Position numbers and translations under genes: made by a program. The notes below the pieces were generated by a model. It saw nothing but the letters and a program-made list of their open reading frames with translations. It made no database searches and had not been told where the DNA came from. Shown here piece after piece: positions 1 through 64,000 of a stretch of 64,000 nucleotides of DNA. How positions within the stretch are numbered: the first letter of the stretch is position 1; each line of letters starts with the position of its first letter. The stretch is from contig CAYYWQ010000001.1 in NCBI GenBank assembly GCA_964474825.1, positions 165,609 to 229,608 of the forward strand. The letters run 5' to 3'. Source of the stretch: an uncultured Candidatus Saccharibacteria bacterium (GTDB lineage: Bacteria > Patescibacteriota > Doudnabacteria > UBA920).

Positions 1-1
1 G

Positions 2-154
2 TTGGGGCAGGAACTGCATGGTCCGTCCGACGAAATGCATATTAATAGAACCCAGGTTTTATTTTATGAAGACCTAAAGACCGACGGCAAAGTGGTGCAG
101 GCAATTCAACAATATAAGCTTGACCCGAACGCCGCCTCTGTTCCGACAAAGTAA
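2..154 (+). CDS. 3' end of an unidentified upstream CDS (partial; ...QAIQQYKLDPNAASVPTK*)
   Basis: Open frame from the window edge to TAA at 152-154; too short to identify. Confidence 0.3.
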   Translation: MGQELHGPSDEMHINRTQVLFYEDLKTDGKVVQAIQQYKLDPNAASVPTK

Positions 155-195
155 AAATCTCTGTCGTTTGAGCTTTTTTGCTCCGTGAAACATAT

Positions 196-232
196 AAAAA
201 CCCTTCAACTTTTTTTGAAGGGTTTTTTATTG
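196..232. terminator. Intrinsic terminator hairpin (aaaaacccttcaa...ttgaagggttttt) with flanking T/A runs; bidirectional
   Basis: Perfect 11-bp inverted repeat with T-run, seen directly. Confidence 0.6.
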
Positions 233-333
233 CATTTTTTTCTCAGTTATGCTATAATGAATTTACATAGATAAGGAAATCCCAAAAAATTTAGCCAAAA
301 TAGCTAATTTTTTTTGTAGAAACAAAAATACAA

Positions 334-3300
334 ATGAATCAAAAAATTTATAAGCTCCTGGGGGCTTGGACAGCTTGCATGCTGGCCATTATATTAATTG
401 GTTTTCAATCCAGTAGCTTTGACAGCTATACGAGTGTTTTAATTTCTGACAGTCCGCAGCTGCATCCAAAAGTTTTAGGAATAACTACAATTGTTTTGCA
501 GCAAGGTTTAAATAGCTACTCCGGCACCGTGGACAGGCAAGTTGGGGGAGCGAGCAATGCCGCGTTTTCCAGTGTGGCCGCGCCTTCAGTTTTTTTGTTT
601 CGCTATGGCGCCCCAAGCAGTTCTGCCAATACCCGTTACAATTATTTGTTGTGGTTTGACGTTTCTTCGATTCCTTCCGATGCCGTTGTTCAATCCGCCA
701 CCTTAACTTTAAAGTCCGGCACCGTGTACGTCCCTGCTACGGTACACGTAAAAAAAATAATTGACCCCAATAATTTAGGGTCACCCTTTACGCAAGGATG
801 GTCAATTGAGGGCAACGCTAATACCACCCAGTTTCGGGTTGGAGGCAATGCGGCGTTCCGAAACCAAACCGGGAGCAGTGCCGGGGTAAAATGGACTACC
901 GCCGACTCCGTAGATGAAAACACTCACATTGAAAATGCGACCGCGGCTGAAGAATCCGGCGCGGCAACAACCTGGAGCAGCAATCAAACTTTTTATGACC
1001 ATGTGGTTACCCAAAGTGTCCAGTCTTGGATTAGCGGTTCTGCCGCTAACCAGGGTTTTTTAATTTACGCGGACGACACTGCCAACATCCAAAACAATCA
1101 CAGCGTGCAAGATGTTACTTTAGACAACCGCCCGAAGCTTACCATTATTTATAGTTCTTCTGCTTCCGTGGCCCCAACTCCTACTCCAACACCAACACCA
1201 ACGCCCACGCCAACACCTACGCCGACCCCAACTCCAACACCTTCCGGAGGCTCCGGAATTAGTCCGGTGTCCAATTCTTCATTTGAAGGTTTTGGTACCA
1301 ACAGTGGGGGAGTGTCTGGCAGTGTTGTCTGGGTTACTAACTTAAACAACAGTGGTGCAGGTTCCCTGCGCGACGCAGTCGCGAATGGCAGGAGTAATGT
1401 TTTGGTGAAATTTTCCGTAGCCGGGACAATTAATTTATCTACGGACTTAGTAGTCACGGGAAACCACGTAACTATAGACGGATTTTCTGCTCCCGCTCCC
1501 GGCATAACAGTTACCGCGACTGACAATGTTTTTGTCATTTCCGGTAACCCCCAAGGTCCGGATTCCACGGGTTCCAATATTGTAATTCAGGGATTAAAAA
1601 TAAGGAGCCCAGGGGGTGACGGTTTCCAAATTGCTTATAATGCCCACGACATAGTAATTGACCATAACTCCATTTATAACACCGGTGACGGTAATGTGGA
1701 TGTTACGGAAGGGGCTTATAATGTAACGGTGTCTTGGAACATAATGTATAAAAGCGGGCCCGGGGCTTCACTCCTCTCGACTGACGCTTCCAGGGTTTCC
1801 TACCATCATAATATTTTTTACGGCAATACGGACCGCAACCCCATAATCACCTCAACCAAAACGCGCAATTATTCAACCGGTCCGGCGCATACCGGCCCTG
1901 AGGCGGATATTCGCTATAACATTATGTGGGATTATGGTATTGGTACTTACTTCCTTTCCACTACAGATTCTTTAGCCACCGGAAATTCCGTGGCCAATTT
2001 GTATAAAAATAACGGCGTAACTAATCCCAGCGATGTCATTGTAAGGGCCCGTTTGTCGGGTACTGTTAATACCAACCGGGCGGATGTTTACGTTGCGGGG
2101 AACGTTTGCGTGCATGATTGCCGTGGTACAGCCTATTCTTACAACAATCTGGATGCGGCCTTTGCTTTTCTTACTGCGAACTCCCAGAACAACCAGTCCG
2201 CGGCCTTTACCGCGCCGACTATTTCCGGTCCTGCCGCCGGAGACCAGCAGGGTAAAATAACAGAATGGACAAAAGTTAAAAATGAGGCCGGAGTCGGTTT
2301 GATGTTTGCCGATGACGCCCCTGACGCAATTGTCCACTCCAATGTCTCAATTCCCGCAGCCACAATTTTTACTCAAACTTGGAACAGTGACTCTGGTTCC
2401 GTAGTTTCGCCCACTCCTACTCCCACCCCAACGCCGACTCCTACACCTACCGCAACCCCCACGCCGACCCCAACACCAAATCCGACCCCTACCCCGGACA
2501 TTACCGCCCCTGTTTTTTCCAATTTAGTCGGTAGTAATATTTTAACTACCTCTGCCGTGATTTCCTGGATAACAAACGAATCTGCGGACACTCAAGTGGA
2601 ATATGGGAAAACCACTTCTTACGGATCCTCTACGGTACTGGGTTCCTCTTTAATATTAAATCACTCAGTAACACTACTCGGTCTTTCGCCGAGTACCCTA
2701 TATCATTTTCGGGTAAAGTCCAGGGACGGCAGCGGTAACTTAGCCGTGTCAGCGGATTTTTCCTTTACAACCCAAGTCTTGGTAATCCCAACTCCCACAC
2801 CAACGCCCACTCCTACTCCAACTCCGGGACCAGGATCTCCAACCCCAACACCTACTCCAGGTTCGGGATCGCCAACCCCGACCCCGACCGCAGTCCCAAC
2901 AACTGCCCCCACAACTGGGTCTTCCGGTGGAGGCGGGGGGTCTTATGGCGGCGTGTCTGTTCCCACTACTATAGTTTTCATTCCGCCTTCCACCACGGTT
3001 TCCATGCCTCCGGTTTCAAACGGCACTACCAGCTCAGGCCTTAAGCTTGTAAACGACAAAGGAACTTATTATTTAATTCAAGATGGTAAACGCCAGGGCA
3101 TTACTAATCCGGGTATGCTTTATAGTTATGGCTTTAGTTTTAGCGACGCGAAACCGGCCACAGTCCAAGACCAGGCGTTGCCGGAAGGCGGCTTAATTTC
3201 GCCCGCGGACGGCAGTCTGGTTAAGAGCAAAGAAGACCCCACTGTCTATTTAATTTCCAATGCCCAAAGGTATGCCTTTGTGTCAGCCCAAGTCTTCACA

Positions 3301-3594
3301 GATTTAGGCTTTAAGTTTTCCTCAGTTTTAGTTGTCACTAATCCGGAATTGCAAATACTTTCCAGGGCTAACAATTTATCAAACTCCGCCCTTGCCCACC
3401 TTCCGGGTTTTGACATTAACCAAAGCGGCACTATTTACTGGATAGGTTACGACGGCAAAAAATATCCTTACCCGTCCCTACAAGTCTACAACTCCTGGCA
3501 CATAGACAATGACTTTAGCAGGGTTGTCCCTGCGAATGATGCAGATAAAAATATTCCTACAGGAGACAAGGTAAGTGAGAGGGTAGTGGAGTGA
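334..3594 (+). CDS. Giant secreted/cell-surface protein. Domains: N-terminal signal/TM, DNRLRE-like domain, right-handed parallel beta-helix (pectate-lyase-like) domain, FN3-like domain, conserved ~190-aa C-terminal domain, all joined by (PT)n linkers
   Basis: N-terminal hydrophobic segment. 'YLLWFDVSSIPSDAVVQSATLTLK...DNRPKLTIIY' fits the DNRLRE domain pattern. Beta-helix repeats 'IVIDHNSIYNTGDGNVDV...VSWNIMY'. FN3-like 'PDITAPVFSNL...LYHFRVKSRDGSGN'. PTPTPT linkers. Confidence 0.75.
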   Translation: MNQKIYKLLGAWTACMLAIILIGFQSSSFDSYTSVLISDSPQLHPKVLGITTIVLQQGLNSYSGTVDRQVGGASNAAFSSVAAPSVFLFRYGAPSSSANTRYNYLLWFDVSSIPSDAVVQSATLTLKSGTVYVPATVHVKKIIDPNNLGSPFTQGWSIEGNANTTQFRVGGNAAFRNQTGSSAGVKWTTADSVDENTHIENATAAEESGAATTWSSNQTFYDHVVTQSVQSWISGSAANQGFLIYADDTANIQNNHSVQDVTLDNRPKLTIIYSSSASVAPTPTPTPTPTPTPTPTPTPTPTPSGGSGISPVSNSSFEGFGTNSGGVSGSVVWVTNLNNSGAGSLRDAVANGRSNVLVKFSVAGTINLSTDLVVTGNHVTIDGFSAPAPGITVTATDNVFVISGNPQGPDSTGSNIVIQGLKIRSPGGDGFQIAYNAHDIVIDHNSIYNTGDGNVDVTEGAYNVTVSWNIMYKSGPGASLLSTDASRVSYHHNIFYGNTDRNPIITSTKTRNYSTGPAHTGPEADIRYNIMWDYGIGTYFLSTTDSLATGNSVANLYKNNGVTNPSDVIVRARLSGTVNTNRADVYVAGNVCVHDCRGTAYSYNNLDAAFAFLTANSQNNQSAAFTAPTISGPAAGDQQGKITEWTKVKNEAGVGLMFADDAPDAIVHSNVSIPAATIFTQTWNSDSGSVVSPTPTPTPTPTPTPTATPTPTPTPNPTPTPDITAPVFSNLVGSNILTTSAVISWITNESADTQVEYGKTTSYGSSTVLGSSLILNHSVTLLGLSPSTLYHFRVKSRDGSGNLAVSADFSFTTQVLVIPTPTPTPTPTPTPGPGSPTPTPTPGSGSPTPTPTAVPTTAPTTGSSGGGGGSYGGVSVPTTIVFIPPSTTVSMPPVSNGTTSSGLKLVNDKGTYYLIQDGKRQGITNPGMLYSYGFSFSDAKPATVQDQALPEGGLISPADGSLVKSKEDPTVYLISNAQRYAFVSAQVFTDLGFKFSSVLVVTNPELQILSRANNLSNSALAHLPGFDINQSGTIYWIGYDGKKYPYPSLQVYNSWHIDNDFSRVVPANDADKNIPTGDKVSERVVE

Positions 3595-3596
3595 CC

Positions 3597-3714
3597 TCTC
3601 TACTAAATACTAAAATAACTAAAAATACTAAAGCTATAATATTCCATATTACTATAATTTCTGGTTTCGTATTTAGTACATTTAGTCTACTTTAGTATTT
3701 AGTAGAAATAATTT
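3597..3714. repeat. Palindromic intergenic repeat, family A, coreless copy: ctactaaatactaaa...tttagtatttagtag inverted termini
   Basis: Termini are reverse complements. The same termini recur at 44891-44908, 50878-51012 and 58144-58272. Confidence 0.7.
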
Positions 3715-3715
3715 T

Positions 3716-6700
3716 ATGGATAAAATTATAAAAACCAACATGCATCCAAGAATAAAAATCCTAGCAGCTTTTGCCGGCACCTTGTTAGTCATGCTTATGC
3801 TCGGAGTGCAAACTTCGGACACCCTTTTGTATGTTGATAATATTTTAACTTCTACTGAATTAAACCAGCAGGGGAGAGTGTTAGGAGTTCAAACTGTAAC
3901 TTTTCAGCAGGGCAATAACGGCTACAGCGGTAATACTTCTGTGCAAATTTTTGGCCGGGCTCAGAACATTGGATATGACTACCAAACGTATAGGTATACC
4001 GGTTCCCTGCGTTATTATAATTTTGAACATTTTAATTTAGGAAATACTTCGTCATGGCAAAATGTTGTAAGCGCTAAGCTTAAACTGTATCGCACAGGGG
4101 GAAATGTTTATGCTCCTGCGGGAGTAAAAGTTTATTTAAGAAGAATAAATGACCCCGACAATTTAGGTTCTTCTTACGCAACCGGTTGGAAGGTAACGGC
4201 TGCGGACGGTTACCGAAACGGGGCTAACCAGGAATCTCGGGACGACTCCGTTAGTCCCGATGTTAAGTGGCAAAGTTCTGATCCAAGTTCCCCCGATGAT
4301 TTAGGCAATGACTATCTTCAAAATGTTTTAAAGCCCCTGGCCCAGTCTCCGTATTTTGTTCCAGCGCAGTCCGACCCTGTTGGCACCGAGTATATTTTGG
4401 ACGTTACGGACGATGTGGAATGTTTTAGGAGCGGGAATTGCAAAAACGAAGGTTGGACAACATATCATGAGGACGCGGCTAACATCCAAAATTTTATTGG
4501 CAACTCTCGGGCTGCTACGGCCAGTTACCGTCCATTGCTTGAGGTAACATTTACCAGTGGTGTTGTTTCCCCGACCCCGACGCCCACACCAACGCCAACA
4601 CCGACCCCAACTCCTACAGTAACACCAACTCCAACTCCCACTCCCACAGCAACCCCCACCGCATCGGTAACCCCAACCCCGACGCCTACAATTATTAGTA
4701 GTAGCGGTTTTTGGTATATTCGTCCAGACGGCGGCGACAGAAGCCAGTGTAACGGGCAAGTGGACGCATCATACCCGGGCAGCGGCACAAACCAGCCTTG
4801 CGGCTTTAAACACCCAAACTATCTTTTCACTACTGATCCCGGTGTCGGCCAGCCCGCAGAAATACCGACTTGGGTTATCGCGGGAGGGGATACTGTTATT
4901 ATTAAAAGAGGCGAATACCGAATCGGTTTTAAAATAAACGAAATCAAAGGCCACTGGAACTTTAAAGGTTGTCCTGGTGACGCCCCTAATTGTTTTAATC
5001 CCACTATTCCTGGCGGAACTGTTCAGAAACCGACTCGGATTTTAGGGGAAGGTTGGCAAAATCCTGATTCAGTAAAACCAAAATTAATGGGGGGAGTTTG
5101 GGTTGGCGCGGTTTTAAACCTAAAAGGAGCAAAAAATGTGGTAGTTGAAAATTTGGAAATCTCAGATTATGCACAATGCACTCCTACATCAAGCGGCCCC
5201 GATTTGTGTGTCCGCAGCGGCTTTCCCAAAAGCGACGCCGGACAAAACGGTATTGTTATAGACGCAAACACCGATAACCTAACATTACGTAATTTGAATA
5301 TCCACGGGCTTGCATCGGGTGGAATTTTTGGAGCTAATGCGGGTACTATAACAGCTGAAAATGTGCGTATTGCCGGTATTTCAAGTGGTGGTTGGAACTC
5401 CGATGATCCGGGTGATACATATGTAACCGGTACCCTAAATATAAAAAACCTACTATTAGAGTGGAGCGGCTGTGTGGAAGAATACCCTATAAGGAGCGCT
5501 TTGCCTTACTACAAATGTTATGACCAAGGCCATACTGGTTTTGGAGATGGCTTTGGTATTTTGGTTGGTGAAGGGGCCAAAATAAATATCGACCGTTCTG
5601 TTATACGCAATAATGTCCAAGATGGATTGGATATTCTTTATGTGCAAGGTAAGACCCCGGAAATAAAAATTACAAACTCCGCGTCTTACGCCAATGGTGG
5701 CCAGCAATGGAAATTTGGCCCGTTTAAAAAAGTGGATTTCTACAATAATTTAACCATCTCTAATTGTCGTCGAGGCGCCGAGGGTATGCCTGGACTGCCT
5801 GCAACTTTCAACGAAAATTTCACCGAATATTGCCGGGCTTTTGATGGGGTAATTTTAGCCTTCAAAGATGACGGCGTGGTAAATTGGTATAACAATACCT
5901 TTGTTGGCTATAATTCAACTATTTTTGACCTTCAGAGTGAAGTGGCTAATGAGGTATTTGATTCAAACGGAAGGCGTGGCGTGCTGCCAATAAAATCATC
6001 CACCATTTCTTCCAGTATAGAAAGATTGTTTCCTGACCCAAGTATAAAGCCGGATGGTAAACGTAAAACTTTTGACCTAAGCTATCTTCCTTTTGATATT
6101 ACCTATGCGGGGGTCAAGGTTAATGGAGTCAATCAAACTTCTGGAGAGCCAGGAAAGGACGCGTCGGCCGTGTGGTGGTGGAGCCCAGCAACTAAAACTC
6201 TCACTCAGGATCCTTCCGCTCCGGCTCTTGCCTCCAACGATGTCTTGTCTGTGATCTACACCCCTAAAGGATGGGCTGATAATGCCCGCTTTAATTATGG
6301 CAATAATATTTTCCGTGGCTATACCCGTTTGTTCAATACGTTGGTTCCTCCCAATTTGTTTTATACTTTTGGTGTAGACTTGGATAAGCTTATGCCTGCA
6401 ACGACCCGTAGAAAAAATTTAATTTGCGGTGTTCGTACGGTGGGCTGGAAGCCCGCGGCGGAAGAAACTTATTTAACCAGTTGCCCTGGAACGTGGCTAA
6501 AAAACGAACCGATGTCATTCACTAAAGAAAGTGATTTGGATGTTTTGGATTTAAGGTGGGCTGCCAATTCACCGGCAAAAGGCGCGGGGATTGACCTTGG
6601 TATTGGCCTTGGGCCAAATATTGGTGCCAACGTAGATTTGGTCGTTGCAAGTTTTCCTCCGTCTCCAACCCCCACCCCCATAGTAACCCCAACCCCTTCA

Positions 6701-7795
6701 TCAACTCCTACCCCCACACCAACCCCAACTCCCACTCCCACATCTATCCCAACTCCAACCCCGGACATCACTGCTCCTGTAATCTCTAACCTAAGAGGTA
6801 GTTTAATTACTTCCTCTTCTGCAGTCATTTCCTGGAATACCAATGAGAATTCGAACACTCAGGTAGAATATGGATTAACCAATAGTTATGGAGCCTCTAG
6901 TTCCCTGGTTACTTCACTAGCCCTTGGTCATTCAGTAACCCTCATAGGATTATCTCCTAATACTTTGTATCACTTTAGGGTTAAATCTAAAGACGGTGCT
7001 GGTAATTTAGCAGTATCTGCAGACTTTAGCTTTACCACAGAAGCTACAGTTGTTCCCACCCCAACTCCTTCAGTTACACCAACCCCAACTCCTACTGTTA
7101 CTACTAGCCAAGACCCAAATGCTACTCCCACCCCAACCCCAGTCCCAACAGTAACTCCAACCCCTGTGCCAACCCCCACTCCTAAAGTCATTGTCTTCAT
7201 CCCTCCTGCTACTATTCCTTCACAGATTGTATCCACTAGGTTCAAACTAATAGACCAAAAAGGTACGTTCTATGTAGTGGCAGATGGAGAGCGAAGGGGA
7301 GTAACTAACCCTGGCATGCTCTACAGCTATGGCTTAAGCTTTGCCGATGCCAAACCAGCCACAGAAGCAGAACAAACTTTTCCTGAAGCAGGGTTGATTC
7401 TTCCGGCTGACGGCAGTTTAGTTAAAAGCCAAGAAGACCCAACGGTTTACCTCATCACCCAGGGACAAAGATTTGCTTTTGTTTCAGCCAAAGTCTTCTT
7501 AGGTCTTGGCTTTAAGTTTAACTCTGTATTAGTTGTTACCAATCCTGAGCTTCAGTCTATGGCAAAGGCAGACAACTTAACTAATGAAGCCATGCCTCAC
7601 CCTTCAGGCTTTGACATTAACGACAAAGGAACTGTCTACTGGATAGGTTATGACGGCAAGAAGTACCCTTACCCGTCCCTTTCTGTTTACAACTCCTGGC
7701 ACATAGACAATGACTTTAGCAGGGTTGTTCCTGCTAACACGGCAGATCGTAATCTCCCTACGGGAGAGAATGTTAGTGAGAGGGTAGTGGAGTAG
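3716..7795 (+). CDS. Giant secreted/cell-surface protein, paralog of 334-3594, with the same domain order (DNRLRE-like, beta-helix, FN3-like, conserved C-terminal domain, PT linkers)
   Basis: C-terminal ~190 aa nearly identical to the upstream paralog (KLxxxKGTxY...YNSWHIDNDFSRVVPAN...SERVVE). FN3 block 'PDITAPVISNL...LYHFRVKSKDGAGN'. Beta-helix repeats. PT linkers. Confidence 0.75.
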   Translation: MDKIIKTNMHPRIKILAAFAGTLLVMLMLGVQTSDTLLYVDNILTSTELNQQGRVLGVQTVTFQQGNNGYSGNTSVQIFGRAQNIGYDYQTYRYTGSLRYYNFEHFNLGNTSSWQNVVSAKLKLYRTGGNVYAPAGVKVYLRRINDPDNLGSSYATGWKVTAADGYRNGANQESRDDSVSPDVKWQSSDPSSPDDLGNDYLQNVLKPLAQSPYFVPAQSDPVGTEYILDVTDDVECFRSGNCKNEGWTTYHEDAANIQNFIGNSRAATASYRPLLEVTFTSGVVSPTPTPTPTPTPTPTPTVTPTPTPTPTATPTASVTPTPTPTIISSSGFWYIRPDGGDRSQCNGQVDASYPGSGTNQPCGFKHPNYLFTTDPGVGQPAEIPTWVIAGGDTVIIKRGEYRIGFKINEIKGHWNFKGCPGDAPNCFNPTIPGGTVQKPTRILGEGWQNPDSVKPKLMGGVWVGAVLNLKGAKNVVVENLEISDYAQCTPTSSGPDLCVRSGFPKSDAGQNGIVIDANTDNLTLRNLNIHGLASGGIFGANAGTITAENVRIAGISSGGWNSDDPGDTYVTGTLNIKNLLLEWSGCVEEYPIRSALPYYKCYDQGHTGFGDGFGILVGEGAKINIDRSVIRNNVQDGLDILYVQGKTPEIKITNSASYANGGQQWKFGPFKKVDFYNNLTISNCRRGAEGMPGLPATFNENFTEYCRAFDGVILAFKDDGVVNWYNNTFVGYNSTIFDLQSEVANEVFDSNGRRGVLPIKSSTISSSIERLFPDPSIKPDGKRKTFDLSYLPFDITYAGVKVNGVNQTSGEPGKDASAVWWWSPATKTLTQDPSAPALASNDVLSVIYTPKGWADNARFNYGNNIFRGYTRLFNTLVPPNLFYTFGVDLDKLMPATTRRKNLICGVRTVGWKPAAEETYLTSCPGTWLKNEPMSFTKESDLDVLDLRWAANSPAKGAGIDLGIGLGPNIGANVDLVVASFPPSPTPTPIVTPTPSSTPTPTPTPTPTPTSIPTPTPDITAPVISNLRGSLITSSSAVISWNTNENSNTQVEYGLTNSYGASSSLVTSLALGHSVTLIGLSPNTLYHFRVKSKDGAGNLAVSADFSFTTEATVVPTPTPSVTPTPTPTVTTSQDPNATPTPTPVPTVTPTPVPTPTPKVIVFIPPATIPSQIVSTRFKLIDQKGTFYVVADGERRGVTNPGMLYSYGLSFADAKPATEAEQTFPEAGLILPADGSLVKSQEDPTVYLITQGQRFAFVSAKVFLGLGFKFNSVLVVTNPELQSMAKADNLTNEAMPHPSGFDINDKGTVYWIGYDGKKYPYPSLSVYNSWHIDNDFSRVVPANTADRNLPTGENVSERVVE

Positions 7796-7804
7796 AAAAA
7801 TAAA

Positions 7805-7838
7805 AAAATCCCCGTCACATATGTGACGGGGATTTTAA
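7805..7838. terminator. Bidirectional intrinsic terminator (ccccgtcacatatgtgacgggg) between the giant protein gene and rplT
   Basis: Perfect 9-bp stem with flanking A/T runs. Confidence 0.7.
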
Positions 7839-7843
7839 ATATT

Positions 7844-8191
7844 CTACTTAACTAAACTTTTTACCATTTTGTCGAACTCTGTTGGGTATTGGACAGCAAG
7901 TTCGGCAAGCATTTTGCGGTTAATGAGAATGTTTTCTTTTTTCAAAAGTCCGGCAAACTTGCTCCAAGTGGTTCCGTTTTCTCTTAATGCGGCGTTGGTT
8001 CTAATGAGCCAAAGAGCACGGAAGTCGCGTTTCTTGTTGCGACGGTCGCGGTAGGCGTATTTGTCGGCATGAAGTAACGCTTCCCGGGCTAAAGGAAAAT
8101 TAGTAGAGCGGCGGTTGTCAAAACCCTTGGCTCTCTTAAGTAAATTTTTTCTGCGTTTGTGTGCGGCAACTCCGCGTTTGATTCTTGTCAT
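7844..8191 (-). CDS. rplT: 50S ribosomal protein L20
   Basis: MTRIKRGVAAHKRRKNLLKRAKGF... is a canonical L20 N-terminus; last gene of the infC-rpmI-rplT operon. Confidence 0.9.
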   Translation of the reverse strand: MTRIKRGVAAHKRRKNLLKRAKGFDNRRSTNFPLAREALLHADKYAYRDRRNKKRDFRALWLIRTNAALRENGTTWSKFAGLLKKENILINRKMLAELAVQYPTEFDKMVKSLVK

Positions 8192-8265
8192 ATGGTTAGC
8201 TGGTAGCTTGTAGGGGGTAGCTGGTAGGCCTGCATTGCTACAGACTACTAACTACTTCCTACTGG
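8192..8265 (-). repeat. Intercistronic structured repeat, copy 1 (rpmI-rplT spacer)
   Basis: About 70 nt nearly identical to the 8461-8534 spacer (ggtagcttgtag...ctacaagctac inverted repeats). Confidence 0.6.
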
Positions 8266-8460
8266 CTACTTGTAGGGAATTATACTCTTTAATTTATTGT
8301 GGCTTTTGTGGAGCAGTTGGTCACGGCGTTTGTTGGTAGTGGTTTTGCCGGATTCGCGGGAATTAAAATGACCCTGGCCTGTTGATCTTGCAATCAATTT
8401 TCCGGTCTTGGTCTTCTTTATTCTCTTGGCTGTTCCTTGGTGGGTTTTAACTTTGGGCAT
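8266..8460 (-). CDS. rpmI: 50S ribosomal protein L35
   Basis: MPKVKTHQGTAKRIKKTKTGKL... canonical L35. Confidence 0.9.
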   Translation of the reverse strand: MPKVKTHQGTAKRIKKTKTGKLIARSTGQGHFNSRESGKTTTNKRRDQLLHKSHNKLKSIIPYK

Positions 8461-8534
8461 AGTTTTAGTTGGTAGCTTGTAGTGAGTAGCTGGTAGGCCT
8501 GTATTGCTACAAGCTACTAACTACTTCCTACTGG
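8461..8534 (-). repeat. Intercistronic structured repeat, copy 2 (infC-rpmI spacer)
   Basis: Near-identical to 8192-8265. Confidence 0.6.
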
Positions 8535-9041
8535 CTATTTAGTTGGTGCTATTGTTATGCTCCAGGTGCCGCCCATTCTTTTAACCGGGACGTCTACTCT
8601 GTGAGCCACTGTTACCATTTTAATAAATTTTTCCAATTGCTGTTTTCCTAAGTCTCCAAAAGCCTGTTCACGGCCGCGCATACGGAGTTCTATTTTAACC
8701 ACATTGCCGTCTGCCAAAAATTCCATAACTTTGGCGGCTTTAATTCCCATGTCGTGTTCGCTTATGCGTACACTAATCCAAATGGTTTTAAGCTCTACCT
8801 TTTTGGCGTTCTTTTTTTGCTGTTGTTCCAGCTTCTTTTGCTGATAGCGGAACTTGGCAAAATCTATAAGTTTGCAAACAGGCGGGTTAGCTAAGGGCGA
8901 TACTTCCACTAAATCTAGCCCATTTTCCTGGGCTAAAGTCAGCGCTTCGCCTAAACGCATAACGCCAATCTGTTTGCCGTCGTCGCTTATAACTCGGACG
9001 TCGCCGGCTTTAATTTGATGGTTAACTCGGGTCTTTTGCAA
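8535..9041 (-). CDS. infC: Translation initiation factor IF-3 (true start may be a non-AUG codon)
   Basis: VRVISDDGKQIGVMRLGEALTLAQENGLDLVEVSPLANPPVCKLIDFAKFRYQQ... canonical IF-3. Confidence 0.9.
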   Translation of the reverse strand: MQKTRVNHQIKAGDVRVISDDGKQIGVMRLGEALTLAQENGLDLVEVSPLANPPVCKLIDFAKFRYQQKKLEQQQKKNAKKVELKTIWISVRISEHDMGIKAAKVMEFLADGNVVKIELRMRGREQAFGDLGKQQLEKFIKMVTVAHRVDVPVKRMGGTWSITIAPTK

Positions 9042-9068
9042 AGTTTTTGTCTTTAAGACTTGTATAAC

Positions 9069-9097
9069 ATTCTAGCAATTATAAGGATTTTTGTCAA
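9069..9097 (-). promoter_or_regulatory. Sigma70-like promoter of the infC operon (TTGACA-17-TAGAAT on the minus strand)
   Basis: Consensus -35 and near-consensus -10 with 17-nt spacer read from sequence. Confidence 0.5.
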
Positions 9098-9216
9098 ACC
9101 CCGTAGAATCACATGGCAAACTATTTGTTATCAAAGTTAAACTTTCAGTTACCTTTTTCTATATAAATAAAATTTTGTGTACCGCTGGATTGCCATGTAG
9201 CTCTACGGGGCAAAGG

Positions 9217-10533
9217 CTAGTAAATCAGCGCTATAATAGTGGCCACGCCTATTAAAATCATAAATACTGTAACTATCCAGCCTAAAGCCTTGGCAACGGG
9301 TTTATTTATATGGTTTTCGCCCATAACTTTTTTGCTGGAGCTAAGTATGACTATTAAAACTAAAATTATTGGGGCGACAATCCCGTTTAGGACCGCGGCA
9401 TAAATTAAGCTTTTTATAGGGTCCATACCCACAAAGTTCATTACGAGGCCAAAAATCATGGAAACAATAATTACTCCATAAAAAGCGTGGGCCTGTTTGA
9501 ATTTGCGGTAAAGGCCTTCTTTCCAGCCCAGGGCTTCGGAAATAGCGTAGGAAGCGCTACCTGCCAGTACGGGAACCGAAAGCAGGCCAATCCCTACAAT
9601 CCCTAAAGTAAAGAGCAGAAAGGCGCTGTCGCCGGCCAAAGGGCGCAGGGCTGAAGCTGCCTGCTCCGCGGTTTTAATGTCTGTCATCCCGTTTGCAAAA
9701 AGCGTTGCCGCGCAGGTGACAATAATAAAGAACATGACCATGTTGGAAAAAAACATTCCTGACCAAACGTCTACCCGCATTTTTTTTATTTCCGCCGGGC
9801 TGGTTAATGCTTGCCTGGATTTAAGCGTAACTTTTCCTTGTAAAATTTCTTCTTCCACTTCCTGTGAGGTTTGCCAAAAAAATAAATAAGGCGAAATGGT
9901 CGTCCCTAAAATTCCGCAAACCAAGAAAATTTCTTCCTTGGAAAAAGTCATGTGGGGCCAAACCGTATTCGTTAAAATTTGTCCCCAATCCAAACGAATA
10001 GTCAGGGCAGTTAAAACGTAAGAAAATAAAACTAAAGAAAGCCATTTTAAATATTTGGCGTAACGCGCGTAAGGCGTGGCAATTTGCATCCACAGGCTAA
10101 AGCCGGTAAAAATAAAAATCAGTAAAGCGAAGTTGGCATCCGGCGCCAACAGCTGCGTGGCTTTGGCCATGGCGCCAAGGTCCGCCCCAATGTTAAAGCT
10201 GTTGGCAATAAATAAAAGGCCGGCGCAGCCGTAAAGCACCCAGCGCGGAAAGTGGCGTTTAATATTCCCGGCAAGGCCGCGGCCTGTAACCATGCCAATG
10301 CGCGCGCACATTTCCTGCACAACCGCCATTAAAGGAAAGGTTAAAAGGGCCAGCCAAAGAAAGTTAAAACCATATTGCGCCCCGGTCTGTGAATAAGTGG
10401 CAATACCAGAAGGGTCGTCGTCTGCCGCTCCGGTGGTTAACCCAGGCCCTAGCATATGCCAATAATTGCTGGCCTTCTTAAGGTCTTTTTTTGCTTCCTT
10501 TAGCGAATTTTGTTCAATTTTTTTGAAATTCAC
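9217..10533 (-). CDS. mntH: Nramp-family divalent metal (Mn2+/Fe2+) transporter
   Basis: GPGLTTGAADDDPSGIATYSQTGAQYG...MAVVQEMCARIGMVTG Nramp signature; multiple TM segments. Confidence 0.85.
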   Translation of the reverse strand: MNFKKIEQNSLKEAKKDLKKASNYWHMLGPGLTTGAADDDPSGIATYSQTGAQYGFNFLWLALLTFPLMAVVQEMCARIGMVTGRGLAGNIKRHFPRWVLYGCAGLLFIANSFNIGADLGAMAKATQLLAPDANFALLIFIFTGFSLWMQIATPYARYAKYLKWLSLVLFSYVLTALTIRLDWGQILTNTVWPHMTFSKEEIFLVCGILGTTISPYLFFWQTSQEVEEEILQGKVTLKSRQALTSPAEIKKMRVDVWSGMFFSNMVMFFIIVTCAATLFANGMTDIKTAEQAASALRPLAGDSAFLLFTLGIVGIGLLSVPVLAGSASYAISEALGWKEGLYRKFKQAHAFYGVIIVSMIFGLVMNFVGMDPIKSLIYAAVLNGIVAPIILVLIVILSSSKKVMGENHINKPVAKALGWIVTVFMILIGVATIIALIY

Positions 10534-10687
10534 GGCTTTTGTTTCAAGGGGTTATGTTTGCTTAATTTTACCATATTTTAGTTTACCCGCCTAAACTTTT
10601 CTTTTACCTATTAAAAGGGAGTGCTATTTATCATTTTGTTAATAAATAGACATTTTTATATATTAGGAAAAAGTTTTGGTGGGTGTA

Positions 10688-10717
10688 TTTGACACACCGT
10701 TATGGGCTTGCTATCTT
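10688..10717 (+). promoter_or_regulatory. Candidate promoter (TTGACA...) of the pyr operon leader
   Basis: TTGACA at 10688; -10-like TATCTT/TATATA about 17 nt downstream. Confidence 0.35.
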
Positions 10718-10770
10718 ATATAAGATAATCAAATGAAATACCCTAAAAATCGCTACAACTTTATATCGTG

Positions 10771-10808
10771 AACCCCAACCGTTTTACGGTCTGGGGTTAT
10801 TTTTTTAC
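10771..10808 (+). terminator. Leader intrinsic terminator/attenuator upstream of pyrC (aaccccaaccg-tttta-cggtctggggtt + T7)
   Basis: 11-bp stem followed by atttttttt, about 85 nt upstream of the pyrC ATG. Confidence 0.6.
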
Positions 10809-10893
10809 CCACCTTATCAATAATTATTATAGCGGGCAATCCGCCATAGTCAGCCCAGGCTGACGACGGCGGATGGGATAGATTTTTAGATAA

Positions 10894-12213
10894 ATGCTCA
10901 CCATTGAAGGAAATATAGTAAACATAGACGGAATAAATCGTGGCCGAATAGAAATAGGCGACAATGGTTTAATAACTTCGGTTGGCAAAGAAACAGGGAA
11001 TGCAGATGTTGTTTTAAAAGAAGAATTAATTTTTCCGGGGTTTATAGACGTTCATGTCCACGCGCGCGAATGTGTTGACCATAGCCAGGACTATAAAGAA
11101 GATTTTGCCACTGTTGGGGAGGCAGCCATAAACGGTGGCGTAGTGGCAATTGCCGATATGCCCAACAACCCTGTGGCGCCGGTAGATGAAAAAAGTTATG
11201 AGGAAAAATATCAGCTTACGAAAAAATGTCCGGTAGATGTTTTGTTATATGCTGGTATTGGTCCTAAAACCAATCCGTTTTCTGTGTCATTCCGAGCGAG
11301 TGCATCCGAGTCGAGGAATCCCTTAAATTTTGTTCATACTGATGACAAGGGATCCCTCCGCTCACCCTCAGATGCATTCGGGTTCGGTCGGGATGACAAG
11401 CGTCCAGTTCCTTACAAAGCTTTTATGGGAAAATCGGTGGGGGATTTGTTCTTTGAATCTTTCCAGCAGCTAGAAGAGGTTTTGGAAAAATACAGCGGCC
11501 AAAGCGTTAGTTTTCACTGCGAAGACCCTAAAGTGTTGGCGGAAAACCAAAATCAATCTTCACATGAAAAGCAACGTCCGCCACAGGCCGAAGTTTCAGC
11601 TGTGGATTTTGCGCTAAGAATGATTGAGAAATATAATTTGCAAGGAAAAATTTGCCATTGTTCAACTATGGAAGGGGTACAAAAAGTTATTGCGGCAAAA
11701 AAGCGCGGCCTACCAGTAACAGTAGAAGTTACGCCGCATCATTTGTACTTTAATGCAGAAGCCAAACTTCAAATGAATCCTCCACTGCGTAAGCAAGATG
11801 ATTGCTTAGCTTTGATTGAGGCTTTGAAAAAAGGGGAAATAGATTATTTAGCCACAGACCACGCGCCGCATACTATAGAAGAAAGAAATATAGGAATTTC
11901 AGGACTGCCGCATTTAGATACATATGGCCCGTTTGTGACATGGCTTATGACAGAACATAATTTTACTGCCCAAGATATTGCCAGGGTTTGTTCCCAAAAT
12001 CCCGGACAATTTCTAAATAAATTTATAAATGTAAAGTATGGTAAAGTAGAGGAAGGTTACGCAGGCAGCTTAACAGTAATAGACATGAAAAAGCCGGTTA
12101 AAATAGAAACCGCGATGCTAAAAACAAAGTGCGGTTGGTCGCCGTTTGAAGGAATTACGTTTCCGGGTAGTGTCGTAAAAACAATTATTAAAGGCAAGGT
12201 TTATGAACGGTAA
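10894..12213 (+). CDS. pyrC: Dihydroorotase, carrying an in-frame ~112-nt palindromic repeat insertion
   Basis: FPGFIDVHVHARE metal-binding motif; TDHAPH; first gene of the pyrC-carA-carB-pyrB cluster. Confidence 0.8.
   Translation: MLTIEGNIVNIDGINRGRIEIGDNGLITSVGKETGNADVVLKEELIFPGFIDVHVHARECVDHSQDYKEDFATVGEAAINGGVVAIADMPNNPVAPVDEKSYEEKYQLTKKCPVDVLLYAGIGPKTNPFSVSFRASASESRNPLNFVHTDDKGSLRSPSDAFGFGRDDKRPVPYKAFMGKSVGDLFFESFQQLEEVLEKYSGQSVSFHCEDPKVLAENQNQSSHEKQRPPQAEVSAVDFALRMIEKYNLQGKICHCSTMEGVQKVIAAKKRGLPVTVEVTPHHLYFNAEAKLQMNPPLRKQDDCLALIEALKKGEIDYLATDHAPHTIEERNIGISGLPHLDTYGPFVTWLMTEHNFTAQDIARVCSQNPGQFLNKFINVKYGKVEEGYAGSLTVIDMKKPVKIETAMLKTKCGWSPFEGITFPGSVVKTIIKGKVYER
11286..11397. repeat. Palindromic repeat element, family B (RPE-like), inserted in-frame within pyrC
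   Basis: gtcattccgagcgagtgcatccgag...ctcagatgcattcgg...gggatgac. Imperfect long inverted repeat. Homologous copies at 16477-16526 and 20516-20634. Confidence 0.75.
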
Positions 12214-13237
12214 ATTAGTATTAAAAGACGGTAGCGTTTACGAAGGAGCTTCTTTTGGTGCGGACAATTCTGCCTCCGGCGAGGTGGTTTTTGCCACAGG
12301 CATGGTTGGTTACCCCGAAGGCATAACAGACCCAAGTTTCCGTGGGCAAATTTTAGTAATGACCTATCCGCTTATTGGCAATTATGGCGTGCCTGACAAA
12401 AAGTTTTGGGAGTCTAGTAAAATGCAAATTAGCGGCCTTATTGTCTGTAATTATATAGACACGCCTTCGCACCATTCTTCTAGGCAAACATTGTCGCAAT
12501 GGTTAAAAAAGAGCGGTGTGCCGGCTTTGGAAATTAAAGATACTAGGGGGCTTACGCAGAAATTGCGGACGCATGGGGTAATGCTTGGTAAGGTGGCTTT
12601 TGGAAAAGATGATGGGGATTTTCAGGATCCAAATTTAAGAAATCTGGTGGCAGAAGTTTCCTGCAAAAAACCTTACACAATCGGTTCTGGAAAAAAATCA
12701 GTTGTGCTAATAGATTGCGGCGCTAAACTAAACATTGCCCGCAGTTTAGCAAAACGCGGACTTAAAGTAATTGTTGTGCCTTGGAATACCGACGTTACTA
12801 AGCTTAAGCAGAAAATTTCAGGCGTAGTTATTTCTAACGGTCCTGGCGACCCAACAATGGCGGATGCTACGATTGCTAATGTAAAAAAGATTTTGGCAAA
12901 GAAAATTCCGACTTTTGGTATTTGTTTAGGTAATCAAATTTTGGCTTTAGCTTCTGGCGGCACAACCTACAAATTAAAATTTGGGCATAGGGGACAAAAC
13001 CAACCCGCGGTTTTAGCCGGCACAAAAAAAGCAATTCTGACAACCCAGAACCACGGTTTTGCCGTAGGTAAAATCCCCAAAGGTTTTAAACAATGGTTTT
13101 ATAACGCTAACGACAAGACCAACGAAGGTATAATCCATAAAACTTTGCCTTTTATGTCCGTGCAGTTCCACCCAGAAGCCACGCCGGGACCAACGGACGC
13201 TGACTGGCTGTTTGATTATTTCTTAGAAAAAATATGA
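12203..13237 (+). CDS. carA: Carbamoyl-phosphate synthase small (glutamine amidotransferase) subunit
   Basis: GICLGNQILALASGG...HGFAV triad region; N-terminus VYEGASFGA...GEVVFATGMVGYPEGITDPSFRGQILV. Confidence 0.9.
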   Translation: MNGKLVLKDGSVYEGASFGADNSASGEVVFATGMVGYPEGITDPSFRGQILVMTYPLIGNYGVPDKKFWESSKMQISGLIVCNYIDTPSHHSSRQTLSQWLKKSGVPALEIKDTRGLTQKLRTHGVMLGKVAFGKDDGDFQDPNLRNLVAEVSCKKPYTIGSGKKSVVLIDCGAKLNIARSLAKRGLKVIVVPWNTDVTKLKQKISGVVISNGPGDPTMADATIANVKKILAKKIPTFGICLGNQILALASGGTTYKLKFGHRGQNQPAVLAGTKKAILTTQNHGFAVGKIPKGFKQWFYNANDKTNEGIIHKTLPFMSVQFHPEATPGPTDADWLFDYFLEKI

Positions 13238-16200
13238 AAAAATTTAAGAAAATTTTAATACTAGGAAGCGGCGCGCTTAAAATTGGCGAGGCCGGGGAGT
13301 TTGATTATAGCGGCTCGCAAGCTATTAAAGCTTTAAAGGAAGAAGGAATAAAGTCGGTTTTAATAAACCCGAACATAGCGACCATTCAGACTTCCAAACT
13401 GCTTGCTGACGAAGTTTATTTTTTGCCGGTTAACCATTACTTTGTGGAAAAGGTTATTGCTAAAGAAAAGCCGGACGGTATAATGCTTTCTTTTGGCGGG
13501 CAGACTGCGCTTAACTGTGGTTTGGCTTTGCAAAAAAGCGGCACGCTAAAAAAATACGGGGTAAAAGTTTTGGGCAGCCCGGTTAAAAGCATTGAACTTA
13601 CGGAAGACAGGCAATTGTTTGCCGACCATTTGCGCGCCTTAAATATTCCTGTGCCGCCAAGCGGCACGGCAGAAACCTATGACCAGGCTTTAAAAATTGT
13701 TAAAAAAATTAGTTTTCCAGTAATGGTACGCGCGGCTTATGCCTTGGGTGGGCAAAAGAGTGGCGTTGCCCGAAACCTCCGTGAATTAAAAGAAATTGTG
13801 GAAGGCGCTCTGGCTATATCTTCCCAAGTCTTAATAGAAAAATATTTACACCATTTTAAAGAATTAGAATACGAAGTCGTGCGCGATCAATTTGATAATA
13901 CTGTTACGGTTTGTAACATGGAAAATTTGGATCCGCTGGGAATCCATACCGGTGACAGCATTGTTGTGGCGCCAAGTCAGACTTTAACTAACACGGAATA
14001 TCATGGCCTTAGGGAGGCTAGTATTAAAATTGTAAAATCTTTAGGAATAGTAGGCGAGTGTAATGTGCAGTACGCGCTTAATCCAAAACCCAAAAGAGGG
14101 GAAATGGATTACTATGTTATTGAAGTCAATGCTCGTTTGTCCCGTTCATCTGCCTTGGCTTCTAAAGCAACTGGATATCCCCTTGCCTATGTTGCGGCAA
14201 AATTAGCCCTCGGTAAAAGTCTTTTAGAAGTTAAAAATAAAATTACCCAGGTTACCCAAAGCTTTTTTGAACCGGCGCTGGATTATTGCGTAGTCAAAAT
14301 CCCCCGCTGGGACTTGGAAAAATTCAAAGGGGCGGAAGAAAAAATTGGCTCGGCTATGAAATCCGTAGGCGAAGTTATGGCCATTGGCCGGAGTTTTGAA
14401 GAAGCCCTTCAAAAAGCTGTGCGCATGCAAAGCGGTCAAACCGAAAGCGTGACTGACAACGGCTTTAAAGACAAAACTGAGTTGGATCATTTTTTGTCTG
14501 TTCCGACTCCCAAACGTTTGTTTGCTGTTGCCCAAAGCTTAATGCACGGTATGACTGTTGCAAAAGTTCATAGTAAGACAGGCATTGACCCGTGGTTTTT
14601 ATACCGTTTGCAAAATATTGCAAACGCTCAAAAAGGATTATCTAAAAGTTCTGATTTAGATAAGCTGACACTCACACAATTAAAACAATTAGGTTTTTCG
14701 GACAAAAAAATTGCCCAGGTTTGCGGCAAGAAAGAATTAGATATTCGTGAGCTGCGCAAGAAGTTCAATATCCGCCCCTCAGTATTTCAAATAGATACTT
14801 TAGCAGGCGAAGTCCCGGCCAAAACTAATTATTTGTATTTAACATATCATGGTAATCATGACGACGTAGAGTCATTAGGAAAAAATGCAGTGCTGGTTTT
14901 AGGCAGCGGCCCATACCATATTGGCAGCAGCGTTGAATTTGATTGGTCTTGCGTGCACGCGGCTATGGCACTTAAGCGCCACAAAAAACAATCTATCATA
15001 ATTAATTGTAACCCGGAAACAGTGTCAACCGATTACGACATGTCTGACAGGTTGTATTTTGAAAATTTGTCATTTGAAACCGTTGCTGACATTTACGAAT
15101 TTGAGCATCCGGAAGGGGTTGTTATTTCCGTGGGCGGACAGAGGCCAAATAATTTGGCGGGCAAGCTTTCCAAGGCAGGTTTTAAAATTTTAGGAACGTC
15201 CGCGGCCAACATTGACCGCGCAGAAGACCGGAACAAGTTTTCTGCTTTGTTAGATAAATTAAATATTCTACAGGCCGAATGGCAAAGCTTTTCTACAATT
15301 TCCGATGCAGAGAAATTCGCGGACAAAGTTGGTTTTCCTGTGTTAGTGCGTCCTTCTTACGTTTTGTCCGGCAGTGCCATGAGTGTTTGCTACAACAAAC
15401 AGCAATTGGAAGACTTTGTCAGTAAGGCTGCCATACTTAGTCCCGAATATCCGGTAACAATTTCCAAATATATAGAGAACGCCAAAGAACTGGAATTTGA
15501 CGCTGTGGCCCAAAACGGCCAGGTGGTAATTTACGCCATAAGCGAGCACGTGGAAAACGCCGGCGTGCATAGCGGCGACGCGACTATTGTTTATCCCACC
15601 CAGCGCGTTTACGCTTCCACAGAACAGCAGTTAAAAATAATTGCCAAACAACTGGCTAAAGAACTTAAAGTTACAGGGCCATTTAACATCCAATTTTTGG
15701 TAAAAGACAACCGCCCATATGTAATTGAAGTTAATTTGCGCGCCAGCAGGACTTTCCCGCTTTTAAGTAAAGCCTTGGACAAGAACTTTCCGGAACTTGC
15801 GGTAGACAGTTTTTTTGGCAAAGCACCAACAGACGTTTACGAACGCCCGGCCGCTGTGGTTGTAAAGTCCCCGCAATTTTCTTTTGCCCGCCTTTCCGGA
15901 GCAGACCCCGTCCTTCGGGTAGAAATGGCCTCTACAGGAGAAGTGGCGTGTTTTGGAAAGACTTATGACGAAGCTTTGCTTAAATCTATTATGTCTGCCA
16001 ATAGCTTTGATTTTAATAAAAAGGCTGTGCTGCTGTCTTTAGGTGGAGAATTAAATAAGGCTAAGTTTTTGGAACAGGCAGGGGATTTATTTACCTTAGG
16101 CTATAAAATTTTCGCCACAGACACTACCGCAGAGTACTTAAAAAAGCAGGGGATGGAATGTCATACAGTCAGGAAAGCGCACGAAAAGTCCCAGGGCCAT

Positions 16201-16452
16201 GACAATTTTTTGGATATTGTTGAAGGCAAGCAGGTGGCCTTTGTGGTAAACTTAAGCCAACCAAGCAGCCGGCTTAGGGATGAGCGCGTTAAGCGGCAAT
16301 TAAGCGACGGCTTCCGCATACGCCGCGCCACTGTAGACAACCAAATTCCTTTGTTTACAGACCTGCACTTAGCCAGAGCTTTTGTAAAAGCCTTAAAGAA
16401 CTACGAAATGGGGGACTTAGAAATAAAAAGCTACAAACAATATTTAAAATGA
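13234..16452 (+). CDS. carB: Carbamoyl-phosphate synthase large subunit
   Basis: ILILGSGALKIGEAGEFDYSGSQA...; duplicated ATP-grasp halves; 1072 aa. Confidence 0.9.
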   Translation: MKKFKKILILGSGALKIGEAGEFDYSGSQAIKALKEEGIKSVLINPNIATIQTSKLLADEVYFLPVNHYFVEKVIAKEKPDGIMLSFGGQTALNCGLALQKSGTLKKYGVKVLGSPVKSIELTEDRQLFADHLRALNIPVPPSGTAETYDQALKIVKKISFPVMVRAAYALGGQKSGVARNLRELKEIVEGALAISSQVLIEKYLHHFKELEYEVVRDQFDNTVTVCNMENLDPLGIHTGDSIVVAPSQTLTNTEYHGLREASIKIVKSLGIVGECNVQYALNPKPKRGEMDYYVIEVNARLSRSSALASKATGYPLAYVAAKLALGKSLLEVKNKITQVTQSFFEPALDYCVVKIPRWDLEKFKGAEEKIGSAMKSVGEVMAIGRSFEEALQKAVRMQSGQTESVTDNGFKDKTELDHFLSVPTPKRLFAVAQSLMHGMTVAKVHSKTGIDPWFLYRLQNIANAQKGLSKSSDLDKLTLTQLKQLGFSDKKIAQVCGKKELDIRELRKKFNIRPSVFQIDTLAGEVPAKTNYLYLTYHGNHDDVESLGKNAVLVLGSGPYHIGSSVEFDWSCVHAAMALKRHKKQSIIINCNPETVSTDYDMSDRLYFENLSFETVADIYEFEHPEGVVISVGGQRPNNLAGKLSKAGFKILGTSAANIDRAEDRNKFSALLDKLNILQAEWQSFSTISDAEKFADKVGFPVLVRPSYVLSGSAMSVCYNKQQLEDFVSKAAILSPEYPVTISKYIENAKELEFDAVAQNGQVVIYAISEHVENAGVHSGDATIVYPTQRVYASTEQQLKIIAKQLAKELKVTGPFNIQFLVKDNRPYVIEVNLRASRTFPLLSKALDKNFPELAVDSFFGKAPTDVYERPAAVVVKSPQFSFARLSGADPVLRVEMASTGEVACFGKTYDEALLKSIMSANSFDFNKKAVLLSLGGELNKAKFLEQAGDLFTLGYKIFATDTTAEYLKKQGMECHTVRKAHEKSQGHDNFLDIVEGKQVAFVVNLSQPSSRLRDERVKRQLSDGFRIRRATVDNQIPLFTDLHLARAFVKALKNYEMGDLEIKSYKQYLK

Positions 16453-16476
16453 CAAACATTAATTTATAATTTAGTT

Positions 16477-16526
16477 GTCATCCCGACCGACGAGTGCATC
16501 CGAGGAGCGGAGGGATCCCTTAAACT
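16477..16526. repeat. Family B palindromic repeat, short copy abutting the pyrB start codon
   Basis: gtcatcccgaccgacgagtgcatccgaggagcggagggatccctt matches the arms of the 11286-11397 element. Confidence 0.65.
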
Positions 16527-16529
16527 TAT

Positions 16530-17435
16530 ATGAAAAATTTAATTAGCGTAAGCCAGTTAAAAAAAGCCGATGTCCAAAGAATATTGGCTTTGGCGGAAAA
16601 AATAGAGAAATCAAAAAAACAGAACAAAGTCAGAGAAAGTTTAAAGAATAAAGTTGTTGCCTGTTTGTTTTTTGAACCCAGCACCCGGACAAGGCTTTCC
16701 TTTGAAACTGCGGCTTTACGTTTGGGCGCCAGGGTTGTCAGTATGGAAAACGGCAGCGAATCTTCGTCGGCTTTTAAAGGGGAATCTATAACAGACACCA
16801 TTAAAATAGTTAATGGCTACGCGGATTTTATTGTTATGAGGCACCCAAAAGACGGCTCCGCGGAAATTGCGGCCAAAGCCGCTAAAGTGCCATTTATAAA
16901 TGCAGGAGACGGCGGTAATCAGCATCCTACCCAGGCGCTTTTGGACGCCTATACTATTTGGAAAAAGTTCAAAAGACTTTCCAATTTACGTTTAGCTTTT
17001 GGGTTTGACCCTAAGCATTCCCGGACAATTAAATCACTTTGCCAAATTCTTTCGCTTTACGACAATAACAGTTTTACTTTTATTTGCCCAAAACAGCTGG
17101 ACCCGCCCAAGGAATTTTTGGACAAATTAAAAAAAAGCGGCGTTCAATACAAAATTGAACGCGACCTGGAAAAAGTTTTAGACAGTGATATTTTGTATTT
17201 AAACCGTTTGCAGGGCGAGCGTTTTGCCAGTAAAAAAGAGTTTGAGCAGCTAAGGCATAAATACACCTTAAGGGCCGCTATGCTCAAAGGCAAAAAATCT
17301 TTAATAATGAACCCCTTGCCTCGAATAGACGAAATGGAAGAAAAGGTTGACGACCTGCCCAACGCAATTTATTTTGAACAGGCCCATAACGGGCTTTACG
17401 TTCGCATGGCCTTGCTTCAAATGTTGTCTGAGTAA
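16530..17435 (+). CDS. pyrB: Aspartate carbamoyltransferase catalytic subunit
   Basis: STRTRLSFETAALRLGA and HPTQALLD motifs. Confidence 0.9.
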   Translation: MKNLISVSQLKKADVQRILALAEKIEKSKKQNKVRESLKNKVVACLFFEPSTRTRLSFETAALRLGARVVSMENGSESSSAFKGESITDTIKIVNGYADFIVMRHPKDGSAEIAAKAAKVPFINAGDGGNQHPTQALLDAYTIWKKFKRLSNLRLAFGFDPKHSRTIKSLCQILSLYDNNSFTFICPKQLDPPKEFLDKLKKSGVQYKIERDLEKVLDSDILYLNRLQGERFASKKEFEQLRHKYTLRAAMLKGKKSLIMNPLPRIDEMEEKVDDLPNAIYFEQAHNGLYVRMALLQMLSE

Positions 17436-17444
17436 GATGTTTAC

Positions 17445-18158
17445 TTAATTAATGTCACTGTAAACAGTGACATTTTTTATTTCGTGCCAGGCCGCGGCCG
17501 GCAGTTTAGCGAAAGATGTTTTGTTAACCAAAACAGCATCTAACTTTTCTTTTTTCTCCGGGCCGCAGACAAAACCAATGCCTTCGTCTATCAGCTTAAA
17601 AAAAGTTACAGTTGTTGTTATTCTTTGCGGATATTGGTTTTTTCCTGTAGCCTCGTAGGCAACTGTCCAGGCTTCGGACTCAAATAAATCGGCAAACTTT
17701 TTTTCATCATCAGTATATGGGAATATGCCGGCAGTGTGTCCGTCGGCGCCCATTCCTAGTGTTGCAATTATTATCCCATCAGTATTATCTTCCCGCCATT
17801 TTTTTAAGCGCCCTTCCCAACGCTCTCTAACAGTTTCAATTGTATCTTCTGGCCTGGGCAAGGTGCCAATAAAAGCGCATTCCATTTCCAGGGCGTCTTT
17901 GTAAAAGTCAGTTTTTTGGAATTGGGAAAAATTATTCACTTTGGCGTCTTGGCTGAAACGGTCGTCCAGCATGCCAACGGTTAAATGTTCACTTAAACTG
18001 GTTTTGCCCGCGTACTCCAAAATAGGCAAAGCTGAGCCTGAGGAAAGCAGAAGTAAAACTGGCCGGTCTTTGTTTGAAGCCAGTAGCTTGTTTAGTGCCT
18101 CGCCGGCAGCTGCTGCCACGGCTTCTATATTTGGTTCTTTAATGACCTGAAAACTCAT
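17445..18158 (-). CDS. pgl: 6-phosphogluconolactonase-like (NagB/Pgl sugar-phosphate isomerase family)
   Basis: GMGADGHTAGIFP motif. Confidence 0.65.
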   Translation of the reverse strand: MSFQVIKEPNIEAVAAAAGEALNKLLASNKDRPVLLLLSSGSALPILEYAGKTSLSEHLTVGMLDDRFSQDAKVNNFSQFQKTDFYKDALEMECAFIGTLPRPEDTIETVRERWEGRLKKWREDNTDGIIIATLGMGADGHTAGIFPYTDDEKKFADLFESEAWTVAYEATGKNQYPQRITTTVTFFKLIDEGIGFVCGPEKKEKLDAVLVNKTSFAKLPAAAWHEIKNVTVYSDIN

Positions 18159-18163
18159 TTATT

Positions 18164-18841
18164 TTAAGATTTTATTGCAAATGGATTAAAGTCAGTCTTG
18201 CTGTCGTAATAGTCCTCGCTCTCAGCGCGTTTTAAAAAGTTTATAACAGCGTAAGTTAAAGGCGTGGCCGCTATTTCAAACAAGACTTTAAAAACATAAA
18301 TTGTTCCAACTAAGTTTAGTAGAGCGTCAAAAGGCATTGTACCGTAAAAGGCAATAAGCGAAAAAGTAATCGAATCTATACCTTCGCCAGCAATTGTTGA
18401 GCCAATGGTTCGCATCCACAAATCTTTTCCGCCGCTCCAAATTTTCATTTTTGCCAAAACAAAAGAGTTTAAAAATTCACCGGCCCAATAGGCGCAAATG
18501 CTGGCAAAAATAATCCGTGGCACAAACCCAATAATTTGCTCATAAGCGGCCTGGCCGGTCCAATCGGGTGCCGCAGGCAAATACTGTACAACCGCGAAAG
18601 TCGCGCCTGTTAAGACTAAAGCCCCAAAGCCTACCCAAATTGCGCGCCTGGCTCTTTTGTAGCCATAAACTTCCGTTAAAATGTCCCCAAAAATATAGGC
18701 AAGGGGAAACAGCACTGTGCCGCCGTCAAAATTAAAACCCCAGACTTGTGAAATTTTTGCCGAAGCAACATTGGAAATAATTAGCACTGCTACGAAAAAA
18801 GCAAGAATAATGTCAAAGTACCTATAGGTTTTTTGGTCCAT
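18164..18841 (-). CDS. YhhQ/DUF165-family membrane protein (putative queuosine-precursor transporter)
   Basis: Polytopic; the YGYKRARRAIWVGFGALV region resembles the YhhQ family. Confidence 0.5.
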   Translation of the reverse strand: MDQKTYRYFDIILAFFVAVLIISNVASAKISQVWGFNFDGGTVLFPLAYIFGDILTEVYGYKRARRAIWVGFGALVLTGATFAVVQYLPAAPDWTGQAAYEQIIGFVPRIIFASICAYWAGEFLNSFVLAKMKIWSGGKDLWMRTIGSTIAGEGIDSITFSLIAFYGTMPFDALLNLVGTIYVFKVLFEIAATPLTYAVINFLKRAESEDYYDSKTDFNPFAIKS

Positions 18842-18874
18842 ATTTATTAGCCGTCGTGCGACTTAATTTATTAA

Positions 18875-19987
18875 TTAGATAATTACTCTTTTTAAATACT
18901 GCGGTATCTTAACCAAGATTTCATAAGGGATAGTATGGCAAAGTTTAGCTATGTTGTCTACACTGTTGGGGTCTTTGGGATTTTTGCTCATTATTGTTAC
19001 CGGCATGTCCAAACGGGGATTACTAACTTTTGAAATATCTATAGACGTTATATTCATACTAACTCTTCCGAGTATAGGACAAACCGTTTTCCCCACCATC
19101 ATAAAACCTTTACTAGAAAGTCTTCTGTCCAAGCCTTCGTGGTAGCCGCCTGCCACTGTGGCTACATTCATGTTTTTTGGCGCTGTAAAGGTTATATTGT
19201 ATCCAATTTTTTCGCCTTTTTTAAGTTTGCGAATAGAACTAATTACAGAACGCATTTCTAAGGCAGGTTTTAGGTTAAGTGGATTTCGCGGAGAAAAATT
19301 ATAGCCGTATAAAGAAATTCCCAAGCGCCCAATGTTGGAATCAATTTTTCCATTCAAATCCGCGCCCGCGCTGTTGCTTAAGTGTTTGTATTTTATGGAA
19401 GGTAATTCTTTAGGAAGTTTTTTAGCCAAACTATTCCATAACGCAATTTGCTTATGGCTAAATTCGTCTGTGTCGCCGTCTGCGTCTGCTAAGTGTGAAG
19501 ACATTCCTTCCACTTTAATAAATTTATTTTTTTGAATAATCTTAACTGCTTCATCAAGCTGCTGTGGAAGCAGTCCTTGCCTGCGCATGCCAGTGTCTAT
19601 TTTTAAATGAAAGACAACAGGCTTTATAATTTTGCGATTTATATCCTTTAACTGGTCCAGGCTAATAATTCCAAAAGAAATATTACGTAGCTTTTGATTG
19701 TTAATGCTTTCTGTGGTGCAGTAACCCAAAACCAAAAGGGGAGTTTTTATTTTGGCTTTCCGAAGTTCGCATGCCTCAAATATGGAATTAACCATAAAAA
19801 AAGGCGAGCCTTGCCCGTCTAAAATTTTACCAATTTCCACAAGTCCATGACCGTAACCATTGCTCTTAATAACCGGCGCAAATTTAACACTCCTGTAAGC
19901 GCGCTGAAATTGGCGAAGATTATGTAAAATATTGTCTTTATAAACCAAAACCTCTATTAGAGTTTCGTAAGGATTGCCTAATGTCAT
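18875..19987 (-). CDS. alr: Alanine racemase. Start reassigned to the ATG at 19987, because the ORF-caller's extension to 20290 overlaps the KH-domain gene
   Basis: VIKSNGYGHG PLP-lysine motif; C-terminal GRVSMNITSID. Confidence 0.8.
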   Translation of the reverse strand: MTLGNPYETLIEVLVYKDNILHNLRQFQRAYRSVKFAPVIKSNGYGHGLVEIGKILDGQGSPFFMVNSIFEACELRKAKIKTPLLVLGYCTTESINNQKLRNISFGIISLDQLKDINRKIIKPVVFHLKIDTGMRRQGLLPQQLDEAVKIIQKNKFIKVEGMSSHLADADGDTDEFSHKQIALWNSLAKKLPKELPSIKYKHLSNSAGADLNGKIDSNIGRLGISLYGYNFSPRNPLNLKPALEMRSVISSIRKLKKGEKIGYNITFTAPKNMNVATVAGGYHEGLDRRLSSKGFMMVGKTVCPILGRVSMNITSIDISKVSNPRLDMPVTIMSKNPKDPNSVDNIAKLCHTIPYEILVKIPQYLKRVII

Positions 19988-20089
19988 ATAAGCATTATAC
20001 CAAACTGGTATTGAAATAGAAAAGAAAGTGAGGTAGAATACTGCACGGGCTCCAAGGGGAGCCAATCTCAAGTTGAAGGATGGTTCAAG

Positions 20090-20320
20090 ATGAAGGATTT
20101 GGTTGAACGTATCGTGAAGGTGCTCGTTGATATCCCGGAACAAGTTGATGTCCGGGAGGTGAGCGGTGCGGAAGTAACGGTTTTTGAAGTTCGGGTGGCC
20201 CCTTCCGATACCGGAAAGGTAATAGGCAAACAAGGGCGTACTGTGCGTTCGATCCGCACTCTGTTGGGCGCGGCGGGTATGAAGGATCACAGGCGTTACT
20301 CTGTGGAGATCTTGGAGTAG
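20090..20320 (+). CDS. KH-domain RNA-binding protein (UPF0109/YlqC-like)
   Basis: MKDLVERIVKVLVDIPEQVDVREV...VAPSDTGKVIGKQGRTVRSIRTLL... closely matches the conserved KH-domain protein family; local GC is higher than its surroundings. Confidence 0.8.
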   Translation: MKDLVERIVKVLVDIPEQVDVREVSGAEVTVFEVRVAPSDTGKVIGKQGRTVRSIRTLLGAAGMKDHRRYSVEILE

Positions 20321-20448
20321 CTATGCTTCTTAGGCTACTAGTTGTGATGACCGGGCTGGTCATTCTATATTGCATGTTCCGTCTGGGACTTTCGTAACCG
20401 CGCCGCGGCCCGCAGTTTGTGGCCGCCGCTCAACCAAGCAAAAACCGG

Positions 20449-20510
20449 TAAAGACACAGTTTGCGCAGTACGCGCCGACTAGTTCTTTACCGGTTTTTCA
20501 ATTTACCCTT
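20449..20510 (+). terminator. Long stem-loop (13-bp stem aaaaccggtaaag/ctttaccggtttt, ~31-nt loop) followed by a T-run; candidate terminator after the KH gene
   Basis: Inverted repeat seen directly; loop is atypically long. Confidence 0.4.
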
Positions 20511-20515
20511 TTTGT

Positions 20516-20634
20516 GTCATTCCGAGCGAGTGCAGCCGAGAGAGGAATCCCTTAACTCTTATAATCATCCGCAAAGATATCCCTCCACTCTTCCTCAGAT
20601 GCATTCGGAGTAAGTTGGGATGACAAAGGGATGT
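20516..20634. repeat. Family B palindromic repeat, full-length intergenic copy
   Basis: gtcattccgagcgagtgcagccgag...gaatccctta...gatgcattcgg...gggatgac. Confidence 0.75.
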
Positions 20635-20637
20635 TAT

Positions 20638-21843
20638 TTAAACTATTTCAAACCTATTTTGTTTCCGTTGCCAAAAGTAAACAATTATGGCCGCGGCTAA
20701 AAGCGCTATTGGGATCCAGTATCCGGGGACATAGGCGGTGGAAAATTCCCAGAAGCCTATTTTTTGGAAGCTAATGTTGCCGCGCACGGTTGCTACGTTG
20801 TCCAGTAATTGGTCAGTCTGTGTGTTTAAACTTTCTAGAGTATTTTTAATTGAAGTGATCTGGCTGGTTAAATAGCCGGATTGGCTGTTGTAGTTGTAAT
20901 TTTCATTGGCCAACTGGCTGCGTAAGTTTGCCACGCGGTTTTTTAAAGTTTGTTTTTCTTGTTCTATTTGCGCGGCACGGCTTGGGTCAAAAGTAGTTTC
21001 TTTTTCTAAGTCCGCCAGTTGCTTGTTTGCCGAGCTAATTTGCCCGTTTAATTTGCCCGTGGTTTGGGTGTGGGCTTCGTTTAATTTGGTTAAATCTAAA
21101 TTTAATTGTGCCAGGCTTTTATTCTGTTCGTTAGTTTGCTGTTCCAAAGAAACTTTTTCCGGCAGCATGTTTTGGCTGCTTAAGCTTTCACTGTAAAAGC
21201 GCGCGCCGGTTAAGTTTTTAATTTCTGTTTTAAAACTTTCCAGTTTACCGGACGGGATTACAAAACTAATATGGCCGGACTGCTCCGAAGCGCTGGCGGA
21301 ATCTACCCGTCCGCCAAAGCCGCGGACAGTTGTTTCTACCCTTTGTTCTAAAGGCTGAATGTCCCTGCTTTTTAAAACAGCGCCATAACCTGTTTTAATA
21401 AATTCGCGGTTGTCCGTGGAAGGGATTTCCGCCGCTTGGTTATAGGGTTGGGTATAATAATAGTCAGGCGCAAATGTTTTTGCGGACGAGTTATTCATGG
21501 GAGCCGACAGCGAATCTGTCCGCAGGCCCCTTGCGGAAGAATCTATTTCTTGATTATTTAAAGGCACGGCAGGAGATTGTGCCACAGTAGTTTCTTTATT
21601 TTGCCCCATTAAAAGTTGTGTGTTGGTTTTGTGGTTGGCCACCGTAATAAATAGCAGGCTTACAAAGGCCATGCCGGAAAGCGCCAAAGAGAGCCAGGGG
21701 ACAGGGGATTTAAAATTATCAGCATTAACAACGGCGGGGTTTAACTCACTGAGCGCCGCGTTTTTTAAGGTTTGATAATTGTTGGGCAGCTGCTGTTGCT
21801 GTTTGCCCCAGTCGCTTAAAGTTTTTTCTAAAGTGTAATTCAT
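20638..21843 (-). CDS. Putative anti-sigma factor / DUF4349-like membrane protein (short cytoplasmic N-terminus, TM, coiled-coil periplasmic domain, C-terminal hydrophobic segment)
   Basis: Immediately downstream of the ECF sigma gene; TM at ~50-70; Q/N-rich coiled coil; C-terminal IPIALLAAAIIVYFW. Confidence 0.5.
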   Translation of the reverse strand: MNYTLEKTLSDWGKQQQQLPNNYQTLKNAALSELNPAVVNADNFKSPVPWLSLALSGMAFVSLLFITVANHKTNTQLLMGQNKETTVAQSPAVPLNNQEIDSSARGLRTDSLSAPMNNSSAKTFAPDYYYTQPYNQAAEIPSTDNREFIKTGYGAVLKSRDIQPLEQRVETTVRGFGGRVDSASASEQSGHISFVIPSGKLESFKTEIKNLTGARFYSESLSSQNMLPEKVSLEQQTNEQNKSLAQLNLDLTKLNEAHTQTTGKLNGQISSANKQLADLEKETTFDPSRAAQIEQEKQTLKNRVANLRSQLANENYNYNSQSGYLTSQITSIKNTLESLNTQTDQLLDNVATVRGNISFQKIGFWEFSTAYVPGYWIPIALLAAAIIVYFWQRKQNRFEIV

Positions 21844-21937
21844 ATTTTTTCAGTTTTACCCTGTTAAATAATTTTGTCAAAGCAGCTTATGTAACAAACT
21901 AATTTGATGTGGTTTAAGTAATAGATCTCCTGGCTAT

Positions 21938-22465
21938 CTATTTAACAGGGTGAATTGCGGCACGGGCCCGGGTAAGTGCTCTATGCAGGCGCACCCTAAC
22001 CGCCACAAAGTTAATGTTCAAAACTTTAGCTATGTCGTTTACAGGCAAGTCGCTAATATAACGAAGGCGTAAAAGTTCGCGGTCGTCCTCGCTTAACAGA
22101 GCCATTACCTGCTCTATTAATAAAGTATTTTCGGAAGTTTTAGCGTCGTCCGTTACCTGTTCGTGCTGCTCCACATTCAACTCGACTTCTCTTCCGGATT
22201 TTCTCCAGTATTGTCGGCATTCGTTATGCGCAATGGCAAACAACCAGGCGCTAAAATTTCCGCCTTCTGTCCTAAAGCCGGGCAAGGCGTTAATGGCTTT
22301 AAGCCATGTGTTCTGAAGTATGTCTTCGGCCAGTGTTTTGTTTTTAAGGGTGTTAACCAAATAGCCAAAAAGTTTTGGCGTAAGGGCATCCCAAAGTTGG
22401 CCCAATGCTTCCTTGTTACCGCCCTGGGCCTGTTTTACTAACGTTTGCTGCTGTTGTAAATCCAT
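21938..22465 (-). CDS. ECF-type RNA polymerase sigma-70 factor
   Basis: Region 2 (LVNTLKNKTLAEDILQNTWLKA) and region 4 (DIAKVLNINFVAVRVRLHRALTRAR) motifs. Confidence 0.85.
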   Translation of the reverse strand: MDLQQQQTLVKQAQGGNKEALGQLWDALTPKLFGYLVNTLKNKTLAEDILQNTWLKAINALPGFRTEGGNFSAWLFAIAHNECRQYWRKSGREVELNVEQHEQVTDDAKTSENTLLIEQVMALLSEDDRELLRLRYISDLPVNDIAKVLNINFVAVRVRLHRALTRARAAIHPVK

Positions 22466-22543
22466 AAATTATAATTGCCAGACTGATATCAGTTGCTATA
22501 GCTATATATAGATAATACCGCAAGACGGTAAAAGGTTACAAGT

Positions 22544-22580
22544 AAAAAACCGTCCCGTTCTAAATTAAGGGGCGGTTTTT
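22544..22580. terminator. Terminator hairpin (aaccgtccc...ggggcggtt) between the pilin and sigma genes
   Basis: Imperfect inverted repeat with flanking T/A runs. Confidence 0.45.
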
Positions 22581-22595
22581 AATAATATTATAGTT

Positions 22596-23114
22596 TTACT
22601 TCACTACTCCAATTGAGTAATATTGTCCGAATGTGGCATCGCCATAAGACAGGGTGCCTTTAAGTTGTGGGTGAGCAACGGTTTCCAGTGGTGCTGCCAA
22701 AAAATAGGCCAAGGTACTGCTGGCATTTGCCGGAAATTTAAGGTTAGTGCCGTATACGTAGACGTATCCGGTAGTGGCAGAATTGCTCGGGTCTTTAGGG
22801 TCACGGGTAATATATTTTGGCACCATGGGGCTCATAAAGGAGTTGTCTCCCGAAGAGTCCACGTTTCCAATACCGGCAAGGCTAAGGTTGCAGGCTCCGC
22901 TGTATCCAACGTCTGTACAGTCCGGGTAGCGCTTGTTGTCCGCGTAGTATAATTCTAAGGCTTTGGCTACATTATTTAAGTCCGCGATTCTCTTAGTGTC
23001 ACGCCCTTTAATGCGAGCTGTTTTTAATGCCACCATAGTTAGGGAAGAAATAAAGACAATAATAGAAACAACTACCATAAGTTCTACAAGTGTATAACCA
23101 CTCATAGACTCCAT
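22596..23114 (-). CDS. Type IV pilin / pseudopilin with prepilin N-terminal cleavage-methylation motif (start taken at the internal Met giving the short leader MESMSG)
   Basis: SGYTLVELMVVVSIIVFISSLTMVAL is the class III signal; DLNNVAKALELYYADNKRYPD is a pilin-like head domain. Confidence 0.8.
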   Translation of the reverse strand: MESMSGYTLVELMVVVSIIVFISSLTMVALKTARIKGRDTKRIADLNNVAKALELYYADNKRYPDCTDVGYSGACNLSLAGIGNVDSSGDNSFMSPMVPKYITRDPKDPSNSATTGYVYVYGTNLKFPANASSTLAYFLAAPLETVAHPQLKGTLSYGDATFGQYYSIGVVK

Positions 23115-23345
23115 GGAAGGTTTATTGTGTTTTTTGAGGGAAAAGTGGGATGCTTTGTCTTTATGAATTTTTGTTCTTGATTTCATTTTTGCGATTTTTT
23201 ACAAATTGCACTATGTGGTTATTTTACCACTATTTTTTGTTTTTTTAAAATGGTAAATAGTCAATTTTGCTTTAATCCTTATATTAATGCCATTTTTAGT
23301 CAAAATCATGCTATAATAGAAACCAGAAAATTAAATTTAGAATTT

Positions 23346-24344
23346 ATGAAAAGATTACTGCTTATCTTGGCGGTTATGTTATTACTTGGAGCTTCGTGTA
23401 ATAACCAAAAAACTCCGGCTACCCAAAATCAGGAGGGGGAGCTAAATACACATTCAACAAGTACCCCAAACGAGCCGGTGAGTGGCGAAACAACTTCTGT
23501 AAAAGTGGCGGTAATTGCTTTGGGGGACAATGGAAAATTAGGAGAAAAAATTGGCTGCGACGACAGTGTGGTTTACATAACCAAAAATGTTCCGGCAACA
23601 AAGCAACCACTTAACGCGGCCTTAAAACAACTCTTTGTGTTAAATGAATCCAGCGTAAAAGATGCCGCCTATCCCAATGCTGATTTGTATAATGTCATTC
23701 ACAGCTGGCAGCGAAGTTATCCGGAAAAAGAAGTAGTTTTAAAGTTTGACCATGCCACAATTGAGGAAGGCGTGGCTAAAATTTATTTAACCGGAAGTTT
23801 TGGAAGCATTGGCGGGGTTTGCGATGACCCACGAGTTGCCGCGCAATTCGGAGGGACAATTAAGCAATTCTCCTCTGTAAAATCTTATGAGACTTACTTA
23901 AACGGTAAACCCGTTGTTTGGACAGAACTGTTTTCCGGAATGGGTTGGGAAACTTATATTAACAGCGAATATGGTTTTGAAATTCATTACCCCGGGAATT
24001 GGACACAGAAAATTACACAAGCCGGAAGTCTTAAGGAAGCGTACCCGTTGGAAATAGAGTGGAATACTCAGTCTGACATTAAAGTATATTTGGAGGCAGA
24101 TTATCATTCTTTTGATTTTGCGCAATCGCACATAGGTTCTGATGGTGGAAAAACTGTCTTTGGAAGAAAATATGATTTACTGCATGGAAAAACTTCCAGT
24201 TCATCCAACACCTCTTTTATAATGTATTCAACAAAAGGAACGGGGGACAGGGCTTATCACTTGCGTGTTACATACCCAACTTCTAAGGAATCTACGGCAA
24301 TTGGATGGGCGGAAGATTTGTTGGGGACTTTAACGTTCAAATAG
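23346..24344 (+). CDS. Secreted lipoprotein, function unknown (start at MKRLLLILAVMLLLGASC)
   Basis: Signal peptide with LGASC lipobox; ORF-caller start at 23250 is upstream of the signal. Confidence 0.55.
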   Translation: MKRLLLILAVMLLLGASCNNQKTPATQNQEGELNTHSTSTPNEPVSGETTSVKVAVIALGDNGKLGEKIGCDDSVVYITKNVPATKQPLNAALKQLFVLNESSVKDAAYPNADLYNVIHSWQRSYPEKEVVLKFDHATIEEGVAKIYLTGSFGSIGGVCDDPRVAAQFGGTIKQFSSVKSYETYLNGKPVVWTELFSGMGWETYINSEYGFEIHYPGNWTQKITQAGSLKEAYPLEIEWNTQSDIKVYLEADYHSFDFAQSHIGSDGGKTVFGRKYDLLHGKTSSSSNTSFIMYSTKGTGDRAYHLRVTYPTSKESTAIGWAEDLLGTLTFK

Positions 24345-24396
24345 TGTTAGGGAACTTTTTAATGCCGAGGTGGCCGTTGCGACAAAGACGGTTTTT

Positions 24397-25272
24397 TTAA
24401 AGCCATCTTGCCACTGGTTCCTCCGGAGATTCTTCCTGTTTTATTTTCAGCATGGCATTCGTCATGGGGAAATCAAAGCCTTTTTCTCTTGCCATGACTT
24501 TGTGTAATTTTTTTAGGAATTCCGCGCGTTGTACCCGCTTAAATAGGGGATAACCGTCCCAAAGATACATTTGCGGGGTTTCCCTTTTTTTCGCGTAGCC
24601 GTAAACTATGTCGTTCTTGCCTTCAAAGTCAGGTATGGTCACACTGCCGCTACCCTCGTTTTCGCTGTCAAAAAAATAACGAGCCAAAGAAGCCAAGAGT
24701 TCGTCCTTAGAGGCTAAATATTTCTCTCGGGATTTTATGTCTTGTTTGTCTATGTCCTGGCTGTAGATTTTTTCGGAAACTAAATAACCGGTACCTTTTT
24801 TTTGTTTTTTGTCCTGTGTGGTCGGTTGCTCGGGCTCGCCAAATACTAGCTGCATGTCGGGCAAATATTTTGCAAAATGTTTTTTTAGCAGCTCCAGAGA
24901 TTTTTGGTACTCATGGTGGAATTCGCCAAAGGTGTATTTAAATCGCTCGTGACTTGATTTAGGCAAGTGAGCGTCTTGATACATTTTCATGTCCAAAAGC
25001 GTTAACCGCTTTATTATGTGCTCGTCGTCCGGCCCGGCTTCCCAGCCTTCTCCTTCCACTGACCTAACAGGTTTCCTTGCTTCATATACTTTGGCTAAGT
25101 CTCCTTCGGCTATTTTTTTGCCCATAAATACCGGTGCCAAATCTTTTTTTTCGCCGGCGATGATTTTTTTAAATTTTTCAAAACTTTCAGCAAATTTAAC
25201 CATATTTTTTGTATTTATTAAAAAATAAAAACCGGCCCAAAGGCCGATTATAATTGATGCCAGCCACAGCAA
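24397..25272 (-). CDS. Hypothetical membrane-anchored protein
   Basis: N-terminal TM helix; no recognisable motif. Confidence 0.5.
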   Translation of the reverse strand: MLWLASIIIGLWAGFYFLINTKNMVKFAESFEKFKKIIAGEKKDLAPVFMGKKIAEGDLAKVYEARKPVRSVEGEGWEAGPDDEHIIKRLTLLDMKMYQDAHLPKSSHERFKYTFGEFHHEYQKSLELLKKHFAKYLPDMQLVFGEPEQPTTQDKKQKKGTGYLVSEKIYSQDIDKQDIKSREKYLASKDELLASLARYFFDSENEGSGSVTIPDFEGKNDIVYGYAKKRETPQMYLWDGYPLFKRVQRAEFLKKLHKVMAREKGFDFPMTNAMLKIKQEESPEEPVARWL

Positions 25273-25489
25273 TTACTGCTGTGAATACGCTGTCACCCAA
25301 GGCATATTTATTATACCGCATTTAAAAAATTTGTAAATGTGGAAAAACTTTTTACCTAAAGATTGTGGAATTAGAGGAAAAATAATCTTCTAAAATCATC
25401 AATAAATATTGCTGAGCTTAGAGGATCGGGCAAGCTTAGCTTACCCGTGCCTGTCGAACTTGATTACTCCTCCTAGTTTTTGCGCTTTT

Positions 25490-25795
25490 TTAGCGCTGGG
25501 GTTGAGGTCGCCGGGAAGCCGCCAAGGCCGCCATGCGACCCTTGTTGCCGACTTCGCTCAGCACCATCATCATCGGCGCCGGTTCGGCGACGTTCTTGCC
25601 GTTCTGGGCAATGGCGATAAGCGCCTCGCCTCCGTCTTTCTCCAATATGAGCACCAGCGTGCTCCTTGTTCCTTTTTCTACTCCTTCCGAAAGGCGCAGG
25701 CCCATCATTTGCAGGGCCTGTTGGATCTCTTCACCATGGGCGAAGTTTTGCGCGATCAGCTCGGGGGTCACTCCGGTTACTACCATCTGAGGCAT
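25490..25795 (-). CDS. Hypothetical protein within the high-GC segment (start at MPQMVV, preceded by GGAGAAAGA RBS)
   Basis: Protein-like composition; opposite-strand ORF 25409-25948 is Arg/His-rich and low-complexity. Confidence 0.45.
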   Translation of the reverse strand: MPQMVVTGVTPELIAQNFAHGEEIQQALQMMGLRLSEGVEKGTRSTLVLILEKDGGEALIAIAQNGKNVAEPAPMMMVLSEVGNKGRMAALAASRRPQPQR

Positions 25796-25961
25796 TCTTT
25801 CTCCAAGAATTTGATTTTCGCAACACTTCCACAATTTTGTGGAAAGCGAACTGCCAATAATAATTTATTTAGCAAATCGTTTTCCATAAATTTTTACAAT
25901 TGCAACTTAAGATTCTATCAAGATTTAGTCTTATTGTCAATGAAATAATACAAATATGCAA

Positions 25962-26000
25962 AAAGGAGATTATGTAAGATTTATAAATTTAAAACCAGCC
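25962..26000 (-). terminator. Intrinsic terminator after the ligase-like gene (gcctcaagg-gaaa-ccttgaggc + T-run on the minus strand)
   Basis: Perfect 9-bp stem. Confidence 0.6.
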
Positions 26001-26642
26001 TCAAGGTTTCCCTTGAGGCTTTCGAAATCCCGCAAACCGCTTTGCGCGTTCTTTTTTTATGGGGTTGTAGTCGGCGTTGAGGATCTTGACCCAATTGGCT
26101 GGCAGCGTAGGGTCGTAGCCCGCGTCTTTTAGTTTGGCAACCAGTCCCTCTAAGGTGTGCTTGCGGGTACGTGCCAGCAACTTTTGCGCCTCTTGCGATT
26201 CATAGTAGGGCAGGCGCCGCAGGGTGCCGGTTGTTGTTTGCGGAAAAATTCTTTGCAAGATTTGTTTCCGCATAAGCAGGCTGAGTTGCCGCACGTCTTC
26301 GCCATTTAGCCAGAGTAGGTCAAACACAAAGTAAATAACGTGCGGGTTGCCGGTGGTTACGGCTTCAAAGTCCGGGTTGCCTTCGCTGTCCAGACAGGCC
26401 AGTTCGCCGTCGAACACAGCTTCTTCAAAACCCAAACCCACAAGCTCCTTGCGCACCTGCGCGAACCCGGCATGGGTTTTACCGCTTTTCGTTTGCAGTG
26501 TTACGCTCTTGCCAGAGATTTTTGCCAGGCAACGCCAGCCGTCTACTTTGGGTTCGTACACGTAGAGCAGGGGATTCTTAAGCACTTGCGTTATGCTGTA
26601 GCGGTCATCGCTCACAACAATAGCGGTTATTTTGGGCACCAT
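26001..26642 (-). CDS. Minimal ATP-dependent DNA ligase-like nucleotidyltransferase (213 aa, adenylation domain only)
   Basis: Motif I KVDGWR, motif III FDGEL, motif IV EGLVAK, motif V WVKIL; high-GC context. Confidence 0.65.
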   Translation of the reverse strand: MVPKITAIVVSDDRYSITQVLKNPLLYVYEPKVDGWRCLAKISGKSVTLQTKSGKTHAGFAQVRKELVGLGFEEAVFDGELACLDSEGNPDFEAVTTGNPHVIYFVFDLLWLNGEDVRQLSLLMRKQILQRIFPQTTTGTLRRLPYYESQEAQKLLARTRKHTLEGLVAKLKDAGYDPTLPANWVKILNADYNPIKKERAKRFAGFRKPQGKP

Positions 26643-26864
26643 ACTCCCTCCTTGGTATAACCAGAAACGGAGGGATTTAATAAAAGTTACGAATAAAAAA
26701 GCACAAAGATTGTCTTTGCGCGAAGTTTATGCAAAATTTTTTCAAACCACTTCCCAAACTAATTATAAAATAACAAACTTGGGAGGTGGGCTGAAATACA
26801 ACAGGAGTTGTAGTAGCCCGGTCTTGAATTCAAATCCACTCAACTTGTTGGAACTGGCTGGAAG

Positions 26865-27398
26865 TTACTGCTGGGCGATGATCTTTCTGGACTCGCTCAT
26901 GTTTTTGCTGAGCTCAGGTGCGAGCTCAAAGCTTTTAGAGAGGGAGCTAATATGGCTTTCTAATGCTTTGCCCTCGTCTTCGAATTCTCGGAGCTTTTCG
27001 TAAAACAGAGGATCCTTACTTTTTGGTATGAGGTTAGCCCTCGCCTCAAGGATTTTTCTGTGGGAGTTCAGGAACTTGAGTTTCGTCTGATGGTAAGTCC
27101 CCAAGACATTCGCTAGTCTTATGTAGGCCTTCCTGACTTCACGCTGGGCGATTGTTCCTTCGTACCAATCGTCGATTTTTTTTGCCTGAGCTAGTTTTGC
27201 CTTTAGTATGTCCAAGGCGTAGTCGGAAAAGCCGGCGGCGACCTGGCAGTCTCTGGCAAACGTCTCCAGCCTGTCCTTCTCTACTTCTAGGGCGGCTTGC
27301 CAGTCTTTTTTTCTCTCGGCGGTTGCGGTGGTGCTGGCGCTCAGGAAGATCGCCAACAAAATAAGAGAGTGGATTAAATTTTTCATGGCTTTCCTCAA
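26865..27398 (-). CDS. Secreted hypothetical protein (signal peptide; helical)
   Basis: N-terminal LILLAIFLSASTTATA signal. Confidence 0.45.
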   Translation of the reverse strand: MRKAMKNLIHSLILLAIFLSASTTATAERKKDWQAALEVEKDRLETFARDCQVAAGFSDYALDILKAKLAQAKKIDDWYEGTIAQREVRKAYIRLANVLGTYHQTKLKFLNSHRKILEARANLIPKSKDPLFYEKLREFEDEGKALESHISSLSKSFELAPELSKNMSESRKIIAQQ

Positions 27399-27523
27399 AA
27401 GGAACTAGGCGCCTAAAAAGCCGCGCAAATCCCTTCAAAGAAAACCCTGTATTATACCCCCTAAAAAATATGCTTTAGTATATCAAAAAGCCCGGGAAAG
27501 TCCAGGCTTAGTTTTATAAAATA

Positions 27524-27892
27524 TTAGTTATTGTTACTCCACCAATTTGGCCTGCTTAAGTCTTTTGTTTTAATTCCTTTCGCTAGACAATAGGGAATAT
27601 AAGGCAAAACATCTGCGAGTAAATGTAAAATAATTAAAGGCGGAAATTTTGTCCAATTACCAAAGTCTTGGTGAATGCAAACAAGCTCGCCTTCATCTAC
27701 AGCATGAATGTGTTTAAAATAAGCACGGGAACGATAGCTGTTGGTTGGGTGGGAAAAATTATACTCTTTTTTAAATAAATTTTTTACAGCCTCAAAATCT
27801 GCCGGCTTAACCCAAATAAAATATCTGTCTAATGGCTTAATGTCCAGCATCTTCCTTTCCCAAAAATAATTCCAAAGTTCTGTTTCTTTCAT
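27524..27892 (-). CDS. Hypothetical protein downstream of the KAP NTPase gene
   Basis: ORF only. Confidence 0.4.
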   Translation of the reverse strand: MKETELWNYFWERKMLDIKPLDRYFIWVKPADFEAVKNLFKKEYNFSHPTNSYRSRAYFKHIHAVDEGELVCIHQDFGNWTKFPPLIILHLLADVLPYIPYCLAKGIKTKDLSRPNWWSNNN

Positions 27893-27974
27893 GTTCTAAA
27901 TTCTAATTGGAGTAAAAAACGGGCCATGTCCCTATTTGTTTTTCCTTGTTGATCATTCATGAAAGTTTATATGA

Positions 27975-30900
27975 TTATGGAAGAGATATGTTGCTATTTT
28001 CATCAAATTCTTTTTCCTGCTCTACGCCAAAGAACGCATATTTTATTTTGCCCTTCTTAGAGATTCCTTCATCTGGGTCTCCTCCAATTCTATTTGTCAG
28101 CTGAATTGTAAGCGTACCGTTTACAATAGATTTATTTAGCTGTTCTGTAATATCAATAATTTTTTCAGAATGGGTGCCATAAGTTGCTTTTACTATCTTA
28201 AACTTGTCTTTAGCCCCAAGATTTTTCAACAATGTTTTGCCTGTTAGTCGCTCACTCGACCCCTCAGGATTTTGATAAAGCTCTAAACCATATTGTTCAA
28301 TTTCACTAATAAATGAAGTCTTTTTTTCGAACAAAAGTTTATGTGCAAATAAAATATTAACCAAACTTTCCTTTTGTGGTAATGGTGTCTTTTTTAGTAT
28401 TTCAAATAGCTTTCTAGGTAAACCTTCTTTCCTGCTCTTGGGGATGTTTTGAATAACATTCCCACTTTGAAGGTAGCCTGAAATTTTGTTTTTCACCTCT
28501 TGGGATTCGCCATCATTATCAAGAATTGCTAGCCATACATCTAATAACTTTTCCTTGTGCTCATCACTCAATAGATTATATGAAGGAATGAGAAAACTGT
28601 GAGTTAAAAATCGCTGATCTAAATCTGTAAAACTAGCCGACCATTCTAAAAGCTTATCAAATATTCCATCTAAGAAACCATCATTTAGTTGTGATCGAAT
28701 TAACTCTATCTTTTGTAAAGCGAAGCGAATATTAACAAAATCTTTGGACTCGATTATAATTTGTTTTAAGCCCTCCAAATACAAGGTCTTCTTTTTGCTT
28801 GCATCAATACCGTTCAAGCCTTCTAACAGGAGAGTTTTTTGACCTTCGTCAACACTTGGTTGCAAGACTCTTTCAACTATAGATCTTTTTAAATCAGTTA
28901 CAAATTCTACTTTTTCTTCAGCAAATTTTAATAACAAACTCTTTATATCTTGGAATTCGTTACTTGAAGAAATTTGTTGTTCATAGACTTTTTTAAAATC
29001 ATCTTTGGCTGTTTCTGAAGCCTGCGAGAGTTTATTTATAAGGTTAACAATATCAAGCTTTAGCTTTTGTGGTATTACTGGATTGTTAATATATAAAATA
29101 TAATGGGGGGCTACTACCTCATAATAATCTTTTGTTATTTTTTCTTCCTTAATTATATTAATATAAAAATTAAGTACCGCTTCCTTTCCAGGGTTCCATT
29201 CTGGAATTTTGGGATTTGTAATAAATCCATTTAAGTTATTTAATAATTGGGCAATTTGCTTTTTGCTTAAAAATGGTATTATCTGAGAATTAACTTGCAA
29301 AGTTTTAGTACTCAACTCATCCAATGAACTAGGGTCGTTAGTGATAGTATTTAGACCATAAATAAGTTGGTCTATAAAACCTTCGCTAATAAATGATTTG
29401 GTGACTGTTTTGTTGGCTAGCAATAGTAAAGAAGTGTCTAAAACAGAAACCTTAAGATTATTATCTTGATAATATCGATAAATTAAATCTGAGATTTTTG
29501 TTTTGATTTGGGAAGTAAGTATGTCAACATTTTTGGAATAGGTCTCAATGATCTTGTTAAGTACCACTTTAGGATCATCACTCTCCAAAACTTTTGAATG
29601 CTCATCAAGGATTAGATCGCGCTGAGTAAATTGAGTTTTTGTATTACCGTTCAAGACTTTAAAAAGACTTTCGGATTTATAAGAACCTGCTTTAGCAAGA
29701 TGTGGAGTTTTGGCCGCTGATTGTGTAAATGCGTCTGCCAGTTTAGCTTTATATCCATCTGGAATTAAATCAAATATGGATAGAACCATATTTAAAATAT
29801 TGAAAACAGAAGCAAATTTATTTTGTCTTTGCTCTTGATTCAAGAGCGAACTAATTTGCTGAACTATATTTTGTTTCTCCTGCTCATTCGACTTTTTAAT
29901 TGTACTTAAGACAGACTCTTCTCTACCACTAATCAAAGAAATTTTAAGTTCCGAGCTTACGCCTAATACCCCGGCATAACCCTCTCTTTTTAAATTTATG
30001 AATTGTTCAAGCTTTAAAGATTGATATGGCCTTGATGCTTGTAGAAAATCAGAAAGGTTCTGGTCTTCAAGTTGCTTTTTTATCTCCTTTATTTTAGGTC
30101 CGTCTTCTGTACCGTTTCTCAAGTAAGTATCTGCGACTTGAAGGGCATCGGAATCATCAAGAAGAACTTTAAAGAAATTTGGCCATTCTTCTTGTAAGAT
30201 AATTAATTTGGATAAAAATGTGAGGTTGTTAGTTACTAGGCCTGTATCAATGTTTCCGAGCTCCTCTTGAGCTAAGGCTAAAAGATAGGTCGTACTTAAA
30301 TTATTGTAAAACTGCTTTATCTTTCTAGGAGTATGAGAAAAAGCATTTAAAACTAAATTGGCAATATTATCTTTTTCCTCATCGTCCTTAAATGGAATTG
30401 CAATCTGACATGAAATCTTGCTAATATACTTTTCTAAATCTCCTTTGAGAAAAGGTGATAAGCGTACTGTAACTTGAAAGAACTTCTTTAAAAAATCTCT
30501 GCTCTGAAGATCTTTTTCATTAGCACCAAGGTCGTCAGTTATAAGACCTTTTTTTAAATGATTCAATAGTGCCCCTTCGTCTACAGGAACAATATAAAGG
30601 CATCCATCGATATTTAAAAAAGTTTTTATTGTGCCTAATAATTCAATTGCTATTTCATTTGTGCACCTATCAAGATTATCAATTACGATAACGATTTTTT
30701 TAAACTTTTTCTTTGCAGTACTAACATATCTTTTAAAGACTTCCTCAAATTGCTCATCAGAAAATAAAGGACTATTTTCTTCGACCCAGTCTTTGACTTT
30801 AATCAAATTTTTAAGACCACTAACACCTCTAGATAAAATTGTTGCTAAGGAACTTGGCACTAATACTAAAACAATTTTATAAAACCATTCAATATTATAG

Positions 30901-31406
30901 TTAAATTGCCACAAGAACGAGGCTGCTAAAATAATCAAATACCAAAAGATAAACTGTAAAACCAAATTTTTTACTTCTTCTTTATCCCAGTATAAGTTGT
31001 AAGACTGTTTTTTTGTTGTTACCGTCGTATAAAAGATTAGTTTTAAATTATCATCAATATCTAAATCTGCTTTCATTTTGGCAAGAAACTGACGATAAAA
31101 AGCATTCTTTTGGTATTTCCAAGCATCAAAATACACGAAGCCAATATCTGATGCAGATTCTTGTAGTCTCTTTCTAAGAAATTTATTAACCAAAGTTGTT
31201 TTTCCAACTCCCCATTTACCCAAAACCCCAACTACAAAAGGCGTCTTAGCCTCCTTTGTAATAGCTTCAAGAGTATCAACATAGTGCTCATACCCAAATT
31301 CATCGAGATCCGAAGGTTCATCAATTAATAGAAGAGATTGGCCTTTTGCAAGAAGGTCTTTAAATTCTTTATCTTTCTTGTTATTCCACCAGCTTGTGAT
31401 GTCCAT
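27975..31406 (-). CDS. KAP-family P-loop NTPase (1143 aa) with TM helices inserted in the NTPase domain
   Basis: Walker A GVLGKWGVGKTT; TM pair LVLQFIFWYLIILAASFLW / IVLVLVPSSLATIL; KAP signature IVIVIDNLDRC. Confidence 0.8.
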   Translation of the reverse strand: MDITSWWNNKKDKEFKDLLAKGQSLLLIDEPSDLDEFGYEHYVDTLEAITKEAKTPFVVGVLGKWGVGKTTLVNKFLRKRLQESASDIGFVYFDAWKYQKNAFYRQFLAKMKADLDIDDNLKLIFYTTVTTKKQSYNLYWDKEEVKNLVLQFIFWYLIILAASFLWQFNYNIEWFYKIVLVLVPSSLATILSRGVSGLKNLIKVKDWVEENSPLFSDEQFEEVFKRYVSTAKKKFKKIVIVIDNLDRCTNEIAIELLGTIKTFLNIDGCLYIVPVDEGALLNHLKKGLITDDLGANEKDLQSRDFLKKFFQVTVRLSPFLKGDLEKYISKISCQIAIPFKDDEEKDNIANLVLNAFSHTPRKIKQFYNNLSTTYLLALAQEELGNIDTGLVTNNLTFLSKLIILQEEWPNFFKVLLDDSDALQVADTYLRNGTEDGPKIKEIKKQLEDQNLSDFLQASRPYQSLKLEQFINLKREGYAGVLGVSSELKISLISGREESVLSTIKKSNEQEKQNIVQQISSLLNQEQRQNKFASVFNILNMVLSIFDLIPDGYKAKLADAFTQSAAKTPHLAKAGSYKSESLFKVLNGNTKTQFTQRDLILDEHSKVLESDDPKVVLNKIIETYSKNVDILTSQIKTKISDLIYRYYQDNNLKVSVLDTSLLLLANKTVTKSFISEGFIDQLIYGLNTITNDPSSLDELSTKTLQVNSQIIPFLSKKQIAQLLNNLNGFITNPKIPEWNPGKEAVLNFYINIIKEEKITKDYYEVVAPHYILYINNPVIPQKLKLDIVNLINKLSQASETAKDDFKKVYEQQISSSNEFQDIKSLLLKFAEEKVEFVTDLKRSIVERVLQPSVDEGQKTLLLEGLNGIDASKKKTLYLEGLKQIIIESKDFVNIRFALQKIELIRSQLNDGFLDGIFDKLLEWSASFTDLDQRFLTHSFLIPSYNLLSDEHKEKLLDVWLAILDNDGESQEVKNKISGYLQSGNVIQNIPKSRKEGLPRKLFEILKKTPLPQKESLVNILFAHKLLFEKKTSFISEIEQYGLELYQNPEGSSERLTGKTLLKNLGAKDKFKIVKATYGTHSEKIIDITEQLNKSIVNGTLTIQLTNRIGGDPDEGISKKGKIKYAFFGVEQEKEFDENSNISLP

Positions 31407-31427
31407 AATTATAATTTATACAAAAGT

Positions 31428-31460
31428 TAGTCCATAGGTATTTTACTCCCAATTAAGCCA
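31428..31460 (-). promoter_or_regulatory. Conserved island promoter, copy 1 (TTGTAA-17-GGAGTAAAAT), upstream of the KAP NTPase gene
   Basis: Same motif at 34916-34947 and 38111-38143. Confidence 0.55.
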
Positions 31461-31866
31461 TTTTACAAAGACCCTTGATATTAAATAATCAAAGCCTATT
31501 TAAGAGTCTGACCACTAACCTGCGAAGATAATATCTCGCAACGGCTGACAGAAAATTTTATCAATTTTAGACTAATCTTGCGGTTTTATTTGTTTGGCTG
31601 ACAATGCAAGCTTTGCATATGCCACATCATCGTGAAAATCGTATTTAGCATGTTTATTTTTTGCAAACAAACGAGTGAGGATATCCATCCTTAGCAATTC
31701 ATTAGCTTCTCTTTTTGTCATACCTGAAACGTGAGCAGGCAAATATTCTAAAGGATAGTGTATGCCGCAGGCTTTGGAAAACAAAAAGGGGACATGACCC
31801 ATTTAAAAACGCCGCATGGCGTTTTTTTGTGTGCACCTAGGTTGCGCTTATGGGAGGAGTAGGGGA

Positions 31867-32151
31867 CTAGTTTATAAATTCTTTTAGCATTTGTTTTACG
31901 GTGGTTTTTCCTTTTGTTGTTTTAAAATAAGCTTCTCTTCTTAGGGCGTCTTGTTTGTTGGGAAAAGCTTCGTAAAAAATTAGTTCCAACGGCCGGCGGT
32001 TTTTGGTCGAAACATTTTTACCCATATTATGGTCATAAACTCTTTGTTTTAAGTCATCGGAATAGCCAATATAAAACAGCCCGTCTTTGAGGCTGCGGAG
32101 GATGTAGACATAATGAAATTTTATAGACATAAGTTTATGATTAATCTTCAT
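31867..32151 (-). CDS. GIY-YIG nuclease-domain protein (small, UPF0213/YhbQ-like)
   Basis: YVYILRSLKDGLFYIGYSDDLKQRVYDHN...RRPLELIFYE. Confidence 0.75.
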   Translation of the reverse strand: MKINHKLMSIKFHYVYILRSLKDGLFYIGYSDDLKQRVYDHNMGKNVSTKNRRPLELIFYEAFPNKQDALRREAYFKTTKGKTTVKQMLKEFIN

Positions 32152-32159
32152 TAATCATA

Positions 32160-32370
32160 TTGTATCAAAACTATTCGGCCCTGTACTGCTCACGGTTTAT
32201 GGCCGCGCCACGACCCTAAATTGAAAATTTAGGGCTTGACCCGAGCGAACAAGGTACAGCCCTGAACCAGTCGCCATCAAATGGCTCCGGTACAGGGCAC
32301 TCACCACTCTTTAACCTGACGGTTCGCGAGTGGTTCGTGGTGGAGCACATCGAGAGGCTGGCAAAACGTT
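32160..32370. ncRNA. GC-rich structured non-coding region (candidate ncRNA of unknown class)
   Basis: About 57% GC versus about 40% nearby. ccctgtac/gtacaggg long-range complement. Local hairpin ccctaaatt-gaaa-atttaggg. No ORF. Confidence 0.3.
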
Positions 32371-32570
32371 ATTTGGCTTAGTTAAAGAGATTTATTTTTT
32401 GATGGTTACTACAAAAGCTATTGCTTAGATTTTTATTAGAACCATTTTACTTACTATGTAAAGGTTAAACAGGTTTTCTAAATGAGAAAAATACAAATAA
32501 ATTTTTGTTAGACAACAAGCCCTAAAAAAGATATAATAATAAGGTAAAGTAGTCAAAATCCACCGAAATT

Positions 32571-33992
32571 ATGACAGAAAAGCAAACAAAAGAAATAGAA
32601 AGCAATATACTGAAACTAGATAATGTGTTAAAGAAAAAATATACTTCCAAGCTGGAAGTTAATTTTGATTTGAAGAGAACCCTAGTTAGTTTTCAGGCTA
32701 ATAAAATAGAATCTGGGTACCGTTGGTATAAATTTAAAGAAGGGTTCTCGTCATCTCTAGTTAAGTATTGTCTTAAAAAAGCAGGTTTAAAGAAAGGTAA
32801 AATACTTGATCCCTTTGCAGGAAGTGGTACTTCATTGTTTGTTGGTGTTGAGGAAGGACTGGATGCCACAGGAATCGAGTTATTGCCCATAGGTCGTGAA
32901 ATTATAAAAGCCAGAGAATTCGCATTACAGACAGATAAAGAAAAACTAAGGTCCATAATAGCAGATTGGATAAAGAATAAGCCTTGGAAAGACCCCAAGA
33001 TAAAAGCCAAGCACTTAAAGTATTTAAATATTACTAAGGATGCTTTTCCCGATGAGACCGAGGTTGAGCTAGGTAGATATCTAACATATTGTGAAAAATT
33101 AAAGGACAAAGACCTGTCTCAGTTTTTTAGATTTGCTGCATTATGTATTTTAGAAGAAATTAGTTATACACGAAAAGATGGTCAATATTTAAGATGGGAT
33201 CACAGGTCACGTAGAACTAATGGCAGTAAAATTTTCAACAAAGGATTAATAAAAACCTTTGACCAGGCTATTAGTTCAAAGTTAGACCAAATTTGTATAG
33301 ATTTAAATAAAGAAGAAATTGATTTATTTTCAAAGGTTGGAAATAAAGAAATCGGAAGCATAGAATTGCTTGAAGGATCTTGTTTAGATGTTCTCCCTAA
33401 GCTTAAAGCTAAGAGCTATGACTTTGTTATGACTTCTCCACCTTATTGCAATAGATACGATTACACTCGTACCTATGCTTTAGAATTAGCCTTACTTGAG
33501 GTAGAAGAACAGGAATTGAAAGATTTAAGACAGACAATGCTTTCCTGTACAGTTGAAAATAGAGAAAAGAGTGATTTGAAAAATAAATTTTCTAGAGAGG
33601 TTTTTGAAGAAGCTTCAAAGGCATTTGATTCTCAAAAGCTCTTAAAATCTATACTAGATTATCTAGAGATATTAAAAAAAGAAAAAAAGCTCAATAACAC
33701 TGGGATCGTCAGAATGATCCGTAACTATTTTTATGAAACAAGCTTAGTAATATTTGAATGCTCCAGAATTCTGAAATCTGGTGGATACTTTTTCATGGTC
33801 AATGATAATGTTAGGTATGCCAGTATAAACATTCCTGTTGATCTTATTTCTTCAGAATTTGCCAAAGCAGCCGGATTCAATGTAGAAAAAATATGGGTCT
33901 TACCAATAGGAAAAGGCAATAGTAGCCAACAAATGGGACTACATGGAAGAGAGGAATTGAGAAAATGTGTCTACGTCTGGCGCAAAATCTAA
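32571..33992 (+). CDS. DNA methyltransferase (N4-cytosine or N6-adenine; alpha-class motif order I then IV)
   Basis: SAM motif I ILDPFAGSGTS; catalytic motif IV TSPPY. Confidence 0.8.
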   Translation: MTEKQTKEIESNILKLDNVLKKKYTSKLEVNFDLKRTLVSFQANKIESGYRWYKFKEGFSSSLVKYCLKKAGLKKGKILDPFAGSGTSLFVGVEEGLDATGIELLPIGREIIKAREFALQTDKEKLRSIIADWIKNKPWKDPKIKAKHLKYLNITKDAFPDETEVELGRYLTYCEKLKDKDLSQFFRFAALCILEEISYTRKDGQYLRWDHRSRRTNGSKIFNKGLIKTFDQAISSKLDQICIDLNKEEIDLFSKVGNKEIGSIELLEGSCLDVLPKLKAKSYDFVMTSPPYCNRYDYTRTYALELALLEVEEQELKDLRQTMLSCTVENREKSDLKNKFSREVFEEASKAFDSQKLLKSILDYLEILKKEKKLNNTGIVRMIRNYFYETSLVIFECSRILKSGGYFFMVNDNVRYASINIPVDLISSEFAKAAGFNVEKIWVLPIGKGNSSQQMGLHGREELRKCVYVWRKI

Positions 33993-34888
33993 AGAGAAAT
34001 TAGCCAGGATATTAAGCCCTCAAACTGAGTATCAGAATTTAGATTAGCTGCACAAGCTAGTCTTTTTTCTTGTAGCTGGTTGTAAATCTCTACTGCCATA
34101 GCATTCTCAATTGCAGCACCTACGAAAAATAATTTAGGCTTATTTTTATTATCTTCAAAGACTTTTCTAATTCTGTCTAAAGCACTATTGGCCGTTTTCC
34201 AATGTTCATCTGCTCCAGCAGGGTCAATTCCTCCCTTTAATTCACCACACGCAAGATAACGATTCTTATCATTAAAAATGTCTTTAGTGATTTTAGTTAA
34301 GCCTGTTGTGTCGAGTAGAATTGCATCAATATTTTTACCAATTAGAGCAGGCTTGAAATCAAAAACCAAAAATCTTTTTGGCCAAGTAAGGCTTTGAACT
34401 TTCCCAGAATCACTTGCTTTAGCTTCGAGTTCAATCTTCTTTGCTTTCAATTTTTTTACTATAGCACCAGCTAATTTGTTACCTGCTAATGCCCCAGTCT
34501 TATTCCTTGAAATACCTCCTAATGTATCGCCCTTGGTAAGTAAGTATCTATACACAAGCTCTTGAGTAAAATTGTCTCCGGCAGTAATTTGATATTTATT
34601 TAAAGCCTCTTTTAAGGCTGCCTTTAAGTCTTCCTCAGAAAGGTGATTAATGGCTTTATCAGAAAACCCAACCGCAGCAATTAACTCCAGTCTATGATGC
34701 GAAAAAAACTCAGGTTTGAAAATATCCTCAATAGTTTTTACTTTTGATAATCCTTCTTTAAATGTCTCTGCTTTTACTAAGTAAGGATGAGCACTGCTTT
34801 CTTTAAAAAGTGCTTGCGTTAAAAACCCCTTCCTTACATTGTACGGGGAAGTAACCAAATCCTCTGGCTTATCAATTGAGTCAGTCAT
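33989..34888 (-). CDS. Putative Type II restriction endonuclease, convergent and overlapping stop codons with the methyltransferase
   Basis: Tail-to-tail 4-bp overlap with the MTase, typical R-M arrangement; no recognisable family. Confidence 0.45.
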   Translation of the reverse strand: MTDSIDKPEDLVTSPYNVRKGFLTQALFKESSAHPYLVKAETFKEGLSKVKTIEDIFKPEFFSHHRLELIAAVGFSDKAINHLSEEDLKAALKEALNKYQITAGDNFTQELVYRYLLTKGDTLGGISRNKTGALAGNKLAGAIVKKLKAKKIELEAKASDSGKVQSLTWPKRFLVFDFKPALIGKNIDAILLDTTGLTKITKDIFNDKNRYLACGELKGGIDPAGADEHWKTANSALDRIRKVFEDNKNKPKLFFVGAAIENAMAVEIYNQLQEKRLACAANLNSDTQFEGLISWLISL

Positions 34889-34915
34889 TCTATATAATTA
34901 AGCTAAATAATTATC

Positions 34916-34947
34916 TGTATTTTACTCCTTAGCAACGGACTTGGCAA
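34916..34947 (-). promoter_or_regulatory. Conserved island promoter, copy 2 (TTGCCA-17-GGAGTAAAAT), upstream of the restriction gene
   Basis: Motif match. Confidence 0.55.
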
Positions 34948-35021
34948 GAAAAAGGCTTATAAATATAAGCAAACAGTTTGCCAAATCAATACCCTCAAGC
35001 TGACTAAGTTTCTCAAACTCG

Positions 35022-36899
35022 CTATTTCCATTTATCAATTAGGGTCATTGTTTCGTTCCTTGGTGCATATTTCTTTTCTATTTCCCCAATATCAACTACA
35101 ACAGGGACTTGTGCCAGTAAGCCTGCAAGTATACAAGTTCCCGTGGGTAAAATTGGTATGTAGTCAAAAGACACCTTATCCAAAAAAGAAATAGTCTTTT
35201 CGACAGCCTTTATGTCTTCTTGGTTAATTAGTCTGTGTAGGAAGTAATTATGAAGTTGAGAAATTATTGTTTGAGAAATATCTGAAGGTCTCTGGCTAGC
35301 AATAGTTAGGAATACCCCAAATTTTCTCCCTTCTTTTATTATTTCTTCAAAAGTTTCTAATCGATAATCTTTCCATTGTTCACTTTCTCTTTCTGAATCG
35401 TCGGATAAGATATTATGAGCCTCGTCGATAATAATGTTTAGGAAAGTGTTATCGTGTTTTTTCTTTTTTTCATTATATAAGCTCTTGCAAAGAAGCAATG
35501 GAAGTATTTTTCTAATATGGATATCTTCAACGTCTTTAAATGATACAATGGTTATATTTGGTTTTATATTGTTTGAATCTTGTGTTTGAACATCTTTAAC
35601 TTCAATAACCTTTTCTAATTCAGGGTATCTGCTATCCATTCTTTTAATTAAAGGAGATAAGTGCTCACGGTTTGCATGACCTTTAATAATATCGTCATAA
35701 TATTTTATAACAACCTTTAATCTAATAAGATTTATACTTGAATGGTTAAATTCTAGTTCGTCAATAATTCCTTTTAAAGGTTGAAGAATGTCCGTATTAA
35801 TACCTTCTTGACCATATTGATCAGTTGCCCCAATGTTCATATAAGAGCCTGTGGTTCCATTGAAGCCTAATTTTTCACTAAGAATATTTTTTGCATCTTC
35901 AAGCTTTTCGAAATTATTTACGCTAGTATATAAATCAGAAAATAATTCTATAAAAATTTTTGATCCCAAATTTTTATCTTTTTTATCAATCGTTTCTTTT
36001 ACCATCGAATACAATTTCGTTCTTAAGTTAGCATTAAAATTATCTCCTTCAAAGATTCTTTTCAAAGCACGGCTTGTCATAACGCTTCTCAAAAAGGGAG
36101 TTTGTGTTTTTTCAGTTGCCTCCAAATATATAGCCCAAAATATGGGATCGTTTAAAGTCTCTTCCGATACAGGAAATTTTTTACTTTCTTGACCTAACCT
36201 CGTTGAAAGTTTATAAATGTTTTTATATTTTTCTTCTACTATCCCATTTGGGTGATCGTATTCCCCATTAAAATCAACTAAGAAAAATTGAGCCTTTTTC
36301 TTAAAGCCATTGTTGTCTTTATATTTTTCAAAAAGTTCGTGGTAAATTTTTGCTAAGGTATAGGATTTACCACTGCCAGTATTTCCGAATATACCGATAT
36401 GACTTGCAAAAAGACTATTGATACCCACTCCTATACGCTGTCCTTTTTCAAGCGACAGCACACCAATATATATAGGTTCGTCAGTTCCTTTTATGAAATT
36501 ATGGACTTGGTCAAATTCATCTTTTTCCAACAAATAGCATTCATTATCAATCAAGGGGAGCTCTTTTATACCTCTTTCAAAATTTTGCCCCTCAAAAAAT
36601 CCTAACAAGCTAATGCTTAGAGTCCTGCTAATTTTATCTCCTTCATTTTTATAACTCTTTTCTGCAAACTGTTTATCTTCAGTGACAAACTCACCGTCAA
36701 CTTTTCCAATAATTTTTATAAAACCTTTTGCTATTTTAACGTACCCTCCGACTGATATGTTTTTTAAAAGCTCCCCTCTATATAAAAGATTTGAGGAGTT
36801 TTTACTTTTATCAACCTTTACTTTTATCACCCTGCCTTCAACAGAGATGACCTTTCCTATTTTAAAAATAGAATCTTTTAATAGAGAGTCGTCGTTCAT
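35022..36899 (-). CDS. HerA-like (DUF87) ATPase, partner of the SIR2 protein
   Basis: Walker A GNTGSGKS; Walker B IIIDEAHNIL; 625 aa. Confidence 0.75.
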   Translation of the reverse strand: MNDDSLLKDSIFKIGKVISVEGRVIKVKVDKSKNSSNLLYRGELLKNISVGGYVKIAKGFIKIIGKVDGEFVTEDKQFAEKSYKNEGDKISRTLSISLLGFFEGQNFERGIKELPLIDNECYLLEKDEFDQVHNFIKGTDEPIYIGVLSLEKGQRIGVGINSLFASHIGIFGNTGSGKSYTLAKIYHELFEKYKDNNGFKKKAQFFLVDFNGEYDHPNGIVEEKYKNIYKLSTRLGQESKKFPVSEETLNDPIFWAIYLEATEKTQTPFLRSVMTSRALKRIFEGDNFNANLRTKLYSMVKETIDKKDKNLGSKIFIELFSDLYTSVNNFEKLEDAKNILSEKLGFNGTTGSYMNIGATDQYGQEGINTDILQPLKGIIDELEFNHSSINLIRLKVVIKYYDDIIKGHANREHLSPLIKRMDSRYPELEKVIEVKDVQTQDSNNIKPNITIVSFKDVEDIHIRKILPLLLCKSLYNEKKKKHDNTFLNIIIDEAHNILSDDSERESEQWKDYRLETFEEIIKEGRKFGVFLTIASQRPSDISQTIISQLHNYFLHRLINQEDIKAVEKTISFLDKVSFDYIPILPTGTCILAGLLAQVPVVVDIGEIEKKYAPRNETMTLIDKWK

Positions 36900-36911
36900 G
36901 AGGATTTTACA

Positions 36912-38072
36912 TTAGTCCGAAATCTTTTTAACAATTTTGCTAAATATTTCTTTGTCAATATTTTGTAAATTCAATTCAAACATATCTTCTTTCTTCCCTT
37001 GAAGCCTAGCTATTAGAGAGCCGGCTTTTTGGGGAGGAGTTAAAATATGAATATTATTGTTTTTGATTTTATCAAAATCAATAATTTTTCTAAGCGTCTT
37101 TTCTGTGTTTGTAGAATGAGCGAGAATAAAAATTCTCAATGTTGGGTTAGAATCCGCAGCCCTTAACGTAAGCGCTCTTATATGCTGGTCTCTAAAGGAA
37201 AAACCCATAACAAATAAAACGGTGTTTTCTTTTTCTAACTCGTTTGAGTAAGACCTTAGCAATCCATAATAGGTTTCATTAAGAACTGTATCCTTTAATT
37301 TTGCTTCTGTAGGGTTAACAATGGCAAAATCTTTGTAGCTTGCCATAAATTGTTTAATTTCGTCAATACATTTTAGGCCATTAGATTTTTTTATTAAATC
37401 TTGTTCCTTATCTTTTTTGTCGATAGTAATAATTTTATCTTTTGGAATTTTGATCTCATTTAATTTTTTAATAAGTTCTAAATTCGATGAAAATTTTATT
37501 TCCTTATTTTCGATTTGCCAAGTTAAAGATCCGTGCATTTTTAACACATTAAATACTGGTATCTCCGAGGTGTTGTCGTAATAAAGACTTTTTTTAAAAT
37601 AAGATTTTTTAAAATTACCTAGATTAAAAGCAGGTTTAAATCTGCCACAGAAACCATCATTAAATTCAAGGCCACTTTCCTCTAAACTTTTTTCTAAAAA
37701 TAAATCAATATTGGTTGTAAACAAATTTGCCTGTTTGCAAAAAATATTTTTTCTTTTTAATAACAAAGTGTTTATAGATGTTAAAAAGTTTCTATAATTT
37801 TGTAAGACTTCATTTGGTTCATTTTCATTTTGTAGAATCCCGACATTTTTTGAAATTACTCCGTCAAAGTAGTGTTTGTAAAGCGATGACGTGATAATCT
37901 CTTTTTGTTCGGCTTCAACTATTTGGTTTTTATTCTCTTCAAAAATCCCAAGTAAATTTTCTATATTTTCTAGGCAATCTAAATACGGTCTCGACATCCC
38001 AGCCCCAATTAAAAAGTTTATGTTTGCACTTTCTATTACACTTTGTATTTCGTCTAGGTTATGTGTATCCAT
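36912..38072 (-). CDS. SIR2-like (SIR2_2 family) NADase-domain protein of a SIR2-HerA defence pair
   Basis: NFLIGAGMSRP, FTTNIDLFLE (TTNYD-like) and KMHGSL motifs. Confidence 0.7.
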   Translation of the reverse strand: MDTHNLDEIQSVIESANINFLIGAGMSRPYLDCLENIENLLGIFEENKNQIVEAEQKEIITSSLYKHYFDGVISKNVGILQNENEPNEVLQNYRNFLTSINTLLLKRKNIFCKQANLFTTNIDLFLEKSLEESGLEFNDGFCGRFKPAFNLGNFKKSYFKKSLYYDNTSEIPVFNVLKMHGSLTWQIENKEIKFSSNLELIKKLNEIKIPKDKIITIDKKDKEQDLIKKSNGLKCIDEIKQFMASYKDFAIVNPTEAKLKDTVLNETYYGLLRSYSNELEKENTVLFVMGFSFRDQHIRALTLRAADSNPTLRIFILAHSTNTEKTLRKIIDFDKIKNNNIHILTPPQKAGSLIARLQGKKEDMFELNLQNIDKEIFSKIVKKISD

Positions 38073-38110
38073 AAATAGGCAGATTAACAGATCAAAAAGT
38101 AACTATGCAT

Positions 38111-38143
38111 GTATTTTACTCCTATCTAAGCGGTTTTACAAAG
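38111..38143 (-). promoter_or_regulatory. Conserved island promoter, copy 3 (TTGTAA-17-GGAGTAAAAT), upstream of SIR2-HerA
   Basis: Motif match. Confidence 0.55.
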
Positions 38144-38487
38144 GGGGTGGATTCCGATATAATTTAAATAACAACTGAATAAAGTAGCCTAAACCACTAG
38201 TAATATTGGCATGGCGAAAAAAACCACAGAAATGTAAAGACGGTCACCTGTCTTGTCTTAACCATTTCTGTGGTCACTATCCGAAAGGGTAGCGGGGCAA
38301 GCGGGTGGCCTTTTTTGATTCCCGTAGAAAGGTTAAAAATATGTGCTTTAGTCCGTTCGATAATACTTGGCATTTTGTATACTTGATTGTTTGGACTGTT
38401 ATTTGGACAATCATTGGGTACGGACTTCGTAAGTCAGAAAAAGGTGGCAGCTTTTAGCTGTCCTTTTTAATTGCTAAGTTATTTTAT

Positions 38488-38952
38488 ATGTCCCTACATT
38501 CAAACAAAAAAGATTTTGTGTGTCCGAAATGTTCAATAATATTTATTCCTTACAAAGCTACTTTTGAATGTCCTAAGTGTGGCTATACAGGAAAGACCCC
38601 TGATGAGTATTTGGATTTTGTTGATATTTGTGCAATATCGTTAAAAAATAACAAACAAGAGTTTGGTTCATTCATTCCTCCAGTATGGTATAGTGGTTGC
38701 TACTCTGACCGAATACAAAGTGATATTTTTAAATTGTTTGCAATAGTAGAAGCACAGAAGCTTGCTGATATCAAAAGTTTTGTTGATGAAACAATGAAGG
38801 GGGCTGGTATGGATGCTGATATGCAAACACAATTAAAAAATATTTTCTTTGAAGTAAAAATTGCTTATGACAAACTACCTAAAATAAAAATAACTACTTT
38901 TTCAAAATTTAAAGATCGATTAAGAAAAAAACTTAAAACTTGGTTACCTTAG
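38488..38952 (+). CDS. Hypothetical Zn-ribbon protein (CPKC...CPKC)
   Basis: Two CxxC pairs near the N-terminus. Confidence 0.45.
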   Translation: MSLHSNKKDFVCPKCSIIFIPYKATFECPKCGYTGKTPDEYLDFVDICAISLKNNKQEFGSFIPPVWYSGCYSDRIQSDIFKLFAIVEAQKLADIKSFVDETMKGAGMDADMQTQLKNIFFEVKIAYDKLPKIKITTFSKFKDRLRKKLKTWLP

Positions 38953-39006
38953 TTTTTAAAACAAACTTTAAGCATTGGCTTTTTGTGTGAGTGCCGAAAA
39001 AACAAA

Positions 39007-39348
39007 ATGGAAAAGCGAAGAGGAATATTTAGCAAAGAAGAAGCTGACTCAGCTCCTCGTAAACCCGGAGTGTATTTTATATATTCCAATAAATTTATTC
39101 ATCGAGTGATTGGAAAAAGTAAAATAGTTTATATTGGTGTGGCAAGATCAAATTTATTTAGAAGGATAGTCGGGCCTAGAGAGGCCCTGCCTAGATTTAT
39201 TAGACTTGAAAAAAATGGCCATAAGCTAACATTCAAAATAATTAAAAAATGCCGAACTAAAAGGCAAGCCAAGAGATTAGAAAAAAGAGAGTTAAAAAAA
39301 TTTGAAGAAAAACATTTAGAATTACCCTGCTTAAATCACAGTTCTTAA
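39007..39348 (+). CDS. GIY-YIG-like domain protein (second copy in the island)
   Basis: GVYFIYSN...IVYIGVARSN...R; basic C-terminus. Confidence 0.5.
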   Translation: MEKRRGIFSKEEADSAPRKPGVYFIYSNKFIHRVIGKSKIVYIGVARSNLFRRIVGPREALPRFIRLEKNGHKLTFKIIKKCRTKRQAKRLEKRELKKFEEKHLELPCLNHSS

Positions 39349-39521
39349 AGCTAGGTAAACAGTTCCTATTTCGGCCAAAACTGACAAATTTGGCTTGTTT
39401 TAGCTACCCAGCTAGATAACTATAACCTGGCTATTTGCGTGCTATAGCGAGCCGTTTTACTGCCGAGTTTGTTAAAATGGTGTAAAATAAAAGAAGATTT
39501 GAGCATTAATTCAAATACACC

Positions 39522-40028
39522 ATGCTTCCAGAAATAACAAAAAGTGATAGTCGAAGATCCATCACTTTTAAAGAGTTTATCGAAATAGGTAATAAAAAAA
39601 ATTATAGTTCTGAAGAGGAATGGAAAAAATCTCGTGGGTTTAGTGAGGAAGGAATGAATACCGAACTATCTGGGGCATTTAAAGTCAGCGATGACGGGAC
39701 AGAATCTTGGGTTTGTAGAAACAACAACTGCCGAGAGATTCTTGTAAAAGATGTTAATGGTATGAGGGCAATGGTTAGAGCGCTGGGTAATGTTGATGTT
39801 TATGTTAAGTATGAAGAGATGGCAGCTTATTGCCCCAAGTGCCAAACGTTTAATGATTTAATGGACAATACTTATTGGACGGATGCTATGGCCGATTTTG
39901 AAAATGGGCAACAAAAACCGCTAACTACTTTATTTATTCAAGATGAGCAACGTGCAAGTGAGCAGGCTCAAATAGACAAAGTGCAAAAAAGGAGTATCGT
40001 AAAATCCTACCTACTAAAATTAAAATGA
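39522..40028 (+). CDS. Hypothetical protein with Cys pairs (CRNNNC...CPKC)
   Basis: ORF only. Confidence 0.4.
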   Translation: MLPEITKSDSRRSITFKEFIEIGNKKNYSSEEEWKKSRGFSEEGMNTELSGAFKVSDDGTESWVCRNNNCREILVKDVNGMRAMVRALGNVDVYVKYEEMAAYCPKCQTFNDLMDNTYWTDAMADFENGQQKPLTTLFIQDEQRASEQAQIDKVQKRSIVKSYLLKLK

Positions 40029-40159
40029 GCCTTGTTGATATCCCTGCTTGACAATTGGTGTAGTAGTGCTAAAATAATAATGTTTTAAAATTGAACATTG
40101 CCAATGTAGCCAATTTACATTGGAAATCCGTCTGCAGGACGGTCTAAAACGGTCAGAAG

Positions 40160-40213
40160 CCCGTACTAACATAAGAGCAATCGCTCGTATGCTGGTACGG
40201 GCTTTTTTTATGT
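40160..40213 (+). terminator. Intrinsic terminator (agcccgtac...gtacgggct + T7)
   Basis: 9-bp stem and T7 run. Confidence 0.6.
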
Positions 40214-40297
40214 CTGAAAACGACTTCAACATTAACCAGCTACCAGAAGAGCTCCAAGAATATATTGGGGTCGTGCTTAGCATAGGAGAGGAATCAA

Positions 40298-40663
40298 ATG
40301 AAGCTACTGCCGAGAAATAACTTTCTAATAATTCCAAATAGGTTAATTGAGGATTATATGAAAAAGCTTAAACCAACCGAATTTAAATTTATGATCGTGT
40401 TGCTTTATTTGTCCCAAAGGTTTTCAACTGACAAGTTTTTTTATACTGACCAACAGATTACTAAAAGATTTGGCATTAGTGCAAACTCACTAAACCGAGC
40501 CAGGATGAGGCTGGAAGAATTAGACCTTATTAAGTACCGGAGTGGATTTCGTACACAAAAATTTTCTAGAGCTACCAGATATAAAATATTTCCAAGTAAA
40601 GCTATACGAAAATTATTTAGAATTCGTAGTATCCAAAAAGAGATACTACTGAAACCTCCATAG
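40298..40663 (+). CDS. Putative winged-HTH DNA-binding protein (replication-initiator/regulator-like)
   Basis: The segment 'ITKRFGISANSLNRARMRLEELDLIKY' looks like a helix-turn-helix. Confidence 0.4.
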   Translation: MKLLPRNNFLIIPNRLIEDYMKKLKPTEFKFMIVLLYLSQRFSTDKFFYTDQQITKRFGISANSLNRARMRLEELDLIKYRSGFRTQKFSRATRYKIFPSKAIRKLFRIRSIQKEILLKPP

Positions 40664-40755
40664 TATACCAAAAAGGGAGGTTAATTAAGAAGTAAAGTAA
40701 CTATTAAATAAGAATAATAATTAATTTAAACCCTAAAGGGTTTATATGTAACTAT

Positions 40756-41205
40756 ATGATTAATAAATCAACTGATAATAAATCTATAATATGTGATTTT
40801 AAAAAGCATCTGCTGACTATAACTGATAAGAAGCTCCACAATGTTCAGACCATAGTCCAGTTTTATTTCTGGATTAAAAAGCTGGACAAAAAGTATGAGC
40901 CATTCAAAAGACACGTTAGGGCCGCTAAGAAAATTGATGTCTGGGCTAAGTCAGATCTGGACAAGGCTTATAACCTAATAATTGACCTTGGTGTCTTTAT
41001 GGACAACAAGGGATTGGATTATACCTTGGACACCATACATCGGAATATACCTAAATACGAATCTGGAAGCCTGGATAACGACGAGGTGCAAGAGCTTAAG
41101 GATGCTTTAGAGTTTGAACGTAAGCGCACTGAGCAACGGCTGGCTGAGTTCAGAAAAGAGCAGGAGGAGGAAAATAAGAAAAAAGGTAAACGGAAGAAAA
41201 AATAA
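40756..41205 (+). CDS. Hypothetical protein with Lys-rich C-terminus
   Basis: ORF only. Confidence 0.4.
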   Translation: MINKSTDNKSIICDFKKHLLTITDKKLHNVQTIVQFYFWIKKLDKKYEPFKRHVRAAKKIDVWAKSDLDKAYNLIIDLGVFMDNKGLDYTLDTIHRNIPKYESGSLDNDEVQELKDALEFERKRTEQRLAEFRKEQEEENKKKGKRKKK

Positions 41206-41220
41206 TTAATTACAACAACC

Positions 41221-41466
41221 ATGACTAAAAACAATAAACCTACAATAAAGAATTCTTCAAAAAAAGCACCAGCTGTTCATATACAAGATCTTGAATCCTT
41301 GGGTTCTAGTTTAAAAAAAGGGGGTAAAGAGCCGATGATGATAAGGGTGGGTAATGTTAAATATGACCTTGGTGTGAGTTACATAATGGTTGAAGATCAG
41401 TGGCTAGAAGAAGATATATTGGATTTGATTAGCAAATTCAAAAAACGGTACGGTAATGGCAAATAG
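41221..41466 (+). CDS. Hypothetical small protein
   Basis: ORF only. Confidence 0.35.
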   Translation: MTKNNKPTIKNSSKKAPAVHIQDLESLGSSLKKGGKEPMMIRVGNVKYDLGVSYIMVEDQWLEEDILDLISKFKKRYGNGK

Positions 41467-41688
41467 CCTGTAAGCTTGGGGAGGCACTTAAAGTTAGTAC
41501 CTCCCCAAGACGGCTATACATCTCATTTTTTAAGCTAGGTCGTTAATAATCAAATCAATCAATCAATCCAGCTAGGCATTTGAAAACCGTCGAATGTCGA
41601 CCTTTCCTTAGACTTTAGGCCTTTGTATCTTATAATCAAAATAACATAACTTTACATAACATAACCAATGTAAAATCACCATAAAAAT

Positions 41689-43158
41689 ATGGCCAACAGC
41701 AATATAATAAAGCCTAATAATAAATTTCTTGCCTATGTCAGGGTTAGCAGTAAAGACCAGTCCCGTGGCACCAGCCTTGATGAGCAAAAAGCCCGTATCA
41801 TGCAATATGCCCATGACAAGGGGTTTGAAATTATAAAATTTTACGGTGAGGTTGAATCGGCTTCAAAAGCAGGCAGAGAGATTTTTCAAGATATGACAGA
41901 GCAGTTAAAAAAAGAAAAATTGGCTGGCATTATATTTCACAAAGTAGACAGGTCATCTCGTAACCCAAAAGATTCAGCCGAACTCTACCAGCTTATGATG
42001 GAAGGGTATCAGTTGCACTTTGCAGACGGTGGATACTCAACCAATGACCCTACAGGCCGAACTATGATTTATATTATGTGGGGCATAGCCAGTAGCTACA
42101 GTGAAAATTTGGCAGCAGAAATTAATAAGGGAATTTTAGGAAGATTAAAACAAGGGCGTTATCCTGGACCTGTTCCTTTGGGTTACAAAAAAGCAGAGGA
42201 CTGTAAAGCCGTACTGGATCCACAGAAAGCCCCACTGGTCAAAAGAATGTTTCAGGAATATGCCACAGGCAAGTATTCCATAGAAACTATGAAAAAAATA
42301 ACAAAAGAGTTTGGCCTGACAAATAGAAATGGTTGCTACTTGGGTATTAATCCGATTCACGGAATGTTAAGGGAAACTTTTTACTATGGCCTTATTACTC
42401 ACAAGCGAGGTACGTTTCAGGGAGAGCACCCACCTTTAATTACCAAAGCTTTATTTGATAAGGTTCAGTTTATGCTACACGACAGGGGCTTTAAAATTGA
42501 GCACCACCACAAATATATATTTCAAGGGCTGATGAAGTGTTATGTATGTGGCAAAATACTTAAAGCTATGACTGCAAAAAGGAATCATCGTTACTACCTG
42601 TGCAGGAATAGGTCTTGTGGAATTAAAACTATTTCGGAAAAAGTAGTTGAGGATCAATTTGTTGAGAAGCTAAAAGAATTGGAATTCAGCCCCGAAGAAG
42701 CCGAAGGGTTTAAAAAAGCCGTCCTAAGTTTTAGAAGGACAGCAGAACGGTCAAAGGACGAACAAATTAAAGCCTTGGACCTGGAGCTATCAGCGATTGA
42801 TTCAAGGCTAAGTGAATTATTGCAGAAGTATATTGATAAAAGGATTGACGATGAAACCTACAGCAAGACCAGAGAAGCCTTGTTAAACAGGCAAATAGAG
42901 CACAAAGAAGCCCGTACAGCACTGGAAACAACAGATGAAAAGGCCTTTGACGAAATAACCGAGTTGGTCAAACTGCTAATAAACCCAAGCATAGCCTATA
43001 GAAAAAGCACTGATCCAATAAATCAGCGCCGTCTCGTAATGTCTATGGTGGCAAACCTTGAGCTAAACGGTAAAGTACTTATAGTTAAGTGGAAAAAACA
43101 CTTTGATTTGATCGCTAGACGACCAAAACTAAATTATGGTGGAGATGCCGGGAGTTAA
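41689..43158 (+). mobile_element. Large serine recombinase (phage-type integrase) gene
   Basis: Catalytic region YVRVSSKDQ...SLDEQ...IIFHKVDRSSRN; recombinase domain; Zn-ribbon CYVCGK...CRNRSC; C-terminal coiled coil. Confidence 0.85.
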
Positions 43159-43715
43159 ACCCGGGTCCAAAACTTCTCAACTTTTCCATTGTTCACAAGA
43201 TTAGTCAGCTCATAAACTTTAACGACAGGAGCTGACCAGATATCGCCAAAGGTGATTTACTTAGCTTAGGCTAACCTGCGCAAATCAACCAGGTTAACTG
43301 CAGCCCCAATAAACTTGCTGGACCGTGGTCGGGGCGGACCGCGGGGCAAGGCATTAACTTAAAATTAAGCTAATACAGGTTGTAACTGGGCGTTTTGAAA
43401 CGCGGCTACTACCTTGTTCCAAGCTGTTGTAGCATTTGGATTTGATTACGGCATTTTTACGAGTGAGTAATCATTCTCGTCTTGCATATAGAAAAATGTT
43501 AAAGTCCTGTCAAAATCCGTCATCCCCAGTATGACAACCTTGCAATTGTTCGCTGTCTTACAGACTAAACCATTACAAAGTATTTTCCTAAGGGTGCCCA
43601 CAAATAGAGCGTTTTGCATAACCTACAGCTCACAAAGGAGGTTTGCAAGGTTGCTCTACTGGGCATCCCCACAGGAAGACTATTTTACCACAAAAATGCG
43701 TTGTGGACAAGTGCT

Positions 43716-43860
43716 TTGACACTAATTTTGAGAATGTTATAATAATAGTGCTTTGCGCAGGTGCACGGAGACAAACGTGGGTGAGAGTCCCGCCCCGAGA
43801 AAGCAACGCGTAAAGCGCCAATCTTATTTTTAGACCTTTTATGGGTCTTTTTTTGTTTAG
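43716..43860 (+). ncRNA. Candidate small RNA: consensus sigma70 promoter (TTGACA-16-TATAAT) followed ~100 nt later by a terminator (agacc-ttttat-gggtct + T7)
   Basis: Promoter and terminator read directly; intervening ~100 nt is GC-rich with no ORF. Confidence 0.4.
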
Positions 43861-44023
43861 TTTATTTTCCTGTATAATTAATTCACAACAGGGAGAATCT
43901 GGAAGAAAGGAGGCTGTATGCTGACCACTGGGTCAGCCCTTGTAATATGGATTCGCATGGAGGCTTGGGGGTTTATTTAGCTCCCGCATACTTGCGAAAA
44001 CCAGCCAATGGCTACTGACAATT

Positions 44024-44467
44024 GTGTTGCCGTTCGGCTTGTCGTCGGCCGCAGCAGTTATCGTATCAAAATTCACTCACGACTGGACAAACGAGTTTGT
44101 CGTGGCTTTAGTGGAGTTGATAGCGGAAAATGGCGTGTTCTATCCGACCGTTTTGCTGTTCGGCAGGTTTTTGCCCAAAAAAGAAAAAGAAAGTAAAGGG
44201 CAGGAACCATTCGCGCAAATGGCAGCCGTTGAAACACTGGATTCTATTTTGAGATTGGCTTTGTTCTTGGCCTGCTCCTGGTTTCCGGCTCAGAAAGATG
44301 TTTTAACCGGAGTAGGAAGTCTGGCTTTGGACATTGTCTTCCTCATTGCTAACGGCAGGAGTCATCAGCTGTTAGAAATTGTTCGGCGGGGCAGGGGAGT
44401 TCTCCAGCAGTATTACTCCGTACTCTTCGACAACTCAATACTGAGACTGGGGTTAGCCATATCCTAG
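44024..44467 (+). CDS. Hypothetical protein (uncertain)
   Basis: ORF only; moderately hydrophobic. Confidence 0.3.
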   Translation: MLPFGLSSAAAVIVSKFTHDWTNEFVVALVELIAENGVFYPTVLLFGRFLPKKEKESKGQEPFAQMAAVETLDSILRLALFLACSWFPAQKDVLTGVGSLALDIVFLIANGRSHQLLEIVRRGRGVLQQYYSVLFDNSILRLGLAIS

Positions 44468-44539
44468 TTTCGTGCCTGCTTTGCTTTTGCGGCCTAGATG
44501 TTTAGGCCGCTTTTTTTATCCACAAATTCGCTTGACAGG

Positions 44540-44627
44540 GAGTTTTTTTAAGAGTAATATTTAGATGTCTATCTAAATGTCTAAATACAGCACTAAATTT
44601 AAAACTCTTCATTCTAAATTATAATCC
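44540..44627 (+). promoter_or_regulatory. Promoter (TTGACA...TAATAT) with overlapping palindromic operator tttagat-gtct-atctaaa upstream of the ArsR gene
   Basis: 7-4-7 perfect palindrome immediately downstream of the -10. Confidence 0.5.
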
Positions 44628-44897
44628 ATGTCTTTATCACAAACTTTCCAGGCGCTTTCTGAGCCTAACCGTCAGAAAATTCTGGACCTATTAAAAAAAG
44701 AAGAACTTTCGGTTTCGGAAATTTTGCAAGATTTAAAAATAACCATGCCAACGCTGTCACATCATTTAGACATTTTAAAGCGTGCGAACCTTATTTCGAG
44801 CCGCCGTGACGGCCAGCAAATTATTTATTCTTTAAACCTAAGTGTGTTTGAAGAAATTACAGAGCAAATAGTAAAATTTTTGTCACTTAAAAAGTGA
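44628..44897 (+). CDS. ArsR/SmtB-family transcriptional repressor (SdpR-like)
   Basis: LSEPNRQKILDLL...LSVSEILQDLKITMPTLSHHLDILKRANLI. Confidence 0.85.
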   Translation: MSLSQTFQALSEPNRQKILDLLKKEELSVSEILQDLKITMPTLSHHLDILKRANLISSRRDGQQIIYSLNLSVFEEITEQIVKFLSLKK

Positions 44898-44939
44898 TCT
44901 CTACTAAATACTAAATCTTAAATCATTAATCTTAAATCT

Positions 44940-45623
44940 ATGCTCTATCCAATTAAAATGTCATTTAAAACCGAAGTTTTGCCGGCTGCTATGTTAATTG
45001 CCGCCTGGATTTTTGGCTTTTATTTTTACGCGCATTTTCCGGACCAAGTGGCTACTCACTGGAATTTTGCCGGAGACGCGGACAAATATGGAAGCAAGGC
45101 CAGTGGCGCATTTGCAATACCCGGGGTAATCACAGGGATTTACTTTCTATTTTTAGTCCTGCCATTTCTGGACCCAAAAAAAGAACGTTACGCGGAGTTC
45201 GCGGGCATTTACCATTTTTTTAAAGCGGCCATTATGTTTGTGTTGTTCGGTACCTTTATTGCCGCAAGCTTGGCCAATTTGGGTTATGCAGTCCGCATTA
45301 ATGTGGTTGTACCGCTATTAATTGGCGTGTTGTTTGTTGCTATGGGCAATTTTATGGCCAAAATAAAATCCAACTGGTTTGTTGGAATTAAGACTCCGTG
45401 GACTTTGTCTAGCGAAAATGTTTGGACCAAGACGAATCGTTTTGGCGGCTTTGCCATGGTCGTGTTTGGCCTAATGCTAATTGTAAGCCCGCTGCTTCCC
45501 AAAGTTTGGAGCATGATTTTCCTTTTTACGGGCGTTGCCGTGGTAAGCGTGGGCAGTTTTATCTATTCTTATGTGGCTTATAAAAAAGAAAGAAGGGCTG
45601 TCGAGAAATTAATAGTAAAGTAG
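44940..45623 (+). CDS. SdpI/YhfL-family membrane protein (immunity-protein-like)
   Basis: NWFVGIKTPWTLSSENVWTKTNRFGG motif; polytopic; paired with an ArsR-family regulator as in sdpR-sdpI. Confidence 0.65.
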   Translation: MLYPIKMSFKTEVLPAAMLIAAWIFGFYFYAHFPDQVATHWNFAGDADKYGSKASGAFAIPGVITGIYFLFLVLPFLDPKKERYAEFAGIYHFFKAAIMFVLFGTFIAASLANLGYAVRINVVVPLLIGVLFVAMGNFMAKIKSNWFVGIKTPWTLSSENVWTKTNRFGGFAMVVFGLMLIVSPLLPKVWSMIFLFTGVAVVSVGSFIYSYVAYKKERRAVEKLIVK

Positions 45624-45624
45624 A

Positions 45625-46320
45625 TTATTTAGAAACCACGAGCGCGACTTTTCTGTTTTCTTCCATGCTTTTGGTAAGGTTGTTCCAATCGGCCGCGGCT
45701 TTTTTTAGGGTTTCAAAACTGTATTCGTTTCTGTTGCCGCCATTTGTGCCAGGGTCATTTATTATAAAAGTGCTTCCTTTAAAACCCCGAATAACTACCA
45801 TGTGGTAAGTGGGCCCGCCGTTAATATACTGCTGGGTGCCCAAAAATTTGGCGTTAAGGGGGAGCAAAATAGGGTGCTTGTCCGCAAGTTCTCTTTTTAG
45901 GTCTTCTTCTGTAAAATTATTTATTTGTTTTATTTTCAGGCCAAAAGCTCCTTCGGCCATTTTAGTGGTGGCGCCAACTCCGGTGTCGGTGTTATAGCCT
46001 AAATTTTCCTGCTCCCATTTTTTTAGGTTGTTAATAGCTTCCTGGGCAGCGCTTGCCGGCAACTTGTCCAGTGTATTGCCGGTTAAAAAGGCGTTAGCCA
46101 TGGTTACGCTGGTTTCTTCACAGTCTTCGTTCCTGTCCCAGTTGTTGTTAGGGGCCTGGGTGCTAAACGGGATGGGTAAAATGGTTGTTTCCGGAAGGGA
46201 CATGGGCACTACAACCCTAAAAAGAAAAAGTCCGGCCGCGGCAAGAATAATAAATACCACTCCGGCGGAAACCATGTCTAATTTTGGGTGTTCAATTTTA
46301 AATCCAAATATTTTAAACAT
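45625..46320 (-). CDS. Membrane-anchored C39-like (Peptidase_C39_2/BtrH-like) cysteine peptidase-domain protein
   Basis: N-terminal TM; NNNWDRNEDCEETSVTMANAFL (Cys) ... YHMVVIRGF (His). Confidence 0.45.
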   Translation of the reverse strand: MFKIFGFKIEHPKLDMVSAGVVFIILAAAGLFLFRVVVPMSLPETTILPIPFSTQAPNNNWDRNEDCEETSVTMANAFLTGNTLDKLPASAAQEAINNLKKWEQENLGYNTDTGVGATTKMAEGAFGLKIKQINNFTEEDLKRELADKHPILLPLNAKFLGTQQYINGGPTYHMVVIRGFKGSTFIINDPGTNGGNRNEYSFETLKKAAADWNNLTKSMEENRKVALVVSK

Positions 46321-46391
46321 AGGTTTTTTATTTTGTAATATTTATTTTACGAGCTAAGAAGTTAAAAGGGGTTCAGCCCATGTATTTTATT

Positions 46392-46430
46392 ATAGCAAAA
46401 ATAAAGGCCCTTGCTCTAGAGCAAGGGCCG
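46392..46430 (-). terminator. Intrinsic terminator (ggcccttgctc-ta-gagcaagggcc + T-run on the minus strand) between the small ORF and the peptidase gene
   Basis: 11-bp perfect stem. Confidence 0.6.
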
Positions 46431-46434
46431 AGTA

Positions 46435-46500
46435 TTATACGCTGGCTGTAGGAGCCGGTGTACCAGTAGGAGGTGTAGAAGGTTTTGTATCGTCAAACAT
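46435..46500 (-). CDS. Candidate small peptide gene (MFDDTKPSTPPTGTPAPTASV) with strong RBS
   Basis: AAGGAAG RBS 6 nt upstream of ATG; terminator follows; sits upstream of the C39-like peptidase. Confidence 0.3.
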   Translation of the reverse strand: MFDDTKPSTPPTGTPAPTASV

Positions 46501-46891
46501 AAGCTTCCTTTCGCTGTAACTTTCTTTGGGTTACAGAATAATTATTAGCACTCCTTAAGTATGGTCTCAAATATGGCTCTTGTATAGAGAGAAAAAGACG
46601 TATTTCAACATTACAGCCTGAGCTAAGCCACAAGAAACGTTAACTGCTTCAGTTAAGCAGTTAATTAATTATTTAAATATCAAAAAGCGCAGTAAAAGAC
46701 AGAATTACTTGTAAATAAAGGAACAATTGCCCGCCGTGCTATATACAGTACTTAATATAGAGAGTAGGCTTAAGATAGTTAAATCATTAATTAATTATTT
46801 AACTGACCACGAAGTTTAGGTTTTTTCTTTGAATGAAATATTTATTGCAAAAAACCTAAGCCCCGCGGCCGGTTAACAAAAAGGAGAATTT

Positions 46892-47197
46892 ATGTTAACC
46901 GACAAACAAATAGAAAAAATCCGCAAAGGTTTTAACGGTATTGATCAGAGAACAATTTTTAAGATTCTCGGCGACACTAATCGTTATAGAATTTTTGAAA
47001 TGTTAGGCAAACAGTCTAAACTGGCTGTGAGTGATATGGCAAAAATTTTGCGCATTTCAATTCCGTTAGCCTCCCAGCATTTAAAAATCCTGGAACAGGC
47101 TAAAATTCTACAAAAAGAGAGAATTGGCCAAAAAGTTTACTACAAAGTCAGGGCAGACAACAGGATCGGCCGGTCGATAGCCGAAGGAGTGCTTTAA
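46892..47197 (+). CDS. ArsR/SmtB-family transcriptional regulator
   Basis: ILGDTNRYRIFEML...VSDMAKILRISIPLASQHLKILEQAKIL. Confidence 0.8.
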   Translation: MLTDKQIEKIRKGFNGIDQRTIFKILGDTNRYRIFEMLGKQSKLAVSDMAKILRISIPLASQHLKILEQAKILQKERIGQKVYYKVRADNRIGRSIAEGVL

Positions 47198-47216
47198 CTA
47201 CAAAGAAACAAAATAT

Positions 47217-47435
47217 ATGTCAAAAACAGACGTAATCATTCTGGCCAGGGAGCTGTTTAAAATAAGGATTAGTTCTTCAAACGAAGGCTTGGCCGAAGAC
47301 GACGGTGTTCACAAAATGAAAGTGAAGGGGATTGGGTCTTATAACAATGAAGCCATAGAAAAGTGGTATAAGGAGGCGCTGGAAACCGCGGAAATTATTA
47401 TTTCCCTGGAAAATAGTTACTTAAATAACGCATAA
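47217..47435 (+). CDS. Hypothetical small protein
   Basis: ORF only. Confidence 0.35.
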   Translation: MSKTDVIILARELFKIRISSSNEGLAEDDGVHKMKVKGIGSYNNEAIEKWYKEALETAEIIISLENSYLNNA

Positions 47436-47512
47436 AGCGGGTGTAACAAAAATTTTAACTTATCGTTTTATATAACAGAGAAATAATTAAAAATGCTTTA
47501 ACTAGTACATAT

Positions 47513-48001
47513 ATGGACCAACAACAAAAACCAAGCGACCCTAACAAAAAGTATGCCTATATTGCCATAGGGGTGGTAGCAGTGCTTCTTTTGGGCTATG
47601 GAATTTATTCTTACAACCATGACAACTGGAACATTGGCCTTGGGAACAAGGAGCAGGACCAGGATTATTTAGATAACGTAGCACCGGACGCCACAACAAC
47701 GGAGCCTAGCACAGGCACTACCGGAGGCACTAAAAAGCTGGCTTATGGCGACGCCATAAAAGCCTATCCTTACCGCTTCCAGTTTAGTAAGTGCTTGGGT
47801 ACTCCCGCTACCTTGGCTGTAAAAACAGGCTCCTATGTAATGCTGGACAACCGTGACTCTGTGGCTCATACAATAGTGGCGGATAAGCAAACATTTAAAA
47901 TAGCAGGGTTCGATTACGCCCTGGTTCACACCTCTACGCTTGGAAATCTGTCCGTCTTATGCGACGGTAAGCCCCGCGTTACCTTAAATGTCCAGAAATA
48001 A
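47513..48001 (+). CDS. Hypothetical membrane-anchored protein
   Basis: N-terminal TM helix. Confidence 0.45.
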   Translation: MDQQQKPSDPNKKYAYIAIGVVAVLLLGYGIYSYNHDNWNIGLGNKEQDQDYLDNVAPDATTTEPSTGTTGGTKKLAYGDAIKAYPYRFQFSKCLGTPATLAVKTGSYVMLDNRDSVAHTIVADKQTFKIAGFDYALVHTSTLGNLSVLCDGKPRVTLNVQK

Positions 48002-48025
48002 TTTAACCTAAAGGAGAACTAATCT

Positions 48026-48382
48026 ATGGATTCATATAACTCACCCAGTACCAAGCCTCTCTACAGAGGCACACAAATAGTTTGGTATATTACCGGACTT
48101 TTAGAAGCCTTATTGGCTTTCCGTTTTCTGTTAAAGTTGTTCGGGGCCAACCCGGCCGCGGGTTTTACCGACTTTATTTACAGCATTACCTACCCGTTCG
48201 CAGCGCCTTTCCTCAACGTATTTAAAATTACCAAAGTGGAAGGAAGTGTTTTTGAATGGACAACTTTGCTGGCCATGCTGGTTTACTGGCTAATTGCTAT
48301 GGCCATAGTTAAACTCTTCGTTATGGGTAAAACCGTTTCCACTCCCGAAGCGGCTGTAAAATTGGACAGCCAGGACAAATAA
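48026..48382 (+). CDS. Small membrane protein (YggT-like?)
   Basis: Two TM helices. Confidence 0.4.
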   Translation: MDSYNSPSTKPLYRGTQIVWYITGLLEALLAFRFLLKLFGANPAAGFTDFIYSITYPFAAPFLNVFKITKVEGSVFEWTTLLAMLVYWLIAMAIVKLFVMGKTVSTPEAAVKLDSQDK

Positions 48383-48409
48383 CATAACATAAATAGAAAG
48401 GAAAAATTT

Positions 48410-48772
48410 ATGCCAAAAGCATCTAACACAGGAAAAGTGGCCGGAGTTGTAGGACTTGCCGCGGCTGGGGTTGCCGCCGTAGCTACCGGATATTATTTTT
48501 ATGGTAAAGACGGCAAGGAGCACAGGAAAGAGGCCGGGGCTTGGGCTAAAAAAGCCAAGCTGGAAGTCTTGCAAAAAATTAAAGTAATGAAAACAGTAAG
48601 CCAGGCTGCTTACCAAAAAGCAGTAGCCGAAGTTATGACAAAGTATAAGCAGGTTAAAAGCATTGACCCTAAGGAACTTAGTGCCTTTGGAGAAGAGCTA
48701 AAAGGACACTGGGCGGATATTTCCAAGAAAGCGGCAAAGCTAACACGAAAAGCCGGAACTAAAAAAAGCTAA
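48410..48772 (+). CDS. YtxH/DUF948-like membrane-anchored coiled-coil protein, paralog of 50486-50857
   Basis: G/A-rich TM followed by YYFYGKDGKEHRK and a helical Lys-rich domain. Confidence 0.45.
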   Translation: MPKASNTGKVAGVVGLAAAGVAAVATGYYFYGKDGKEHRKEAGAWAKKAKLEVLQKIKVMKTVSQAAYQKAVAEVMTKYKQVKSIDPKELSAFGEELKGHWADISKKAAKLTRKAGTKKS

Positions 48773-48784
48773 GAGTCTATATTT

Positions 48785-49129
48785 ATGAATATTCTTTCTG
48801 TAATTATTTTTGGAGCCATGACCGGATTTATTGCCTATAAAGTTAAGGCTTCCAATTTTAGCATGGGATGGAATATTTATTTAGGAGTCTTAGGTGCTAT
48901 TTTGGCCAGTTGTGTTATGGCTTATATTAATTTTGTCTACAACCTGCCCACGCATTTTACCGCAGGCTTCAATTTATTTAGCATAGCGGTGGACGTTGTG
49001 GGGGCATTGTCCTTAATTTACGCGCCCAGGTTTTATAACAAAACTGCAAGTAAATTTAGTAATAGCCAATTATTAATTAGCCTAATAAACAGGCTAAGAG
49101 AAAGGGGATTATATGGCCACAACAGATGA
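48785..49129 (+). CDS. GlsB/YeaQ/YmgE-like small membrane protein
   Basis: IIFGAMTGFIAY...GVLGAILAS glycine-zipper TM pattern. Confidence 0.45.
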   Translation: MNILSVIIFGAMTGFIAYKVKASNFSMGWNIYLGVLGAILASCVMAYINFVYNLPTHFTAGFNLFSIAVDVVGALSLIYAPRFYNKTASKFSNSQLLISLINRLRERGLYGHNR

Positions 49130-49297
49130 CGACGCGGTACAAGCTCAACAAGAGGCCGACAAGTCTCAAGAAAAGGCGGATCAAGTCCGGGAGCAGGCGG
49201 CAGACGAGCATCGCGAAGCTGCTAAGGAAGAAGAGGAGAAGGCTGAGGCCTTAGAATAGTTGTTCTATTAATTTAATTAATTATTAAAAATAATTAT

Positions 49298-49546
49298 ATG
49301 GGTATTATACTTTGGATAATCTTTGGTGCGTTAGTGGGATGGATAGCGTCTCTAATTATGAAAACAGACGCCCAGCAGGGAGCCTTGCTTAACATTGCCG
49401 TGGGTATTGTTGGCGCAGTTTTAGGCGGCTGGATTATGAGCGCCATAGGTAAGAGCGGTGTAACCGGCTTTAACCTTTACAGTTTCCTGGTTGCTCTTCT
49501 TGGCGCTGTAGTGTTAATTTGGATTGTAAAAGCCATAAGGGCTTAA
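49298..49546 (+). CDS. GlsB/YeaQ/YmgE-family (transglycosylase-associated) membrane protein
   Basis: [21 protein letters not shown]...[14 protein letters not shown]. Confidence 0.7.
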
Positions 49547-49574
49547 AAATTAAATAATGTTGAAAGGATTAATT

Positions 49575-49766
49575 ATGAGACAGTTGTCTTGTGCATCAAT
49601 GGGTGATTCCTCATGCAATTTTGTAGCAAAGGGAGAAAATGACGAAGAAGTTGTGGCTAAAATGCAGGAACATGTTAAAACCGCGCATCCGGACAAAGCA
49701 GCGGAAGGCGCGGACGCTGAAGCCATGAAAGAAAAAATGATGGCGGCAATTACAGATGTTGCTTAA
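49575..49766 (+). CDS. DUF1059-family small protein (start at MRQLSC)
   Basis: MRQLSCASMGDSSCNF...EEVVAKMQEHVKTAHPD. Confidence 0.55.
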   Translation: MRQLSCASMGDSSCNFVAKGENDEEVVAKMQEHVKTAHPDKAAEGADAEAMKEKMMAAITDVA

Positions 49767-49812
49767 AAAGATTTTATAAAACATTCCCAAGTCTAGAGCT
49801 TGGGAATGTTTT

Positions 49813-50439
49813 TTATTTAAGCAAAGATTTTAAATTGGCAATTTTTCCGTCCGTAATTTTCCATTCGTAAATGTCGGAATTGGCAATGTCTTTGGTGGTT
49901 TCTTTGCCGCGGTAAATGCGTGGGATCTCGGGAAAGTGGAACAGCAGCATGCGAATTACGCCATTATGGCAAATTACACCAACATTTTTCCCGGAATTGT
50001 TGGTAATAATGTCTAAAATAGAACTAAAGGACCGTTGCCTTACGTCTTCCGCGTTCTCGCCGCCAAACGGCCGGTAATCGTAAACTTGCAGGAGTTCTTT
50101 TTCGCGGTTGTCGGGCAGTATTTTGTCCCATTCCTCCAGGCTCTTGCCGGCCAGGCTGCCAAAATCCCGCTCATGCAAACGGCTGTCGTGAATAACTGGA
50201 ATGGGTTTTTCCAATTTTTGGTTTAAAAGTGCGGCGCTTTCTTCGGCCCGGTGCAGGTAGGAAGTATAAAGAATGTCCAGGCTTAATTCCTTAACAATTG
50301 GTACCAGCTTTTCCATTTGGATTACCCCGTTAGTGTCCAGGTAGTCGTCCAGTAAAATTCCCTGGCGGACGTGTTGCGCGTTGCTTGGGGTTTCCCCATG
50401 GCGAATAAAATATAGAGTGGTTTGGGGTTGATCTGGCAT
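49813..50439 (-). CDS. Histidine phosphatase superfamily (phosphoglycerate-mutase-like) protein; start set at the internal Met to avoid overlap
   Basis: LYFIRHGETPSN (RHG motif). Confidence 0.75.
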   Translation of the reverse strand: MPDQPQTTLYFIRHGETPSNAQHVRQGILLDDYLDTNGVIQMEKLVPIVKELSLDILYTSYLHRAEESAALLNQKLEKPIPVIHDSRLHERDFGSLAGKSLEEWDKILPDNREKELLQVYDYRPFGGENAEDVRQRSFSSILDIITNNSGKNVGVICHNGVIRMLLFHFPEIPRIYRGKETTKDIANSDIYEWKITDGKIANLKSLLK

Positions 50440-50485
50440 AACTTTAAAATCCGCCCCGGATTTTCGCTCGGGGCGGATAAATTTA

Positions 50486-50857
50486 TTATTTAGATTTTTT
50501 GCTTGTTTTCGCTTTTGCGGCCGGAGGCTTGGGTAGGTGCTTGGCAATGTCTTTCCAGTGGCTTTTGAGTTCTTTGGTTAAGTGGTCCAGTTCTTTTGGG
50601 CTGGCGCTTTGCAGTTTTTTGTATTTATCCATTACCTGGCTAACCGCCTCTTCATAACCCTGCTGGCTCAGTTCTTTCATTTTTTCCATTTGCTCCATAA
50701 CGTCTGCCTTGGCTTTTACGGTCCAGGCCTTCATTTGACCGCGGTGCTTTTTGGCTTCCTTGCTTCCGTAAAAATAATAAGCTCCGGCTGCGGCCGCAAG
50801 GGCGGCAAGCCCTGCCGTGGCTTTAACTAGTGGGTGGGATGATTTGTTTGTAGGCAT
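50486..50857 (-). CDS. YtxH/DUF948-like membrane-anchored protein, inverted paralog of 48410-48772
   Basis: AGLAALAAAAGAYYFYGSKEAKKHR...ELKSHWKDIAKHL parallels 48410-48772. Confidence 0.45.
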   Translation of the reverse strand: MPTNKSSHPLVKATAGLAALAAAAGAYYFYGSKEAKKHRGQMKAWTVKAKADVMEQMEKMKELSQQGYEEAVSQVMDKYKKLQSASPKELDHLTKELKSHWKDIAKHLPKPPAAKAKTSKKSK

Positions 50858-50877
50858 AGTGTTATTTATTAATAATA

Positions 50878-51012
50878 AATTTTCTACTAAATACTAAATT
50901 AAACTAAAAGTACGACACAGTCATCCGACATGTCGTCCCGTCGAATGACTGGGACGAAATCTAGGATTTTAAGTTTTAGTATTTTTAGTTATTTTCGTAT
51001 TTAGTAGAGGTT
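50878..51012. repeat. Family A palindromic element, full copy with core (cagtcatccgacatgtcgtcccgtcgaatgactgg)
   Basis: ctactaaatactaaa...tttagtag termini; nested palindromes in the core; near-identical to 58144-58272. Confidence 0.75.
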
Positions 51013-51277
51013 ACTTTTTCTTGCTCTTTTTATAAATGTTGCTAAAAAAACTGCTGAAGAATTTTAATTTTGCGCCTTGTTCCTTAACATTTTGGCGCAG
51101 TTCCGAAAGCTCCCCGGAAATTATATCTGCCTCGCTTTTGGCTTTGCGGCTAATATATTTAATGTCTTTGAGTATCTTAATAACATAAACGGCCACAATG
51201 GCTAAAAGTATCGTTAAAATTACCACTGCTATAGAGGTAATAAAGAAAAATATATGCATTTGGTAGAAATCTGTCAT
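51011..51277 (-). CDS. Hypothetical membrane-anchored coiled-coil protein
   Basis: TM FFFITSIAVVILTILLAIVAVYV followed by a charged helix. Confidence 0.4.
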   Translation of the reverse strand: MTDFYQMHIFFFITSIAVVILTILLAIVAVYVIKILKDIKYISRKAKSEADIISGELSELRQNVKEQGAKLKFFSSFFSNIYKKSKKK

Positions 51278-51295
51278 ATATCTATTATATCACAC

Positions 51296-51850
51296 TTAAC
51301 CGTGGGCAGGGGAGTCTTGGTATTTTTGGAATAATTCTTCCAAAATGTTTTGGTATTGTGTGCGGATGTTTTCGTCCCGGCCAACTTCCAAAACCTCGTC
51401 GTTAATATTGGTTGCCGAAGTTGTCCAGTTGTAACTGCCGCTGGCATAGGCTTTGTCTGTAACTACGGCCTTGGTATGCATAATGCCGTCCACGTTCCTT
51501 TCGTAAATTTTAATGTCCGCTTCTTTTAACGCTTTAATAATTTCTTTTTGGCCGCTCGCACCGTCAATTTGGTTACGGTCAGTTAAGCCTACAACTTTAA
51601 GCCCGCGGTATTTGGCCCCAAGCAGGGCGTCTTTAATGTCTTGCCTGGTAAAAGTATAAATAGAAAAATACACAAACTTATCCGCGTCTTGAATAACATC
51701 TATAATTTCCTTGTTTAGCGCGTGGTCGTGATTATAGTAAACTGAAATTTGATGCTGAGGCTGGTAGTGGTAAGAATAGTAAAACTGCCCACAAGCGGCA
51801 ATTAGTAGAATTATAATTATTAAATAAACTTTTTCTTTTAAGGTGTTCAT
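51296..51850 (-). CDS. Phospholipase D-family (Nuc-like, single HKD) protein
   Basis: HTKAVVTDKAYASGSYNWT HxK...D...GSxN motif; N-terminal TM/signal. Confidence 0.75.
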   Translation of the reverse strand: MNTLKEKVYLIIIILLIAACGQFYYSYHYQPQHQISVYYNHDHALNKEIIDVIQDADKFVYFSIYTFTRQDIKDALLGAKYRGLKVVGLTDRNQIDGASGQKEIIKALKEADIKIYERNVDGIMHTKAVVTDKAYASGSYNWTTSATNINDEVLEVGRDENIRTQYQNILEELFQKYQDSPAHG

Positions 51851-51948
51851 TTGTTTTTCTGTCTTTACGAACTACGAAGCAATACTAATATACGAATTAA
51901 ACTGTTGGCATTAGTATATTCGTAACAATTAGTAGTTAGTAAAGACAG

Positions 51949-52380
51949 TTATTTAAATTCCCTAATTTCTTTATTGGCTTCCCTTTTTTTCACATACTCC
52001 CTTTTGTCAGTTTTCTTTCTGGCTTTACCTAACCCAATCTTTATTTTTAAAAGCCCGCGGTGACCCAGGAAAATTTCTAAAGGAATTACCACCAAGCCTT
52101 TTTCTTTGCCTAGGAGCTGGTTTATTTCGTGTTTATTTAAAAGTAATTTGCGGGTGTGGGTAGGGTCGTATTTTTCATTAGCCGCGTATTTGTAAGGCCC
52201 AATATGGCAGTTAATTAAATTGGCTCCGGAAGAGGATACAGTAACATAGCTGCCTGTTAAGGAAACATTCCCAGATTTAACAGACTTAACTTCAGCTCCT
52301 GAAAGCACCAAGCCCGCCACTAAAGTTTCTTTAATGTCGTAATCAAAATTTGCCCTGCGGTTGTCTGCGAGAGTTTTCAT
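51949..52380 (-). CDS. smpB: SsrA-binding protein
   Basis: ANRRANFDYDIKETLVAGLVLSGAEVKSVK... Confidence 0.9.
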   Translation of the reverse strand: MKTLADNRRANFDYDIKETLVAGLVLSGAEVKSVKSGNVSLTGSYVTVSSSGANLINCHIGPYKYAANEKYDPTHTRKLLLNKHEINQLLGKEKGLVVIPLEIFLGHRGLLKIKIGLGKARKKTDKREYVKKREANKEIREFK

Positions 52381-52429
52381 ATAAATTGACCTTAAACTTT
52401 CTTTATTATACTATTTCTTTTATGAATAG

Positions 52430-52675
52430 CCCAGTACCAAAGGGGGAAAGAACGGTGTTTTGGTCTGGAATGGTCCAGAAAGAAAGCCAGTTAAGGTTGC
52501 TTTATGGGCCCGGTCCTTTTCCGGCCACCCCGAGCGAATTTTCCGGCGGCTTTCTGTGGATCCTTCAAATCGGGGACAAAAAAGTCCCCGCACTATCGAA
52601 TCAGATCCAAGACCGTCTGTAGTATTTTTCCTATATTTAGGAATCGGCCCAAGTTCCCCCGGGCCGATTTTTTTT
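52430..52675 (+). ncRNA. Structured GC-rich RNA/leader between smpB and argS. Promoter-like TTGACC at 52388; hairpins tctgga/tccaga and ggggac-a6-gtcccc; intrinsic terminator cggccc...gggccg + T8 at 52645-52675
   Basis: No coherent ORF (four overlapping short ORFs); stems and terminator read directly; class not identified. Confidence 0.4.
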
Positions 52676-52718
52676 GTTTCACTTTTTAGCATGTTTTATG
52701 CTATAATAAACGCATAAT

Positions 52719-54458
52719 ATGCCAAGTGAAACATCAAAACTTTATTTGCAGCACTTGCTGGCCGGAGCGCTTTCCGACCTCCAGTTAACTTCACAATTGT
52801 CTGCTGAGCCCGAAGTTTCCCTGCCTGACTCTCGTTTTGGTGACTACACCACCAATGTCGCTATGGTTCTTGCAAAAAAGTTAAAAGAGAACCCTAAAGC
52901 CGTTGCCGAAAAATTGGCTGAACGTATTAAAAATTTGGACACAACAAAAGTGTTTAGGGGTATTGAAGTGGTCGGTGGTTTTATAAACTTTAATTTGTCA
53001 CAAGATTTTTTGCTTCAGAACCTGACTAAAATTTCTGAACAAAAAGACAATTTTGGCTCTTCTTGGAATAATGAAGACAAAACCGTTGTTGTGGAATATT
53101 TCCAAAACAATGTGGCCAAGCCGCCGCATGTGGGGCACTTACGTTCCGCAGTAGTTGGGGACAGCCTGCTTAGGATTTTTAGGTTCTTGGGTTACAACGC
53201 TATTTCCGACACGCATATTGGCGACTGGGGCACCCAGTTTGGTATTTTAATTTTGGCTTACAAAACTTTGGGGGACCAAAAAATAGTTGAGGAAAACCCT
53301 ATTGAAGAGCTGAATAAGTTGTATGTGGAAATGTCTGGGAAAATTGAGCAGCAGCCGGAACTTAGGGAGCAGGCCAAAGCTGAATTTAAAAAGCTGGAAG
53401 ATGGCGACAAGGAAAACCGAAAGCTCTGGGAATGGTTTGTAAAAGAATCGCTGAAAGATTTTGAGCGCTACAGAAAACTTTTGGGACTACTTCCGTTCGA
53501 TAACAATCTTGGCGAAAGTTTTTACGAAGACAAAATGCCGGCCATACTGGAAGAGCTAAAATCTAAAAATTTAGTTAAGACCGGGGAAACAGGCGAGCTT
53601 TATGTGGACTTGGAAGAGTATAGTCTTGGGAGGTGTATTTTAGTAAAGTCAGACGGTGCAACAACGTATCACTTGCGCGACTTTGCCACTTACATTTATA
53701 GAAGAAAAGAATTTAATTTTTACAAAAATATTTATGTAGTAGATAATCGCCAGGCGCATCACTTTAGGCAGTTGTTTAAAATTTTAGAACTGGCCGGGTA
53801 TCCTACAGCTATAGATAGCGCGCATGTTGAACTTGGCTTTATGAGTCTCCCGGAAGGGCCAATTTCCACCCGCAAGGGAAATATTATTAGCCTTCAAAAC
53901 TTAGTGGACGAAGCAGAAAAGCGGGCCTTACAAATTATTGAGGAAAAAAACCCGGAACTTAAAAACAAGAAAGCAGTAGCCGGACAAGTGGCCCGCGCTT
54001 CCATAAAATATTTTGACTTAGTCCATAACAGGAAAACAGAATTCGTCTTTACTTGGGACAGCGCGCTTTCCTTCGACGGCAACACAGGCCCTTACTTGCA
54101 ATATACCCACGCGCGGATTCACGGCATTTTACGGAAAGCGGGCAAGCAAGAAAAATCGGAAGCAGGAACTTTTGACGTTACCGCGGAATATAACGCGCAT
54201 GAAATTGCGGTTTTGCGGAAATTAAACCAATTTGCTGAGGTTTTGGAGTTTGTGGCTGTAGATTACATGCCAAACCTATTGTGCAACTACTTATTTGAAC
54301 TTTCCCAGGAATTTAATTCTTTTTACCAGGAAGTGCCGGTTCTGCAGGAAAAAAACAGCATGCTTCGGTCATTTAGATTAGAATTAATAACCGCCACCGC
54401 CCAAGTCCTAAAAAACGGTTTGAATTTACTCGGTATCGAATCTCCGGAGGAAATGTAA
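52719..54458 (+). CDS. argS: Arginyl-tRNA synthetase
   Basis: HVGHLRSAVVGD (HIGH-like); DALSFDGNTGPYLQYTHARI. Confidence 0.9.
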   Translation: MPSETSKLYLQHLLAGALSDLQLTSQLSAEPEVSLPDSRFGDYTTNVAMVLAKKLKENPKAVAEKLAERIKNLDTTKVFRGIEVVGGFINFNLSQDFLLQNLTKISEQKDNFGSSWNNEDKTVVVEYFQNNVAKPPHVGHLRSAVVGDSLLRIFRFLGYNAISDTHIGDWGTQFGILILAYKTLGDQKIVEENPIEELNKLYVEMSGKIEQQPELREQAKAEFKKLEDGDKENRKLWEWFVKESLKDFERYRKLLGLLPFDNNLGESFYEDKMPAILEELKSKNLVKTGETGELYVDLEEYSLGRCILVKSDGATTYHLRDFATYIYRRKEFNFYKNIYVVDNRQAHHFRQLFKILELAGYPTAIDSAHVELGFMSLPEGPISTRKGNIISLQNLVDEAEKRALQIIEEKNPELKNKKAVAGQVARASIKYFDLVHNRKTEFVFTWDSALSFDGNTGPYLQYTHARIHGILRKAGKQEKSEAGTFDVTAEYNAHEIAVLRKLNQFAEVLEFVAVDYMPNLLCNYLFELSQEFNSFYQEVPVLQEKNSMLRSFRLELITATAQVLKNGLNLLGIESPEEM

Positions 54459-54530
54459 AACCGCGGATTAAACGCGGATAACTACGCTGGTCGAACGCTG
54501 ATTTAAAGATAAAATTATTAAATAACACAC

Positions 54531-55103
54531 ATGAGTGAAATGGATAATAAAAGGGGAGATGTAAATTTTTCCTCGACCCCGGAATTAGATAAATTACAGA
54601 GGGATACGGTTAAAAATCAGTCAACCGGGAATAATGAAAATTATTCTTTAGATGAAGGTCGGGTTGCCTTTGGAAATTTGGCAATATTTTTAGTAATGGG
54701 AGTCCTAATTATATTAGGATGGTTAGGATTTGAATGGGCCGAGTACGCTTTTATAATTAGTCTTTATACTATTCTAGGTGCTTCATTGGTGCAGAAAAAA
54801 ATTTCGTTCAGCAAGAATACTAGAGCCCCCAGTGTAGGTTTGCTGATAATCAAAGGGAAGAGGGCTATATTTTTGTCTATTTTATTCATTTTAGTTTTAA
54901 CTATAATTCTTTTGCTTACTCAAACGAATATTATGGATTTTATTTTAGTAAGCGGATCCACTTTTGAACACCAGTTAAACCTTAGCCCATTATTGATTGC
55001 GTTACTACCAGGTATTATTGTTGGTTATTCATACGTGAAATTAAGCGATTATTGGGAACAAATTTCTTTACGAAAATATAATAATGTAATATCAGGAAAT
55101 TAA
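54531..55103 (+). CDS. Hypothetical polytopic membrane protein
   Basis: Multiple TM helices. Confidence 0.45.
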   Translation: MSEMDNKRGDVNFSSTPELDKLQRDTVKNQSTGNNENYSLDEGRVAFGNLAIFLVMGVLIILGWLGFEWAEYAFIISLYTILGASLVQKKISFSKNTRAPSVGLLIIKGKRAIFLSILFILVLTIILLLTQTNIMDFILVSGSTFEHQLNLSPLLIALLPGIIVGYSYVKLSDYWEQISLRKYNNVISGN

Positions 55104-55104
55104 T

Positions 55105-58100
55105 ATGGCACAAGAAACACCACAACAACCAAATACAGGAGCGCCAAACTTTAATGAGTTGGAACAAAACATATTAAAGTTTTGGGACGAGAATAAAACT
55201 TTTCAAAAATCTCTGGACCAAACTTTGGGCAAGAAGCCTTATATTTTTTATGATGGTCCGCCTTTTGCCACGGGGTTGCCTCATTATGGGCACATTTTAG
55301 CTTCAACTGTTAAAGATGCTTTCCCGCGCTACCAGACAATGAAAGGGCGCTATGTCCGCAGGCGCTGGGGCTGGGATTGCCACGGTTTGCCCATTGAAAA
55401 TATTGTTGAGCAGCACTTAAAAATTTCCGGCAAAAAACAAATTGAGGAAATTGGCGTGGACCGGTTTAACCAGGTTTGCCGCGACAATGTACTTCGCTTT
55501 ACCGAAGAGTGGGGGAAAATGGTCAAGCGCATGGGCCGCTGGACTGAGTTTGAAAATTCCTACAAGACTATGGACACCACTTATATGGAATCGGTCTGGT
55601 GGGGTATAAAACAAATTTGGGAAAAAGATTTAATTTACCAGGACAGGAAAGTCCTGCTCTACTGCAGCCGCTGCGAAACTCCCATTTCCAATTTTGAAGT
55701 GGCTATGGATAACAGCTACCGCGACGTTACCGAAGAATCTGTTTTTGCTAAATTTAAACTCTTGCCGCGCCAAAGAATAGTAAACGATTTAACCAACGAC
55801 AAAACCTTTGCCTTGGCTTGGACAACCACACCATGGACTTTGCCGGGTAACACGTCTTTAAATTTGGGCCCAGACATCCAGTACGTTTTAGTAGAGCAAA
55901 ATGATGAACGTTATATTTTGGCCAAAGAACGACTCTCTATATTAAACGGTGAGTATGAAACCGTCGCGGAGTTTCCGGCAAGAGCCTTGGAAGGCTTAGA
56001 ATACGAACCGCTTTATCCGGGCGTTGTTCCTAATGGCCGGAGCGATTCATCTGCCAACGTAAAAGACATGCTTGGCGACCCCAGCCGCGCTCACCGGATT
56101 TATTTGGCTGACTTTGTTACAACACAAGACGGTACAGGTATAGTTCATAACGCCGCAATGTATGGTGAAGAAGACTACGAACTGGCCAAAGAAAAGAATT
56201 TGCCAAGGTTAGATATGCTGGACCACAAGGGCGAATACATAGCCAATGAACGCAACCCAAAAAATTTGCACGGTGTGTTCTTTAAAGACGCGGACAAAAT
56301 AGTTTTAAAGGAACTTAAAGAACGCAATTTAGTTTACAATGTTTTAAGCTATACCCATAGTTATCCGCACTGCCACCGCTGCGGCACGCCTTTGTTTTAT
56401 AACGCTTTGCCTGCCTGGTTTATTAATATCCAAAAAGTAAAAGCCCAGCTACGCAAATTAAACAGCGAAGAAATTAACTGGTACCCGGAACATTTAAAAA
56501 TGGGACGGTTCGACAAAAGCATGGAGTCGGCTCCGGATTGGAATATTTCCCGCAACCGTTACTGGGCAACTCCGCTGCCGTTTTGGAAGTGTGAGAACGA
56601 GGAGTGTAAATCTACAATTTGTATTGGTTCAATAGAGGATCTTAAAGAGAAATCTAGCAATTTTGCGGAAGTCTATCCTAATTACAACCCGGAAGATTTA
56701 AACAAACTGGATTTGCATAAGCCGTACATAGACCAGGTTATTGTAAAATGCCCCCAGTGCGGAGGCCAAAGCAAACGCGTGCCCGAAGTTGTGGATTGCT
56801 GGGTAGAGAGCGGCAGCATGCCTTTTGCGGAATTACATTACCCATTTGAAAATCAGGAACAGTTTAAAAACCGTTTCCCGGCAGACTTTGTAGCTGAGTA
56901 CATTGGCCAGACCCGGGCTTGGTTTTATGTTATGCATGTTATGTCTGCCTTGGTATTTGACCACGCGCCGTTTAAGCACGTTGTTACCACCGGAAACATT
57001 TTGGCCGAAGACGGCAGTAAGATGTCCAAGTCTAAAAATAACTACCCGGATCCCTGGATACTCATAGAAAAATATGGCATTGACGCGCTGCGGTTCTATT
57101 TGTTGACCTGTCCGGTTATGAGCGCGGACGACATTAATTTCAGCGAAAAAAGCGTGCAGGAAGTCAGCCGTAAAGTCAGCATGCTGGTTTATAATATGTG
57201 GAGTTTTTACAGGATGTATGAGAAGTCAGTAATCAGTTCTCAGTTCACAGCAAACGGTGGGGACCATATTTTAGACAAGTGGATTATGTCCAGGCTTTCG
57301 CAGACACATTTGGAAGTAACTAAAGATATGGACGCTTATAACACAGTGCGTGTCGGGCGTGCCATAATAGATTTTGTTAACGATCTCTCCACCTGGTACG
57401 TCCGCCGCAGCCGCGAAAGAATAAAGCAGGACAACGAGGATTCCAAGGCAGCACTACAAACTTTGGGTTTGGTTTTGGCCGAGCTTTCCAAAATGCTGGC
57501 GCCGCTCATGCCCTTTTTGGCAGATTTTATTTACAAAGACTTAACAGGCAAAGAGTCTGTGCATTTGGAATTGTGGACGGAAAAAATGCCTGAGCCAGAC
57601 ACTAAAATTTTAGAAGAAATGTCGGTAATCCGGGAAATTGTTGAACAGGGACTTTCTTTACGTAAAGAGCATGGTCTAAAAGTCAGGCAGCCTTTGGCTG
57701 AGCTAGAATATCACCTTACAGGCAAAAATAATTTACTGGGCGCGGAACTTGAAAAAGTTTTGGCCGAAGAGTTAAATGTTAAATTAGTCAGCGGCCGCAG
57801 CGATTTTGTACCCAAAGCCGGGTGGGCTTTTAGGGAAACGCCGGGATTTAAGTTGGCCTTGAATTTGGAATTAAACGAGGAGCTCAAAAAAGAAGGCCTT
57901 GCGCGCGAACTGGAACGCTTAGTGCAGGACTTGCGTAAAAAGAGCGGTCTTAAGGTGGGGGAATTAGTAGACCTTTATTACAACGCCACAGACGAAGTCC
58001 TTGAGCACGCGCTGCTAAATTTGCTTGATCGCAAAAAAACTTTTGTCAGCCAAATCCAAAAGAGTCTGGAAGTGGAAGTGGATTTTGAGGCCCAGGGCGA

Positions 58101-58143
58101 AGTGGAAGGTAAAGCTATTTGGGTGGGGCTCATTAAGATATAA
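55105..58143 (+). CDS. ileS: Isoleucyl-tRNA synthetase (type 2, eukaryote-like)
   Basis: PFATGLPHYGHIL (HIGH); SKMSKSKNN (KMSKS); 1012 aa. Confidence 0.9.
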   Translation: MAQETPQQPNTGAPNFNELEQNILKFWDENKTFQKSLDQTLGKKPYIFYDGPPFATGLPHYGHILASTVKDAFPRYQTMKGRYVRRRWGWDCHGLPIENIVEQHLKISGKKQIEEIGVDRFNQVCRDNVLRFTEEWGKMVKRMGRWTEFENSYKTMDTTYMESVWWGIKQIWEKDLIYQDRKVLLYCSRCETPISNFEVAMDNSYRDVTEESVFAKFKLLPRQRIVNDLTNDKTFALAWTTTPWTLPGNTSLNLGPDIQYVLVEQNDERYILAKERLSILNGEYETVAEFPARALEGLEYEPLYPGVVPNGRSDSSANVKDMLGDPSRAHRIYLADFVTTQDGTGIVHNAAMYGEEDYELAKEKNLPRLDMLDHKGEYIANERNPKNLHGVFFKDADKIVLKELKERNLVYNVLSYTHSYPHCHRCGTPLFYNALPAWFINIQKVKAQLRKLNSEEINWYPEHLKMGRFDKSMESAPDWNISRNRYWATPLPFWKCENEECKSTICIGSIEDLKEKSSNFAEVYPNYNPEDLNKLDLHKPYIDQVIVKCPQCGGQSKRVPEVVDCWVESGSMPFAELHYPFENQEQFKNRFPADFVAEYIGQTRAWFYVMHVMSALVFDHAPFKHVVTTGNILAEDGSKMSKSKNNYPDPWILIEKYGIDALRFYLLTCPVMSADDINFSEKSVQEVSRKVSMLVYNMWSFYRMYEKSVISSQFTANGGDHILDKWIMSRLSQTHLEVTKDMDAYNTVRVGRAIIDFVNDLSTWYVRRSRERIKQDNEDSKAALQTLGLVLAELSKMLAPLMPFLADFIYKDLTGKESVHLELWTEKMPEPDTKILEEMSVIREIVEQGLSLRKEHGLKVRQPLAELEYHLTGKNNLLGAELEKVLAEELNVKLVSGRSDFVPKAGWAFRETPGFKLALNLELNEELKKEGLARELERLVQDLRKKSGLKVGELVDLYYNATDEVLEHALLNLLDRKKTFVSQIQKSLEVEVDFEAQGEVEGKAIWVGLIKI

Positions 58144-58272
58144 CTTCTACTAAATACTAAAAGAGACTAAAAATACGACACAGTCATCCGACGTGTCGTC
58201 CCGTCAAATGACTGGGACGAAAGCGAAATATTTAGATTTAGTACATTTAGTTAATTTAGTATTTAGTAGAGA
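58144..58272. repeat. Family A palindromic element, full copy with core
   Basis: Near-identical to 50878-51012; creates a spurious N-terminal extension on the recO ORF. Confidence 0.75.
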
Positions 58273-58273
58273 T

Positions 58274-58987
58274 ATGCCACGAGAACAAACCTACCAAGCT
58301 ATAATTCTAAAAAAACAGCCTTACGGGGAAGCTGACGAACTTATTACGGTTTTTACCAAAGAACAGGGTAAGCTGCGTGTTTTGGCAAAATCGGTTAAGT
58401 TTGCTAAAAGCAAGCTGCAGTATGGCCTCCAGACTTTGTTTTTTTGCAAGCTGAGCGTGGTGGGCAGTAAGCTGCCTAAAGTTATTGGCGTGGAAGTTTT
58501 GGAAAGTTTTTCGGGGCTCCGGGAGAATTTGGAAGCAGCCAAGATTTCCTTTTATATTTTGGAATTGGCTTTAAAATTTACGCCCGATGAGCAAATAAAT
58601 TCCGCTTTGTTTGATTTATTAATAAAATCTTTAAAATTCTTTTCCTCAGCGCATAACGAGCTGGTCTTGGGCAGCGGCCTGGCAAAGTTTAAAATCGACT
58701 TCTTGGAGTCTTTAGGGTTGGGAATACAAACTGGTTCTGAAGAAGATACCCCCGAAGAACTATTTTTTAGTAACCAAGCTGGGGGATTTTTATTTTACAA
58801 AGGAACAACTCCTGCCCAAAAAGTACGGAGGGTAACTTATGCGTGGTTTTTAGAACTGTCCAAAATTTCTTTCCAAGAGCTGTCTGCGCGAAACATGGGA
58901 GATTTGGAGGAATTGCAAGATATTTTGTCCGGATTTTTAAGTTATCATTTGGAGAGGGAAATTAAATCCCAAAGGTTTATGTTATAA
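58274..58987 (+). CDS. recO: DNA repair protein RecO (start at MPREQ)
   Basis: YQAIILKKQPYGEADELITVFTKEQGKLRVLAKSVK N-terminal OB-fold pattern. Confidence 0.7.
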   Translation: MPREQTYQAIILKKQPYGEADELITVFTKEQGKLRVLAKSVKFAKSKLQYGLQTLFFCKLSVVGSKLPKVIGVEVLESFSGLRENLEAAKISFYILELALKFTPDEQINSALFDLLIKSLKFFSSAHNELVLGSGLAKFKIDFLESLGLGIQTGSEEDTPEELFFSNQAGGFLFYKGTTPAQKVRRVTYAWFLELSKISFQELSARNMGDLEELQDILSGFLSYHLEREIKSQRFML

Positions 58988-59012
58988 TATTGCTATAATT
59001 TATTAAAAATTT

Positions 59013-60845
59013 ATGCCCATAACACCTGAAAATAATCCCCAGACCCAAAGTCCGCCAAGCTCGTTTACTAAAAAGACCATAGGACAACCCGGCCCTGCTC
59101 CGTTAGTTGCATCCTCTGGGGCCGTTCACTCCCCAGCCGGTTTTTATCGCGAGAATCGTTTTTATGTATGGGCTATTTTAGCCGGGGTTGTTACTATTTC
59201 CGTGTTGGCTTACTTTGCTTTTCGTAAAAGTCCCCCGGTAGCCCCTACAGCGGCTAATGTTACTATTTCGGTGGATGTTCCCGAAACCGCCCCGGCCGGA
59301 GGGCAGACCGTTTATAAAATTAAAGTGGAAAATGACGACACGCAGAAATTGGTCCAAATGTCCTTAGAGTTGGCTTACGGTGAAGGCATGTCTTTTATTA
59401 GTAGTGTGCCCAATCCGCAAAATTTGTCAGGCACCCAATTTGCCGTGCCAGACCTGAGTCCCGGGCAAAACGCGGTCATTACTGTTAAAGCACAGCTTAG
59501 TGGCAATGTTAATGACCAAAAAAACCTTTCCATGAAAGTGCATTACCGCTTTAGTAATTTTAATTCGGAATTCCTTGCCCAAGAAATTTCTACTGTCCGC
59601 TTAACGGCGTCCAATGTGGCGCTGGATATTTCTGGTCCCACAACCACCAATAATGCCCAAATAGCGGTTTACACAGTAAGGTATCAAAACAATTCAAACG
59701 ATGCCATTTCCGGCGCCCAAATAAAATTAAATTATCCCAGTGGATTTGTTTTTGCCACAGCCCAGCCGCCGTCCGATTCAGCCGGCAATATCTGGAACAT
59801 AGACGCGCTGGCATCCGGAGCCTCGGGTACCATAACCATCCAGGGTTCGTTTAATTCGTCTAATCCCGGAGAAGGCAAAACTATTTCTGCTGACTTTTTA
59901 ATATTAGGCCAAGACGGCCAGTATTTTACTCAAAATAGCCGAAGTTTTACCACAACTATGGCCAGCCTGCCTTTGCTTGTAAGTCAAGTGGTAGATAATC
60001 TAAACGCAGAAAGTACCGTTAATCCGGGTGAAAATTTACGTTATAGTATAAAATACCAAAACAACAGCAGCGTGGTAGCCACTGGCGTTAATGTTTTACT
60101 GACTTTAAATTCCAAGGCTTTGGATTTTAGCAGTATTCAGGCTGAAGGAGCGCAGGTTAACAACAATACCATTTCCTGGGACGCTTCCTCTGTGTCTAAT
60201 TTGGGGAGTTTAAACCCCAATGAATCCGGTCAGCTGTCTTTTTCTGTGCGCGTTAAAAATCCCGCCACTAAAGATTCCTCAAAAAATTTAACTGTTTTAA
60301 GCGACATTAAAATTAAATCAACGGAATACGACAGTTATTTTCCGGGGAACCAGGTTAGCTTAAAAATTTCCAGCCCGGTCAGCTTAAATACAGCGCTAGA
60401 TTTCCAAAGCGGCCAGCTGCCGCCACAGGTTGGCAAGACTTCCCTTTATTCTGTAACTCTGACTTTAACTAATTCTACAAACGATTTTAACGGCGGCACA
60501 CTAACAGCCTTTATTCCGTTAGGTGCCGGAGGGTTTGTGCCTGGAAGCGTTAATAGTGCCGAGTCGGGGAAAGTCCAGTTTGATTCTACTACAAGCAAAT
60601 TAACATGGCAGGTGGGTTCGCTGCCCGCGCATATTGGCCAGTTTAGCCCGGCCAGAACCTTACAGTTCGGCGTGCGCCTGATTCCTTCGGCTTCACAAGC
60701 AGGGGAGAGACCAACCTTAATTAAAGACATTCAGTTTAATGCTACAGACAGCTTTACCGGCCAGCCGGTGAGCGCCAAGGCAGACAATATAACCACAGGC
60801 GACCTTTCCGGCAACAATGGCCAAAACAGTACAGTGGAAAGATGA
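59013..60845 (+). CDS. Membrane-anchored surface protein with DUF11-like repeat domains
   Basis: N-terminal TM; repeated ~100-aa units such as GQTVYKIKVENDD...MSFISSVP, IAVYTVRYQNNS...GFVFATAQP and GENLRYSIKYQNNS. Confidence 0.55.
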   Translation: MPITPENNPQTQSPPSSFTKKTIGQPGPAPLVASSGAVHSPAGFYRENRFYVWAILAGVVTISVLAYFAFRKSPPVAPTAANVTISVDVPETAPAGGQTVYKIKVENDDTQKLVQMSLELAYGEGMSFISSVPNPQNLSGTQFAVPDLSPGQNAVITVKAQLSGNVNDQKNLSMKVHYRFSNFNSEFLAQEISTVRLTASNVALDISGPTTTNNAQIAVYTVRYQNNSNDAISGAQIKLNYPSGFVFATAQPPSDSAGNIWNIDALASGASGTITIQGSFNSSNPGEGKTISADFLILGQDGQYFTQNSRSFTTTMASLPLLVSQVVDNLNAESTVNPGENLRYSIKYQNNSSVVATGVNVLLTLNSKALDFSSIQAEGAQVNNNTISWDASSVSNLGSLNPNESGQLSFSVRVKNPATKDSSKNLTVLSDIKIKSTEYDSYFPGNQVSLKISSPVSLNTALDFQSGQLPPQVGKTSLYSVTLTLTNSTNDFNGGTLTAFIPLGAGGFVPGSVNSAESGKVQFDSTTSKLTWQVGSLPAHIGQFSPARTLQFGVRLIPSASQAGERPTLIKDIQFNATDSFTGQPVSAKADNITTGDLSGNNGQNSTVER

Positions 60846-60977
60846 TTAAGGGAATGAATTATTTATTACAATAAGATTGGTCCAAATTTTAGCTTCTCCC
60901 ATTAAATGAACAGTTTAGCAAAAAGTAAAACGCCGCCCACAAGGCGGCGTTTATAATTTATGTTTTAACTTTTTATT

Positions 60978-62123
60978 TTATGGATATATATAGCCTTGTA
61001 TAGCCGGGTCGCTGGTAGATACCCAGCGCTGGTTTACCCGGTTGAATTTTTCGTAGTTCATTTCGGAAACCAATACTCGGTTGCCGTCAACCTGTTCAAC
61101 AAAGGCTACATGGCCATAGCGGCCATAGCCTTTGGTGCCAAAGACAATGGCGGCGTTCGCTGCCGGTTCCTGCCCGGTTACATAACCGGAGGCGCGGGCG
61201 TTGGAAAGCCAGTTTTTAGCATTACCGCCAAAAGTAATTTTCATGCGGGTGGCAACGTAATAAGTGCAGTAACCAATAGGGAAGTAATGGTTGTCCGCGT
61301 CATAGCCGGAGCTAATGCTGGTCACTCCCGGAGTGGTGGGGGTAGATGGTTTTGAAGTTTTTGGTTTAGGGGTTGGTTTGGGAGTGGGTGCCTGCGCAAC
61401 TACGCCGCCGGGAATAATTAAAAAGTCTCCGGGGTTAATGGCTTCGGCGCTGTCTAGTCCGTTGTAGGAAATTATGATTTCCAAAAGTTTTGCGGCGGAA
61501 GCATCCCTAGCTTTTTTGTCGGTATTGTATTTTTCCGGGTTAAACTGTGCGGCTAAGTCCGGCAAAGTTGTGTTGGCATCAGCAGTTACAGCTATGCCGT
61601 CCACCGGAGGAATTATTAAGTCCCAGCCTGGTTTTATAACATCGCTGCTCAGGTTCGGGTTGCTCCAAAGAATGCTGTTTACGGAGATTCCATTTTTCTG
61701 GGCTATGGATTTTAGGCTGTCGCCTGGCTGCGTGGTGTAAACTTTTTTGGTAACATTGGTAACCAAAGCCTGAATGCTGTCGGGGTTAGGAGCCGCAATG
61801 CCGTTGTCTTCAAGGCCGCCGGCATCATTGCTTGTGCTGTCAGCAAAACCACTTTGACTGTCCAGGCCGGCCAGTTCGTCGGCCTGAGCCTGGGGGATTA
61901 AGTTGGTAGCCGTAAAAACTGTAATTACAGTGTTGTTCCTTTCGGAGAGTTGTTTGTTCAGCACAGGGTGCAGAGCCAAAAAATTCGCCGCAAGGCTTTT
62001 ATCGCTATAGTTCTTCAGGTCTCCAAAATCAAAAAAATGGAAATTAAGTCCGGCAACGGCCAAGGCAATTACCATAACCAGCAGTTCGCTGGAAAACTTC
62101 ACGCCAAAATCAAGAACGTCCAT
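60978..62123 (-). CDS. LysM-domain plus CHAP-domain peptidoglycan hydrolase, membrane-anchored
   Basis: LysM YTTQPGDSLKSIAQKNGISVNSILWSN; CHAP GYCTYYVA (Cys) ... YGHVAFVEQ (His); PTPKPT linker. Confidence 0.75.
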   Translation of the reverse strand: MDVLDFGVKFSSELLVMVIALAVAGLNFHFFDFGDLKNYSDKSLAANFLALHPVLNKQLSERNNTVITVFTATNLIPQAQADELAGLDSQSGFADSTSNDAGGLEDNGIAAPNPDSIQALVTNVTKKVYTTQPGDSLKSIAQKNGISVNSILWSNPNLSSDVIKPGWDLIIPPVDGIAVTADANTTLPDLAAQFNPEKYNTDKKARDASAAKLLEIIISYNGLDSAEAINPGDFLIIPGGVVAQAPTPKPTPKPKTSKPSTPTTPGVTSISSGYDADNHYFPIGYCTYYVATRMKITFGGNAKNWLSNARASGYVTGQEPAANAAIVFGTKGYGRYGHVAFVEQVDGNRVLVSEMNYEKFNRVNQRWVSTSDPAIQGYIYP

Positions 62124-62614
62124 GCGCTTTAAATGCACGGCCGGGAAAGCATTAAGGTGCACACGCCTCAGTTGGGGGGCGCGTCGTTTAAACAAAAACA
62201 GGGATTTTTTTATGTAATACTGAATGAAAAAAGCGGTCGTAAAAGAAAGCTTTTTAAATTTAGACCGCCAAAAACGAATAGTCTGAATTTTTTTACTCCA
62301 GTAATAATATAGAGGGGCGCTAAGTAGCAGTATTTACGGTAATTTGTTAGCAAAACCCTAAATATTTTAATGTCTATATAAGTTTAGTCTATGACCCAGA
62401 GGTTAGGCAAGTATTTCATCCACAGTTGGCGGATTTTACTTTTAAACTTAAGCAATTTTATTTTCTTGGCTTATTTTAAAGCAGATTTGGCAAAATGAGC
62501 TTGCAATTTTCTTGCAAACGGTTTTAAGGTTTTTTAGGCGTCTAATTAACACTGTCTAATCATGATATTCATAGGTCGTGCTATAATACTTTGGGTAATA
62601 AAAGTTTTAGGAAA

Positions 62615-64000
62615 ATGGATTTAGGCAGCTTAAACGACAAGCAAAAGCAGGCAGTCACGGCCCCCTTAGGGCCGGTTTTAGTCTTGGCTGGGCCGGGAAG
62701 CGGCAAAACCAAGACTTTAACTTTTCGCATTGCCTATATTATAGAGAAGAAAATGGCGCACCCCGGTAATATTCTAGCTCTGACTTTTACCAATAAAGCG
62801 GCCAAGCAAATGCGCGAGCGGATTTCACCGCTTTTGGCGCGCTTTAAAGGCGCGGTTGAGCAAATTACTATGGGGACTTTCCACGCGGTTTGCGCCAAGT
62901 TGCTCCGTAAAGAAATTACGGCTTTGGGTTACAGTAATGACTTTGTAATTTTTGACAAAGACGACCAAACCAAAGTCCTTAAGGAGATTTTGGAAGATTT
63001 ACGTATAGACACCAAGCGCCTGCCCGCGCCTTTGTTTGCAGCTTTAATGGGCCGGGCAAAAAATGTGTTGCAATTACCTTCGGAGTTAAACCTGGGACTG
63101 GAATCTCCCATGGCGGAAAAATTACAGGAAGTTTACGCCCGTTACCAGGATTCGTTGTTTAAACAAAATGCCTTGGATTTTGACGATTTGCTCATGTTGA
63201 CCGTTAAATTATTTGAAAACTTCCCCAAAGTTTTGGAAAAATACCAAAAACAATTTTCCACCATTTTGGTAGACGAGTATCAGGACACTAACCCGGCCCA
63301 ATATACTTTGTTAAAGATGTTGGCCGTTCACCACAATATTTTTGTAGTGGGGGACGACGCGCAGAGTATTTATAAGTTCAGAGGCAGTGATATTCGCAAC
63401 ATTTTAAATTTTGAGCAGGATTTTCCAAAAGCCTTGGAAATTAAGCTGGAGCAGAATTACCGGAGCACCAAAAATATTTTGCAGGCCGCGCAGAAGGTTA
63501 TTGAATTAAACAGCGAACAGCGTAAAAAAACACTGTGGACGGAAAATTTGGACGGCGAAAAAATTACACTATACGAGGCCAACGACGAGAGAGCTGAAGC
63601 CGAGTTTGTCGCCAAAAAGGTTATTTCTTTGTCTTCTGGCCGTCCCGACGAAATAGAATATGATTTTAAGGAAAATGATGGCGACCCGGAAACTAAGGGT
63701 GCCGGTTTTTCCATATTGGACCGTTTTATTAAAGCTCGTAGGCTATACGGTGCCGCCGCGCCTTCTTTGCGGCAATCGCTACTGCCGCAGCTACCAAAAC
63801 AGCACGAGCCTTTAAATGAATACTGTGTGCTGTACAGGACCCACGCCCAAAGCCGCGCCATTGAAGAAGTCTTTATAACTTCTGGTATTCCTTACCAAAT
63901 AGTGGGCGGCCTGAAATTTTATGAACGCAAGGAAATTAAGGACATGCTGTGTTATTTGCGTTTAATTTTGAATTTTCGGGACCTGGTTTCTTTAAAGCGC
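62615..64000 (+). CDS. UvrD/PcrA-type ATP-dependent DNA helicase (3'-truncated by the window end)
   Basis: Walker A VLAGPGSGKTKTLTFRIAY; VDEYQDTN motif II. Confidence 0.85.
   Translation, partial: MDLGSLNDKQKQAVTAPLGPVLVLAGPGSGKTKTLTFRIAYIIEKKMAHPGNILALTFTNKAAKQMRERISPLLARFKGAVEQITMGTFHAVCAKLLRKEITALGYSNDFVIFDKDDQTKVLKEILEDLRIDTKRLPAPLFAALMGRAKNVLQLPSELNLGLESPMAEKLQEVYARYQDSLFKQNALDFDDLLMLTVKLFENFPKVLEKYQKQFSTILVDEYQDTNPAQYTLLKMLAVHHNIFVVGDDAQSIYKFRGSDIRNILNFEQDFPKALEIKLEQNYRSTKNILQAAQKVIELNSEQRKKTLWTENLDGEKITLYEANDERAEAEFVAKKVISLSSGRPDEIEYDFKENDGDPETKGAGFSILDRFIKARRLYGAAAPSLRQSLLPQLPKQHEPLNEYCVLYRTHAQSRAIEEVFITSGIPYQIVGGLKFYERKEIKDMLCYLRLILNFRDLVSLKR

Follow-up and report, generated by a model that had tools for sequence, protein, structure and literature searches.

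Two adjacent genes in the window (the whole 64,000-nucleotide stretch of DNA analyzed here) encode proteins that end in the same triple repeat. Domain matches and structural models show both products to be predicted Sec-exported, multi-domain, glycan-active surface proteins with extended (PT)n stalks and an FN3 spacer. The explanation favored here, to which a probability of about 0.55 is given as a whole, is that the triple repeat of these exported proteins is a cell-wall anchor and that the pair arose from an old duplication combined with shuffling.

Gene pair and domain layout

The ORF list contains two ORFs on the same strand, and the adjacent ORFs of 1086 and 1359 aa described in an earlier note on this DNA were recovered with exact coordinates (Table 1). 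The word "giant" used there is too strong for proteins of 114 and 147 kDa. A terminator scan of the 121-bp spacer between the genes found none. The neighboring genes include rplT, infC, Nramp and pyrimidine genes, and no ESX genes were seen among the 20 ORFs of the window scanned against Pfam. An alanine racemase is also encoded in the window, from which the source organism is expected to produce wall precursors. This organism is a Doudnabacteria-like, ultra-small CPR/Patescibacteria bacterium.

Table 1. Features of the gene pair and its flanks (positions in the window)
Feature	Coordinates	Strand	Basis or detail
Terminator-like hairpin of upstream gene, then AT-rich promoter region for gene 1	196..227	.	
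Gene 1	334..3594	+	1086 aa, 113.6 kDa, pI 5.3; ORF list, composition
Gene 1 signal peptide or signal-anchor	334..408	+	MNQKIYK + 17-residue hydrophobic stretch; KD19 1.86 at aa 5
Gene 1 DNRLRE-like beta-sandwich domain, about aa 50-275	481..1158	+	NCBIfam NF033679, 38.2 bits
Gene 1 (PT)n linker 1	1168..1242	+	Translation
Gene 1 PL1 pectate-lyase / VexL-like beta-helix head, aa 305-690	1246..2403	+	PDB sequence matches; NCBIfam PelZ
Gene 1 (PT)n linker 2	2404..2499	+	Translation
Gene 1 FN3, aa 725-813	2506..2772	+	Pfam fn3 28.6 vs 25; Pur_ac_phosph_N 40.5 vs 30
Gene 1 P/T/G/S-rich linker	2773..3036	+	Translation
Gene 1 C-terminal module, 3 EccB-like repeats	3037..3591	+	R1 3037-3207, R2 3208-3390, R3 3391-3591
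41-nt identical run, copy 1, probable micro gene-conversion patch	3487..3527	+	Exact match
Gene 1 - gene 2 spacer, 121-bp, AT-rich, TATAAT-like boxes	3595..3715	.	Sequence
Gene 2	3716..7795	+	1359 aa, 146.5 kDa, pI 5.4; ORF list, composition
Gene 2 signal peptide or signal-anchor	3716..3811	+	KD19 2.26 at aa 13
Gene 2 divergent DNRLRE-like domain, aa 90-278	3983..4549	+	NF033679 sub-cutoff + gene 1 homology
Gene 2 (PT)n linker 1	4565..4690	+	Translation
Gene 2 right-handed beta-helix head, aa 326-975	4691..6640	+	Pfam Beta_helix; AF2; Foldseek
Gene 2 (PT)n linker 2	6641..6772	+	Translation
Gene 2 FN3, aa 1020-1108	6773..7039	+	Pfam fn3 27.9 vs 25; Pur_ac_phosph_N 41.6 vs 30
Gene 2 P/T-rich linker	7040..7237	+	Translation
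Gene 2 C-terminal module, 3 EccB-like repeats	7238..7792	+	R1 7238-7408, R2 7409-7591, R3 7592-7792
41-nt identical run, copy 2	7688..7728	+	Exact match
Bidirectional terminator-like hairpin, 14-bp stem, between gene 2 and convergent rplT	7805..7836	.	

The modular reading of the earlier note (signal, DNRLRE-like domain, beta-helix, FN3 and a common tail) holds. Hydropathy analysis of both genes bore out one N-terminal hydrophobic segment per protein and none elsewhere, and the (PT)n linkers are visible in both translations. Scores were read against cutoffs of 34 bits for NF033679, 25 for Pfam fn3 (PF00041), 30 for Pur_ac_phosph_N, 25.9 for Beta_helix (PF13229) and 27 for EccB (PF05108), and the FN3-like domain exceeds its Pfam gathering cutoff in both genes. 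The DNRLRE-like domain was likewise expected in both. In gene 1 it matches DNRLRE_dom above the curated cutoff (E = 1.4e-9), with Pfam Disaggr_repeat and TGFb_propeptide as sub-threshold matches in the same N-terminal region. The N-terminus of gene 2 falls below the cutoff (24.1 bits, E = 3e-5, model positions 22-164) and is called DNRLRE-like because of its homology to the gene 1 N-terminus (31-35% identity, E = 8e-22).

Searches of PDB sequences matched the head of gene 1 to the Vi-antigen depolymerase VexL (6fi2, E = 3.8e-9), pectate trisaccharide-lyase (3zsc) and Jun a 1, and a partial match to NCBIfam PelZ was obtained (E = 1.8e-11). The motifs VIDH, GDGNVDV (DGxxD) and HHN...RNP align with those of PL1 and VexL, and we take them to be the PL1 vWiDH, Ca-binding acidic and catalytic RxP motifs. 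Where the canonical motif is RxPxxR, the head reads RNPIIT, without the second Arg. By homology and motifs the head is of PL1 type, and lyase activity is predicted. Its beta-helix fold is deduced from the PL1 homology, the Pfam Beta_helix scores (20.4-22.3) lying under the cutoff.

The fold of the gene 2 head was confirmed by modeling and Foldseek. Pfam Beta_helix gave 25.0 for the full-length protein and 28.1 for the head alone, and the AF2 model (pLDDT 85.7) matched PL9 enzymes (Pel9A, 1ru4; rhamnogalacturonan lyase, 5olq), GH136 lacto-N-biosidases, alginate lyase and phage depolymerases. The right-handed parallel beta-helix is shared with the PL9, GH136 and phage tailspike structures at a Foldseek probability of 1.0 (E = 2e-5 to 1e-3), but the head is only 10-15% identical to them, and no PDB sequence matched it at the sequence level. 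It belongs to an unannotated sequence family; 394 of the candidates scored are homologues at E <= 1e-5. Those listed are often about 570 aa long, and the few with an organism name are acidobacterial. Each protein has a beta-helix, as had been proposed, but sequence comparison of the two cores detected no similarity, and a common origin for them was not confirmed. The pectate-lyase label fits gene 1, whereas gene 2 resembles PL9, GH136 and depolymerases.

The C-terminal triple repeat and EccB

What had been described as a single C-terminal domain of about 190 aa consists of three repeats in tandem, each about 60 aa long. Pairwise comparison of the thirds of the gene 1 module with hhalign gave probabilities of 97.6, 96.7 and 94.9, and the gene 2 module matched the family HMM at E = 2.8e-91. 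Structure prediction, which the earlier note had proposed, yielded a confident EccB-like model for gene 1 (pLDDT 95.9, pTM 0.88), in which each repeat forms a four-stranded sheet with two helices. The best 11 Foldseek matches in the PDB were all EccB1, EccB3 or EccB5, including 7nps and 7np7 (E = 6.5e-5 to 7e-3, probability up to 1.0); the next match had E = 0.19, leaving EccB as the only significant PDB fold match.

At the sequence level, neither Pfam nor NCBIfam has a model for the module, which the earlier note had described as matching nothing recognized. EccB was the only Pfam match to the module itself and was weak (E = 0.12, 11.4 bits), and NCBIfam TIGR03919 (EccB) did not match. A relative with 13 repeats scored 39.3 against Pfam EccB, above the cutoff, and E = 2e-10 against TIGR03919. 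Neither a single-repeat profile nor the 13-repeat protein found EccB among PDB sequences. Catalogued anchors and sorting signals, two of which (T9SS and LPXTG) the earlier note had named as alternatives, were sought in the C-terminal 185-207 aa (Pfam E <= 10, NCBIfam E <= 1), and none of T9SS CTD, LPXTG, PEP-CTERM, SLH, CWB2, LysM, SH3b or choline-binding repeats matched. The module is mildly acidic (pI 5.1-5.4), so that its charge gives no argument for the binding of anionic wall polymers; aromatic residues make up 11-12%.

The module resembles the periplasmic repeats R1-R4 of EccB (PF05108, TIGR03919; 4kk7, 5ebc, 3x3n, 7nps, 6sgy) in repeat length (about 55-60 aa), in the four-stranded sheet with two helices and in the tandem copies outside the cytoplasmic membrane, with a marginal sequence signal. 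It differs in lacking the cytoplasmic N-terminal segment, transmembrane helix and central core domain of EccB. Its three repeats are contiguous, whereas those of EccB form two pairs flanking the core. Moreover, the module is a terminal tag on enzymes, stays under the family score cutoffs and has no ESX neighborhood, whereas EccB is a subunit of a secretion machine. In ESX structures the EccB repeats act in protein assembly. The EccB repeats have been described as resembling the wall-binding PlyCB, and their binding of peptidoglycan as a hint only (PMC4769845). PlyCB (4f87), from the streptococcal phage C1 lysin PlyC, is an 8-kDa chain of its own that assembles into a ring. Foldseek did not return it as a match of the module, so its likeness to the module is second-hand.

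Distribution and role of the module

Searching other genomes, as the earlier note had suggested, revealed a large repeat family (3535 cluster representatives) with many heads. In Doudnabacteria-like genomes it closes proteins of many kinds, and the domains found in front of it include Laminin_G_3, malectin, cohesin, beta-helix, Big_7, FN3 and CHB_HEX. Although the triple is usually C-terminal, it stands directly after the signal peptide in 8 of the 150 best representatives; a fourth repeat occurs in 10 and longer arrays in 22. SpoIID was found in nine and Amidase_2 in seven of 20 multi-repeat relatives, and arrays of 5-13 repeats occur in hydrolases. One multi-repeat relative, in Ca. Portnoybacteria, adjoins glycosyltransferase, Wzy and LCP genes. 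Two loci (L006 and L010) encode proteins with cohesin and the module, and in a third (L003) a cohesin and dockerin protein lies directly upstream of the module protein.

By analogy and from these fusions and models, the triple repeat most likely acts as a portable module that anchors or targets proteins to the cell wall by non-covalent binding. Anchoring or attachment, which the earlier note had guessed for the tail, is the best-supported reading, on indirect grounds: portability on many heads including cohesin, fusion to peptidoglycan hydrolases and an EccB/PlyCB-type fold. The link to the wall comes from the SpoIID and Amidase_2 fusions and the LCP/Wzy neighborhood. The repeats would bind a cell-wall glycan, either peptidoglycan or an attached wall polymer, with three copies providing avidity as in the PlyCB ring, and would keep the enzyme attached to the wall of the cell that makes it, although own and foreign walls are not separable by sequence. 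In this the module may parallel the SLH and CWB2 anchors of Firmicutes, which likewise have three repeats and occur as terminal modules on many unrelated secreted heads in one genome. Neither is related to it in sequence or fold, and the module's lineage is Patescibacteria. The cohesin proteins with the module, and the cohesin and dockerin protein beside a module protein, suggest an analogy with anchoring scaffoldins (cohesin + SLH). Swappable anchor modules have been described (bioRxiv 10.1101/2025.04.02.646754). Against the anchor reading stand the assembly role of the EccB repeats in ESX structures, the weak sequence link to EccB, the absence of PlyCB from the Foldseek matches and the mildly acidic character of the module; an N-terminal segment that stayed uncleaved would also make a second anchor not strictly needed.

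Four other readings of the module were weighed. CPR bacteria are commonly episymbionts, and the module could bring the lyase-like heads to a host or prey bacterium by targeting its envelope or capsule, like a phage-lysin binding domain, in episymbiotic attachment or feeding. The heads resemble capsule or EPS depolymerases, relatives carry amidase and SpoIID, small actinophage proteins in BFVD match the repeats (phage M23, lysozyme and CHAP proteins more weakly), and the fold class is shared, by the literature, with the phage lysin subunit PlyCB (PMC4769845). Nevertheless, we consider foreign-wall targeting unlikely. SpoIID and amidase fusions are typical of housekeeping remodelers of the own wall, the proteins with cohesin and the module, found beside a dockerin protein, resemble self-surface scaffolds, the lineage is one without a known host, and a peptide-pattern scan of IMG/VR, which detects close relatives only, returned none. 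It is still less probable that the module is an ordinary carbohydrate-binding module for a soluble or environmental polysaccharide cut by the heads, with no anchoring role. The order of PT-linker, FN3 and terminal module recalls secreted glycanases such as PT-linker cellulases, the module is rich in aromatic residues and the heads are carbohydrate-active or lectin-like; but the same module is carried by heads with very different expected substrates and by protein-binding cohesin, its strongest enzyme association is with peptidoglycan hydrolases, and no CBM family of Pfam matched.

An oligomerization or lattice unit, forming an S-layer-like coat or enzyme multimers in the manner of EccB in ESX assembly or the PlyCB ring, appears very improbable: the carriers' heads are too diverse for a single lattice, and the arrays of 5-13 repeats in hydrolases better fit multivalent ligand binding, even though EccB repeats pack together to build a multimeric periplasmic assembly (7nps, 7np7) and the three repeats are predicted as one compact unit. 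Only a slight chance is given to the module being a C-terminal signal for secretion or sorting that a dedicated machine recognizes and processes, as for T9SS CTD, LPXTG/sortase or PEP-CTERM. Its extreme C-terminal position would suit such a signal: the triple is C-terminal in 101 of the 150 best representatives, and of the 23 Patescibacteria loci all have it 0-4 residues before the stop except one, with a tail of 11. Against it, the module also occurs N-terminally and in internal arrays, the proteins already have N-terminal Sec-type signals, the end (...SERVVE) has neither a hydrophobic tail nor an LPXTG motif, no sorting domain of Pfam or NCBIfam matched, and no conserved neighboring processing gene was found across the 23 loci.

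A broader form of the anchor reading, drawn by analogy and held tentatively at somewhat short of an even chance, is that Doudnabacteria-like CPR (and, with longer arrays, other CPR) use the triple repeat as their general surface-display anchor. As an unrecognized counterpart of SLH and CWB2, it would bind peptidoglycan or a wall glycopolymer and tether enzymes, lectins and a cohesin-dockerin scaffold, possibly mediating attachment to a host wall. If true, this would be the first functional clue to the ligand of EccB's own periplasmic repeats.

Divergence of the two genes

The last 190 or so codons had been called near-identical. The modules share 73% identity in protein (185 aa) and 73% in DNA (543 nt), with 70% in a BLASTP alignment of 207 aa. 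Differences at codon positions 1, 2 and 3 number 37, 22 and 89; the strongly diverged third positions point to an old duplication under purifying selection. This argues against the recent duplication proposed earlier. Simple paralogy was also not borne out, as the genes are mosaics whose N- and C-terminal parts are homologous while the catalytic cores between them are not. The pair probably goes back to an old duplication and to shuffling that placed different catalytic cores between common N- and C-terminal cassettes, with a small conversion patch as a recent addition.

The alternative proposal of gene conversion survives on this small scale. The 41-mer quoted in the earlier note is present exactly twice, at 3487 and 7688, and a codon-shuffle permutation gave p = 2e-4 for such identity. 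In 19 other loci the corresponding codons carry synonymous differences, and the run is not conserved at the nucleotide level in other genomes. The 41-nt run is probably a small gene-conversion patch.

The C-terminal module and its resemblance to EccB

The C-terminal 185 residues shared by the two tandem genes (hereafter the module) are matched by no Pfam or NCBIfam model, apart from a weak match to the EccB model (E 0.12). Comparison of its thirds with hhalign showed three internal repeats of about 60 residues (probabilities 97.6, 96.7 and 94.9). In a highly confident AlphaFold model built on 29 sequences (pLDDT 95.9, pTM 0.88), the order of elements in each repeat is strand-strand-strand-helix-strand-helix. 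The only significant Foldseek matches in the PDB were eleven EccB chains from ESX-1, ESX-3 and ESX-5 (E 6.5e-5 to 7e-3), the next match having E 0.19. Low-probability matches below EccB, to the four-bladed hemopexin and to designed symmetric propellers (model m63504ba69fc4, gene 1 aa 902-1086), may reflect pseudo-symmetric packing of three four-stranded repeats in the model.

The repeats of EccB1, of about 55 residues, each consist of a sheet of four strands plus two helices and weakly resemble the wall-binding phage protein PlyCB; the authors stress that this is only a hint of peptidoglycan binding (Wagner et al., PMC4769845). PlyCB was not among the Foldseek matches of the module model. Among viral models, the best matches were small actinophage proteins with two such repeats (TM 0.70-0.74, rmsd 2.6-2.7 Å), and weaker ones were found in phage M23, lysozyme and CHAP proteins.

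At the sequence level, the tie to EccB is thin. With scores summed over its repeats, a 13-repeat relative (P0046) passes the Pfam cutoff for EccB, and it matches TIGR03919 with E 2e-10. Neither this protein nor a single-repeat profile (A5) found EccB among PDB sequences, and the matches of a whole-tail profile were confined to the FN3 parts of the alignment. The module has the repeat fold in common with EccB but lacks its transmembrane helix, core domain and ESX context, and scores under the EccB family cutoffs. DUF7743 (PF24893), which gave a summed 32.8-bit match in the repeat array of another relative (P0130, aa 1385-1409) and did not match the window's module, may partly overlap the repeat family. 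A literature search for 'EccB-like' or 'PlyCB-like' found no papers.

Carriers of the module in other genomes

A word-indexed search returned 45 close homologues of the module, always at the protein end. The scan of GTDB species genomes gave 23 loci, all in Patescibacteria MAGs (labelled Ca. Doudnabacteria, "Patescibacteria group", "MAG: bacterium" or "uncultured Ca. Saccharibacteria"). The module ends 0-4 residues before the stop codon in 22 of these and is followed by an 11-residue tail in the remaining one. The carriers range from 350 to more than 2180 aa, with heads that include Laminin_G_3, malectin, cohesin, beta-helix, Big_7, Big_2, FN3 and CHB_HEX. An exhaustive HMM search retrieved 3535 cluster representatives at 50% identity (E <= 1e-3), 211 of them at E <= 1e-30. 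Among the 150 best, the triple repeat is at the extreme C-terminus in 101 and directly after an N-terminal signal peptide in 8; a fourth repeat accompanies the module in 10, 22 have longer arrays (up to 13 repeats), and 9 are partial matches. No phage carriers were detected in IMG/VR at the sensitivity of a peptide-pattern scan, which reaches close relatives only.

SpoIID is present in 9 of 20 array proteins and Amidase_2 in 7 of 20. One protein of Ca. Portnoybacteria (L026, 1058-8946; GCA_011049555.1) combines Amidase_2, seven EccB-like repeats and SpoIID; immediately 3' of it lies a wall-polymer synthesis cluster with glycosyltransferases, a Wzy-type polymerase and an LCP (LytR-CpsA-Psr) gene.

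A cohesin is the head of module carriers of about 390 aa at two loci (L006, 2882-4054; L010, 5371-6555), and at a third (L003, 677-3804) a cohesin-FN3-Big_7-dockerin protein is encoded directly upstream of a carrier. This arrangement is that of an anchoring scaffoldin in clostridia, except that the module replaces SLH. The cohesin and dockerin components suggest that Doudnabacteria-like MAGs encode a cellulosome-like scaffold with the EccB-like triple repeat as its anchor. Two tandem module-bearing giants are likewise found at L001 (1767-8522; GCA_964477805.1), with different heads, one being a Big_7/CHB_HEX protein (1177 aa) and the other a beta-helix-like protein broken by a masked N-run. 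The site at which gene 2 converges on rplT-infC-Nramp is common to L006 and L017, with L20, the rplT product, 80% identical. The surface gene there encodes 390 to more than 2179 aa, with content differing between genomes. This site is conserved and its surface-protein content highly variable in at least two related genomes.

Proposed role of the module

The module is portable between heads and between termini, and its relatives are associated with peptidoglycan hydrolases. It is read as a non-covalent cell-wall-glycan-binding unit for retention or targeting, with a probability of about 0.55. It would keep secreted enzymes on the wall or steer them to a wall, with avidity gained from its three copies, and the beta-helix heads would stand off the wall on stalks formed by the (PT)n segments and FN3. 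Production of wall precursors by the organism is indicated by an alanine racemase encoded in the window. An argument for wall binding from charge was unsupported at a module pI of 5.1-5.4. SLH and CWB2 are swappable wall anchors (bioRxiv 10.1101/2025.04.02.646754). They also have three repeats, and the role of the module may be likened to theirs, whereas their fold is unrelated. As modelled, the module would be an uncatalogued, putative wall-anchor-type unit on a known repeat fold.

CPR/Patescibacteria form a very large, mostly uncultured bacterial branch whose members are attached to other cells and whose surface building and decoration are poorly understood. The wall addressed could be that of a host, which is considered unlikely. 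That the module is an ordinary CBM for the substrates of its heads is distinctly improbable. We give little credence to an oligomerisation unit. A sorting signal is scarcely credible and was set aside because N-terminal and internal copies occur and no conserved accessory gene was found alongside the carriers across loci.

What makes these findings useful is the module, which gives access to the CPR surface proteome and a functional clue to EccB repeats, and not the tandem gene pair. As a sequence handle, the module could be used to catalogue the surface-displayed proteome of CPR from metagenomes, and its fusion to a fluorescent protein could serve to mark or pull out these cells or their hosts. 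Through the shared fold, wall glycans also become a testable class of ligand for the EccB periplasmic repeats, which are still unexplained, in the type VII secretion core of mycobacteria.

The tandem gene pair and its surroundings

The two genes described in the earlier note were recovered in the ORF list as same-strand ORFs, with the coordinates stated. They are separated by an AT-rich spacer of 121 bp with TATAAT-like boxes, in which the terminator scan found no terminator. Each product has a single hydrophobic segment, at the N-terminus, which fits Sec export as a cleaved signal or a signal-anchor. The modular layout proposed for both held: FN3 scored above the Pfam cutoff in both and (PT)n linkers are present in the translations; DNRLRE_dom passed in gene 1 (38.2 vs NCBIfam cutoff 34) and stayed under the threshold in gene 2 (24.1 bits, E 3e-5). 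The N-terminal regions are homologous (31-35% identity); no sequence homology was found between the beta-helix cores. By sequence comparison, both genes are mosaics of common N-terminal and FN3+tail cassettes around different catalytic cores.

PL1 lyases of solved structure are homologues of the gene 1 head (aa 305-690), namely VexL (6fi2, E 3.8e-9), a pectate trisaccharide-lyase from Thermotoga (3zsc) and Jun a 1, and NCBIfam PelZ matches this head partially. Its VIDH, GDGNVDV and HHN...RNP motifs, which in PL1 are the Ca-binding and catalytic-base motifs, align with the PL1 structures; the second Arg of RxPxxR is missing. The gene 2 head (aa 326-975) has no sequence relative among PDB sequences. 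Its homologues number hundreds and are unannotated; among the matches listed, many are of about 570 aa and the few with an organism name are acidobacterial. Its AlphaFold model (28 sequences, pLDDT 85.7) is a right-handed beta-helix, matched in Foldseek by PL9 rhamnogalacturonan lyase, Pel9A, GH136 lacto-N-biosidases, alginate lyase and phage capsule depolymerases. Because of the PL1 homology of gene 1 and the lyase/hydrolase fold matches of gene 2, both heads are putative glycan-cleaving-type beta-helices. For the gene 2 head, an argument from 'Choice-of-anchor Q' was discarded, the NCBIfam model being a 58-aa motif that ends an acidobacterial homologue and does not match gene 2. In themselves, the two genes of this CPR bacterium would encode modular secreted glycanases of an ordinary kind.

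The last ~190 codons had been described as near-identical and taken as a sign of recent duplication or gene conversion. The module is only 73% identical in protein (70% in a 207-aa BLASTP alignment of the C-termini) and 73% in DNA over 543 nt, with 37, 22 and 89 differences by codon position in 181 codons. Because of this codon-position pattern, the module pair is best regarded as an old duplicate under purifying selection. The DNA identity, the third-position changes and the non-homologous heads contradict recent duplication and exclude wholesale gene conversion. The 41-mer quoted in the earlier note is present at 3487 and 7688 and is longer than expected at such divergence (codon-shuffle p = 2e-4). 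At the same 14 codons in 19 homologous loci of other genomes, synonymous sites vary (24-33 of 42 bases as in gene 1), which rules out nucleotide-level constraint. Overlong for its divergence and variable elsewhere, the run is best explained by gene conversion over a short patch between the two tandem genes.

Positions of features in the window
Feature	Position	Remarks
Strong hairpin	196-227	upstream of gene 1; terminator scan
Gene 1	334-3594	1086 aa
Gene 2	3716-7795	1359 aa
Strong hairpin	7805-7836	just 3' of gene 2; terminator scan
rplT-infC-Nramp	7844-10533	convergent on gene 2
De novo pyrimidine block	10894-17435	
Alanine racemase	18875-20290	
Low-GC island	27900-43550	
KAP-family NTPase	27975-31406	low-GC island
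DNA methylase	32571-33992	low-GC island
BsoBI-type restriction endonuclease	33989-34888	low-GC island; with DNA methylase
HerA-like ATPase	35022-36899	low-GC island; adjoins SIR2-like protein
SIR2-like protein	36912-38072	low-GC island
LOOT RNA	38186-38310	low-GC island
Large serine recombinase	41689-43158	low-GC island; abuts tmRNA gene
tmRNA gene	43137-43527	minus strand
DUF11 protein	59013-60845	610 aa

The low-GC island (31-35% GC vs 40-46% elsewhere in the window) resembles a defence island that has inserted at the tmRNA gene. The pyrimidine block encodes a dihydroorotase-like amidohydrolase, carA, carB and aspartate carbamoyltransferase; with the alanine racemase, it represents a biosynthetic capacity notable in a CPR-type genome. 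The 610-aa protein, which has two DUF11 repeats and a DUF7619 match and is without an EccB-like tail, is probably another surface protein.

Follow-up and report, generated by a model that had tools for sequence, protein, structure and literature searches.

An in-frame palindrome in the dihydroorotase gene

The 64-kb stretch of DNA analysed here, hereafter the window, encodes on its plus strand the dihydroorotase PyrC as an intact ORF of 439 residues (10894–12213), and the carA, carB and pyrB genes downstream of it are also intact. The protein has the features of class I/III dihydroorotases, namely a score above the cutoff of the family HMM (284 bits for TIGR00857, cutoff 279), an amidohydrolase TIM-barrel fold and the metal-ligand residues. 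Every residue invariant across an alignment of 120 sequences is present (for example H54, H56, H208, H255 and D322), as is the nearly invariant K175. The closest Foldseek match of the predicted structure is the dihydroorotase 7uof (TM 0.81/0.84), and a Pfam search of the protein returned amidohydrolase families and nothing else, with no intein blocks. Since the identical 439-residue protein is found on the independent Logan assembly SRR14271365, an assembly artefact is unlikely.

Within pyrC lies an imperfect palindrome of 112 nt (11286–11397, plus strand) bounded by GTCAT and ATGAC, which we assign to a repeat family termed family A. The 5' arm (11286–11326, GTCATTCCGAGCGAGTGCATCCGAGTCGAGGAATCCCTTAA) and the complementary 3' arm (11347–11397, AAGGGATCCCTCCGCTC...TCGGTCGGGATGAC) are separated by a variable central spacer (11327–11346) that corresponds to the hairpin loop. 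Complementarity reaches 87% (11285–11299 with 11384–11398), 86% (11297–11310 with 11367–11380) and 82% (11308–11324 with 11347–11363) in three nested arm pairs. The predicted RNA fold is a single long hairpin of −48.9 kcal/mol, against a mean of −34.6 kcal/mol for shuffled controls (z = −3.9), and none of 200 shuffles matched it. The GC content of the element is 0.53, compared with 0.41 in both the window and pyrC. An earlier note on this DNA had described a palindrome of about 112 nt embedded in pyrC without breaking the reading frame; the letters that it quoted, the three arm pairs and the hairpin confirm the first point, and the stop-free ORF, with the translation ...NPFSVSFRASASESRNPLNFVHTDDKGSLRSPSDAFGFGRDDKRPVPYK... 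that the note gave, confirms the second. Together with a GT at 11284–11285, the net insertion amounts to 114 nt, or 38 codons, which read in frame as (V)SFRASASESRNPLNFVHTDDKGSLRSPSDAFGFGRDD.

The insert falls between conserved dihydroorotase blocks in the alignment, in the short linker that connects barrel strand β3 (LLYAGI) to strand β4 (PYKAF, which holds K175). At this position a conserved linker of 12–13 residues (GIGPxTxPLSxxV) is found in more than 100 orthologues, compared with 50 residues in the window PyrC, and about 90 of the 120 best homologues have exactly 12 (IGPxTKPLSKKV). Likewise, residues 122 to 173 of the window protein span what residues 121 to 135 span in M. jannaschii dihydroorotase 7uof, its best solved relative. 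The AlphaFold model computed from 120 sequences is confident overall (pLDDT 92.5, pTM 0.90) and was used in place of a run with 23 sequences (pLDDT 66), which was discarded. Its sole low-confidence stretch, residues 131–170, lies between the strands at 115–121 and 174–177, with pLDDT below 50 at residues 140–150 and 154–161. The alignment with orthologues called for by the earlier note thus bears out its expectation: the extra ~38 residues are absent from most PyrC orthologues and coincide with the low-confidence part of an otherwise confident model. Judging from the model, they probably form a floppy, disordered excursion at the protein surface.

An insertion at this place could have inactivated pyrC and left a young pseudogene that still looks intact. 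Patescibacteria often lack complete nucleotide biosynthesis, and the insert ends only about five residues ahead of the strand with K175; both points would fit such a loss. The 439-residue ORF nonetheless keeps every residue invariant across the 120 homologues, the downstream carA–carB–pyrB genes are undamaged and the model folds confidently around the insert. In addition, three diverged lineages keep a family-A-bearing pyrC open over ~30% protein divergence, which argues for long-term purifying selection on the inserted genes. We therefore regard inactivation as very unlikely.

Family-A copies in the window and in other genomes

The 25 nt at the 5' end of the element recur at 20516 with one mismatch, where no match is expected by chance, and mark the start of a second full family-A copy of 109 nt (20516–20624, plus strand). 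This copy is intergenic, lies between two minus-strand genes and has no open frame on the plus strand. It is the full copy that the earlier note had reported, although it ends at 20624–20626 and not at 20634. A further copy, which the note had placed at 16477–16526 and described as abutting the pyrB ATG, is indeed homologous and intergenic, in the carB–pyrB spacer; it is, however, a single inverted 3' arm on the minus strand (16477–16523), matched by eye as the reverse complement of the 3' arm (GTCATCCCGACCGA...GCGGAGGGATCCCTTAA), and stops 6 nt short of the pyrB ATG at 16530. The window hence holds two full copies and one solo arm, two of these three being intergenic.

A pattern scan confirmed that the repeat is dispersed, with 27 further loci beyond the 2.5 copies in the window. 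These loci belong to MAGs of Doudna-, Magasanik-, Lipton-, Saccharibacteria and other Patescibacteria, and to two MAGs labelled otherwise, one as 'bacterium' with megabase-scale contigs and one as Gammaproteobacteria. The family is mostly intergenic. All copies share the ends (T)GTCAT...ATGAC(A), and complete ones measure 97–154 nt. The 41 nt of the window 5' arm recur unchanged in family-A copies of other Patescibacteria MAGs (L002, L007, L012, L013 and L020), and the central spacer varies from copy to copy in both length and sequence. The large MAG CAXXWT01 has family A inside a composite repeat of ~420 nt that carries no transposase. Viral contigs scanned with the family-A DNA pattern gave no match and hence no sign of a phage vector. 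At the protein level, a word-index search with the 42-residue insert peptide returned nothing, and an exhaustive HMMER search with the same peptide returned three long repetitive proteins with weak multi-stretch matches, which were uninformative.

Family A also sits in frame in other coding sequences, a possibility raised by the earlier note and now confirmed for two unrelated genes. In the phosphoglycerate mutase iPGM (L017), query residues 466 to 513 correspond to chain residues 472 to 474, and in MnmA (L032), where the element is inserted in the opposite orientation, query residues 227 to 283 correspond to chain residues 225 to 232. Including pyrC in the window, L002 and L003, all five genic copies add whole codons and are stop-free in the frame used, despite the use of two frames and both orientations. 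For the seven copies that are clearly intergenic, no frame is open on the plus strand of the copy. Open genic and closed intergenic copies are the pattern that selection on translated sequence would produce.

This pattern also bears on whether the insert is translated at all. The hairpin might be excised like an intron or skipped by the ribosome to yield a normal PyrC of 401 residues; programmed translational bypassing is known from T4 gene 60 and from the 'byps' of yeast mitochondria. The high stability of the hairpin would suit such a mechanism, as would a conservation of the arms at the DNA level far above the needs of a disordered loop. Whole, stop-free codons in five of five genic copies would, however, be a needless constraint if the insert were removed, and the codons on either side of the element (TCT GTG ... 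GAC AAG) do not form a matching take-off and landing pair. A search of positions 10800–21000 with Rfam detected no intron or ribozyme, with one chance sub-threshold match lying elsewhere; the element itself drew a blank and is therefore not a described RNA family. RNAalifold on 11 family-A copies recovered the long hairpin with 26 pairs and no compensatory change, which led us to drop a structured-RNA function for family A. Removal of the insert before or during translation thus appears very improbable.

A two-local-hairpin, cloverleaf-like arrangement was considered as well, with ATTCC...GGAAT pairing within the 5' arm and ATCCC...GGGAT within the 3' arm. In L006 and CAXXWT01, ATTCC...GGAAT occurs in both arms and co-varies; these amount to only one or two independent changes, and this reading is suggestive at most.

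Repeated occupation of one pyrC codon

Family A is present at the identical codon in two diverged PyrC orthologues, P0001 and P0005, whose SFRAS...GRDDK segment occupies exactly the same position as that of the window protein. Such orthologues could be taken to indicate a native, lineage-specific loop that arose in one ancient event and descended vertically, its palindromy being incidental. The earlier note had presented the segment as foreign to PyrC, and the two orthologues that do carry it qualify that claim without overturning it. The element arms of the window and of L002 agree at 45 of 46 and 35 of 36 positions (~98%), whereas the rest of pyrC is 69% identical overall and 46% identical at third codon positions. 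The family-A-bearing PyrCs are monophyletic in none of 200 bootstraps, and P0005 is closer to P0003, which bears the different palindrome family B described below (76%), than to the window protein (68%). By identity, no relative is closer than P0002 (74%), whose site is empty; it and P0004, the closest relatives, both have the canonical linker without an insert. The segment in P0001 and P0005 is thus a mobile element and not a native loop, because its arms are far more similar than the surrounding gene, its bearers never form a clade and P0002 is empty. Intergenic positions of the window also hold this DNA, as do unrelated genes and other lineages. A native loop is accordingly the least probable of the alternatives considered, and we give it almost no weight.

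All metagenome orthologues with a locatable linker have the native GIGPxTxPLSxxV and no insert, and the DNA of the empty site was read from the more distant orthologues L033, L034 and L099. At the same site, at least nine PyrC orthologues carry a different, GTAG-tagged palindrome (family B), which in L113, L114 and L116 occupies the same pyrC codon as family A. The inserts found at this site encode unrelated peptides (SFRAS..., CSVPIYR..., LLDAGAADGRP...) of 5 to 49 extra residues.

We interpret the β3–β4 linker as a recurrent insertion hotspot on the grounds that the arms are ~98% identical against 69% for pyrC and that the bearers are never monophyletic. The PyrC single-gene tree is weakly resolved, with a support of 0.2–0.4 for the nearest clade of the window, and within that clade these sequences do not discriminate between repeated insertion and an insertion later lost precisely. 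Near-identical arms in distant lineages could likewise reflect constraint on their sequence as an alternative to recent arrival.

Repeated occupation of one site in many relatives might instead reflect co-option, either of a new protein loop, for instance one contacting aspartate transcarbamoylase or another partner, or of an mRNA hairpin adjusting how the pyrC–carAB–pyrB message is translated or how stable it is. The solo arm 6 nt before the pyrB start would be compatible with the latter, and a role at the RNA level, downstream of genes, has been proposed for REPs (PMC3733652). The inserts at the site nevertheless differ in family, peptide and length and have no conserved function in common. 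Variation is free in the spacer and in parts of the arms, the copies show no covariation and the insert is modelled with low pLDDT. Co-option is, in our judgement, improbable, if somewhat less so than the other alternatives. We infer instead that the loop is translated, tolerated and not needed, and that dihydroorotase activity is kept.

Mobilisation and relation to known palindromic elements

In L113, a gene for a Y1 transposase of 137 residues (11402–11815) lies directly after pyrC and exactly between the left and right arms of family B (at 11374 and 11816–11835). The protein matches Pfam Y1_Tnp and scores 76 bits on NF047646, the REP-associated tyrosine transposase model, against 24 bits on IS200. 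Family B in L113 also supplies the TAG stop codon of pyrC. RAYTs cleave at a GTAG tag, and family B carries GTAG/CTAC, in contrast to family A, which ends in GTCA/TGAC. No transposase of any kind could be linked to family A: no Y1 or HUH gene was detected in the 64-kb window or at the 27 family-A loci using tblastn with two Y1 proteins and an HUH-motif scan. Three loci with no 3' arm within 260 nt (L010, L014 and L016), two of which are near a locus end, have neither a transposase-like ORF nor a downstream 3' arm. No target-site duplication is visible around family-A copies. Their flanks (T...A), T-rich to the left and A-rich to the right, are in an inverted and not a direct arrangement and could equally belong to the inverted repeat itself.

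The explanation that best accounts for the data as a whole, to which we assign a probability of about 0.8, is a family-A mobile element inserted in frame in pyrC, at a recurrent site, and tolerated as a loop. The 112-nt stretch would be one copy of a non-autonomous palindromic element widespread in Patescibacteria, with a MITE- or REPIN-like build of two inverted arms of ~40–50 nt around a variable spacer. This copy would have transposed into the β3–β4 linker of dihydroorotase, where a stop-free insertion of 114 nt leaves pyrC a single ORF. The earlier note had suggested a selfish repeat that creates a new protein loop; the insert is indeed an in-frame mobile repeat, and the ribosome most likely reads through it to produce a dihydroorotase with an excursion of ~38 residues. 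The same linker would serve as a repeated landing and retention site for family A, the family-B REP doublet and other short inserts. If the analogy with family B holds, the single-stranded hairpins may be mobilised by a Y1 (HUH) REP-associated tyrosine transposase, and the hotspot may combine a permissive loop with a T-run/A-run target (CCT CTT TCT | AAA AAA).

A broader reading, which we put forward tentatively and consider rather doubtful, is that an undescribed Patescibacteria superfamily of hairpins with GTCAT...ATGAC ends is, together with GTAG doublets, actively targeted to T-run/A-run sites in loop-coding DNA, such that different families occupy, vacate and reoccupy a few linkers of core enzymes. 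The inner stems of such a superfamily (ATTCC/GGAAT, ATCCC/GGGAT and ATTGC/GCAAT) may covary, and candidate hotspots may include the pyrC β3–β4 linker, the pyrC position after PHHLYF and the carA interdomain linker. If this reading were true, insertion would be a systematic and ongoing source of extra segments in CPR proteomes, as in Rickettsia, albeit with an identifiable single-strand, RAYT-type transposition.

In-frame palindromic repeats are a textbook oddity of Rickettsia, and we know of no transposase for the Rickettsia palindromic elements (RPEs). The earlier note had likened the pyrC insert to RPEs; the likeness stands as an analogy, given that family A behaves alike in entering unrelated genes in frame without belonging to the RPE sequence family. 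As described for RPE-1 to RPE-10 (Ogata et al. 2000 Science 290:347, 2002 Genome Res 12:808, as summarised in PMC10969869), family A is a palindromic repeat of ~100–150 nt with several copies in a small, host-dependent genome. It shares with RPEs in-frame positions in unrelated housekeeping genes, a recognisable peptide, fold-compatible placement and a mixture of intergenic and genic copies. Family A, found in Patescibacteria, is nonetheless another sequence family, a distinction drawn from its host and a missing tag: the CGTC end tag reported for RPE-4/-6 (PMC3733652), like GACG, is absent throughout the window element. Unlike in RPEs, at least two to three element families occupy one codon of one gene in related genomes, and the sister family B directly flanks the gene of a REP-associated tyrosine transposase.

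A few Proteobacteria and Verrucomicrobia are already known to harbour REPs within genes. Family A resembles REPINs in that it pairs two inverted palindromic units across a short spacer into one long hairpin and in that solo units also occur. Like REPs (Bertels & Rainey 2011, PMC3116915; Di Nocera et al. 2013, PMC3733652), it is mostly extragenic, with a minority of copies within ORFs, where REPs encode 20–80 extra residues. The GTAG-tagged family B of relatives extends the parallel to REP–RAYT systems, as it flanks a RAYT-like gene in L113 (a REPtron). By contrast, family A has GTCA/TGAC ends with neither GTAG nor CGTC at the unit foot, its arms of ~40–50 nt exceed those of classical REPs (20–40 nt) and no cognate RAYT was found for it in the window or at the 27 loci. 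Family A also recalls MITEs, being small, non-autonomous and multi-copy, occasionally extending or interrupting ORFs in frame and possessing terminal inverted repeats (TGTCAT/ATGACA) and long complementary arms with no transposase gene. In-frame fusions of this type are documented for QMITE1 of Coxiella (PMC5896051) and for intragenic ERIC (PMC2759123 as cited in PMC10969869). Family A differs from MITEs in that neither a target-site duplication nor a parent IS was recognised for it, and from MITE fusions at gene ends by its location in the core of an essential metabolic enzyme.

These comparisons support the view that the family-A insert functions like an RPE or an intragenic REP, a phenomenon already known in other phyla. 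Our literature search retrieved no paper on in-frame palindromic repeats in Patescibacteria, and the present case would make these reduced, host-dependent bacteria, unrelated to Rickettsia, the second such group to show the phenomenon. The pyrC linker constitutes a natural experiment, as one codon of an essential enzyme is unoccupied in some close relatives and holds family A or family B in others, with a RAYT adjoining pyrC in one of them. It makes testable whether the elements choose the site or selection filters their insertions, and whether the encoded loops are translated and tolerated. On the practical side, such inserts inflate and break up the protein alignments and gene calls obtained from CPR metagenome bins.

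A palindrome within the pyrC reading frame

Window 11286–11397 reads GTCATTCCGAGCGAGTGCATCCGAGTCGAGGAATCCCTTAA–(20-nt spacer)–AAGGGATCCCTCCGCTCACCCTCAGATGCATTCGGGTTCGGTCGGGATGAC, and nearly all of it is spanned by three nested inverted-repeat pairs that are 82–87% complementary. As a single strand, it is predicted to form a single long hairpin with a folding energy of −48.9 kcal/mol, against a mean of −34.6 ± 3.7 kcal/mol for shuffled controls (z = −3.9; 0/200 as stable), and its GC content is 0.53 versus 0.41 for both the window and the remaining pyrC. This element, hereafter family A, lies inside a stop-free 439-aa ORF (10894–12213, + strand) whose protein is identically encoded by a separately assembled contig. 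The earlier note had described, from the sequence alone, a palindrome lying in-frame within pyrC, and this is confirmed down to the encoded peptide. The 5′ 25 nt of the element recur at 20516 with one mismatch (chance expectation, 0 matches). Two further copies had been proposed, at 16477–16526 and 20516–20634; the latter is a full intergenic copy that ends at 20624, whereas the former is a solo 3′ arm in reverse-complement orientation, which covers 16477–16523 and stops 6 nt short of the pyrB ATG. The palindrome observation stands with these slight corrections. Directly upstream of the intergenic copy, a hairpin with 27-nt arms (AAAAACCGGTAAAG...CTTTACCGGTTTTT) flanked by A and T runs (20440–20498) looks like a bidirectional terminator.

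The ORF matches Pfam Amidohydro_1 and TIGR00857 (284 bits; cutoff, 279), and its product is dihydroorotase (DHOase). A search of ~5.8 billion proteins placed it among Patescibacteria (Paceibacteria, Nomurabacteria, Doudnabacteria and similar), with a typical orthologue length of 401–412 aa. The alignment with its best solved relative, M. jannaschii DHOase 7uof, jumps from query 122/chain 121 to query 173/chain 135, so the window PyrC has ~38 extra residues. That orthologues do without them, as the in-frame insertion proposal implied, is borne out by the LLYAG-to-PYK stretch, which comprises 12 residues (IGPxTKPLSKKV) in ~90 of the best 120 homologues. No insert was found among metagenome orthologues with a locatable linker, all of which read GIGPxTxPLSxxV.

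An AlphaFold model computed from the 120-sequence alignment (mean pLDDT 92.5, pTM 0.90; Foldseek top match 7uof, TM 0.81/0.84) places the insert between strands 115–121 and 174–177. It is the sole low-confidence region, with 10-residue block means of 61, 42, 46 and 62 over residues 131–170 and pLDDT below 50 at residues 140–150 and 154–161. By this model, the insert projects from the very short linker that joins two barrel strands, in an otherwise normal-looking enzyme. The surface loop that had been envisaged therefore holds as far as a low-confidence position between barrel strands is concerned, and that low confidence together with the topology suggests a location at the protein surface. 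The window PyrC retains all residues invariant in the 120-sequence alignment, including H54, H56, H208, H255 and D322, as well as the nearly invariant K175 on the second strand. Decay of the insert-bearing pyrC into a pseudogene is unlikely, as in each of three lineages ~30% apart in protein the gene stays open and retains all conserved residues.

Recurrent insertion at the pyrC linker

In the PyrC alignment, ~20 of 120 homologues carry inserts at the identical linker. Family A (SFRAS...GRDDK) occupies it in the window and in the diverged orthologues P0001 and P0005; family B, a GTAG-tagged palindrome (CSVPIYR...PINGHAT), in homologues P0003, P0007, P0011, P0015, P0017, P0018, P0020, P0021 and P0024; and a third type (LLDAGAADGRPRSR) in P0008–P0010, with several other types also present. 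The empty site reads CCT CTT TCT AAA AAA GTT CCT TAT AAA, and the filled sites read CCG TTT TCT GT[GTCAT...ATGAC]AAG CGT CCA GTT in the window, CCT TTT TCT AT[GTCAT...ATGAC]AAA CTC AAA GTT in L002, a family-A pyrC locus of another genome, and CCA TTT GAG C[GTAGCGTGCCGATTTATCGG CTGCAG CCCATAAATGGGCACGCTAC]A AAG CAG GTG in the family-B locus L116. Between the window and L002, the family-A arms match at 45/46 and 35/36 positions; outside the element, pyrC is 69% identical, and 46% identical at third codon positions. There is little to suggest that the insert was co-opted, whether as a protein loop with a function or as an mRNA hairpin, since in relatives the site holds unrelated peptides of very different lengths.

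Neighbour-joining PyrC trees built with the inserts removed grouped the three family-A-bearing proteins together in 0/200 bootstraps. P0005 is 76% identical to the family-B-bearing P0003, against 68% to the window protein, and the most similar relative of the latter, P0002 (74%), has an empty site. Because the tree is otherwise weakly supported, we claim no more than that family A reached this codon independently on two or more occasions, or that one family replaced another.

Two further linkers receive inserts in relatives. The pyrC site after PHHLYF (window equivalent ~11750–11790, empty there) is a second in-frame hotspot, filled in P0003, P0005, P0010, P0017, P0020, P0021, P0024 and P0046 by family B, by GTCATTGCGAG...GCAATGAC elements and by others; an GTCATTGCGAGG...GCAATGAC element encodes VIARSAADEAI...AMT, and a ...SAEALAKAD... 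type also occurs. Three such inserts account for the 501-aa length of the P0005 protein. The carA linker located after GVMLGK..F and before F.DPNLRNLV is empty in the window and L002 and is occupied in-frame by several palindromic families (such as those encoding VILRP..SEAEESL...SFTGVQDD and MSLRVQPKQS...ALLAMT) in loci L003/L004, L113, L114, L115 and L116, aligned with window 12203–13237; the products are 373–390 aa long in relatives versus 344 aa in the window.

Dispersal and proposed mobilization

Scanning GTDB, at one genome per species, with the pattern GTCATTCCGAGCGAG-N(4–34)-GAGGAATCCCTTAA detected 27 further family-A loci, in keeping with the dispersed element first proposed. The MAGs that carry them are labelled Doudnabacteria, Magasanikbacteria, Liptonbacteria, Saccharibacteria or 'Patescibacteria group', with one labelled only 'bacterium' (CAXXWT01, megabase-scale contigs) and one Gammaproteobacteria. 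Complete copies measure 97–154 nt; all end in (T)GTCAT...ATGAC(A) and contain the boxes GAGGAATCCCTTAA/TTAAGGGATCCCTCC further in, around a free spacer. In CAXXWT01 (loci L009, L015, L019, L022, L025, L029 and L031; contigs of 0.5–1.5 Mb), a 144-nt family-A-like element sits inside a ~420-nt composite repeat that is 95–99% identical between loci, with at least 10 matches over six contigs.

Most copies are intergenic and two lie within recognisable enzymes, which answers the question raised in the note whether other coding sequences hold in-frame copies. At locus L017, the copy uses a different frame (GVIPSESDEPRNPL...GVGRDDK) and lies near the C-terminus of cofactor-independent phosphoglycerate mutase (iPGM; query 466→513 aligns with 1ejj chain 472→474), and at locus L032 it lies inside MnmA on the opposite strand (query 227→283 corresponds to 9hlv chain 225→232). 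This dispersal, the presence in other genes and the filling of one pyrC codon by several families contradict a native PyrC loop. Each of the five genic copies (three in pyrC of different lineages, one each in iPGM and MnmA) lacks a stop in the frame that is read, and 0/7 clearly intergenic copies have an open + strand frame. Removal of the element from the mRNA, or its bypass by the ribosome, would not require such whole-codon, stop-free inserts; moreover, window 10800–21000 yielded no Rfam match, and neither covariation nor matched flanking codons were seen. In the master sequence, each arm is open in two of three frames and the third is closed by TTAA boxes, indicating that family A is not built to code. 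Copies found within genes are those that passed a filter, as expected under translation. We consider a mobile palindrome inserted in-frame in pyrC to be a well-supported reading, at roughly 0.8.

This kind of phenomenon is already known. Rickettsia palindromic elements, as reported by Ogata et al. (2000, 2002) and relayed in PMC10969869, are functionally the same phenomenon, and so is the 'intragenic REP', whose catalogue by Di Nocera et al. (PMC3733652) covers Opitutus, Thauera and Rickettsia, among others. The likeness to Rickettsia elements drawn in the earlier note holds as an analogy and not as membership, because host and sequence differ and family A has no CGTC tag; nor does it carry the GTAG tag of REPINs. 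We found neither a report of such elements in CPR/Patescibacteria nor the family-A arm sequence in the open-access literature. If anything here goes beyond the known phenomenon, it could be the hotspot at which several families fill a single codon.

A candidate mobilization system accompanies family B. At locus L113, from a relative, a unit set between pyrC and carA (11374–11897) comprises a left arm (GTAGCGTGCCGATTTATCGG, from 11374) whose TAG is the pyrC stop codon, a 137-aa gene (11402–11815) lying exactly between the arms, a directly abutting right arm (CCCATAAATGGGCACGCTAC, 11816–11835) and a complete doublet (11842–11897). The 137-aa product matches Pfam Y1_Tnp; among NCBIfam models it scores highest on REP-associated tyrosine transposase (76 bits, just below the cutoff of 80), compared with 24 bits on IS200. 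By its layout the unit is a REPtron, as known from REP/REPIN systems (PMC3116915, PMC3733652); GTAG REPs donating TAG stops were also noted by Di Nocera et al. (PMC3733652). L116 contains another Y1 gene, which has its own inverted repeats on both sides. Genes of the 23S_rRNA_IVP family (PF05635; L115:11306–11701 and L003:1156–1797) adjoin or lie near pyrC, in the position of the L113 transposase, and may be another mobile cargo of the same pyrC–carA spacer.

For family A, which ends in GTCA/TGAC rather than GTAG, no Y1/HUH transposase was detected in the 64-kb window or the 27 loci. We infer its transposition mechanism from its architecture, the sites shared with family B and the lack of visible target duplications beside its copies: a Y1/HUH enzyme would act on single-stranded hairpins, a proposal to which we give even odds. 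The flanks show T at −1 in 24/25 copies, T-rich upstream sequence and, for most copies, A at the three positions +1 to +3; these may belong to the inverted repeat or reflect a preference for T-run/A-run junctions such as the native CTT TCT/AAA AAA.

Other repeats in the window

For its size, the genome seems to contain many hairpin repeats. Another palindromic family, AT-rich and ~125 nt long (TCTACTAAATACTAAA ... TTTAGTATTTAGTAGA), is present as three full copies and a partial one (3586–3724, 44887–44915, 50865–51019 and 58133–58279), apparently at gene ends or between genes. Five more long imperfect palindromes with 24–40-nt arms (51859–51948, 9099–9210, 46649–46806, 10585–10684 and 43522–43666) all fall between genes and show no sequence relationship with family A. 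Direct repeats of 95 nt (8177–8271 and 8446–8540; 84% identical), each with an internal palindrome (TAGCTGGTAGCTTGTAG...CTACAAGCTACTAACTA), lie where ORFs begin, probably rplT (L20) and infC (IF3) judging by synteny with related loci; they might be a repeated leader/regulatory element or another mobile repeat.

Two very large ORFs (304–3594 and 3686–7795) contain long Pro/Thr-coding repeats with a 12–18-nt period (CCNACN; 1156–1274, 2395–2510, 4553–4695, 6650–6789 and 7043–7185), suggestive of PT-rich linkers in surface proteins, and share a 300-nt segment (3043–3342 and 7244–7543; 71% identical). The ORF at 41674–43158, which starts ...FLAYVRVSSKDQSRGTSLDEQK..., resembles a serine recombinase N-terminus by eye only, and the surrounding stretch of short ORFs at 38–43 kb may be an integrated element.

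Follow-up and report, generated by a model that had tools for sequence, protein, structure and literature searches.

PifA of the F plasmid, a KAP NTPase, mediates the exclusion of phage T7. PifA is membrane-associated and restricts phage, which according to the authors of a recent study is possibly not its primary function (PMC13552941). In that study, EF_KAP and three metagenomic single-gene KAP NTPases with a C-terminal "region of unknown function" (KAP-RUF proteins) were identified as defences (PLoS Biol 2026, PMC13552941). Phage protection was obtained with all four KAP-RUF proteins tested and required Walker B as well as the C-terminal region, and EF_KAP, the only KAP fusion studied in this respect, was reported as non-Abi (PMC13552941). 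For Patescibacteria, the literature records very few defence systems (PMC12366544).

We analysed a stretch of 64,000 nucleotides (the window) from a Candidatus Doudnabacteria (CPR) bacterium. A preliminary description of this DNA had reported a large KAP NTPase gene, followed directly on the same strand by a gene for a 122-aa protein, and had suggested that the two could form an abortive-infection-type module. Both ORFs were found at exactly the coordinates given there, on the minus strand and separated by a gap of 82 nt. The genes and the parts of the KAP protein are as follows.

27975..31406, minus strand: KAP-family P-loop NTPase gene, 1143 aa, ATG start
27524..27892, minus strand: 122-aa gene, ATG start, outside the KAP unit
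30267..31286, minus strand: KAP NTPase domain, aa 41-380 (Pfam)
31194-31220, minus strand: Walker A, GKWGVGKTT, aa 63-71
30804..30983, minus strand: hairpin of two transmembrane helices, aa 142-201, located between the Walker motifs
30663-30680, minus strand: Walker B, DNLDRC, aa 243-248
28221..29960, minus strand: HEAT/ARM-like alpha-solenoid of ~30 helices, aa 483-1062
27978..28214, minus strand: C-terminal beta domain of the PF11875 (DnaJ-like_C11_C/DUF3395) type, aa 1065-1143

The family assignment made at first sight was confirmed by Pfam KAP_NTPase (PF07693), which matched aa 42-376 with E=1.1e-34 and 120.5 bits, well above the gathering cutoff of 20, over positions 4-292 of the 293 in the profile. 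The two signatures noticed earlier, at aa 63 and aa 243, correspond to an intact Walker A (GxxGxGK[ST]; GKWGVGKTT) and an intact Walker B (hhhhDxxDR; VIDNLDRC), and G60, G63, G66, G68, K69, D243, N244, D246 and R247 are invariant in the family alignment (A3). The proposed transmembrane helices inside the NTPase domain were also borne out: hydropathy showed two hydrophobic segments (aa 145-168 and 174-196) between Walker A and Walker B, the AlphaFold (AF2) model contains a helical hairpin there (H142-167/H173-201), and the hairpin position is kept in 18/18 family members. A search of the PDB by sequence gave generic P-loop matches only. The gene is under purifying selection, with a dN/dS of 0.08 relative to its ortholog in locus L012 (91% aa and 88% nt identity).

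The C-terminal ~700 aa had been read as helical with no known domain. This holds for aa 483-1062, a solenoid of ~580 aa that is all-alpha in the model (pLDDT ~90) and had no Pfam match, and fails for aa ~1065-1143, which are beta-rich and of the PF11875 type. In a search of 1.84 billion representatives, matches to the solenoid were confined to the protein's own small family. Its structural resemblance in Foldseek was to HEAT/ARM proteins and to the helical arms of RdrA, NLRP9 and Cdc6. The solenoid is the fastest-diverging part of the protein, with 22-32% identity over aa 481-900 versus 63-70% in the NTPase core, and between close orthologs it is under purifying selection (dN/dS 0.08-0.13).

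The isolated terminal segment scored 22.5 bits against PF11875, below the gathering cutoff of 27.1. At least 270 relatives of this segment were found, and several of them pass Pfam PF11875 (e.g., P0147 with 256 bits and P0054 with 29.5 bits). The domain is missing from KAP homologs of 41-43% identity, it was not found as a separate gene near other KAP genes, and the 81-aa terminal domain retrieved nothing in a word-indexed homology search. Its nearest relatives are small membrane proteins with two transmembrane helices. Such small proteins carrying the terminal domain were seen in two contexts, one by Band_7/NUDIX genes and the other by an OLD-family ATPase-TOPRIM gene.

The protein and the KAP-RUF class have in common a KAP domain with one or more transmembrane helices, a long C-terminal stretch lacking known domains or structural matches, a single-gene layout, intact Walker motifs, and a link with serine recombinases and mobile elements. 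Some features differ. The C-terminal regions, compared by description, consist of the ~580-aa HEAT-like solenoid plus the PF11875-like domain here and of 322 aa in EF_KAP; the linked recombinase is large and tmRNA-targeting here, as opposed to a small serine recombinase in the KAP-RUF class; and the host here is a CPR bacterium. The 1143-aa protein fits the single-gene KAP-RUF class in anatomy, and it is predicted to protect against phage.

PADLOC detected known defence genes around the KAP gene, and its best matches for the KAP protein itself were PDC-S20, QatA and PifA, all of them KAP families with an established or candidate role in defence. The top match, to PDC-S20 (PDLC04959, E=1.2e-20), covered positions 14-458 of 464 (96%) of the profile and ~45% of the protein, and the homolog P0009 behaved likewise. 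The PDC-S20 profiles, of ~450-464 positions, comprise the NTPase and linker only, whereas the 1143-aa KAP protein has ~600 residues more. Judging from PADLOC-DB naming, we take PDC-S20 to be a candidate and not a validated system; a literature search for this name found no paper. PifA shares the KAP NTPase, but the C-terminal parts are unrelated, and the match to its profile (E=9.4e-16) had its best stretch at aa 32-122 versus 14-106 of 720 positions. An identity with PifA was rejected because the similarity is not full-length. QatA of QatABCD has a KAP-type ATPase core as well (PADLOC E=2e-17; NCBIfam E=1.4e-20). It was rejected because the NCBIfam score of 73.5 bits is far below the equivalog cutoff of 600 and no QatB/C/D genes (QueC-like, TatD-like) occur in the island.

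STAND-type immune ATPases (Avs/NLR-like proteins and RdrA of RADAR) are built on the same general plan, in which a long arm of alpha-helical repeats comes after a P-loop switch. Foldseek matches to RdrA, NLRP9 and Cdc6/Orc1 had E-values of ~1e-5 to 1e-4 and TM-scores of 0.13-0.3, and with scores this low the analogy is only architectural. Furthermore, the KAP family is distinct from the STAND-type ATPases and has a transmembrane hairpin inside the NTPase domain, and the RdrB-type deaminase partner of RADAR is missing at the KAP locus.

The extent of the KAP unit was delimited by blastn of L012 against the window and by alignments of the edges, which gave the following features.

31439..31469, minus strand: promoter-like element TTTGTAAAATGGCTTAATTGGGAGTAAAATA (TTGTAA-N17-TAAAAT at 31468..31440)
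27935..31568, minus strand: KAP cassette, consisting of the promoter-like element, the KAP gene and a 3' flank of 40 nt
27889..27960, minus strand: 23-codon stub ORF MNDQQGKTNRDMARFLLQLEFRT*
27488..27509, minus strand: terminator-like hairpin and T-run, past the 122-aa gene

The counterpart of the cassette in L012 (2034-5680) stands in an unrelated context, and DNA homology runs from 31568 to 27935 only, ending before the 122-aa gene. The promoter-like element precedes the KAP ATG by 33 nt and is also kept ahead of the KAP gene in L012. A second copy was found upstream of SIR2 at 38112-38142, giving two matches within the window versus 0 expected. The gene downstream of KAP in L012 encodes a 270-aa multi-TM HEPN/DUF4145 protein (TM-HEPN) and starts 14 nt past the KAP stop. 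The first 5 codons (~15 nt) of the stub ORF in the window correspond to the start of this gene. Because the window keeps these nucleotides, the present junction between the KAP gene and the 122-aa gene is, on the sequence evidence, a recombination or deletion scar.

The TM-HEPN remnant raises another reading, namely that the KAP protein is the orphaned sensor or switch of a former KAP and TM-HEPN system, which has lost its effector and is now inactive or decaying. The tight spacing of the two genes in L012 and the five codons left in the window speak for it. We nevertheless consider it quite unlikely: the 1143-aa reading frame is undisrupted, every catalytic residue is present, dN/dS is 0.08 in all domains, and homologs of 41-43% identity have other, unrelated neighbours. 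In addition, TM-HEPN had no homolog at any other KAP locus and is thus no partner of the family at large. The stub is still a point against our preferred reading as a single-gene cassette, as the immediate ancestor of this KAP gene may have acted together with a second gene.

A two-gene, possibly abortive-infection-type, module of KAP and the 122-aa protein, as initially proposed, is highly improbable. The arrangement itself is compatible with such a module, with both genes on one strand, a short gap, low GC in both and a terminator-like hairpin only after the second gene. No clear terminator was found between the KAP gene and the 122-aa gene, so co-transcription by read-through is possible in this genome, and the overlap of the stub TGA with the ATG of the 122-aa gene makes co-expression plausible here. 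However, the adjacency is not conserved. A search with the 122-aa HMM over 98 other KAP-family loci gave 0/98 partner-like ORFs (best E 0.56; controls ~1e-69), and a KAP gene was visible in none of the four contexts of 122-aa homologs. The L012 ortholog has a different downstream gene in place of the 122-aa gene, the homology stops at 27935, the loci of the 122-aa homologs share nothing but the ORF, and the junction bears the scar of another gene. Thus, the 122-aa gene is an unrelated neighbour of KAP and not its partner. No other protein took this role: HEPN, deaminase, DHH-like, 817-aa and other downstream proteins were each found in their own locus only, and the downstream genes differ across all KAP homolog loci without any recurring.

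The 122-aa gene is nonetheless a genuine gene. Its M1 start is supported by a conserved MKExELWNYFW, it is under purifying selection (dN/dS 0.16-0.18), and its GC content is 34.7%, compared to 36-38% in its relatives. The protein had no match in Pfam, PADLOC, NCBIfam or PHROGs, Foldseek searches of PDB and BFVD with its AF2 model (pLDDT 68) gave no significant hit, and its alignment retrieved no relative from 185k representative genomes. The homologs so far lie on Doudnabacteria-like contigs only, where the called or readable upstream neighbours are DUF218-like, EamA, OmdA, ABC1 and SmpB genes; the gene is missing from 80/80 SmpB-anchored CPR loci. Considered also as a possible host core gene, it is marked as accessory by these varying locations, and we conclude that it is an orphan accessory gene. 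It could be island-borne or host DNA.

The KAP gene lies within an island of ~15.6 kb with low GC (31-36% vs ~43% outside) at the tmRNA gene, whose near end carries the following features.

41689..43158, plus strand: large serine recombinase
43137..43527, minus strand: tmRNA (ssrA), the integration site of the island

The last 22 nt of the recombinase gene are antisense to the tmRNA 3' end. Profile searches identified SIR2 (5e-52), HerA (8e-170), a type II MTase (1e-144) and a BsoBI REase (6e-77) in the island. The KAP gene adjoins SIR2-HerA and a BsoBI-type R-M system, and the suggestion that it belongs to a defence island proved correct. Between the tmRNA-proximal and far ends, no inverted or direct repeat above shuffled controls was found that could represent att sites. 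No island-free close relative giving attB was found, and two other loci (L014 and L029) showed, by inspection, only a terminator hairpin downstream of tmRNA and no similarity to the far end of the window. KAP homologs likewise reside in mobile elements that carry serine recombinases and lie at t(m)RNA genes. L002 and L003 carry a large serine recombinase as in the window, and L001 carries a 219-aa Resolvase ORF, possibly the N-terminal portion of a large recombinase that has been split.

These contexts also bear on a role other than anti-phage defence, such as island maintenance, exclusion of competing elements, or membrane signalling in episymbiosis. The close homologs reside in mobile elements without recognisable defence neighbours, and among the genes flanking the 41-43% homologs PADLOC recognised no defence genes. 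Eukaryotes have KAP NTPases as well, reportedly in signalling roles, and the doubt about the primary function of PifA (PMC13552941) points in the same direction. On the other hand, the KAP gene here adjoins two bona fide defence systems and has its promoter-like element in common with the SIR2-HerA operon, and each KAP-RUF protein tested protected against phage (PMC13552941). We regard a role outside phage defence as fairly unlikely.

Taken together, the 1143-aa gene is probably a self-contained single-gene KAP defence cassette, carried as cargo of a recombinase-inserted tmRNA island, with the 122-aa gene adjoining by recombination or deletion. In the mechanism we propose, the large serine recombinase would insert the island at the tmRNA gene, with the KAP cassette and its own promoter-like element as cargo. 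Recombination or deletion would have removed the downstream TM-HEPN gene and brought the 122-aa gene beside KAP. The two-helix hairpin in the P-loop domain would tether the protein to the membrane, and the fast-diverging solenoid, possibly aided by the PF11875-like domain, may act as the sensor by binding a phage- or infection-derived ligand. As in STAND-type switches, ligand binding would be coupled to the NTPase cycle, leading to a conformational change or oligomerisation. Because the KAP protein has no enzymatic effector domain, the output would most likely be at the membrane, either as a perturbation or as a block of a membrane-associated infection step.

A more far-reaching version is speculative and rather unlikely. 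It holds that the KAP clade represents an NLR/STAND-like immune receptor that is embedded in the membrane and confined to mobile islands of CPR/Patescibacteria. The hypervariable solenoid would directly recognise a protein derived from phage or from the host bacterium, NTP-driven oligomers of the intra-domain transmembrane hairpins would themselves serve as the effector (e.g., a pore or a block of DNA entry) in place of a separate effector domain, and the cassette, promoter included, would be swapped between t(m)RNA-targeting serine-recombinase islands.

For future work on this locus, the unit to consider is one KAP gene plus its promoter-like element (27935-31568) instead of a two-gene operon, and abortive infection should not be assumed. 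The HEAT-like solenoid with the PF11875-like domain adds a distinct C-terminal architecture to the recently validated KAP-fusion defences. The confident model, in which a membrane-inserted P-loop switch bears a repeat "sensor arm", may offer concrete hypotheses for the KAP-fusion class. Our data also indicate that a multi-system defence island is present at ssrA in a CPR genome of very small size (a 1.2-Mb contig).

The two open reading frames of the preliminary description were found where it had placed them, on the same strand and separated by an 82-nt spacer:

27975..31406, minus strand: KAP gene, encoding a 1143-aa protein
27524..27892, minus strand: gene for a 122-aa protein, the proposed partner

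The larger product was confirmed as a KAP-family P-loop NTPase (120.5 bits over residues 42-376 for Pfam PF07693, whose cutoff is 20). The Walker A motif GKWGVGKTT begins at residue 63, and the DNLDRC signature at residue 243. Between them lie two hydrophobic segments (145-168 and 174-196), which place TM helices inside the NTPase domain and form a helical hairpin in the AlphaFold model; the hairpin position was the same in 18 of 18 aligned family members. The AF2 model, built on an 18-sequence alignment with a mean pLDDT of 80, was divided as follows:

Residues 41-380: P-loop core, with an insert (129-211) of a beta-hairpin and two TM helices
Residues 381-480: helical linker
Residues 483-1062: alpha-solenoid of about 30 helices, pLDDT ~90
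Residues 1065-1143: small beta-rich domain, poorly modelled because most alignment rows lack it

The C-terminal ~700 residues, described earlier as helical and free of known domains, thus contain a helical solenoid (483-1062) but end in a beta-rich domain of the PF11875 type (1065-1143). Foldseek matched the solenoid to HEAT/ARM proteins (condensin HEAT subunit, SF3B1, CAND1, PP2A-A and importin-beta) and the whole model to P-loop switches with helical arms (RADAR RdrA, NLRP9 and Cdc6/Orc1). The E-values were 1e-6 to 1e-4 with TM-scores of only 0.13-0.3, and the likeness is therefore architectural only; no relative with a solved structure was detectable by sequence. In a full HMMER scan of residues 441-1143 against 1.84 billion representatives, the solenoid was confined to its own family (the homologs P0009 and P0013 and a few weaker matches), and the last ~78 residues matched 270+ proteins of the PF11875 DnaJ-like_C11_C (DUF3395) family, often in tandem arrays. 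The nearest relatives of this terminal domain were proteins of ~160 aa that have two TM helices at the N-terminus and 45-55% identity, terminal LP included. The domain was missing from the nearest full-length KAP relatives (41-43% identity, loci L001-L006), and no separately encoded copy was found near other KAP genes, and it is therefore a recent accretion in the lineage shared by the window and L012, the locus of a 91%-identical ortholog. One small 2TM plus PF11875-like protein, P0040 (L186, 3078-5590; 52% identical to the KAP terminal domain), is encoded two genes 3' of an OLD-family ATPase-TOPRIM protein, with HTH_3/Peptidase_M78 and PBECR3 genes close by, a neighbourhood resembling that of defence systems or MGEs. 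For P0044, another such protein, the neighbours are Band_7 and NUDIX genes instead.

Against the 41-43% homologs, identity was 63-70% in the NTPase core, 22-37% in the TM hairpin, 22-32% in solenoid residues 481-900 and 37-44% in residues 901-1062. Close orthologs showed purifying selection in every region (dN/dS 0.02-0.22, overall 0.08).

The KAP and 122-aa genes had been proposed to form a two-gene module. Seven lines of evidence, from genomic contexts, HMM searching, 3' genes and DNA homology, showed instead that the putative partner is not conserved beside KAP homologs, an outcome that the preliminary description had itself named as refuting the proposal. Its family is tiny, with five clusters among 5.8 billion proteins and no member in 185k representative genomes. 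Gene orders around its homologs were 139-aa (DUF218-like) - partner - SmpB - PLD in L007/L008, EamA - partner - OmdA in L009 and partner - 263 aa in L010. The SmpB and PLD of L007/L008 are 80% and 59% identical to window genes at ~52 kb; L007/L008 thus come from a relative of the host in which the 122-aa gene lies elsewhere. No KAP gene was seen beside these homologs on their short contigs (1-2 kb); the immediate 5' gene was visibly not KAP in L007/L008 and L009, and the upstream sequence of L010 and a JGI contig was too short or unavailable to judge. Across 776 kb from 98 KAP-family loci, with 5,348 ORFs, a partner-family profile HMM had no match (best E=0.56), and every positive control scored ~1e-69. 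The gene 3' of the 41-43% KAP homologs varied by locus: a TadA-like deaminase in L001, a convergent recombinase in L002/L003, an 817-aa protein with no assigned function in L004/L005 and a 305-aa DHH-like protein in L006. In L012, a 270-aa multi-TM HEPN/DUF4145 protein is encoded 14 nt 3' of the 91%-identical ortholog P0024, and no 3' gene of any kind recurred across the KAP loci compared. DNA homology among the 122-aa gene loci was restricted to the ORF. A true two-gene module, for which same-strand adjacency in the window speaks, is thus highly improbable, and within the reading of KAP as a stand-alone cassette it very likely acts without a partner.

The 122-aa gene has an island-like GC content of 34.7%, and its relatives are similarly low in GC elsewhere; in the window, L007/L008 and L009 it sits at transitions from lower to higher GC. 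The invariant residues of the family (H48, H61, H63, D66, E67, C72, H74, D76, H90 and D94) and its hydrophobic C-terminal helix suggest a small membrane-associated metal-binding protein; no fold match was found for this orphan family (window and L007-L010). In L001 (11124-11588), a gene for a 154-aa cytidine/dCMP-deaminase-family protein of TadA-like size starts 10 nt 3' of the KAP homolog P0007, and a gene for a DUF5680 protein comes next. These genes are probably host DNA at the island edge; a RADAR-like pairing of ATPase and deaminase is possible.

The edges of the KAP gene showed how the present neighbours came together. Blastn aligned L012 with the window in one 3.65-kb block of 88% identity (L012 2034-5680, window 31568-27935), which starts 162 nt 5' of the ATG and stops 40 nt past the stop codon, short of the 122-aa gene. 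At its 3' edge the window retains ATGAATGATCAACAA, the first five codons of the L012 HEPN gene, after which homology breaks. The elements at the cassette edges are:

27960..27889, minus strand: 23-codon stub ORF; first 5 codons match the start of the L012 multi-TM HEPN/DUF4145 gene
31469..31439, minus strand: 31-nt promoter-like element TTGTAA-N17-TAAAAT, 5' of the KAP gene
38142..38112, minus strand: second copy of this element, directly 5' of the SIR2-HerA operon

The stub's TGA and the ATG that starts the 122-aa gene overlap as ATGA. The remnant and the break in homology indicate that the KAP/122-aa juxtaposition is a derived deletion or recombination junction, the stub being the scar of gene loss or rearrangement. 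The same remnant would fit KAP as the orphaned half of a KAP plus TM-HEPN pair; set beside the variable 3' genes of the other KAP loci, this alternative is improbable, less so than the two-gene module. The promoter-like element also lies 5' of the L012 ortholog (2143-2171); it matched twice in the window, where 0 matches were expected, and in none of 181 other loci. Its conserved spacer, GCTTA..T.GGAG, suggests a shared regulator site or cassette-exchange hotspot and not only a promoter. An intergenic piece of the window (38157-38323) is also 93% identical in L012, and L012 has homologs of two window backbone ORFs; the two elements are therefore related mosaics exchanging cargo. On this comparison, the KAP gene is a discrete cassette and appears to move with its promoter-like element between related islands.

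KAP scored 73.5 bits against the QatA equivalog cutoff of 600, QatBCD genes were not found, and KAP is not QatA. It resembles PifA no further than the N-terminal P-loop segment, and the profiles of its best PADLOC match, the candidate PDC-S20, span only the first ~460 residues. KAP fits the class of KAP NTPases with variable C-termini, in which its C-terminal architecture is not described (PMC13552941). All four members tested there, whose C-terminal regions are unrelated to one another and have no known function, defended E. faecalis against phages; EF_KAP depended on both its C-terminal region and Walker B, its protection was equal at MOI 1 and at MOI 10, a result that the authors read as non-abortive, and F plasmid PifA is an older case of a KAP protein restricting a phage (PMC13552941). 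The abortive-infection reading proposed for the locus is not supported.

A candidate defence cassette of a single gene is the best description of KAP. That it is a stand-alone defence cassette beside an unrelated neighbour is the reading we favour with some reserve, and, so read, KAP would be rather more probably anti-phage than otherwise. No recognisable enzymatic effector domain was found in KAP, which therefore looks like a membrane-tethered NTPase switch. The long, fast-diverging repeat arm may be the recognition surface, NTP-dependent rearrangement or oligomerisation would precede output, and output would most likely occur at the membrane via the intra-domain TM hairpin; within the cassette reading, this mechanism is tentative. 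A role outside defence, serving the element or episymbiosis, would suit a gene on a mobile island; given the protective KAPs and the defence cargo around it, this is unlikely, though less so than an orphaned HEPN pair.

The window SmpB (51949..52380) is 75-83% identical to that of Candidatus Doudnabacteria / Patescibacteria MAGs, and the gene is recorded on a contig of 1.21 Mb, which identifies the host as a member of the CPR whose genome is very small. The low-GC block holding KAP extends between about 27.4-27.9 kb and 43.1 kb (GC 31-36% against ~43%; GC3 26-33% against 40-61% for flanking genes) and carries a SIR2-HerA pair, a BsoBI-type R-M system, a small GIY-YIG protein and KAP:

31572..31802, minus strand: 76-aa ORF
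31867..32151, minus strand: stand-alone GIY-YIG protein, 94 aa (Pfam 2.9e-19)
32571..33992, plus strand: BsoBI-type MTase, 473 aa (PADLOC 1e-144)
33989..34888, minus strand: BsoBI-type REase, 299 aa (PADLOC 6e-77; Pfam Endonuc-BsobI 8e-80)
35022..36899, minus strand: HerA, 625 aa (PADLOC 8e-170)
36912..38072, minus strand: SIR2, 386 aa (PADLOC 5e-52)
41689..43158, converging on the tmRNA: large serine recombinase (Resolvase, Recombinase, Zn_ribbon_recom; PHROG integrase 5e-85)
43137..43527, minus strand: tmRNA gene, one end of the low-GC block

The SIR2-HerA pair (35022-38072) is complete in this Doudnabacteria genome, and another Patescibacteria locus, L073, also has one (HerA 45%, SIR2 34% identity). 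The R-M genes (32571-34888) are convergent with ends overlapping by 4 nt. The GIY-YIG protein and 76-aa ORF, flanked by the KAP cassette on one side and the R-M system on the other, had no PADLOC match. Virion genes were absent from the backbone, which contains a DnaD-like initiator fragment; the element is an integrative defence island and not a prophage. Just outside lies a 213-aa ORF (26001-26642, minus strand) with a precomputed Pfam DNA_ligase_A_M match, unusually short for an ATP-dependent ligase and, at 52.8%, the GC maximum of the neighbourhood.

The last 22 nt of the recombinase gene are antisense to the tmRNA 3' end (43137-43158); the protein ends ...GGDAGS*, with the stop codon in the T-loop TTAA of the tmRNA. 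In L001 (4217-4257), the recombinase-side ORF end ...LVTLRGIEPRLTA* is antisense to a tRNA-Glu 3' end. The recombinase C-terminus therefore overlaps the t(m)RNA 3' end in these CPR islands, and the overlapped end is presumably the att core. The KAP-bearing elements of L001 and L002 likewise lie at t(m)RNA genes, and in L002 the KAP gene stands between tRNA-Gly and a convergent large serine recombinase. Two other Doudnabacteria genomes, at L019 (13747-15618) and L021 (13700-15603), have a large serine recombinase of distant kinship (27% identity) that converges on the identical tmRNA 3' end, which makes ssrA a recurrent target and integration hotspot in the lineage. No att-like repeats above shuffled controls were found at the island ends, and no empty site was found. 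ARAGORN calls the window tmRNA (43137-43527, minus strand) with the tag AFQNAQLQPVLA and near-identical tmRNAs of relatives with the longer ANAWNKVVAAFQNAQLQPVLA; since the window sequence encodes ...AWNKVVAAFQNAQLQPVLA*, the longer tag is probably the true one.

At ssrA, a CPR genome of about 1.2 Mb thus holds a defence island of three or four systems, a notable setting given that the literature records very few defence systems from Patescibacteria (PMC12366544). The apparent mobility of KAP as a promoter-plus-gene cassette between related islands adds to the interest of the setting.
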